NCBI GenBank assembly: GCA_044222065.1
Contig: JBGAOA010000056.1
Coordinates: forward strand, 1-27,501
Direction of reading: 5' to 3'
Length of the DNA stretch: 27,501 nt
Source: Candidatus Eiseniibacteriota bacterium
GTDB lineage: Bacteria > Eisenbacteria > RBG-16-71-46
Position numbers and translations under genes: made by a program. Every line of letters starts with the position of its first letter. The first letter of the stretch is position 1. Of this stretch, positions 1 through 27,501 are shown in pieces. Below the pieces are notes generated by a model that was given only the letters and a program-made list of their open reading frames with translations, made no database searches and was not told the origin of the DNA.

Positions 1-240
1 GGCGATCACCGGCCAGAGTCGCGCCGTGCGGCGCGGGAACGGCAGCACGGTCCGCCGTTCGGCGTCGGCGCGAGCGTTCCAGTCGGCGAGCGAACGCGCG
101 TGCGCGCCGGCGGCGGCGCGCAGCCGCCCTTCGCACTCGCGGCAGTCGCGCGCGTGTTCGACCGCGCGATCGCGTTCCCCCGCGGGCACGAGCCCGAGCA
201 CGAGGTCCGCGCAGCGGTCGTCGTCGAGGTGCGGCGTCAC
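1..240 (-). CDS. Zinc-binding anti-sigma factor (ZAS/zf-HC2), runs off the window edge
   Basis: Manual translation from GTG at 240 (not in the ORF track): MTPHLDDDRCADLVLGLVPAGERDRAVEHARDCRECEGRLR...LWPVIA. Contains HxxxCxxC (HARDCREC). GAGG SD just upstream; starts 10 nt after the sigma stop. Confidence 0.85.
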   Translation of the reverse strand, partial: MTPHLDDDRCADLVLGLVPAGERDRAVEHARDCRECEGRLRAAAGAHARSLADWNARADAERRTVLPFPRRTARLWPVIA

Positions 241-250
241 GAACGGGTCC

Positions 251-991
251 TCACGGTTCGGCACGATCGTCCTCCGGGGCTTCCGACACGCCCGACGCGC
301 GCTCGAGCCCGCACCACACGTCCGCGAAGGCTCCGGGACGGTACTCCGCGTCGGCGTGTCCCTTCGCCCGCATGCACTCGCGCAGCCCCGTCCGCGCCCG
401 CTGGACGATGACGTCCACGTGCGCCGCCGTCACGCCGAGGCGCGCGGCGATCTCGCGGCTCGGCCGCTCGAGGAAGACGCGCAGGTACCACGCCTGCCGG
501 GCGCGGGGCGCGAGCGCCTCCAGGCACACGCCGAGCGCGGCGGCGAATTCGCGCGCCGCGAGCCTCTCGTCCGGCCTCACGGGTTCCCCGGACCGTTCCG
601 CGATCGTGACCGCCCACGCTTCGTCGTCCTCCGGCGCGGGGCACTCGCGTCCGCGGCGCCGGGCGAGGTCGACGAGACCGTGGCGCGCGACGCGCGCCAC
701 GTATCCCGTCACCTCGTGGTCCGCGCGGCCCGCGACGTCCCACGTTCCTTCTTCGGCCCGGGTGAGCAGTTCTAACGCCTTCTGGGACGCCAGGTCCTCG
801 AGGTCCTCGCGCGAGCCCCCGCCGACGCGTCCGCTCTGGGCCCGCAGCGCCGCGAACAGGGCCGCGTGGAGAATCGGCCACAGTGCCGCGCGGGCCGTGG
901 CGCGCCCGCCCGCCGGGGCGGCGCGCAGCGCGGCCAGTGCGCGGCAGAGTTCGGAGGGCCAGCGGAGCGGTGGGGAGGGAACGACCGGCAT
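251..991 (-). CDS. ECF-family sigma-70 factor
   Basis: C-terminal part of ORF 251..5377. Region 2-like EDLEDLASQKAL...GYVARVARHGLVDLARRR; region 4 HTH CLEALAPRARQAWYLRVFLERPSREIAARLGVTAAHVDVIVQRARTGLRECM. Start is ATG 991 (alternative ATG 1033). Adjacent to an anti-sigma gene. Confidence 0.88.
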   Translation of the reverse strand: MPVVPSPPLRWPSELCRALAALRAAPAGGRATARAALWPILHAALFAALRAQSGRVGGGSREDLEDLASQKALELLTRAEEGTWDVAGRADHEVTGYVARVARHGLVDLARRRGRECPAPEDDEAWAVTIAERSGEPVRPDERLAAREFAAALGVCLEALAPRARQAWYLRVFLERPSREIAARLGVTAAHVDVIVQRARTGLRECMRAKGHADAEYRPGAFADVWCGLERASGVSEAPEDDRAEP

Positions 992-998
992 CGCGGGA

Positions 999-1004
999 AG
1001 CGTA
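999..1004 (-). promoter_or_regulatory. Putative -10 box (TACGCT) for a leaderless sigma transcript
   Basis: Minus strand reads GGG-TACGCT-TCCCGCG-ATG: a TANNNT box 7 nt before ATG 991, with no SD. Confidence 0.4.
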
Positions 1005-1089
1005 CCCGCGGCCGCGTCCGAGGGACAGGACATCGTGGGGCGGGAGCGGCGCGGGCCGGGGAAGGCGCCCGCGCCGCCGGGGCTCCTCG

Positions 1090-4000
1090 CTAGCGAGAGC
1101 ACTCCGTCACGCGCCATTCGGGGAAGAAGGGCGCGGCGGGACGCGGGGCGCCGGAGCGCGGGCCGGCCGGCTCGACCTGCAGGTCCCGCTCCTCGGGGTC
1201 GCCCGCGATCGGACGGCCGCGCGAGTCGGTGACGACGATCTCGACGCGGCGGTTGCGCGCGTGCGCGTAACGGCTGCGATCGCGCGTGAGCAGCTCCGAT
1301 TCGCCGCGCGCGAGGCGCTGGACGCGCGAGCCCGCGACGCCCTGCGCGTCGAGGTACGACGCCACCGCACACAGGCGGCACTCCGCGAGGCCCTGGTTGT
1401 AGGCGTCGGTGCCGCGCGAGTCGGTGTGGCCCACGAGCTGGATCTTCAGGTTCGGGTAGCGCCGCATCAGGCTCACGAGCTTGTCGAGCAGGACCTGCGC
1501 TTCGGCCGTGAGGTCGCAGTCGTCGAACTTGAAATGCACGTTGCCCGGGCCGAGTTCGCCCGGCGCCGGCAGGTCCTCGGGCGCCTCGGGCGCGACCGGA
1601 GTGACCGGCGCCACCGGCGGGATCGGCGGCACGGCGGGCTTCCGCGCGCACGCGGCTTCCTTCTCGGCGGCGTCGCGCGCGAGACGTTCCGCTTCGAGCG
1701 CGTGCGGTCCGGCCTCGCACTCGCCCTGGTCGGTCTCTTCGTTGCCCGCGTACGCGAGTTCGGTCTCGAGACGCGCGATCTCCTCCGCGGCGCACTCGAA
1801 GCCCGGGTCGCGCTTCAGCGACTCGAGGCGGTTCCACAGGTCCTCGCGCACGCGCGGTGCGCCGGGCATGGGGCGCGCGGACGGCACGGTCTCGCGCGTC
1901 GCCTTCGGCGCGCCGGACTCGAGCGCGAGCACCTGCGCGCGACCGCTGTCGAACGCCGCCGCGGCGAAGCCCGAATCGTCGTCGTCGGTGTACTCGATGC
2001 GCGCGATGTCGAGCCAGCGGCGCGCGGCCGTGACGCGCCACGGGTCGTCGGCGCGCGTGGCCAGCGCATCGAGGCGGCGCTGCCAGGCGTCGAGGTTCGC
2101 GAGGTCGGTGGCGATCGCCTCGTCCGTCACGCGGCGCGCGAGCGGCGTGAGCGGCGCCGCGGTCGCGGGCGCGTTCGCGCGCGCGGCCGACTCGAGCGCC
2201 TCGCGCACCGGGAGCGGACGCGGCGCTGCTCCGGCCGTGCGCTTCGCCCCGAACAGCGTCTCGTCGAACTTGAAGCCGAGGCGCGCGTACGGACCGCGGT
2301 CGGTGCAGTCGCCGAGCGCCAGGTCCTCGTCGCGGAAGCCGAACACGTTGTAGCCGACGCCGAGGCGCAGGTTCTTGAGCAGGATCGCGCCGAGTTCGCC
2401 GCCGAGCCCGGTCTGGGCGACGTCGAAGTGGTCGGAGTAGAGGCCGCGCGCCGTGACGCCGGCGTCGAAGCGGCTCGACAGGTCCACGATCGCGCGCGCG
2501 GCGAACAACTGCGCGTCGGTGCGCGTGATCGCGTCCGACCCGCGGTCCTCGCGCCACTTCGCCGCGGCCTTGCCGCCGAACGTCCAGGCGCGCGCCGGGT
2601 GCCAGTTGAGGTCGGTCGAGAGCACGTGCGCGCTGCGCTTCGTTTCGGGCGACAGCACTTCGTCGCGATCGTAGGCGTGCTCGTAGCGCGCGAGCGCGTC
2701 CCAGCGGTTGCGGTCGGTCTGGCGCCACGCGAGGCCGAGGTGCGAGCGGGCCTGGACGCGCTGCTGGTCGTCCTCGAGGAACACCTGCGACCGGCCGAGC
2801 AGCGTCCAGTCGCGATCGAGCTTGCGCGCGAGACCGCCGCCGAGCAGCCACTGCTCGTTGCCCTCGGACTCGCGGAACTCGACGCGCGCCGTGAGCTTCG
2901 TGCGCGGATCGCGCGTGGCCTCGAAGCCGGTCGTGACGGCGGTCACGGCGGGCGACAGGCCGCCCATCGTGAACACGTGCTCGAGCGACCCGTCCACGCG
3001 CACGCCGCGCGCCGGCTGCCAGCGGTTGCGCAGACCCATCGCGGCCTGCGTCTCGCGGCCCGCGAACGCGTCGCGCGAGCGGTATTCCGTGAAGACGTGA
3101 CCGTCGCGCAGTTCGTCGCTCGCGATGCCGACGAGCGTGGTCTTGCGCTCCTGGGCGCCGTTGAGCGCGAACGGCCCGTCGAACGCGTCGATGTCCTCGT
3201 GCCGCACGTAGAGGCGCGTGCGCGGCGCGACGTGGGCATCGGCGCCGAGCGTCCACGACGTGACGTCGGCGTCGTCGAGGCTGCGCTCGAGTTCGCCGAA
3301 GACGCTCGCCGGGCGCGGGAGTGGCAGGTCGCGCGCGAGTCGCCCGCGCAGCGACGTGAAGTCGTTCGGAGTCGTGCCGGCGCTCGCGGTCGTCGCGGGG
3401 GTCGTCGTCTCCTCGGCGTGACGCACGGCGAGTTCGCCGTTCCAGCCCGCGAAACGGCGCGCGACGCCGCCTTCGAGGCCGTCGCGGCGGCCGCCGCTCG
3501 TGCGGTCCTCGGTGCGCAGGGCGCGCGCGAACAGCGCGGCCGGGCCGAACGCGACGCGCGCGTCGGCGCCGAACTCGTCGCGGCCCGGCAGGAAGCCCGA
3601 CGACGCGTTCTGGAAGCCGCCGTCCACGCGCTGGCCGTACACGCGGCCGAACACGCCGCCGCGCTCGAGGCGCGCGTCGGCGCGCCACGCGTTCGAACGG
3701 TTCGTCCCGCCGAAGCTCGCGCTGCCCGAATCCGCGTACGCCCCCTCGGCGCCGAGCGTCACGCCCGCGAGCGGCTTGAGCGTCGCGTGCGCGCTGCCGA
3801 GCGAGAACGGCGTGAGCGGATCGTCGTCGCGTGCGACCCCGACGCCGAACTGCGCGCGCGGATCGGGCGCGAACGCGAGTTCGCCGCCGTAGACCGCGTG
3901 CGACTCGAGCGTGGACTCGACTTCGTAGATCACGCGGATCGAGACCGGGTTCAGGTCGGAGTCGAGGCTCGGCACCGGCTGGCGGAACACGATCTGGCCG

Positions 4001-7000
4001 GTGAACGGATCGAGCGTGTAGTCGGCGAAGCGCGTCTTCGTTTCGCGCCGCAGGATCCGCGACGGCTGGTTGCGGTCGCGCGTCAGGATCTCGACGACCT
4101 CGGTGCCCGAGAGTCCGTTCGCCTGCGAGAGCGCGTAGGGGCCCGAGACGCCGCGGCCGGGGAACTCGTCCACGCGCTGGCGATCGCGCGCGTCGGTGAC
4201 CCAGCCCGTGAGCCCGAGGCCGCGCGCCTCGCCGTGCGCGAGGCCGCCGTTCAGCGTGCGCGTGAACGCGCCGAGCTGGCGCGCTTCGGTTCCGGGCGTG
4301 ACGAAGTCGCCGTAGAGCGCGTACGACCGGCCGCGGTCGAGGCGCGCGTACAGCCGGCTCGTGGACTGTGCGTCGTACTCGTGCACGGACGCGTCGCCGA
4401 ACACGTCGTAGCCCTCGAGCGGGCTCATGTCGCGGAAGCGGCGGCGATCCGGATCGCGCTCGGAGTCGTAGCGCAGCGTGAGCAGCGCGTCGCGGCCGAC
4501 CGGGCCCTTCGCGAACAGCGCGCCGCGGCCGCCGACCGTCGTCTTGCCGTCGTCCGAGGCGTCGGAGCCGTCGCGCAGCGGGTCCTCGAACGCGTCGCGC
4601 TCGCCGCACCAGAGTTCCGCGTCGTCGAGCGAGCGGCCGTCGTAGCGGCCTTCGAGCACGCCCGCGAGGAACCAGGAGCGCAGGCTCGGTACGAAGCGCA
4701 CGGGCAGCGTGCGCTCGCGCTCGCCGAGCGTGGCGCGGATGCGGCCCGCGGCCGGCACGTGCGGCGCGCGCAGTCCGATCGTCTGCTCGCCGCCCGAGGC
4801 CGTGAACTGCGTCCCCGGCGTCACCGGATCCTCGTCCGGCACGGTCCACGTGCCGATCGTGGTCTCGAGCGTGACGACGCGGCTCGCGGCGTCGCCGGGC
4901 ACGCGCAGCGCGACGGGCAGCACGGATTCGCCGTCCGCGACGACCGGCGTCTCGGACGGCGCGAGGCCGAAGCCGCCCTCGTCGGGCGCCGCGGGGGCGG
5001 CGGCCGTGACCGGCGACACGCCCTCGACGAACGGGCCCGAGACCTCGCCCGCGCGCCGGCGGTCCTTCACCGCGGCGAGCAGCCCGGCGTCGCAGCCGAA
5101 CGGCGAGAAGTCGGCGCGGTGCAGTTCGCCGCGCCTCAGGTCCACGAAGCGGCTCTCGCCGTCGAGCGCGTGACGGTTCTCGATCGGACGCAGCACGGCG
5201 CCCGGAGGCAGCGTCGTGGGATCCACGCGCAGCACGTGCAGGCGCGGACGGACGCGTTCGAAGGAGTACTTGCCCTCGGCATCCGTCACCGCGGAGCTGC
5301 CGTCTTCGAGGAACAGGCGCACGCCCGGAATGCCGAGCTCCTCCGCGTCCTGCACGCCGTTCGAATCGCAATCGCAATCGAGGAACACCTTGCCGGCGAT
5401 CAGGCCCTCGTCGGCGAACGGTCCGCGCGTGACGCGCACCGCGGCCGTGGCCGTGTTCGACGTCCGTCCCGGGGTGACTGGCGTCGTCGTCGTGTCGCGC
5501 GGGGCCTCGGCGATCGCGATGTTGACGAGCGGACCGTTGCGCGAGACGCCGGCGCCGACCGTGGCGCGGTAGCGCAGCGTGCGCGCCGTGCGCGCCTCGA
5601 TTCGGCCGATCGCGAACTCGAGCGTGCCGTCCGCCGTGCGGCCCGGATCGCCGATCGTGCGGCCATCCAGCGTCGCCGAGCCCGCGACGTAGCGCACGCC
5701 GGCAGGCAGCCGGTCGCGCACGACGACGTTGCGCACGGGCAGCGAGCCCTGGTTGTGCACCGTGATCGTGTAGTTCACGACGTCGCCGATCTCGACGGTC
5801 GTCGGGCTCGCCTGCTTCTCGATCACGAGCGGTCCCGTGAACGCGAACTCGGTCGGATCGGAATCGGTGTCGTTCGCAGGGTTGTCATCGCCCGGCGTGT
5901 GCACGGTGGCCGTGTTGACGACCGACGCGTCGGAACCCAGGAGCACGCGCACGCTCAGCGAGAACACGAGCGAGTCGCCGGGGGCGAGCGGCCCCGGGTG
6001 CGTCGCCGTGAGCGTCCGGCCGTTCCGGACGAACGACCAGCCCGCGCCGGTGGCGCTCTGGTATTGGAATTCGACCGGGATCACATCGGTCACGACGATG
6101 TCACCGGTCGTCGTGGTCTCGCCGACGTTCCGGATCGCGATGCGGTACGTCCCGAATCCGAGGAGCGGGAACGGCTCCGCGTGCGACTTGTCGATCGCGA
6201 GGTCGAGGATCGGAGCGCCCGAGACGGGCGTCGGATCCACGTCGCGGTCGTTCGTCGGATTGTCATCGCCCGGCGTGCGGACGGTCGCGGCGTTCGTGAC
6301 GCTCGGCGCGGCCGCGGGCCCGATCGAGACGCTGATCGCGAACTTGAGGCTGTCGCCGACCGCGAGCGGACCCGGATGCGTCGCCGTCACGACCGCTCCG
6401 TTCGCACCGAGAGTCCACCCGGCGCCCGAGCCATTCACGAACGTCAGCCCGTTCGGCAGCGTGTCGAGCACGGTGATCGTGCCGGTCGTCGAGTTCGTGC
6501 CCACGTTGCGCACGACGATCGTGTACGCGCGCTGCTGGCCGACCGCGAACGACACGGTGTGGCGCTTGTCGATCGCGAGGTCGGGCGCGGCGCCGCGCGG
6601 CGCGACGGGCGTCGGATCCACGTCGCGGTCGTTCGTCGGGTTGTTGTCGCCGGGCGTGTTCACGGTCGCGGCGTTCACGACGCCGGGGACCGCGAGTTCG
6701 GACACGGTGCAGGTCACGGTGAAGCGCAGGCTGTCACCGACCGCGAGCGGGCCCGGGTGCGTCGCGATCACGACGAGTCCGCTCGGCGCGATCGTCCAGC
6801 CGTCGCCGCTGCTCGTGAGGTAGGCGAGCGTCGAGGGCAGCGTGTCGCGCACGGTGATCGCGCCGGTCGTCGGGGCCGTGCCGACGTTTCGCACGACGAT
6901 CGTGTAGGTGCCGTTGCGGCCGACGACGAAGTCCTGGACGTGGCGCTTGTCGATCGCGAGATCCGGAGCCGAGCCCTGCGGCAGCACCGGCGTGGGATCG

Positions 7001-10000
7001 GTGTCGCGATCGTTGCGCGGATTGCCGTCGCCCGGCGTTTGGACCGTCGCCGCGTTCGTGACGGACGGCACGGCCTCGGGGCCGACCGCCACGACGAGCT
7101 TGAAGTCGAGCGAGGCGCTCACGGCGAGTGGACCGGGATGCGTGGCGGTGACGACGGCGCCGACCGAGCCGATCGTCCAACCGGTGCCCGATCCGCTCAC
7201 GAACGTGAGTCCGGCCGGCAGCGTGTCGCGTACCGTGATCGCGCCGGTGGTCGCGGCCGTGCCGACGTTGGTGACGACGATCGTGTACGTGCCGTTCTGG
7301 CCGACGATGAAAGACCCTTCGTGCGACTTGTCGATCCCGAGGTCGGGGGCCGTCTGAGCCGGCGAGACCGGCGTCGGATCGGTATCGCGATCGTTGGTCG
7401 GGTTGTTGTCTCCCGGAGTGTTCACGGTCGCGGCGTTCGTGACGCCCGGGACCGCCGCGGCGGAGACTCCGACGGTGAGCGAGAACGACAGCGAGTCGCC
7501 GATCGCGAGCGGACCCGCGTGCGTGGCGGTGACCACCGCGCCGTTCGCGCCGATGGTCCAGCCCGCTCCCGTGCCGCTGACGAAGCTCAAGCCGGCCGGC
7601 AGCGTGTCGCGCACCGTGATCGCGCCGGTCGTCGCGGCCGTGCCGACGTTGGTGACGACGATCGTGTACGTCCCGTTCTGGCCGACCGTGAAGTTCTGCG
7701 TGTGTCGCTTGTCGATCGTGAGGTCGGGCGAAGTCTGCGCGGGGGACACCGGCGTCGGATCAGTATCGCGGTCGTTGCCCGGGTTGTTGTCGCCCGGCGT
7801 GCTCACGGTCGCGGCGTTCGTGACGCTCGGGATCGCCGCGGCACTCACGCCAACGGTGAGTGAGAACGACAGCGAGTCGCCGATCGCGAGCGGTCCGGCG
7901 TGCGTGGCGGTGACGAGCGCGCCGTTCGAGCCGATGGTCCAGCCGGTGCCCGACGCACTGACGAACGTGAGCCCGGAAGGCAGCGTGTCGCGCACCGTGA
8001 TCGCGCTCGTGGTCGCCGCCGTGCCGACGTTGGTGACGACGATCGTGTACGTCCCGTTCTGGCCGACCGTGAAGTTCTGCGTGTGGCGCTTGTCGATCGT
8101 GAGATCGGGCGAAGTCTGAGCCGGCGAGACCGGCGTCGGATCGGTGTCGCGATCGTTGGTCGGGTTGTTGTCGCCCGGAGTGTTGACGGTCGCGGCGTTC
8201 GTGACGCTCGGGATGGCGGCCGCACTCACGCCCACGATGAGCGAGAACGAAAGCGAGTCGCCGATCGCGAGCGGTCCGGCGTGCGTCGCGGTGACGACCG
8301 CGCCGTTCGCGCCGATGGTCCAGCCGGCGCCCGCGCCGCTCACGAACGAGAGGCCCGCCGGCAGCGTGTCGCGCACCGTGATCGCGCCCGTGGTCGCCGC
8401 AGTGCCGACGTTGGCGACGACGATCGTGTACGTCCCGTTCTGGCCGACCGTGAAGTTCTGAGTGTGGCGCTTGTCGATCGTGAGGTCGGGGCCCGTGCAG
8501 CGCGGAATCGAATCGGTGTCGCGATTGTTCGCGGTGTTGCGCTCGCCGCCGCCGCTGACCGTGGCCGCGTTCAGGATGACGGCCGGCGCATCCGGTTCGA
8601 CGCGGGCCGTGTAGCGGAACGTCAGCTCGCCACCCGGGGCGAGCGGGCCCGGATGCGTGGCGACGAGGACGCCATTCGAGAAGTCGAACGTCCAGCCCGC
8701 GCCCTCGGCGGAGCCGAAGGTGAGGCCGGCGGGCATTGTGTCGCGCACCGTGATCGTGCCGCTCGTCGGGACGATGCCGACGTTCGAGACGCGCACGCGG
8801 TACTCGATCACGTCGTCGGCGCAGTTGGGGTTCGTGTGATCGAGCGCGATCGCGAGGTCGGGGCGCGCGCACACGGGCAGCACGTCGCGGTCGTGGTTGT
8901 TCGACGTGTCGGCATCGGCGCCGTAGACGATGGACACGTTCGTCACGAGCTGCGGGTACCACGTGCTGTCGGCGAACGCCGAATACTCGAAGGCGGCCGA
9001 GTCACCGGGGGCGAGCGCCGTGCCGTAGCGCGCCGCGACGAGCCGGCGGCGAATGGTCTCGAACGTCCAGCCCGCACCCGACGGCAGCCCGAGGACCGAC
9101 GGGGGCAGGTCCGAGAGGTTCACGAGCACCGGCGGAGGCGCGGTGCGGTCGCCCACATTCGTGACGACGACGCGGAAGCGGGCAGTGTCGCCGACGCACG
9201 GCTCGTTCAGGTGGCGGATCCGGACCGCGAGGTCCGGCCCCGCGCAGAAGGACTGCGTGTCGGTCGCGCGGTCGTTCGCCGGGTTCGCGTCGCCGGGGTT
9301 CGTCAGCGCCGCCGGCACGGTCGCCGCGGGGTAGGCCGCGGGCAGCACGACGACCCGGAACGCGTACTCGAGCGCGCCGCCCGCGGCGAGCGGGCCGGCA
9401 TGCGTCGCGCGCAGCACGCCGTTCGCGAACTCGAACGTCCAACCGTCGCCCGTCGCGTCCACGAACGCGAGTCCCGCAGGCAGCGTGTCGAGCACGGTGA
9501 TCGTGCCGGCGCTCGCGGCCGAGCCCACGTTCGTGACCCGCACGACGTAGCGCGCGGTGTCCCCGACGCAAGTCGGCCCGTCGTGGCGGATCTGGATCCC
9601 GAGGTCGGGCGCGCCGCTCACGACGGGGACGCGGTCGGTGTCGCGGTTGTTCTTTGGATTCCGGTCGCCGCCCCCCGACACGGTCGCCGAGTTCTCGACC
9701 TCGGGCGCCGCGGCGGCGCCGACCGAGACCGTCAGCGTGAACGCGATCGAGTCGCCGGGGGCGAGGGGGCCCGGGTGCGTCGCGGTGACGATCGGTCCCG
9801 CGGCCGCGATGCTCCAGCCGGCGCCGGCGCCCGAGACGAATCCGAGCCCCGCCGGCAGCGTGTCGCGCACGGTGATCGCCCCGCTCGAGGGGAAGCTGCC
9901 TTCGTTCCGCACGACGATCGTGAACGTTCCGTTCCGGCCGATCGCGAAGTCTTCCGTGTGGCGTTTGTCGATCGTGAGGTCGGTCGAGCTGCAAACGGGC

Positions 10001-10866
10001 AGCTTGTCGGTGTCGCGATTGTTGTTCGGCGACTGGTCGCCGCCGCCACTCACCGTGCCGGTCGTGAGGATGTCCGGGTACGCCTCGGGACCGACGAGCA
10101 GGTGAAGCGCGAAGAACAGATCGTCGCCGGGCGCGAGCGGGCCCGGGTGCGTGGCGCGCACCACGTTTCCCTGAACCTCGATCGTCCAGCCGAACGGCTC
10201 GGCGCGCTCGAAGCTGAGGCCGGCCGGCAGGGTGTCCACGACCGTGATCGAACCGGAGGTCGGGACCGGACCGAGGTTCGTGACGTTGAACCAGTACTTG
10301 GCCGTGTCTCCGACGCACGGCTCGTTCTCGTGGACGAGGTCGATGGTCAGGTCGGGCGACCGGCCGCCGTCGTCGAAGCAGACCGTGTCGGTGGCGCGGT
10401 TGTTGGGGAGGTTGCGGTCGCCGCCTCCCGAGACGGTGGCGGTGTTGGTCAGACAGGGGCCGCACTTGCCGACGTCGGCGAGGACCGTCAGGGTCAGGAC
10501 GGACTTGTCACCGGGAGCGAACGGCACCTCCCGTGTGGCCGTGACGACCGGACCGTCCGCCTTGAACGTCCAGTCCTTGCCCTCCGCCGAGATGAACGTG
10601 AGGCCGGCGGGCAGTGTGTCTCGAACCGTGACGGTGCCGGACGTCGACTGATTGCCGGCGTTCCGAACGACGAGCTCGTACTGGGAGGGAGAAGCGAGCG
10701 TGAACGGATCGAGGTGACGCTTCGAAATCGCGAGGTCCGGCTTGTCGTGGAGGACCTCGTCGGTCGCACCGCTCGCCGATGCACTCGACCGCCCGGTCTC
10801 CCGGATGGCAGACGACGCGGCAGCACTCGAGCCGGCGAGCCAGAGGCTCCCGGCGAGTGACAGCAC
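1090..10866 (-). CDS. Giant surface protein/adhesin: 14 DUF11 repeats, SdrD-B-like domain, outer-membrane beta-barrel, helical domain, OmpA peptidoglycan-binding domain
   Basis: 3258-aa ORF. Repeats PDLxIDKRH...YTIVVTNVG...ITVRDTLPAGL. SdrD-B-like GKVFLDCDCDSNGVQDAEELGIPGVRLFLEDG (~5406-5100). Amphipathic beta-strands ~4680-2255 ending YARLGFKF. OmpA NVHFKFD...VGHTDSRG...YNQGL...NRRVEI (1542-1231). True start probably upstream (CTG 10938). Confidence 0.93.
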   Translation of the reverse strand: MLSLAGSLWLAGSSAAASSAIRETGRSSASASGATDEVLHDKPDLAISKRHLDPFTLASPSQYELVVRNAGNQSTSGTVTVRDTLPAGLTFISAEGKDWTFKADGPVVTATREVPFAPGDKSVLTLTVLADVGKCGPCLTNTATVSGGGDRNLPNNRATDTVCFDDGGRSPDLTIDLVHENEPCVGDTAKYWFNVTNLGPVPTSGSITVVDTLPAGLSFERAEPFGWTIEVQGNVVRATHPGPLAPGDDLFFALHLLVGPEAYPDILTTGTVSGGGDQSPNNNRDTDKLPVCSSTDLTIDKRHTEDFAIGRNGTFTIVVRNEGSFPSSGAITVRDTLPAGLGFVSGAGAGWSIAAAGPIVTATHPGPLAPGDSIAFTLTVSVGAAAAPEVENSATVSGGGDRNPKNNRDTDRVPVVSGAPDLGIQIRHDGPTCVGDTARYVVRVTNVGSAASAGTITVLDTLPAGLAFVDATGDGWTFEFANGVLRATHAGPLAAGGALEYAFRVVVLPAAYPAATVPAALTNPGDANPANDRATDTQSFCAGPDLAVRIRHLNEPCVGDTARFRVVVTNVGDRTAPPPVLVNLSDLPPSVLGLPSGAGWTFETIRRRLVAARYGTALAPGDSAAFEYSAFADSTWYPQLVTNVSIVYGADADTSNNHDRDVLPVCARPDLAIALDHTNPNCADDVIEYRVRVSNVGIVPTSGTITVRDTMPAGLTFGSAEGAGWTFDFSNGVLVATHPGPLAPGGELTFRYTARVEPDAPAVILNAATVSGGGERNTANNRDTDSIPRCTGPDLTIDKRHTQNFTVGQNGTYTIVVANVGTAATTGAITVRDTLPAGLSFVSGAGAGWTIGANGAVVTATHAGPLAIGDSLSFSLIVGVSAAAIPSVTNAATVNTPGDNNPTNDRDTDPTPVSPAQTSPDLTIDKRHTQNFTVGQNGTYTIVVTNVGTAATTSAITVRDTLPSGLTFVSASGTGWTIGSNGALVTATHAGPLAIGDSLSFSLTVGVSAAAIPSVTNAATVSTPGDNNPGNDRDTDPTPVSPAQTSPDLTIDKRHTQNFTVGQNGTYTIVVTNVGTAATTGAITVRDTLPAGLSFVSGTGAGWTIGANGAVVTATHAGPLAIGDSLSFSLTVGVSAAAVPGVTNAATVNTPGDNNPTNDRDTDPTPVSPAQTAPDLGIDKSHEGSFIVGQNGTYTIVVTNVGTAATTGAITVRDTLPAGLTFVSGSGTGWTIGSVGAVVTATHPGPLAVSASLDFKLVVAVGPEAVPSVTNAATVQTPGDGNPRNDRDTDPTPVLPQGSAPDLAIDKRHVQDFVVGRNGTYTIVVRNVGTAPTTGAITVRDTLPSTLAYLTSSGDGWTIAPSGLVVIATHPGPLAVGDSLRFTVTCTVSELAVPGVVNAATVNTPGDNNPTNDRDVDPTPVAPRGAAPDLAIDKRHTVSFAVGQQRAYTIVVRNVGTNSTTGTITVLDTLPNGLTFVNGSGAGWTLGANGAVVTATHPGPLAVGDSLKFAISVSIGPAAAPSVTNAATVRTPGDDNPTNDRDVDPTPVSGAPILDLAIDKSHAEPFPLLGFGTYRIAIRNVGETTTTGDIVVTDVIPVEFQYQSATGAGWSFVRNGRTLTATHPGPLAPGDSLVFSLSVRVLLGSDASVVNTATVHTPGDDNPANDTDSDPTEFAFTGPLVIEKQASPTTVEIGDVVNYTITVHNQGSLPVRNVVVRDRLPAGVRYVAGSATLDGRTIGDPGRTADGTLEFAIGRIEARTARTLRYRATVGAGVSRNGPLVNIAIAEAPRDTTTTPVTPGRTSNTATAAVRVTRGPFADEGLIAGKVFLDCDCDSNGVQDAEELGIPGVRLFLEDGSSAVTDAEGKYSFERVRPRLHVLRVDPTTLPPGAVLRPIENRHALDGESRFVDLRRGELHRADFSPFGCDAGLLAAVKDRRRAGEVSGPFVEGVSPVTAAAPAAPDEGGFGLAPSETPVVADGESVLPVALRVPGDAASRVVTLETTIGTWTVPDEDPVTPGTQFTASGGEQTIGLRAPHVPAAGRIRATLGERERTLPVRFVPSLRSWFLAGVLEGRYDGRSLDDAELWCGERDAFEDPLRDGSDASDDGKTTVGGRGALFAKGPVGRDALLTLRYDSERDPDRRRFRDMSPLEGYDVFGDASVHEYDAQSTSRLYARLDRGRSYALYGDFVTPGTEARQLGAFTRTLNGGLAHGEARGLGLTGWVTDARDRQRVDEFPGRGVSGPYALSQANGLSGTEVVEILTRDRNQPSRILRRETKTRFADYTLDPFTGQIVFRQPVPSLDSDLNPVSIRVIYEVESTLESHAVYGGELAFAPDPRAQFGVGVARDDDPLTPFSLGSAHATLKPLAGVTLGAEGAYADSGSASFGGTNRSNAWRADARLERGGVFGRVYGQRVDGGFQNASSGFLPGRDEFGADARVAFGPAALFARALRTEDRTSGGRRDGLEGGVARRFAGWNGELAVRHAEETTTPATTASAGTTPNDFTSLRGRLARDLPLPRPASVFGELERSLDDADVTSWTLGADAHVAPRTRLYVRHEDIDAFDGPFALNGAQERKTTLVGIASDELRDGHVFTEYRSRDAFAGRETQAAMGLRNRWQPARGVRVDGSLEHVFTMGGLSPAVTAVTTGFEATRDPRTKLTARVEFRESEGNEQWLLGGGLARKLDRDWTLLGRSQVFLEDDQQRVQARSHLGLAWRQTDRNRWDALARYEHAYDRDEVLSPETKRSAHVLSTDLNWHPARAWTFGGKAAAKWREDRGSDAITRTDAQLFAARAIVDLSSRFDAGVTARGLYSDHFDVAQTGLGGELGAILLKNLRLGVGYNVFGFRDEDLALGDCTDRGPYARLGFKFDETLFGAKRTAGAAPRPLPVREALESAARANAPATAAPLTPLARRVTDEAIATDLANLDAWQRRLDALATRADDPWRVTAARRWLDIARIEYTDDDDSGFAAAAFDSGRAQVLALESGAPKATRETVPSARPMPGAPRVREDLWNRLESLKRDPGFECAAEEIARLETELAYAGNEETDQGECEAGPHALEAERLARDAAEKEAACARKPAVPPIPPVAPVTPVAPEAPEDLPAPGELGPGNVHFKFDDCDLTAEAQVLLDKLVSLMRRYPNLKIQLVGHTDSRGTDAYNQGLAECRLCAVASYLDAQGVAGSRVQRLARGESELLTRDRSRYAHARNRRVEIVVTDSRGRPIAGDPEERDLQVEPAGPRSGAPRPAAPFFPEWRVTECSR
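5430..10740 (-). repeat. Intragenic tandem array of 14 DUF11 repeats (~125 aa each)
   Basis: Repeat starts near 10740, 10356, 9984, 9609, 9237, 8862, 8490, 8109, 7728, 7347, 6966, 6585, 6207, 5832. Exact 381-bp period from 8490 to 6585. Confidence 0.9.
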
Positions 10867-11077
10867 GAACGCGATGGCAAGGGCGAGAAACGAGACGCGC
10901 GAACGCGCCTGCGCGAAGCAGTGCGAGATGGGGGACAGAGAGAAACAATCCTCATCGCCGGATGGAAGAGATTCCTGAAGGAATCACCTCAACATCAGGC
11001 GGGCGTGGACCTTGGCCGTGGCTGCCCGGTCCCTGGTCAGCCGAATCGAGGACTGCTACTCCGCTTCGCTGAGAAAG

Positions 11078-11107
11078 ACTGTAGCCGTTTTCTCTCGCGA
11101 GGAGCAA
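11078..11107 (-). promoter_or_regulatory. Putative sigma70 promoter for the giant adhesin gene
   Basis: Minus strand TTGCTC-N18-TACAGT in a less GC-rich intergenic stretch. The -35 lies inside the palindrome GAGCAAGTTGCTC. Confidence 0.35.
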
Positions 11108-11352
11108 GTTGCTCGTTCTCCGACTCGGAGCTTCCCATCGGGGCGGGGAGCGGCGGTCTTCGAGTCGGCCCCTCGAGACGTTCGTTCGCGGATCGGAGGG
11201 CGCTCCCGGCTCGGCACCGGTCCGGGGCAAATGGCTCCGGACAACCGCCTCGAATCACTCGGAGCTTGAGGGGCCGTGAGCCCGGACGTAGCCTCGGGTC
11301 AGCCGACGAGCCACCGATCGCGCTCGCTCCCGCGTAAGAGGAGGCGAGGCTC

Positions 11353-11538
11353 ATGAGGTTCGAACTGTCTCGCGCGGAAGCGGACCTGCTCCGCGACGTG
11401 CTCGAGGCGGCGGCCCGGGAGCGCCAGCACCAGATCCACCACGCGGACTCCCGGCCGTTCCGGCAGCGACTCGAGGCCGAGGCGGCGATCATCGAGGCGA
11501 TCCGCTTCAAACTCGAACGCGAGATCACGGTGGCCTGA
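11353..11538 (+). CDS. Small hypothetical helical protein (61 aa)
   Basis: GAGGAGG SD upstream; protein-like composition MRFELSRAEADLLRDVLEAAARERQHQIHHADSRPFRQRLEAE...; codons end mostly in G/C. Confidence 0.7.
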   Translation: MRFELSRAEADLLRDVLEAAARERQHQIHHADSRPFRQRLEAEAAIIEAIRFKLEREITVA

Positions 11539-11665
11539 TCCGGACGCGACGGGCTGACACCGGAGGCGGCGGCTGACAATTGCGGCGCCCCGACCCGAGG
11601 GGATCGAGCGGAGTCGCGCGTCGAGTCCGGCACCCGGCCTGACCGGCACCGAGGACGCAACTGCA

Positions 11666-11691
11666 CGCCGGGACGGCGGATCGTCCCGGCG
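11666..11691. other. Perfect 10-bp GC hairpin, possible terminator or stabiliser
   Basis: CGCCGGGACG-GCGGAT-CGTCCCGGCG in the intergenic region; no U-tract on either strand. Confidence 0.3.
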
Positions 11692-12011
11692 GGAGAGAGG
11701 TCGAGACGGGGAAGTCGCGCGCGCTCGATCCGACCCCGAGTCGCTGGCACGAGGGATGCCCTTCCCGCGGGATTCTCCGACGTCTTCGGACCGCGAAGCG
11801 AGGCGACCGCCCGTTCCGGACACGGCTCGGCGACCTCGCTCATCGCCACCGCTCGCACGCCCGTCCGCGCCCGAGTTCCCCGCGCGACCGGCCGTCGCGT
11901 GACCGTTTCGACCCCGCGGTGGGCGGCGCCCGGTTCCCAGGGCGATCCGGACTGCCGCGCGGGCCGGGTCCGACTCTCGTCCAGCGAGAGCGAAGCGAGG
12001 AGAACCGAAGC

Positions 12012-13154
12012 ATGTCTCGATACAGGATTGCGTGGCTTCCGGGCGATGGCATCGGCGTCGAGGTGATGGACGCCGCCCGGCTGGTGCTCGATCGCGTCGG
12101 CTTCGACGCCGAATACGTCCACGGCGACATCGGGTGGGAGTTCTGGTGCCGGGAAGGGGACGCGTTCCCGAAGCGCACCGTGGACCTGCTCTGCGGCGTG
12201 AACGCCGCGATGTTCGGCGCGATCACCTCCAAGCCGGTGAAGGAGGCGGAACGCGAGCTCGCGCCCTCACTCCAGGGCAAGGGGCTCGTCTACCGCTCGC
12301 CGATCGTCCGCATGCGCCAGCTGTTCGACCTCTACGTGTGTCTGCGTCCGTGCCGGGCGTTCGAGAACAACCCGATCAACTACAAGGCCGGCATCGACCT
12401 CGTCGTGTTCCGCGAGAACACCGAGGACCTGTACGCCGGCGTCGAGTTCAACCCCGCGCCGGCGAAGCTGCGCGCGACGCTCGGCGAGCTGGCGCCGCCG
12501 TTCAAGGCGTTCGCGAACGTGCCCGACGACGAACTGGCCGTCTCCTGCAAGATCAACACGAAGCGCGGTTCGGAGCGGATCGTCCGCGCCGCGTTCGAGT
12601 TCGCGCGCGCGAACGGCCGCCGGAAGGTCACGGTCGTGCACAAGGCGAACGTCGTGCGTGCGACCGACGGACTGTTCCTCGACGCGGCGCGGCGGATCGG
12701 GAAGGAGTACCCCGAGATCGCGATGGACGACGCGAACATCGACGCGATCACGATGTGGCTGCTCAAGAACCCGCACAGTTACGACGTGCTCGTCGCCCCG
12801 AACCTGTACGGCGACATCATCAGCGACCTGTGCGCGCAGATGGTCGGCGGCCTCGGCTTCGGCTGCTCGGGGAACATCGGCGAGAAGCTCGCCGTGTTCG
12901 AGCCGACGCACGGCTCGGCGCCGAAGTACGCGGGGCAGCGCAAGGTGAACCCGATCGCGACGATCCTCGCGGCGAAGATGATGCTCGAGTGGCTCGGCGA
13001 GAAGGACCGGGCCGCGGCGATCGAGCGCGCGGTCGCGGACGTGATCCGCGAGGGCCGCGTGCGCACCTACGACATGGGCGGCAGCGCCACGACGACCGAA
13101 ATGGCCGAGGCGATCGCCGCGAAGCTCGGCGCGAACGTGCCGGTCGCGCACTGA
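12012..13154 (+). CDS. Isocitrate/isopropylmalate (beta-decarboxylating) dehydrogenase family protein
   Basis: IAWLPGDGIGVEV, DLVVFRENTEDLY, VHKANV, NLYGDIISDL, FEPTHGSAPKYAG, NPIATIL. GAGGAG SD before ATG 12012. Confidence 0.93.
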   Translation: MSRYRIAWLPGDGIGVEVMDAARLVLDRVGFDAEYVHGDIGWEFWCREGDAFPKRTVDLLCGVNAAMFGAITSKPVKEAERELAPSLQGKGLVYRSPIVRMRQLFDLYVCLRPCRAFENNPINYKAGIDLVVFRENTEDLYAGVEFNPAPAKLRATLGELAPPFKAFANVPDDELAVSCKINTKRGSERIVRAAFEFARANGRRKVTVVHKANVVRATDGLFLDAARRIGKEYPEIAMDDANIDAITMWLLKNPHSYDVLVAPNLYGDIISDLCAQMVGGLGFGCSGNIGEKLAVFEPTHGSAPKYAGQRKVNPIATILAAKMMLEWLGEKDRAAAIERAVADVIREGRVRTYDMGGSATTTEMAEAIAAKLGANVPVAH

Positions 13155-13167
13155 GGGGAGGAACGAC

Positions 13168-14100
13168 GTGAAGACTTCGACGGTGCTGAGGAAGGCGATC
13201 TTCGAGCGCCGCGCGGTCGTCGTCGTGGGATGCCACGACGCGTTCAGCGCGCGCGTGATCGAGCAGGCCGGCTTCGAGGCGATCCAGATCTCGGGATTCG
13301 GCCTCGCGGCCTCGCTGCTCGGCAAGCCCGACGTCGGGCTCGTGCAGATGAAGGACGTCCTCGACATGACGTGGAACATCGTCCAGTCCGTGCGCATCCC
13401 CGTGATGGCCGACGTGGACACGGGCGGCGGGAACGCCGTGAACGCCGGGTGGATCACCGAGCGGCTGATCGCGATGGGCGTCGCCGGCATGAACATCGAG
13501 GACCAGGTGTTCCCGAAGCGCTGCGGCCACATGGAGGGCAAGGAGGTCATCCCCGCCGAGGAGATGGCGGGCAAGGTGCGCGCGTGCGCCGAAGCGCGCG
13601 AGCGGCTGGACCCCGAGTTCATCGTCAACGCCCGCACGGACGCGTGCGCGCCGCACGGGCTCGACGAGGCGATCCGGCGCTGCAACCTGTACCTCGAGGC
13701 CGGCGCCGACCTCGCGTTCATCGACGGCATCCGCACGCGCGCCGACATCCAGCGCGCCGTGAAGGAAGTGAGGGGGCCGCTGTCGGTGAACCTCATGGAC
13801 GCCGTGTCGGGCGTGAAGACCGAGCTCGTTCCGATTCCGGAGCTCGCGAAGATGGGCGTCGGGCGCGTCTCGATCCCGGTCGCCTCGATCATGGTCGCGC
13901 ACCGCGCGCTCAAGGACTTCTTCGACGCCCTGAAGGCGTCCCCGACGGGCACGCTCGCCGGCCAGACGAAGTGGATCACGTCGTTCCCGGAGTTCACCGA
14001 GGCGGTCGGACTCGGCGAGTACAAGGCGCTCGAGAACCGCTACCTGCCGAAGGAGCGCATCGAGCAGAAGTACCACGCCCCGCTGAAGGTCGAAGTGTGA
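13168..14100 (+). CDS. Isocitrate lyase/PEP mutase superfamily C-C lyase (methylisocitrate or 2,3-dimethylmalate lyase-like)
   Basis: DAFSAR, GKPDVG, ADVDTGGG, IEDQVFPKRCGH, NARTDA, YLEAGAD. GTG start with GGGAGG SD. Confidence 0.92.
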   Translation: MKTSTVLRKAIFERRAVVVVGCHDAFSARVIEQAGFEAIQISGFGLAASLLGKPDVGLVQMKDVLDMTWNIVQSVRIPVMADVDTGGGNAVNAGWITERLIAMGVAGMNIEDQVFPKRCGHMEGKEVIPAEEMAGKVRACAEARERLDPEFIVNARTDACAPHGLDEAIRRCNLYLEAGADLAFIDGIRTRADIQRAVKEVRGPLSVNLMDAVSGVKTELVPIPELAKMGVGRVSIPVASIMVAHRALKDFFDALKASPTGTLAGQTKWITSFPEFTEAVGLGEYKALENRYLPKERIEQKYHAPLKVEV

Positions 14101-14128
14101 GCCGCGTCGCGAGGGGAGGGGAGTCGTC

Positions 14129-15415
14129 ATGGGCATGACGTACGTTCAGAAGCTGCTCGCGCGCGCCTGCGGACAGTCGCCGGTGCGCGTCGGGGACGTG
14201 CTCGAGCCGCCGGTGGATCTCGCGATGTCGCACGAGAACGCGGCGCTCGTCCTGAATCAGTTCGCCGAGATCTTCGCGGGCACGGGGCGCGAGCCGAAGG
14301 TGTGGGATCCGGACCGGATCGCGATCGTCTTCGACCATCGCGTTCCGGCCGAGTGCGCGAAGACGGCGACGAACCAGAAGAAGGTGCGCGAGTTCGTCGC
14401 GAAGCAGGGCATCCGCAAGTTCCACGACGTCCGCGGCGACGTCGGCGGCATCTGCCACCAGGTGCTGCCCGAGTACGGCTACGTGCGTCCGGGGCAGGTC
14501 GTCGTCGGTACGGACAGCCACACGACGACGCACGGGGCGCTCGGCGCGTTCGCGTTCGGCATCGGCGCGACCGAGATGGCTTCGGTGTGGACGCTCGGCA
14601 AGGCGCTCAACATCGAGGTGCCGGAGACGATCCGCGTGAACCTGAACGGCGCGCTGCCGTCGTGCGTGTTCCCGAAGGACGTCATCCTGCACGTCATCGG
14701 CCTGCTCACGGCCGAGGGCGCGAACTACCGCGTGCTCGAATTCCACGGCGAGGGCATCCGTTCGATGTCCACGTCGGGGCGGCTCGTGCTCTGCAACATG
14801 GCGGTCGAAGCCGGCGCCACCGCCGGCGTCGTCCCGCCCGACGCCGAAACCGCGCGCTACCTGCACGAGGTCGCGGGCGTGCGCGGCGACTTCGAGTTCT
14901 TCGGGCCCGATCCGGACGCCGCCTACGTGCGCACGCTCGACGTGGACGCCGCCGCGCTCGAGCCGCAGGTCGCCTGCCCGCACACGGTGGACAACGTGCG
15001 TTCGGTGCGCGACGTGGTGGGGCGCCCGGTGCAGCAGATCGTGGTCGGGTCGTGCACGAACGGCCGCTACGACGACCTCGCGGTCGCGGCGCGCATCCTC
15101 AAGGGCAAGCGCGTCGCCGACGGCACGCGGCTCCTCGTGTTCCCCGCGTCGTGGAAGGTCTATTCGCAGGCACTGCGTCTCGGCGTGCTGCAGGACCTCG
15201 TGGACGCCGGCGCCGTCGTGTGCAACCCCGGGTGCGGGCCGTGTCTCGGCGTGCATCAGGGCGCGCTCGCGGACGGCGAGACGGCGCTCGCGACCACGAA
15301 CCGGAACTTCAAGGGCCGGATGGGCAATCCGAAGGCGGACGTCTACCTGTGTTCGCCGGCCGTCGCGGCGGCGAGCGCGCTCGCGGGTGCGATCGCCGAT
15401 CCGAGGGGGGTGTGA
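14129..15415 (+). CDS. LeuC/HacA-like dehydratase large subunit (aconitase family)
   Basis: FDHRVP, GICHQ, GTDSHT, CNMAVEAGA. Fe-S ligands in GSCTNGR and CGPCLG. TTNRNFKGRMG and SPAVAAASA also present. Confidence 0.93.
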   Translation: MGMTYVQKLLARACGQSPVRVGDVLEPPVDLAMSHENAALVLNQFAEIFAGTGREPKVWDPDRIAIVFDHRVPAECAKTATNQKKVREFVAKQGIRKFHDVRGDVGGICHQVLPEYGYVRPGQVVVGTDSHTTTHGALGAFAFGIGATEMASVWTLGKALNIEVPETIRVNLNGALPSCVFPKDVILHVIGLLTAEGANYRVLEFHGEGIRSMSTSGRLVLCNMAVEAGATAGVVPPDAETARYLHEVAGVRGDFEFFGPDPDAAYVRTLDVDAAALEPQVACPHTVDNVRSVRDVVGRPVQQIVVGSCTNGRYDDLAVAARILKGKRVADGTRLLVFPASWKVYSQALRLGVLQDLVDAGAVVCNPGCGPCLGVHQGALADGETALATTNRNFKGRMGNPKADVYLCSPAVAAASALAGAIADPRGV

Positions 15416-15417
15416 CG

Positions 15418-15921
15418 ATGCTGCGCGGAAAAGTGGTGCAGGTGCTCGGCGACGACGTGTCCACGGACATCATCTATCCGGGGCGCTACATGGCCACGGT
15501 GCTGCCGACCGAAACGCCGCAGTACGCGTTCGCGGATCACACCGAACTGAATCACGCGCTCGTCGCCGGCGAGGTGCCGGGCGGGAGCGTGATCGTCGCG
15601 GGCGGGAACTTCGGCTGCGGTTCGTCGCGCGAGCAGGCGGCTTCGTGCCTCAAGGGGCACGGGCTCACGATCGTGGCGAAGGGCTTCGCCCGGATCTTCC
15701 TTCAGAACGCGATCAACCTGGGGCTGTCGCTCGTGATCTGCCCGTCGCTCGAAGCGAATCTCGACGACGTGCTCGAAGTCGAGGGCGGCGTGCTGCACAA
15801 CCGCACGACGAACCGTTCGTTCCCGATCGTCGCCCTGCCGAAGGCGAGGCAGGCGATCCTCGATGCGGGTGGTCTCATCGCCTACACGCGGAGGCGGCTC
15901 GTCGAGCAGTCGGCCGTCTGA
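15418..15921 (+). CDS. LeuD/HacB-like dehydratase small subunit
   Basis: C-terminal part of ORF 14302..15921: GDDVSTDIIYPGRY, GGNFGCGSSREQA, FARIFLQNAINLGL, ILDAGGLI. ATG 2 nt after the large-subunit stop. Confidence 0.92.
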   Translation: MLRGKVVQVLGDDVSTDIIYPGRYMATVLPTETPQYAFADHTELNHALVAGEVPGGSVIVAGGNFGCGSSREQAASCLKGHGLTIVAKGFARIFLQNAINLGLSLVICPSLEANLDDVLEVEGGVLHNRTTNRSFPIVALPKARQAILDAGGLIAYTRRRLVEQSAV

Positions 15922-16176
15922 CGGGGCGGCGCGAGCGAGCGAGGTTGGGCCGGCGTGGGCGTCCCGGGCGCCCGCGCCGGAACATTTTGCGTCCACCGGC
16001 GGCTCGAGCAGCGCGAATTTCGGGTGGCGTGTATCACGAGGCCTAACGGCAACACCTGAGAGAGTGCCGCCGACCCTCTTCCACGGCTCGGGGGGGCGCG
16101 GTGATCGTCCGGTTCGGCGGGGCGTCGCGAGCGAGCTGGTCGTACGGGAGCGCCACAGGCAGGAGGGAGCAGGTCG

Positions 16177-18450
16177 ATGCGATCCGGCATCCGCCGTCAG
16201 CCGAGATGGATTCCACTCGTGGTCATCGCGGGGCTGTGCCTGGCCGTGCCCGCCGGCGCCGCGACCCTCACCGGGACGGTCCGCAACGAGGCCGCCGCCG
16301 GCCTCGGGAACGTGGACCTCGACTTCGTCGACCAGTGCTCCGGGGACAACATCTTCCTCTCGGGCGACAAGACCGCCGCGGACGGGACGTTCGCGATCGT
16401 GGTGCCGGCAGGCACCTACGACGTCCGCTTCACGCCGCCGGCCGGCAGCACGGTCGCGGCCTGGGAAATCCAGAACGTCGTCGTGTCGGCCAACGCGAGC
16501 CTCGGTGTGATCACGCTCCATCCCGGGCGGCTCGTTTCGGGAACGGTGCTCACGCCGTCGCTCGGACCGGCGGCCGGCGTCGACCTCAAGTTCGTCGACC
16601 GAGCCACAGATCGCCGCGTCTACCTGACGAAGGATCTGACGAACGCGTCCGGACAGTATTCCGTGCGCGTGCCGCCCGGTGCGTACGACATCGATTTCCG
16701 TCCCGCTTCGACGACCGCGTTCGGCGACCGGGTGCGGCTCGACCTGGTCGTGGGCGCGAGCGATGTCTCGGGGCTCAGCGACGTGCTGCTCGGCGGCTTC
16801 GTCGTGAGCGGCAGCGCTCGCGACAAGAACAACAACAAGCTCAAGAACGTGGACGTCGACGTATTCGACCTGTGCACCGGCGTGCGCATTCCCACGGCGC
16901 ACGACAACACCGACGTGAACGGCAACTACGCCGTCGTCGTCCCGGCCGGGACCTACCTGTTCGAGTTCAATCCTCCGGCGTGCAAGTCGCTCGAAACGAC
17001 GCGGCAGTCCGGCGTCGCGATCTCCAACAACAAGAACCTCGGCACCGAGACGATGAAGGCGGCCTTCGCGGTCAGCGGCGTGGTGCACGACCACGCCGGC
17101 GCCGTGCAGCCCGGAGTGAAGCTCAAGTTCTACGACGCGACCACGCCGGGCAGCCCGCGACAGGGCACGAGCGGCGACCGTACGGACGCCTCGGGCGCGT
17201 TCTCGGTCCTCCTGCCGACGGGCACCTACCACATCGACTTCGAACCGCCGGTCAGCAGCACCGATCAGGTGATGCACCTGTCCTCGGTCGTCGTCGGCGG
17301 AGCCACGAACCTCGGGACGCTCACGCTCGCGCAGGGCGTCCAGGTGAGCGGGCACGTCACCGGTCCGGGCGCGCTTCCGGTGCTCAACGTCAACATCAAT
17401 GCCGTCGACGCCGTGACGCGCGCCCCGGTGCTGCTCGCGCACGACGACACCGACAGCCTCGGCAATTTCACGGTCGTGGTGGCGCCCGGCACGTACGACT
17501 TCCAGTACGATCCGCCCGCCTGCTCGGGCCTCGCACCCGCGTCGCAGGCCGGCCTGAGCATCGCCGCGCCAACGGCGCTGCCCACCGTGAATCTCGTGAC
17601 GGGCGTTCACATCCTCGGCACCGTGCTCGACGCCGGATCGCTTCCGGTCGCGAACGTGGATCTCGACGTCTTCCCGGCCGGCTCGTCGACCAAGCTGTAC
17701 ACGCCGCGGGATCAGACGGCGCTCGACGGGACGTTCGACGTGTTGATCGCGCCCGGCACCTACGACATCAAGTTCGTCCCGTCGTCACTCGCGCCCCACC
17801 TGCGCCCCGCGCTTCGGACGAACCAGCCGATCCCGGTCAACACCACGCTGCCGAACGTCGTGCTCGCGGACGGACTGCTCGTGAGCGGTTTCGTGAAGGC
17901 GGTCGGGACGCTCGCGCCGATCCCGAACGTGTCGGTGGACTTCTTTCCGCCGGGCGGGGGTGCGGCGATGCTCGTCTCGCACCACACGACCTCGGCGCTC
18001 GGCGACTACGCCGTCGCCGTGGAGGCCGGCACCTGGGACATCCTCTACACGCCGCCCGTGGGGTCGGGCTTCCCGTCGGCCTGGCGGCGGGGCGTGACGG
18101 TGAGCGCCGACCTCGCCTTGAGCGACCAGCTGCTCGATCCTTCGCTCATGGCCGTGGATCCCGCGATCGCCTCGTCGTACGTCCAGCTCTCGGCCCCCGT
18201 TCCGAACCCCGCCCGCCACGACGTGCGGTTCACGGTGTCCACCGCGGACGGTGAGGCCGAACTGACGGTGTGGGACCTTGCCGGCCGCCGCGTCGCCACG
18301 CCGTGGAAGGGGCGTGCGAACTCGTCCGTGACGATCCACTGGAACGGAACGACCGAACGAGGCGAGCCCGTGCCCGCCGGCCTCTACTTCGTCCGACTCG
18401 AGGGCGCAGCGGGCACGAGGAAGGTCCGCTCCGTTCTGTTCCTCCACTGA
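16177..18450 (+). CDS. Secreted protein with 7 carboxypeptidase-regulatory-like beta-sandwich repeats and a C-terminal FlgD-Ig/T9SS-like sorting domain
   Basis: Signal peptide ...LAVPAGA. Repeats VSGTV...NVDLD...TDxxGxYxVxVPxGTYDIxFxPP. C-terminus PVPNP...LTVWDLAGRRV...WNGTTERGEPVPAGLYFVRL. AGGAGG SD. Confidence 0.88.
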   Translation: MRSGIRRQPRWIPLVVIAGLCLAVPAGAATLTGTVRNEAAAGLGNVDLDFVDQCSGDNIFLSGDKTAADGTFAIVVPAGTYDVRFTPPAGSTVAAWEIQNVVVSANASLGVITLHPGRLVSGTVLTPSLGPAAGVDLKFVDRATDRRVYLTKDLTNASGQYSVRVPPGAYDIDFRPASTTAFGDRVRLDLVVGASDVSGLSDVLLGGFVVSGSARDKNNNKLKNVDVDVFDLCTGVRIPTAHDNTDVNGNYAVVVPAGTYLFEFNPPACKSLETTRQSGVAISNNKNLGTETMKAAFAVSGVVHDHAGAVQPGVKLKFYDATTPGSPRQGTSGDRTDASGAFSVLLPTGTYHIDFEPPVSSTDQVMHLSSVVVGGATNLGTLTLAQGVQVSGHVTGPGALPVLNVNINAVDAVTRAPVLLAHDDTDSLGNFTVVVAPGTYDFQYDPPACSGLAPASQAGLSIAAPTALPTVNLVTGVHILGTVLDAGSLPVANVDLDVFPAGSSTKLYTPRDQTALDGTFDVLIAPGTYDIKFVPSSLAPHLRPALRTNQPIPVNTTLPNVVLADGLLVSGFVKAVGTLAPIPNVSVDFFPPGGGAAMLVSHHTTSALGDYAVAVEAGTWDILYTPPVGSGFPSAWRRGVTVSADLALSDQLLDPSLMAVDPAIASSYVQLSAPVPNPARHDVRFTVSTADGEAELTVWDLAGRRVATPWKGRANSSVTIHWNGTTERGEPVPAGLYFVRLEGAAGTRKVRSVLFLH

Positions 18451-18483
18451 CGTCCATCCCATCACTCCGAGGTGAGTCGCACG

Positions 18484-19659
18484 ATGCGTAGATCCGGATC
18501 GAATTCGTCCCCGCGCGTGGCCTGCACCTGCCTGCTCGCGCTCCTGCTGGCCCTCCCGGCGCTCGCGAGCGCGCAGCCGAAGGCATCCTCCACCGCGCCG
18601 CCGCGGTCGGCGCCGCTCCCGCTCACGTTCGTGCTCGGGCTCGAGTGGTTCGACGACGACAACATCCTGCAGCTCACGCCGAGCGACCTCGCGCGGTTCG
18701 CGAGCAATCCGGCGCCTCCGCGATTCCTCATCGAGTCGACGGACGACAACGTGCTCGCGCTGCACGGCGACGCCTACGCGCACTTCGAGCTCGCGCCCCG
18801 GCGCGACACGCGATTCGGGGCGTCGTTCGACGCGAGCGACTATCAGCGCAACGACGTCAAGGACTGGCACGAGTTCGGACTGTCCTTCGCGCAGGAGCTG
18901 ACGGCCTCGCGCCGCAACCTGACCGCGCTCAGCGCGTGGTGGAGCCGGGTGCCCGATTTCTACCTGCTCCAGATCACCGACGCCGACGATTCGTTCGCGG
19001 CGGGCACGCGCATCCGGCGCTCGCTGAGCTACGAGCAGTCCACGGCGGGCGTCCGCGTGGATCAGGAGCTGATGCGCGGACGCGCGAAGCTCGCGCTCGG
19101 CTACGAGCGCGTGACGCGCGACTACAACGAATCCTTCAACGAGCGCGACAACCACAACGACCAGTGGAAGCTCACCGGCGAAGTCCGGCCCTTCCCGAAC
19201 TGGGGCGCGAGCGCGCGGATCACGTACCTCGTGGGCAGGCTGCGGGCCGAGGGCGACCTGCCGTCGAGCCCGATCGTGGACGCGGACGTGTCCTACGACC
19301 ACCAGGGGATCGGCGCCGCCGTGTCGCTGCCCTGGGGGCGCGGGCGGACCCGCGGGCGACTCGAAGCGAGCCTGATGCCCGAGGTCCGGGACTTCCAGAC
19401 GTCCGACAAGTTCGACGTGCGGCGCTTCGGCCGCGAAAACCACCGGCTCGAGACCGTCGTGCGGGTGATCCAGCGCGTGTGGGGACCCTTCGAGGCGATC
19501 GCGACGTACGACAAGCTGAGCAGCGACGCGTCGTTCGACTCGGGCCTCGTGTTCCCCGAGGACCAGACGGATTTCGACCAGACGCGCCTGGGTCTGATGC
19601 TGCGCGGGCGCTGGGACCTGCGCGATTCGCGATCGACGGCGCGGGACGCCCGCCCGTGA
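18484..19659 (+). CDS. Outer-membrane beta-barrel protein (possibly BBP2-like)
   Basis: Signal peptide ...ALPALASA/Q; LGLEWFDDDNIL start motif; alternating aromatic/hydrophobic strands; last strand LGLMLRGRW. GAGGT SD before ATG 18484 (track start GTG 18472). Confidence 0.7.
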   Translation: MRRSGSNSSPRVACTCLLALLLALPALASAQPKASSTAPPRSAPLPLTFVLGLEWFDDDNILQLTPSDLARFASNPAPPRFLIESTDDNVLALHGDAYAHFELAPRRDTRFGASFDASDYQRNDVKDWHEFGLSFAQELTASRRNLTALSAWWSRVPDFYLLQITDADDSFAAGTRIRRSLSYEQSTAGVRVDQELMRGRAKLALGYERVTRDYNESFNERDNHNDQWKLTGEVRPFPNWGASARITYLVGRLRAEGDLPSSPIVDADVSYDHQGIGAAVSLPWGRGRTRGRLEASLMPEVRDFQTSDKFDVRRFGRENHRLETVVRVIQRVWGPFEAIATYDKLSSDASFDSGLVFPEDQTDFDQTRLGLMLRGRWDLRDSRSTARDARP

Positions 19660-22600
19660 CGTTCGTCACGAACGCGTCGCCCGGACCGGAGCTGTCGCGA
19701 AGGTCGCTGGCCACTCCCGAGCCGCTCGTGCGCGCGTTCGCGCGCCGCGTGCAGCAGGAGGGTGCGCTCGATCTCACGCAGGGCGACTACAAGAACTCCG
19801 ATTTCGCGCCGCATCCGGAAGTCGTCCGCGCCGCGCAGCGCATCACGCGCAACAGCGTGCACAGCTACGGAGCGGCCGTGGGGCGCATGGACGTGCGTGC
19901 CGAGGTGGCGGTGTTCTTCAATCGGGACGGCCAGCGCGATTACCCCGAGTCCGAGATCGAATTCCTGCCGGACGAAGTCGTCTTCACGCCGGGGACGCGC
20001 GCCGGTCTCGCGATGGTGCTGGAGGTGCTCGGTGCCGACGGCAGCGGAGTCGTCGTGCCGCGGCCGTCGTGGGAGTACGACTGGTTCGTCCAGCGCGCGG
20101 GGAAGCGGCTCGTCGAATTGCCGACGAAGGCTCCCGCGTTCCTTCCGGATCCCGCGGAACTGGCGTCGCTGCTCGACGGCGGCGGCATCTCGAGCGTCAT
20201 CCTCAACAATCCGCACAATCCGACCGGGCGCGTCTACCCGCGCGCCCTCGTCGAGGAACTCGTTCGAGTCTGCGTCGAGCATCGCGTGTTCGTGTTCTAC
20301 GACTGCGTGTACCAGCGCCTCGACTACGTGGACGCGTTCGTCCATCCCGCGTTCGCGAACCCGGAATGGCGCGACTGGGTCGTCACGTTTTCCGGCCTCT
20401 CCAAGATGGACATGTTCGGCGCCTCGACCGGCGCCCGCGCCTGCTGGCTCGTGATGAGCGACCGGATTCGAGCGGGCGGCGTGCGCGCGCGCGAGGTCAT
20501 CGCCAACCTCTCGGCGTGGCTCGTGGCGAATCCGTCCACGCTCGCCCAGGACTGGGCGCTCGCCGCACTCCAGTCGCCGCTCGCCGGACTCCGCCGCCCG
20601 TCGCCCTACATGCGCGAGCGCCGCGACTTCATGGCCCGGGCGGCCGACTCGCTCGCGAGCCTCGGCGTGGAGCGGACCGGATTCGAGGGCACGTTCTACG
20701 CGCCGCTCGCGTTCCCGGGCCTCGTCGGCGCGACGTTCGACCGCGCGCGCAACGGCGTGCACGAACGGGCGGTCGTGCGCGGCAGCGAGGACGCCTTCGA
20801 GTTCCTGCTCACGGCCGGCGTCGGCGGCATTCCGTTCACGGCGTTCGGCGGTTCGCACGGACGCCGGTACGGCACCTGGCAACGGCTGTCGTACGGTTCG
20901 AAGGACGTGAAGGAACTCGCCGTCTTCATGGCCCGCGTCCGCGAGCGCATGGAACGTCAGGGACGCGCCGGGGCCAGCGCGCCGCTCGCGATCGCGGAGG
21001 GCGCGGATCCGGTGTGGGCATCGGTCTGCACGCGCGAGGGCTACTCCGCGCTCGACGACCTCGATCGCGAGGCGTTCTCGAACGCGCGGCTCGAGTGGCG
21101 CGCGCGGGTGCCGTCCGAGTCGCTGCGCCTCACGGGCACGAAGCATCCCGATTCGACCGCGCATCGGGTCGAGCAGCTGCGGCGCGCGGAACTCGCCGCG
21201 GGCGAAGGACCGGACGGCGCCCGGCGGACGCTGGATCACCTCGAGTGGAATCCGCTCATCGAGGCGCGGCAGGAGTTCGAAGAGAACCTCGCGGACCTGC
21301 TCGGCAGCTGCAACGAGGTCCTGCTCGATTTCGAGGGCCGCAACATCAGCCCCGAATGGCTCGCGCTGCCCGAGAAGGTCGTGATGGCCCTGCTGCGGCG
21401 CGGCGTCGTGCCCGGCGACGAGCGCCGGCTGCTGTTCCGGGTGCCGAACCCGTGGCTCGAGCCGGACGAGGAGAAGATCGAGAAGCTGCTCGCGATGGTC
21501 GCGCGCACGAACGTGCTGTTCCTGCTCGCCGCCGAGAAGCTCGGGATCGCGCCGCTGCGGAACGCGATCCACGAACTCGCGGTGCCGCAGATCAACTCGC
21601 GCACCGACGTCGGAGCGCTGCACAAGATCGGCACGCTCTACCTGCAGGCGCTGCGCGGGCTGTTCGACGGCGAGCGCGCCGACCGCTTCCTGTCCCGGCG
21701 CGTCACGGCGGCGCGGCGGGGGGCGTTCGTCGCGAAGGTCGCCCGCGTGCGGCTCGTTCCGCTGGTCGAGAACGTCGGAGCGCTCTCGCACCTGCCCGAA
21801 CTGCTCGAGGCGTTCTACGTCGCGCTCGAGCACCACCGCGGTCTCGCGGATGCGCCCTCCACCGAGGGCTTCGTCGTCGACTTCGACGGTGGAGAATCCG
21901 AGGTGCGCGTGTTCGTCGCGATGTCCGACACCGCCGAACAGAGCGGGAAGATCGCGACGGATGCCGCATTCACGCTCGCGGTCGCGAGCCGTGCGGACAG
22001 CGAACGCAGGCTCGCCGAGCGCGCGGGCGCGATCGGAGCGCCGGCCCCGGCCGTGACGTTCCTCGTGGGCGCGGGGCGCGCGGGTTTCCGCGGAGGCCTC
22101 GATCCCGCCCACGACGGCGTGATCGCGCAATTCAGCCGCGCGGGCGGCGTGACGCTGCAGGGCGTTCGCGCGGACGCCCCGCACGAAGCCGAGGAGATCG
22201 CGCGCCGCTTCCGCGCCGCCGTGGCGGACGGACCGCCCGCGCTGTCGCTGCCGGCGCCGGATCGCGAGGGGCTCGCGGGGCTGCTCGAGCGGGGAACGCG
22301 CGAGCACACGCGGACGCTGCTCCGCATCGCGCCGCTGATCGCGCCGTTCGGCGGACTCGTGCCGCAGACGCGCGTGCGCGTCCGGGCCGCGGGCTCCTCG
22401 AGCTACGGGCGCTCCATTCCCGAGTACCCGGCCGAGTGGAACGAGGGCGGAGGATTGCCCGACAACCGCGACCTGAGGGACGCGTGGCCCGAGGGCGTGA
22501 CGCTGCCGCGCGCGATCGTCTACAACCTCGGATGCACGACGCTCGGCCTGCCCGCGGTCACGTCGGATCTCGCCGCCCTCGACAAGCGCGGCGCCGTCCT

Positions 22601-23204
22601 GCTCGATCGCGTCGCGCCCGGGTACCGCGAGATCCTCGCCTCCGAACTGCCGTTCTTCGTGAAGGAGGCGGCGGCGCTCGTGTTCGGGCGGCCGTTCGCG
22701 GAAGCGACGGAACAGCTCGTGCGACGCGCCGCCGCGGCGCTGTGGGTGGACGTGAAGCCGCGCGAGGACCTCGTCCTCCCGACGTGCCTGTTCGCCATGA
22801 TGTACCTGCGCTACCTCGCCGAGGACTCCGACAGCTGGGACGAAACGAAGGAGCACGAGAGCCTGGCGACGCGCGAGAGCGAGCTGATCCGAGAGACGTC
22901 CAGCGGCGCGTTCCTCGCGCTGTGCGCCGAAAAGCCCGGCCACCGCTGGGGCGTGCTGCAGTCGCTGCTCGAGGCGGAGGACGCGACGCGGCTCCTGCTC
23001 GCGCGCGAGCTGACGATCGAGGAGAAGCGCGAGTTCGTCGATCTGGCGATCGACGGCTGGCTGCGCACGGTTTCGGAGGAGTCGGCGCGTGCGCTGCGCC
23101 GGGAGTGGTCGCACCTTCGCGAGCTCGACAAGGCCGTGCTCACGCATCGGGCGATCCGACAGATGATCGAGAACGAAGAACGGCGCGGCAGTCGCGGGGC
23201 ATGA
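19656..23204 (+). CDS. Fusion: class I/II PLP aminotransferase + archaeal-type phosphoenolpyruvate carboxylase (PpcA)-like domain, 1182 aa
   Basis: GTG overlaps the upstream stop (GTGA). N-half: ILNNPHNPTG, YDCVY, SGLSK (PLP Lys250), QRLSY. C-half: TKHPD, DFEGR, FRVPNP, IHELAVP, VPLVE, VRVFVAMSD, GAGRAGFRGG, TLQ, YGR, LPRAI, in the order of PpcA motifs. Confidence 0.85.
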   Translation: MTFVTNASPGPELSRRSLATPEPLVRAFARRVQQEGALDLTQGDYKNSDFAPHPEVVRAAQRITRNSVHSYGAAVGRMDVRAEVAVFFNRDGQRDYPESEIEFLPDEVVFTPGTRAGLAMVLEVLGADGSGVVVPRPSWEYDWFVQRAGKRLVELPTKAPAFLPDPAELASLLDGGGISSVILNNPHNPTGRVYPRALVEELVRVCVEHRVFVFYDCVYQRLDYVDAFVHPAFANPEWRDWVVTFSGLSKMDMFGASTGARACWLVMSDRIRAGGVRAREVIANLSAWLVANPSTLAQDWALAALQSPLAGLRRPSPYMRERRDFMARAADSLASLGVERTGFEGTFYAPLAFPGLVGATFDRARNGVHERAVVRGSEDAFEFLLTAGVGGIPFTAFGGSHGRRYGTWQRLSYGSKDVKELAVFMARVRERMERQGRAGASAPLAIAEGADPVWASVCTREGYSALDDLDREAFSNARLEWRARVPSESLRLTGTKHPDSTAHRVEQLRRAELAAGEGPDGARRTLDHLEWNPLIEARQEFEENLADLLGSCNEVLLDFEGRNISPEWLALPEKVVMALLRRGVVPGDERRLLFRVPNPWLEPDEEKIEKLLAMVARTNVLFLLAAEKLGIAPLRNAIHELAVPQINSRTDVGALHKIGTLYLQALRGLFDGERADRFLSRRVTAARRGAFVAKVARVRLVPLVENVGALSHLPELLEAFYVALEHHRGLADAPSTEGFVVDFDGGESEVRVFVAMSDTAEQSGKIATDAAFTLAVASRADSERRLAERAGAIGAPAPAVTFLVGAGRAGFRGGLDPAHDGVIAQFSRAGGVTLQGVRADAPHEAEEIARRFRAAVADGPPALSLPAPDREGLAGLLERGTREHTRTLLRIAPLIAPFGGLVPQTRVRVRAAGSSSYGRSIPEYPAEWNEGGGLPDNRDLRDAWPEGVTLPRAIVYNLGCTTLGLPAVTSDLAALDKRGAVLLDRVAPGYREILASELPFFVKEAAALVFGRPFAEATEQLVRRAAAALWVDVKPREDLVLPTCLFAMMYLRYLAEDSDSWDETKEHESLATRESELIRETSSGAFLALCAEKPGHRWGVLQSLLEAEDATRLLLARELTIEEKREFVDLAIDGWLRTVSEESARALRREWSHLRELDKAVLTHRAIRQMIENEERRGSRGA

Positions 23205-23288
23205 CCCGCACCGCGAGCGCCTCGAGTCCGCCGAGCCCAGGTCGCTCCCGGCACACCGGGGGCGCGAACGAGAGAGAGGAGAACCGTC

Positions 23289-24341
23289 ATGCCGATCGGT
23301 CCGAATGAGAAGATCAAGTGGTCGTTCGTCACCCACATCGTTCCCGTGGAATCGATCGTGTCGTGGGAGAGGCGTTCCGACGCTCCCCGCATCGGTGACG
23401 TCGCGCTCCACCGCGTGATCACGCTCGGCAAACACACGCGCATGGACAACCGCGATCGCCGCACGCACTACCTGCTCCCGGGGGATCTCGTGGCGACCGC
23501 GTACGGCAACCGGTACGCGACGGATCAGTACGAAGGCTTCGTGCCGCCAGCGAGCGACCTGTATCACATGCTCTCGATCGGCGGAGTGTGCGGCATGGTC
23601 GCGACGCGGAACGCCTCGATGCCGGACCCCACGGTGCTCGAGTTCATCGGCTACGCGATCGACGCGAAGGGGCGCATCGTCAACCTGCGCTCGCATCGCC
23701 TCCGCCCCGTCGGCGCCAAGGGGAAGCCCCGGAAGTTCAAGACGATCCTCTCGATCGGCGCCTCGATGAACTCGGGCAAGACGACCTCGGCGTGCATGAG
23801 CATTCGCGGGCTTTCGAAGGCCGGATACCGCGTCGCCGCCGCGAAGCTGACGGGAACCGGTGCGATCAAGGACCTGCAGTTCATGCGCGACGCCGGGGCC
23901 GAGGAGGTCCTCGACTTCACCGACTACGGCTGCCCGTCCACGTCGCGCACGTCGTTGCGCAAGCTGCTGCGACTCGTTCGCACGATCGAGTCGCACCTCG
24001 GAAAGCTCGAGCCCGACTACGTCGTCTACGAAGTCGCCGACGGCATCTTCCAGCGCGAGACGGCGATGCTGCTCGCGAATCCCGACTTCCACTCGCGGAT
24101 CGACTTCACGCTGTTCTCCGCACCCGATGCGCTCGCGGCCGAGAGCGGCCAGCGCGCACTCCGGCGGCTCGGCTACGACCTCGTCGCCATCTCGGGGATC
24201 GTGTCGGCGAGCGAACTCGGCAAGCAGGAGGTCTTCAAGGCCACGACGCTGCCGTGCCTGTCGAGTACGGAGCTGTCCGAGGGCGGAATCCTCAAGCTCG
24301 TCGGCGCCGAAGCGCGGTCCGAGCAGCGCCGGGCGGGATAG
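23289..24341 (+). CDS. DUF1611-like P-loop protein
   Basis: GDLVATAYGNRYATDQYEG; Walker A-like GASMNSGKTT; AAKLTGTG, MRDAGA, LDFTDYGCPST, EVADGIFQRETA. GAGGAG SD. Confidence 0.75.
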   Translation: MPIGPNEKIKWSFVTHIVPVESIVSWERRSDAPRIGDVALHRVITLGKHTRMDNRDRRTHYLLPGDLVATAYGNRYATDQYEGFVPPASDLYHMLSIGGVCGMVATRNASMPDPTVLEFIGYAIDAKGRIVNLRSHRLRPVGAKGKPRKFKTILSIGASMNSGKTTSACMSIRGLSKAGYRVAAAKLTGTGAIKDLQFMRDAGAEEVLDFTDYGCPSTSRTSLRKLLRLVRTIESHLGKLEPDYVVYEVADGIFQRETAMLLANPDFHSRIDFTLFSAPDALAAESGQRALRRLGYDLVAISGIVSASELGKQEVFKATTLPCLSSTELSEGGILKLVGAEARSEQRRAG

Positions 24342-24349
24342 GGGCGGAC

Positions 24350-26155
24350 ATGCGCGGCGTCCACGAACTTCGAACGCTCAGGCCCTACATCCGGCCGCAC
24401 GTCGTGCTCATCGGCGTCGCGGTGATCGTGTCGCTGGTGCTCGCGGTCGTGGACGTCCCGCTGCCGTTCTTCATCCGCCACATCATCGACGACGTCGTCC
24501 GGACCCGTCCGAAGCGCTACCTGTTCGGATTCAACCTGGGCGGCATCGACCCGGTGAAGCTGCTGAACCTGATCTTCGCCCTGCTCGTGGCGAACGCCGC
24601 GCTCAAGGGGCTGCTCGTCTACCTGCAGCGCGTGCTCACCGAGCGCGTCGGCCAGCAGGTCGTGTACGAGATGCGCCGCGACCTCTACAGCCACCTGCAG
24701 GGCCTCAACCTGATCTACTTCCGCGATTCGTCGACCGGACAGGTCATGCTGCGCTTCATTGGCGACATCCAGGCCGTGCTCGATCTGGTCACCGACGGGA
24801 TCATGCGCGTCCTGATGGACGCCACGACGATCCTCGTCGTGCTCGTGTGCCTGTTCGTGACGAACCTCCACATGACGTGGGTCGCGCTCGCCTTCGTTCC
24901 GCTCTACGTCTGGCCGTTCGTGCGATGGAACTCGCGCATCCGGGAAGCGAGCCACGACACCCGGAACGCCCGCTCGCACCTGTCGGGGAACCTGCAGGAG
25001 AAGCTCGCGGGGATCGGCATCGTGAAGGCGTTCGGGCAGGAGGAGCGCGAGCAGCGTCACTTCGAGGGCCTGTCGTCGGAGGTGCGCGATCACGCGGTCC
25101 AGCGCGCCGTGTGGTCCGGGAAGCTCAACGGCGCCGCGCAAGCCTCGATCGCGCTGTGCGCGGCGTTCGTGCTCTATCAGGGCGCGCTCTACACGATGAA
25201 GCCCGGCATGACTCGCGGACAGCTCATGGCGTTCTACGTGCTCGTGTCGCTGCTGTTCGCCCCGCTGCGCCGGATCGCGCGGGTGAGCGAGACGGTCCAG
25301 AACGCCATCGTTTCGCTCGAGCGCATCAACGAGTTCCTGCGCTCGACGGGGAAGCACCAGGAGCGTCCCGGATCCCGCGCACTGCAGGTGAATCGCGCGG
25401 AGGTCGAGTTCGAGAACGTGACGTTCTGCTATCCCGAGGGGCATCCGGTGCTCGAGAACCTGTCGTTCCGGATTCCCGGCGGACAGGTCGTGGCGCTCGT
25501 GGGCCACAACGGCGCGGGCAAGTCGACGCTCGTGAGCCTGCTGCCGCGCTTCTTCGAAGTGGACGGGGGCCGCGTGCTCGTGGACGGCCAGGACCTGCGC
25601 GACGTGAGCCTGACGTCGCTGCGCGACCGGATCGGCATCGTGTCGCAGGACACGATGCTGTTCTCGGGCTCGATCCGCGAGAACATCGCCTACGGCCGGC
25701 CCGACGCGAGCGAGGAGCAGATCCTCGAGGCGGCGCGGGTGGCGAACGCCCTGGACTTCATCCTCGAGCACAAGAAGGGGCTCGACCGGAAGGTCGGCGA
25801 GCGGGGCGGGAAGCTCTCGGGCGGGCAGCGCCAGCGCATCGCCATCGCGCGCGCCGTCCTTCGCGACCCGGCGATCCTGATCCTCGACGAGGCGACTTCG
25901 AACGTCGACTCGGAATCCGAAGCCCTGATCCGCGACGCGCTCAACCGCCTGATGGAGGGGCGGACGACGTTCGTCGTCGCGCACCGCATCTCGACCGTGC
26001 AGCGCGCGGACCAGATCCTCGTGCTCGAAGCGGGACGGATCGTCGAGAGCGGCACGCACGCGGAACTGATGCGCAGGGACGGCCACTACAGCCGCCTCTG
26101 CTCCGAGCAGCTGATCGCGGACACCGCGGTCCCGCCGCAGGCCGCCGCGAGCTGA
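24350..26155 (+). CDS. MsbA-like ABC exporter (fused permease and ATPase), 601 aa
   Basis: N-terminal transmembrane helices; Walker A GHNGAGKST; signature LSGGQRQR; Walker B ILILDEATS; H-loop VAHRIST. ATG 8 nt after the upstream stop. Confidence 0.94.
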   Translation: MRGVHELRTLRPYIRPHVVLIGVAVIVSLVLAVVDVPLPFFIRHIIDDVVRTRPKRYLFGFNLGGIDPVKLLNLIFALLVANAALKGLLVYLQRVLTERVGQQVVYEMRRDLYSHLQGLNLIYFRDSSTGQVMLRFIGDIQAVLDLVTDGIMRVLMDATTILVVLVCLFVTNLHMTWVALAFVPLYVWPFVRWNSRIREASHDTRNARSHLSGNLQEKLAGIGIVKAFGQEEREQRHFEGLSSEVRDHAVQRAVWSGKLNGAAQASIALCAAFVLYQGALYTMKPGMTRGQLMAFYVLVSLLFAPLRRIARVSETVQNAIVSLERINEFLRSTGKHQERPGSRALQVNRAEVEFENVTFCYPEGHPVLENLSFRIPGGQVVALVGHNGAGKSTLVSLLPRFFEVDGGRVLVDGQDLRDVSLTSLRDRIGIVSQDTMLFSGSIRENIAYGRPDASEEQILEAARVANALDFILEHKKGLDRKVGERGGKLSGGQRQRIAIARAVLRDPAILILDEATSNVDSESEALIRDALNRLMEGRTTFVVAHRISTVQRADQILVLEAGRIVESGTHAELMRRDGHYSRLCSEQLIADTAVPPQAAAS

Positions 26156-26205
26156 GGCCCGGATCCGAGTGACCCGGCCGCGTCTCACGTCCTCCAGCGC
26201 CCCGC

Positions 26206-26235
26206 TTGCGGCCGTCCCGATCGCGCGGGTAATCT
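26206..26235 (+). promoter_or_regulatory. Putative sigma70 promoter upstream of tRNA-Cys
   Basis: TTGCGG-N18-TAATCT about 155 nt before the tRNA. Confidence 0.3.
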
Positions 26236-26389
26236 AGCCGCCCTTCAATCGCCGTCGATGTGCCTCCGGACCTCGCTTCGGAGCTGCGATGGCCACGTTC
26301 GCGCGGTGCCGGGCGTCGTCCGGCGCCGACAAGCGCTCGCTGCCGGTGTCCATCGCGATGCCGGGGCGAGTGCCCCGCGGCGGCACGGT

Positions 26390-26464
26390 GGCGCCATAGC
26401 CAAGTGGTAAGGCGAGGGTCTGCAAAACCCTTATTCCCCGGTTCGAATCCGGGTGCCGCCTCCA
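26390..26464 (+). tRNA. tRNA-Cys (GCA)
   Basis: GGCGCCATAGCCAAGTGGTAAGGC; anticodon arm AGGGT-CTGCAAA-ACCCT; T-arm CCCGG-TTCGAAT-CCGGG; U73 discriminator and encoded CCA. Confidence 0.97.
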
Positions 26465-26668
26465 ACCTCGCTCCCCTTCTCCACCGAAGCCCGGACCGCC
26501 GCATGCCGTTCGACCGGGCAGTGGTGTGCGGGCGAGCACTCGGTGGCGCGGGGCCTGCGCGCGCATGCCTTGCTACGAGAGGACGCGGTCGACCCCACGG
26601 GGGCTCGCGTTCCGCACGGCCCGGGTGAACCGGCCCGGTCGCCGATCGTCAGGTTCTCCACTTTTCAG

Positions 26669-26710
26669 GCGACATTCCGGACGCGACTTTGTACGATTAA
26701 CGGACAAAGT
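26669..26710 (+). promoter_or_regulatory. Putative promoter with overlapping palindromic operator
   Basis: GCGACA-N17-TACGAT; inverted repeat ACTTTGT-N11-ACAAAGT at 26686-26710. Confidence 0.4.
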
Positions 26711-26740
26711 GAGCCCGCATTCGCCGGGCGAGAGGAGAGC

Positions 26741-27501
26741 ATGAGGACCTGGACGAGCATCGGCGCCCGCGTGTGCGGCGCCTCGATCGCGGCCGTGCTG
26801 CTGCTGGCGGGGCCGGTACACGCGCAGTGCCTGCTGGCCAACCCGAGTTTCGAGATCGCCGGATCGTCCGGAAGCGTGTTCGCGGGCTGGAACCAGTTCG
26901 GCGTCGTCGGCTCGTCGTCGACGGCGGTGCACGGCGTACTCGCGGCGCGCGTGTCGGGGCCGAACACCGGCAACTGGGACGTCTCGGGTTACTGGCAGGC
27001 GCAGAGCACGTCGCCCGGCGATCGCTGGCGCGCGCGCGGCACCGTGCGCACGCCGTCGGCCACGCGTCTCGCGGGACAGTCGCGAGCGATCGTCAACATC
27101 GAGTGGCGCGACGGGGGCGGCGTGCTGATCAGTTACGAATCGCACGATGTCGCGACGGCCGCGAGCCCGGCCGACTCCAACGTCGCGTTCGACGTCAGCA
27201 CCGCGACCGCGCCTCCGAACACCGTGAGCGCACGGCTGCTGCTCGGCGTGCTGCAGGGGCCGGGTGATCCGCAGCGCGACGCGATCTACGATGCGATCAC
27301 GTTCGAGAAGCAGACCACACCGAGCCTCGACTCGCTCCAGTGGGGCGACTTCGGCACGGGCCGCACGCTGTTCTTCGCCGGTCGTACCTGGCGCGTGAAG
27401 GGCACCGGCGTGTACGGCCCGGGACCGAACTCGTTCTCCGCGTCGCCGAGCATGATCTGGGTCGACGACAACGGCTGGCTGCACCTGACGATCACCCACT
27501 C
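26741..27501 (+). CDS. Secreted protein, CBM4/9-like domain plus start of a GH16-like domain, runs off the window edge
   Basis: Manual translation (not in the track): MRTWTSIGARVCGASIAAVLLLAGPVHA/QCLLANPSFE...GW...; then FAGRTWRVKG...GPGPNSFS...IWVDDNGWLHLTI. GAGGAG SD. The catalytic ExDxE motif is not within the window. Confidence 0.75.
   Translation, partial: MRTWTSIGARVCGASIAAVLLLAGPVHAQCLLANPSFEIAGSSGSVFAGWNQFGVVGSSSTAVHGVLAARVSGPNTGNWDVSGYWQAQSTSPGDRWRARGTVRTPSATRLAGQSRAIVNIEWRDGGGVLISYESHDVATAASPADSNVAFDVSTATAPPNTVSARLLLGVLQGPGDPQRDAIYDAITFEKQTTPSLDSLQWGDFGTGRTLFFAGRTWRVKGTGVYGPGPNSFSASPSMIWVDDNGWLHLTITH

Follow-up and report, generated by a model that had tools for sequence, protein, structure and literature searches.

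The window analysed here is a stretch of 27,501 nt from contig JBGAOA010000056.1 of a Candidatus Eiseniibacteriota bacterium assembly (GCA_044222065.1). On its forward strand lies a gene in which a PLP-dependent aminotransferase domain is followed, in the same frame, by a divergent archaeal-type PEP carboxylase (PEPC) domain, with the following features:

19656..23204, + strand: fusion gene, 1182 codons plus TGA stop, with a GTG start
19656..20960, + strand: class I (subgroup Ib-like) PLP aminotransferase domain, aa 1-435 (Pfam, NCBIfam, alignment)
19998..20000, + strand: Arg115 codon (TPGTRAGL) (alignment to 1BJW and Arabidopsis prephenate aminotransferase)
20403..20405, + strand: Lys250 codon (SGLSK), predicted PLP Schiff-base lysine (alignment, invariance)
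20961..21125, + strand: inter-domain segment, aa 436-490 (alignment, model)
21126..23201, + strand: divergent 'long' archaeal-type PEP carboxylase domain, aa 491-1182 (Pfam, alignment, model)
21144..21146, + strand: His497 codon (TKHPD), equivalent of the canonical TQHPD histidine (alignment, invariance)

The GTG start of the fusion gene shares 4 nt (GTGA) with the TGA that ends the upstream gene at 18472-19659. From stop to stop its frame is open from 18645 to 23204 (+), and it is coding only from the GTG at 19656: GC contents at codon positions 1/2/3 are 0.74/0.50/0.91 across 19656-23204, and 0.94/0.67/0.48 across 18645-19655 when read in the fusion frame, the latter portion being an out-of-frame shadow of the upstream gene (the own GC3 of which is 0.93). 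A minus-strand ORF of 1599 aa (19293-24092) matches no Pfam family and displays a GC pattern of antisense type. The first-pass annotation of this DNA had reported a single uninterrupted ORF, and 19656-23204 (+) is indeed one coding frame of 1182 aa.

An artefact of assembly or gene calling, by which two separate genes have been wrongly joined, might be suspected from the frame changes present in 7 of the 72 full-coverage loci from other genomes, and from the existence in databases of calls that comprise the aminotransferase alone (~470-500 aa) or the carboxylase alone (~730 aa). However, the other 65 of the 72 loci, from independent assemblies, consist of one uninterrupted frame, and the junction (near 20950-21130), for which spanning reads had been proposed as a check at first pass, is bridged by a 1724-nt contig from an independent activated-sludge metagenome run that covers 19462-21185 with 4 differences. 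Moreover, the short forms possess either out-of-frame tails past ~aa 445 or internal start codons at aa 453-461, and so look like frameshift products of the indel errors expected in the variable linker; given this resemblance, they were also rejected as natural split forms of the 'Rosetta stone' kind. The fusion is not an assembly error, and the artefact reading is refuted, with virtually no probability remaining to it. Two RNA libraries yield contigs that match each of the halves at 99-100%, which is weak evidence and no proof of transcription given that DNA carry-over is possible, and RNA libraries contain small shares of the stretch only (0.08-0.17 of sampled words).

Profile searches placed both Aminotran_1_2 and PEPcase_2 in this one frame, as anticipated at first pass. 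For the N-terminal half, the match to Aminotran_1_2 (PF00155) scores 101.9 bits (cut-off 19.7) over aa 38-335, the NCBIfam models PRK07337 and PRK06108 align to aa 47-433, and the closest solved relatives are aspartate and prephenate aminotransferases (1BJW, 5WMH; E ~1e-22 to 1e-21). It has in common with these subgroup Ib enzymes the PLP lysine, the D-x-x-Y motif, NPTG and the alpha-carboxylate arginine, yet it is ~22-25% identical to them, contains short insertions (e.g. GDYKNxDF, and MDMFGAST after the catalytic lysine) and is joined to a carboxylase. The description of this half as a complete fold-type I aminotransferase with Lys250 as its PLP lysine is well borne out, as G43, Y71, R115, W139, N185, N188, D216, Y219, S247, S249, K250, R261 and R410 are invariant in all 99 fusions aligned. 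Among these, K250, D216, N188, Y219, R261 and R410 were located by alignment to 1BJW and 5WMH, and presumably serve as the PLP lysine, as the Asp to the pyridine N, as the Asn and Tyr to O3', and as the Arg for the alpha-carboxylate.

An arginine (in TPGTRAGL) had likewise been pointed out where subgroup Ib AspATs have lysine. In our alignments Arg115 corresponds to Lys109 of the Thermus thermophilus AspAT 1BJW ('tvggkqal') and to K169 of the Arabidopsis prephenate aminotransferase (PAT), the residue changed in 5WMK. The lysine at this position, which we take to bind the distal carboxylate, is absent from the fusions, 99/99 of which have the arginine, with positive charge kept; a literature search on what this position does brought up unrelated papers only. 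Arg115 and the closest solved relatives together point to dicarboxylate substrates. No named NCBIfam aminotransferase equivalog (AspAT, AlaAT, TyrAT etc.) is reached by the N-terminal half, at best 105 bits against cut-offs of 292-648, and its best NCBIfam matches, at 60-105 bits, are scattered among models for Ala, Asp, Tyr and Met aminotransferases. GntC (guanitoxin cyclodehydratase) was rejected as the identity of this half, its rank as top match being unspecific: the GntC model scores 217-329 bits for five of the six other aminotransferase-fold genes scanned in the genome.

The carboxylase domain runs from the TKHPD histidine motif to a C-terminal RGSRGA, and matches PEPcase_2 (PF14010) at 107.1 bits (cut-off 25) over aa 532-1020, corresponding to profile positions 21-445 of 493. 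It had been identified with PpcA from a collinear series of motifs, namely HPD (H497), R595, PLxE (E705, here PLVE), SD (D758), FRGG (R812) and PRAI (R952), all of which are invariant in 99/99 fusions. A comparison of 7 fusions with 14 canonical archaeal-type PEPCs (PF14010, TIGR02751; family structure 3ODM, of Clostridium perfringens) yields 39 invariant positions, every one kept by the C-terminal half, among them H497, R595, E705, D758, R812, R906, R908, R952, R1177 and G1181; the histidine motif, two metal-binding acids, the FRGG loop, PRAI and the C-terminal R..G are thereby common to both, as is the fold. The PpcA identity consequently stands as regards motifs and fold, but this is not an ordinary PpcA. 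The domain forms a divergent long branch with 20-28% identity to canonical archaeal-type PEPCs, which score 325-481 bits on PF14010, and it does not reach the TIGR02751 equivalog cut-off (106.1 versus 146.05 bits). Additionally, it measures ~690 aa, with insertions (e.g. around aa 1040-1160) and one extra residue past the terminal Gly, and sits within an 1182-aa protein, whereas the canonical form, as the first-pass annotation had held, is a stand-alone enzyme (~500-540 aa), given as homotetramers of 55-60 kDa subunits in the available text of a 2020 review (PMC8100219).

The low scores on both models and the weak identity to canonical forms, together with subfamily variants adjoining the catalytic motifs (TKHPD for TQHPD, EGR for EGK, PQ(I/V)N for PM), could be taken to indicate that the C-terminal domain is not a carboxylase at all, but an enzyme that has diverged to use PEP with a different electrophile or in a different reaction, on the product of which the aminotransferase acts. 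We consider this very improbable, as every position invariant among the sampled canonical PpcA, including those of the C-terminal R..G motif, is kept, and the fold matches 3ODM. The next-best matches of this half (27-34% identity) are long stand-alone PEPcase_2 proteins, P0164 (930 aa), P0166 (905 aa) and P0218 (1037 aa; from a Micrarchaeota MAG), each a singleton in the protein collection. These possess a TKHPD-like motif, EGR and PQIN as in the fusion, but their N-terminal extensions of 230-350 aa are without a Pfam family and are not aminotransferases. A further candidate, P0046, in which an outer-membrane barrel replaces the aminotransferase, occurs on a single 5.4-kb contig and was rejected as most likely chimeric.

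The AlphaFold model has a mean pLDDT of 84, with most of the carboxylase part above 90. The modelled carboxylase shows the fold of 3ODM, the C. perfringens PpcA structure with which comparison had been suggested at first pass (TM 0.77), and which was the best PDB match of the C-terminal half in a Foldseek search (E 3.4e-20, TM 0.75-0.78 normalised on target). The aminotransferase part is poorly modelled, with segments of pLDDT below 50, and its structural matches (TM 0.42-0.48, rmsd 13-15 A), being those of a low-confidence model, add nothing to the sequence matches. Between the two, the inter-domain segment has a mean pairwise identity of 52.7%; its first part is variable, and the model packs the conserved VW.S.CT..GY.A.D motif, together with helices from ~aa 452, against the carboxylase part. 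Across the 99 fusions, mean pairwise identity is 84.6% for the aminotransferase half versus 75.9% for the carboxylase half, and 13 key sites of the former and 10 of the latter are kept without exception. Strong purifying selection acts on both domains, which are complete and retain every catalytic residue, and in many genomes they form a single cistron.

Among uncultured bacteria of soil and sludge the fusion is common. We find it in at least 130 species genomes, all of them MAGs, from the Acidobacteriota, Pseudomonadota, Chloroflexota, Myxococcota, Eisenbacteria and Riflebacteria, and in hundreds of metagenome proteins, for which JGI supplies the automatic name 'aminotransferase/phosphoenolpyruvate carboxylase'. 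The first-pass annotation knew of no described fusion of this kind; this holds for the literature, in which we found no paper describing or characterising an aminotransferase-PEP carboxylase fusion, although the architecture is neither rare nor without an automatic name. The available text of the 2020 review distinguishes four types of PEPC, all of them unfused (PMC8100219); the fusion would add a fifth structural type. Its distribution is patchy within its own order (6/101 genomes), where most relatives are without either this enzyme or a classical PEPC, while a classical PEPC accompanies the fusion in 26/50 holder genomes, some with two copies. A distribution complementary to that of classical PEPC or pyruvate carboxylase was looked for and not found. 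Given the frequent co-occurrence with classical PEPC, and the many relatives with neither, the fusion is an accessory enzyme rather than a plain PEPC replacement. In the source genome (94% complete) it is the sole PEPcase_2, and neither a classical PEPC nor a pyruvate carboxylase domain was found; further aspartate-aminotransferase-like genes are present, which means that aspartate as such does not depend on the fused one.

The most economical reading of these sequences is a route from PEP to aspartate, and the fusion is probably a bifunctional enzyme catalysing PEP + HCO3- + Glu -> Asp + 2-OG + Pi. The C-terminal domain would irreversibly convert PEP and bicarbonate to oxaloacetate and phosphate, and the N-terminal PLP aminotransferase would convert the oxaloacetate to aspartate, most likely with glutamate as donor and 2-oxoglutarate as co-product; the net result would be a committed aspartate synthase coupling anaplerotic CO2 fixation to amino-group transfer. 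What we infer is that both halves are active, in which direction they run, which donor is used, what is produced and whether proximity brings a kinetic gain; such a reading fits the intact chemistry of the two halves and the higher conservation of the aminotransferase. It is also favoured by the fusion being the sole PEPcase_2 of a genome in which neither a classical PEPC nor a pyruvate carboxylase domain was found. By analogy with both families, the aminotransferase domains may associate in twos and the carboxylase domains in fours, so that the whole assembly would be built on a tetramer. True channelling of oxaloacetate is the least certain step, and a doubtful one. It counts against the PEP-to-aspartate reading that aspartate is a competitive inhibitor of an archaeal-type PEPC in the available text of the review (PMC8100219), such that the product of the N-terminal half could inhibit the C-terminal half. 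Further points against it are the lack of conserved neighbours, the other aspartate-aminotransferase-like genes of the source genome, the accessory distribution, the scores of both halves below every NCBIfam equivalog cut-off, and the poor model of the aminotransferase part.

Alternatively, the aminotransferase-fold domain may be a sensor, which binds aspartate, glutamate or another amino acid via PLP and tunes the carboxylase, with net transamination physiologically unimportant. PLP-binding residues can persist in aminotransferase-fold sensors, such as GabR/MocR. The set invariant in 99/99 fusions, however, extends beyond PLP binding to full transamination (Lys, Asp, both carboxylate Arg positions, Tyr, Asn), and the greater conservation of this domain than of the catalytic carboxylase half also speaks against a sensor. 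The sole precedent found comes from malic enzymes, which act at the PEP-pyruvate-oxaloacetate node and can, like the fusion, have a second enzyme-like domain attached: in the available text of the review, many carry a phosphotransacetylase (PTA)-like domain without PTA activity, on which allosteric control by acetyl-CoA, glutamate and aspartate depends and which is reported as catalytically silent and regulatory (PMC8100219), whereas here all catalytic residues are kept. The same text describes canonical archaeal-type PEPCs as lacking the allosteric sites that the bacterial and plant enzymes possess (PMC8100219), so that a new regulatory module would make sense, and the presence of a classical PEPC in 26/50 holders fits a differently regulated isoenzyme. 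On balance we regard the sensor as unlikely.

Under another scenario both domains are active, with the aminotransferase running in reverse (Asp + 2-OG -> oxaloacetate + Glu) or aminating a different 2-oxo acid. Transamination is freely reversible, the matches to named aminotransferase models are as diffuse as noted above, and the holders look like protein-degrading heterotrophs, with T9SS-sorted secreted proteins encoded in the window. In the reversed version both halves would feed oxaloacetate to the TCA cycle and the inhibitor aspartate would be removed, in keeping with the competitive inhibition of an archaeal-type PEPC recorded in the available text of the review (PMC8100219). Nevertheless, the pairing of an irreversible oxaloacetate producer with a second oxaloacetate producer offers no obvious gain, and dicarboxylate substrates are suggested by Arg115 and the nearest solved relatives; we hold this scenario to be quite improbable.

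If the PEP-to-aspartate reading is correct, a functional parallel lies in aspartate-forming C4 photosynthesis, the first two steps of which are catalysed by PEPC and aspartate aminotransferase (PEP + HCO3- -> oxaloacetate -> aspartate). There, however, two proteins, with a PEPC of plant type, act in a CO2-concentrating cycle, whereas here one polypeptide would act in heterotrophic bacteria. Oxaloacetate is scarce and unstable in cells, and its handover from enzyme to enzyme is a long-debated channelling question, for which a PEPC and an aminotransferase covalently joined in nature would offer a clean test. The fusion points to a committed route by which PEP and CO2 would enter the aspartate family in uncultured groups that are dominant in soils and activated sludge, among them the Acidobacteriota, Steroidobacteraceae and Chloroflexota, and this route bears on estimates of heterotrophic (dark) CO2 fixation. 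At its most ambitious, the proposal is of a self-contained aspartate synthase, in which oxaloacetate would pass from the carboxylase tetramer to aminotransferase dimers on the same particle without equilibrating with the cytosol, aspartate would feed back competitively on the PEP site, and a natural one-polypeptide PEPC-AspAT module of aspartate-type C4 metabolism would have been passed on by gene transfer between uncultured bacteria that are abundant in soil and sludge, adding to their dark CO2 fixation; this combination as a whole is speculative and rather doubtful. A natural bifunctional aminotransferase fused with the enzyme of a neighbouring step is also known from plants and fungi, as BIO3-BIO1 (dethiobiotin synthetase-DAPA aminotransferase) in the available text of PMC9309667, although aminotransferase class, partner and pathway are all different. 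The fusion may further provide a ready-made part for engineering the production of aspartate-derived chemicals, and the automatic names 'phosphoenolpyruvate carboxylase' or 'aspartate aminotransferase' each conceal half of the protein.

There are no conserved operon partners to give pathway context. Seven of the ten window neighbours used as queries are without a match in any of 80 loci, the remainder matching in 3 (IPMDH-like), 7 (ABC transporter) and 1 (DUF11), and in all-against-all clustering of flanking ORFs the largest cluster comprises 11/80 loci, with some clusters being spurious high-GC frames. Homologues of the translationally coupled upstream gene occur in 2/5 related holder genomes, on contigs other than that of the fusion. 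A Pfam PEP_mutase match at 13168-14100, adjoining aconitase-like and isopropylmalate-dehydrogenase-like genes, raised the candidate of a phosphonate gene cluster, with a pathway in which the PEPC-like domain might take part; this was rejected: the best NCBIfam match of this protein is methylisocitrate lyase (221 bits, compared with 108 bits for PEP mutase), and it has an NIEDQ..KRCGH loop, which we take to mark lyases of the isocitrate-lyase group and not true PEP mutases. Four of the five genes of the supposed cluster are unmatched in the 80 other loci, and the IPMDH-like gene matches its 3 at 35-38% identity. Elsewhere, the window encodes secreted proteins of the T9SS-sorted type.

The 1182-aa product of positions 19656-23204 (+), proposed in the first-pass annotation to join an aminotransferase and an archaeal-type PEP carboxylase in one uninterrupted frame, carries both Pfam domains expected of such a fusion, with Aminotran_1_2 at aa 38-335 (101.9 bits) and PEPcase_2 at aa 532-1020 (107.1 bits), and its reality as one protein is confirmed. 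NCBIfam aminotransferase models extend to aa 433, and consequently the N-terminal aminotransferase fold is complete, as had been claimed. In 23 aligned full-length homologues, and in 99 fused homologues inside a larger alignment, the aminotransferase half is invariant at K250 (SGLSK), D216, Y219, N185 and N188, and also at R261, R410, W139, Y71, G43 and R115. In the carboxylase half the same applies to the six residues previously named as collinear with PpcA, the stand-alone enzyme of about 500-540 aa (H497, R595, E705, D758, R812 and R952), together with R906, R908, R1177 and G1181. When 7 fusions were compared with 14 canonical archaeal-type PEP carboxylases, which are 493-545 aa long and reach 355-481 bits on PF14010, 39 positions proved invariant in both groups, and since the first of these lie in the N-terminal T(Q/K)HPD histidine motif and the last in the C-terminal RG..G, the carboxylase occupies about aa 491-1182, beyond the Pfam envelope. 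Mean pairwise identity among fusions is highest in the aminotransferase (84.6%), lower in the carboxylase (75.9%) and lowest in the linker (52.7%).

The reported substitution of Arg for the subgroup Ib Lys is borne out, given that R115 aligns both with the Lys of 'tvggkqal' in Thermus thermophilus AspAT (1BJW) and with K169 of Arabidopsis prephenate aminotransferase (5WMH), the residue replaced in entry 5WMK. We take the Lys at this position to bind the distal carboxylate; a literature search for its role found no paper.

The frame that holds the fusion is open, stop to stop, over 18645-23204. GC at codon positions 1/2/3 is 0.74/0.50/0.91 in 19656-23204, resembling all other genes of the window, and 0.94/0.67/0.48 in the part 5' of 19656, and because of this change coding is placed to start at GTG 19656. 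The in-frame stretch before it is the shadow of a true upstream gene, the stop of which overlaps the GTG by 4 bases:

18472-19659, + strand: upstream gene for a 395-aa protein, N-terminus signal-peptide-like, GC3 0.93 (coding-type)

No Pfam or NCBIfam family matched the 395-aa protein, and its weak homologues (29-30% identity) lie in 2 of 5 related genomes, on contigs other than that of the fusion. On the opposite strand, an ORF of 1599 aa shows an antisense-type codon-position composition and matched no family in a Pfam scan.

The upstream gene is not linked to the fusion in related holders. Moreover, 7 of 10 neighbour queries from the window had no match in any of 80 fusion loci from other species genomes, hits to the IPMDH-like, ABC-transporter and DUF11 queries were limited to 3, 7 and 1 of them, and the biggest cluster of flanking ORFs covered 11. 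Consequently, with no conserved neighbours and an unlinked upstream gene, the fusion gene is a free-standing unit. Synteny is lineage-specific only, within Thermoanaerobaculia (e.g. L012, L017) and Gammaproteobacteria (e.g. L042). In 5 loci the region upstream of the fusion contains a KdsD/GutQ-like SIS-CBS gene and a KdsC-like phosphatase, and 6 loci have a cysteine-synthase-like PALP gene about 1.5 kb downstream, these names being assigned from reading the sequences rather than by family scan.

The fusion spans essentially its whole length in 72 of the 80 loci (8 more are cut by contig ends), and 65 of these 72 read through in an uninterrupted single frame. The junction is also bridged in an independent activated-sludge run, by a contig of 1724 nt (19462-21185, 4 differences). 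Together these rule out an assembly artefact, the concern behind the junction check suggested at first pass. At least half of the words sampled from the junction region are present in 15 sequencing runs. With 0-4 differences, contigs of two metatranscriptome libraries match 19486-19796, 20049-20236, 21055-21355 and 21496-21673, which hints only weakly at expression. Frame changes occur in the other 7 loci (L008, L050, L058, L062, L066, L068, L071), and split gene calls were also encountered (P0234, P0248, P0239, P0256, P0066); both cluster at about aa 440-460, in the linker, a variable and GC-rich segment in which indel errors are to be expected. Aminotransferase-only database proteins end, beyond about aa 445, in out-of-frame sequence rich in Arg and Ser, and carboxylase-only ones start at internal codons (aa 453-461). 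This concentration of breaks explains why the halves are often annotated as separate 'partial' proteins.

An AlphaFold2 model of the full-length fusion, built from 120 aligned sequences (mean pLDDT 84, pTM 0.77), has pLDDT mostly >90 in the carboxylase part and the conserved end of the linker, and <50 in aminotransferase segments aa 23-78, 249-261, 292-313 and 392-413. Foldseek ranked seven chains of the Clostridium perfringens PpcA structure 3ODM at the top (E 3.4e-20 to 2.1e-18, TM 0.75-0.78 on target), so that the predicted fold agrees with the anticipated resemblance to PpcA; by sequence, the C-half has 3ODM as its only significant match among solved structures (E 1.6e-9). Next in the Foldseek ranking came subgroup-Ib aspartate and prephenate aminotransferases, superposing poorly (TM 0.42-0.48) because the N-terminal part of the model is weak.

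A word-indexed search with the C-half returned 421 proteins, and among the 120 listed, 108 contain both Pfam domains (1031-1242 aa, C-half 65-100% identical to the query). Among 1.84 billion 50%-identity representatives, the C-half matched fragments and a single full-length cluster, P0124 (1196 aa, 63%); below these, after a gap, come three long non-fused proteins at 27-34% identity, followed by canonical PpcA (E 1e-8 to 1e-4). Given the gap below P0124, the carboxylase half forms a tight separate branch. The three long non-fused PEPcase_2 proteins (P0164, P0166, P0218; 905-1037 aa), one of them from a Micrarchaeota MAG, share the subfamily motifs of the fusion, have N-terminal extensions of 230-350 aa that match no Pfam family, and may mark the source lineage of the fused carboxylase.

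Screening one genome per species recovered the fusion in 130 genomes, and both domains also occur together in a 98-member cluster of the ESM Atlas. All 80 genomes retained are MAGs, and their labels are Acidobacteriota (Thermoanaerobaculia, Vicinamibacteria), Gammaproteobacteria (Steroidobacteraceae, Nevskiaceae, Lysobacterales), Chloroflexota, Myxococcales, Eisenbacteria and Riflebacteria. In an unrooted FastTree phylogeny of 66 fusion sequences, divergence across phyla is shallow, a Pseudomonadota clade sits inside Acidobacteriota, and the neighbours of the window protein are two Myxococcales and one Eisenbacteria sequence. This pattern fits passage of the gene between phyla, although the tree has no root and takes its taxon labels from submitters.

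The architecture is thus widespread yet uncharacterised: of the two parts of the question whether it is already common and characterised, the first is answered by the 130 genomes and the two-domain proteins, and for the second no describing paper was found in the open full-text literature, in line with the earlier statement that no such fusion was known. Searched by term, PMC8100219, a review of the PEP-pyruvate-oxaloacetate node, gives four PEPC types with fused ones absent, PMC3521007, on PEPC gene-family transfer, contains neither 'aminotransferase' nor 'fusion', and the aminotransferase review PMC9309667 lacks 'fusion' and names only BIO3-BIO1 in its 'fused' passage.

The simplest plausible reading from sequence is that two reactions run consecutively on one polypeptide: the carboxylase half would convert PEP and HCO3- to oxaloacetate and Pi, and the aminotransferase half would convert oxaloacetate and glutamate to aspartate and 2-oxoglutarate. 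One might further speculate that oxaloacetate is channelled between the halves. Alternatively, the aminotransferase fold may act as a sensor, or may run in the reverse direction, given that, according to PMC8100219, aspartate competes with PEP as an inhibitor of an archaeal-type PEPC, and many malic enzymes carry a fused phosphotransacetylase-like domain that has a regulatory role and no activity of its own. That the N-half is a working catalyst is favoured by the invariance of its complete transamination residue set, by its conservation exceeding that of the carboxylase, and by the use of dicarboxylates in its nearest solved relatives.

In the source genome (94% complete) the fusion is the sole PEPcase_2; no classical PEPC, pyruvate-carboxylase carboxyltransferase domain or ATP-PEPCK was found, GTP-PEPCK is present, and one of 16 other PF00155 matches is an aspartate-aminotransferase-like gene. 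Among 101 genomes sampled from its order, 6 have the fusion, 3 a classical PEPC (2 over cut-off) and none a pyruvate carboxylase domain. Holders from other phyla have a classical PEPC over cut-off in 26 of 50 cases, several having two. From these distributions, the fusion is an accessory, probably horizontally mobile enzyme that neither replaces PEPC nor provides the sole route to aspartate.

The window also holds a four-gene run (11919-15921), in which no gene reaches an NCBIfam equivalog cut-off and both homoaconitase-type subunits exceed subfamily-model cut-offs; a C-C lyase inside such a 2-oxoacid chain-elongation gene set is unusual:

11919-13154, + strand: homoisocitrate/isopropylmalate-dehydrogenase-like gene, first of the run
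13168-14100, + strand: isocitrate-lyase/PEP-mutase-superfamily gene, best match methylisocitrate lyase, KRCGH loop
14129-15415, + strand: homoaconitase-type large subunit, third of the run
about 15412-15921, + strand: homoaconitase-type small subunit, fourth of the run

The remaining genes include a T9SS-sorted protein consistent with an FCB-group/Eisenbacteria origin:

1090-10866, - strand: giant 3258-aa protein, 13 DUF11 repeats, CARDB/Ig-like matches, terminal OmpA peptidoglycan-binding domain
16177-18450, + strand: 757-aa protein, four CarboxypepD_reg repeats, T9SS type A sorting tail (TIGR04183)
23289-24341, + strand: 350-aa protein, faint P-loop matches only (CbiA/MobB, below cut-off)
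about 24340-26155, + strand: MsbA-like ABC exporter, directly after the 350-aa protein
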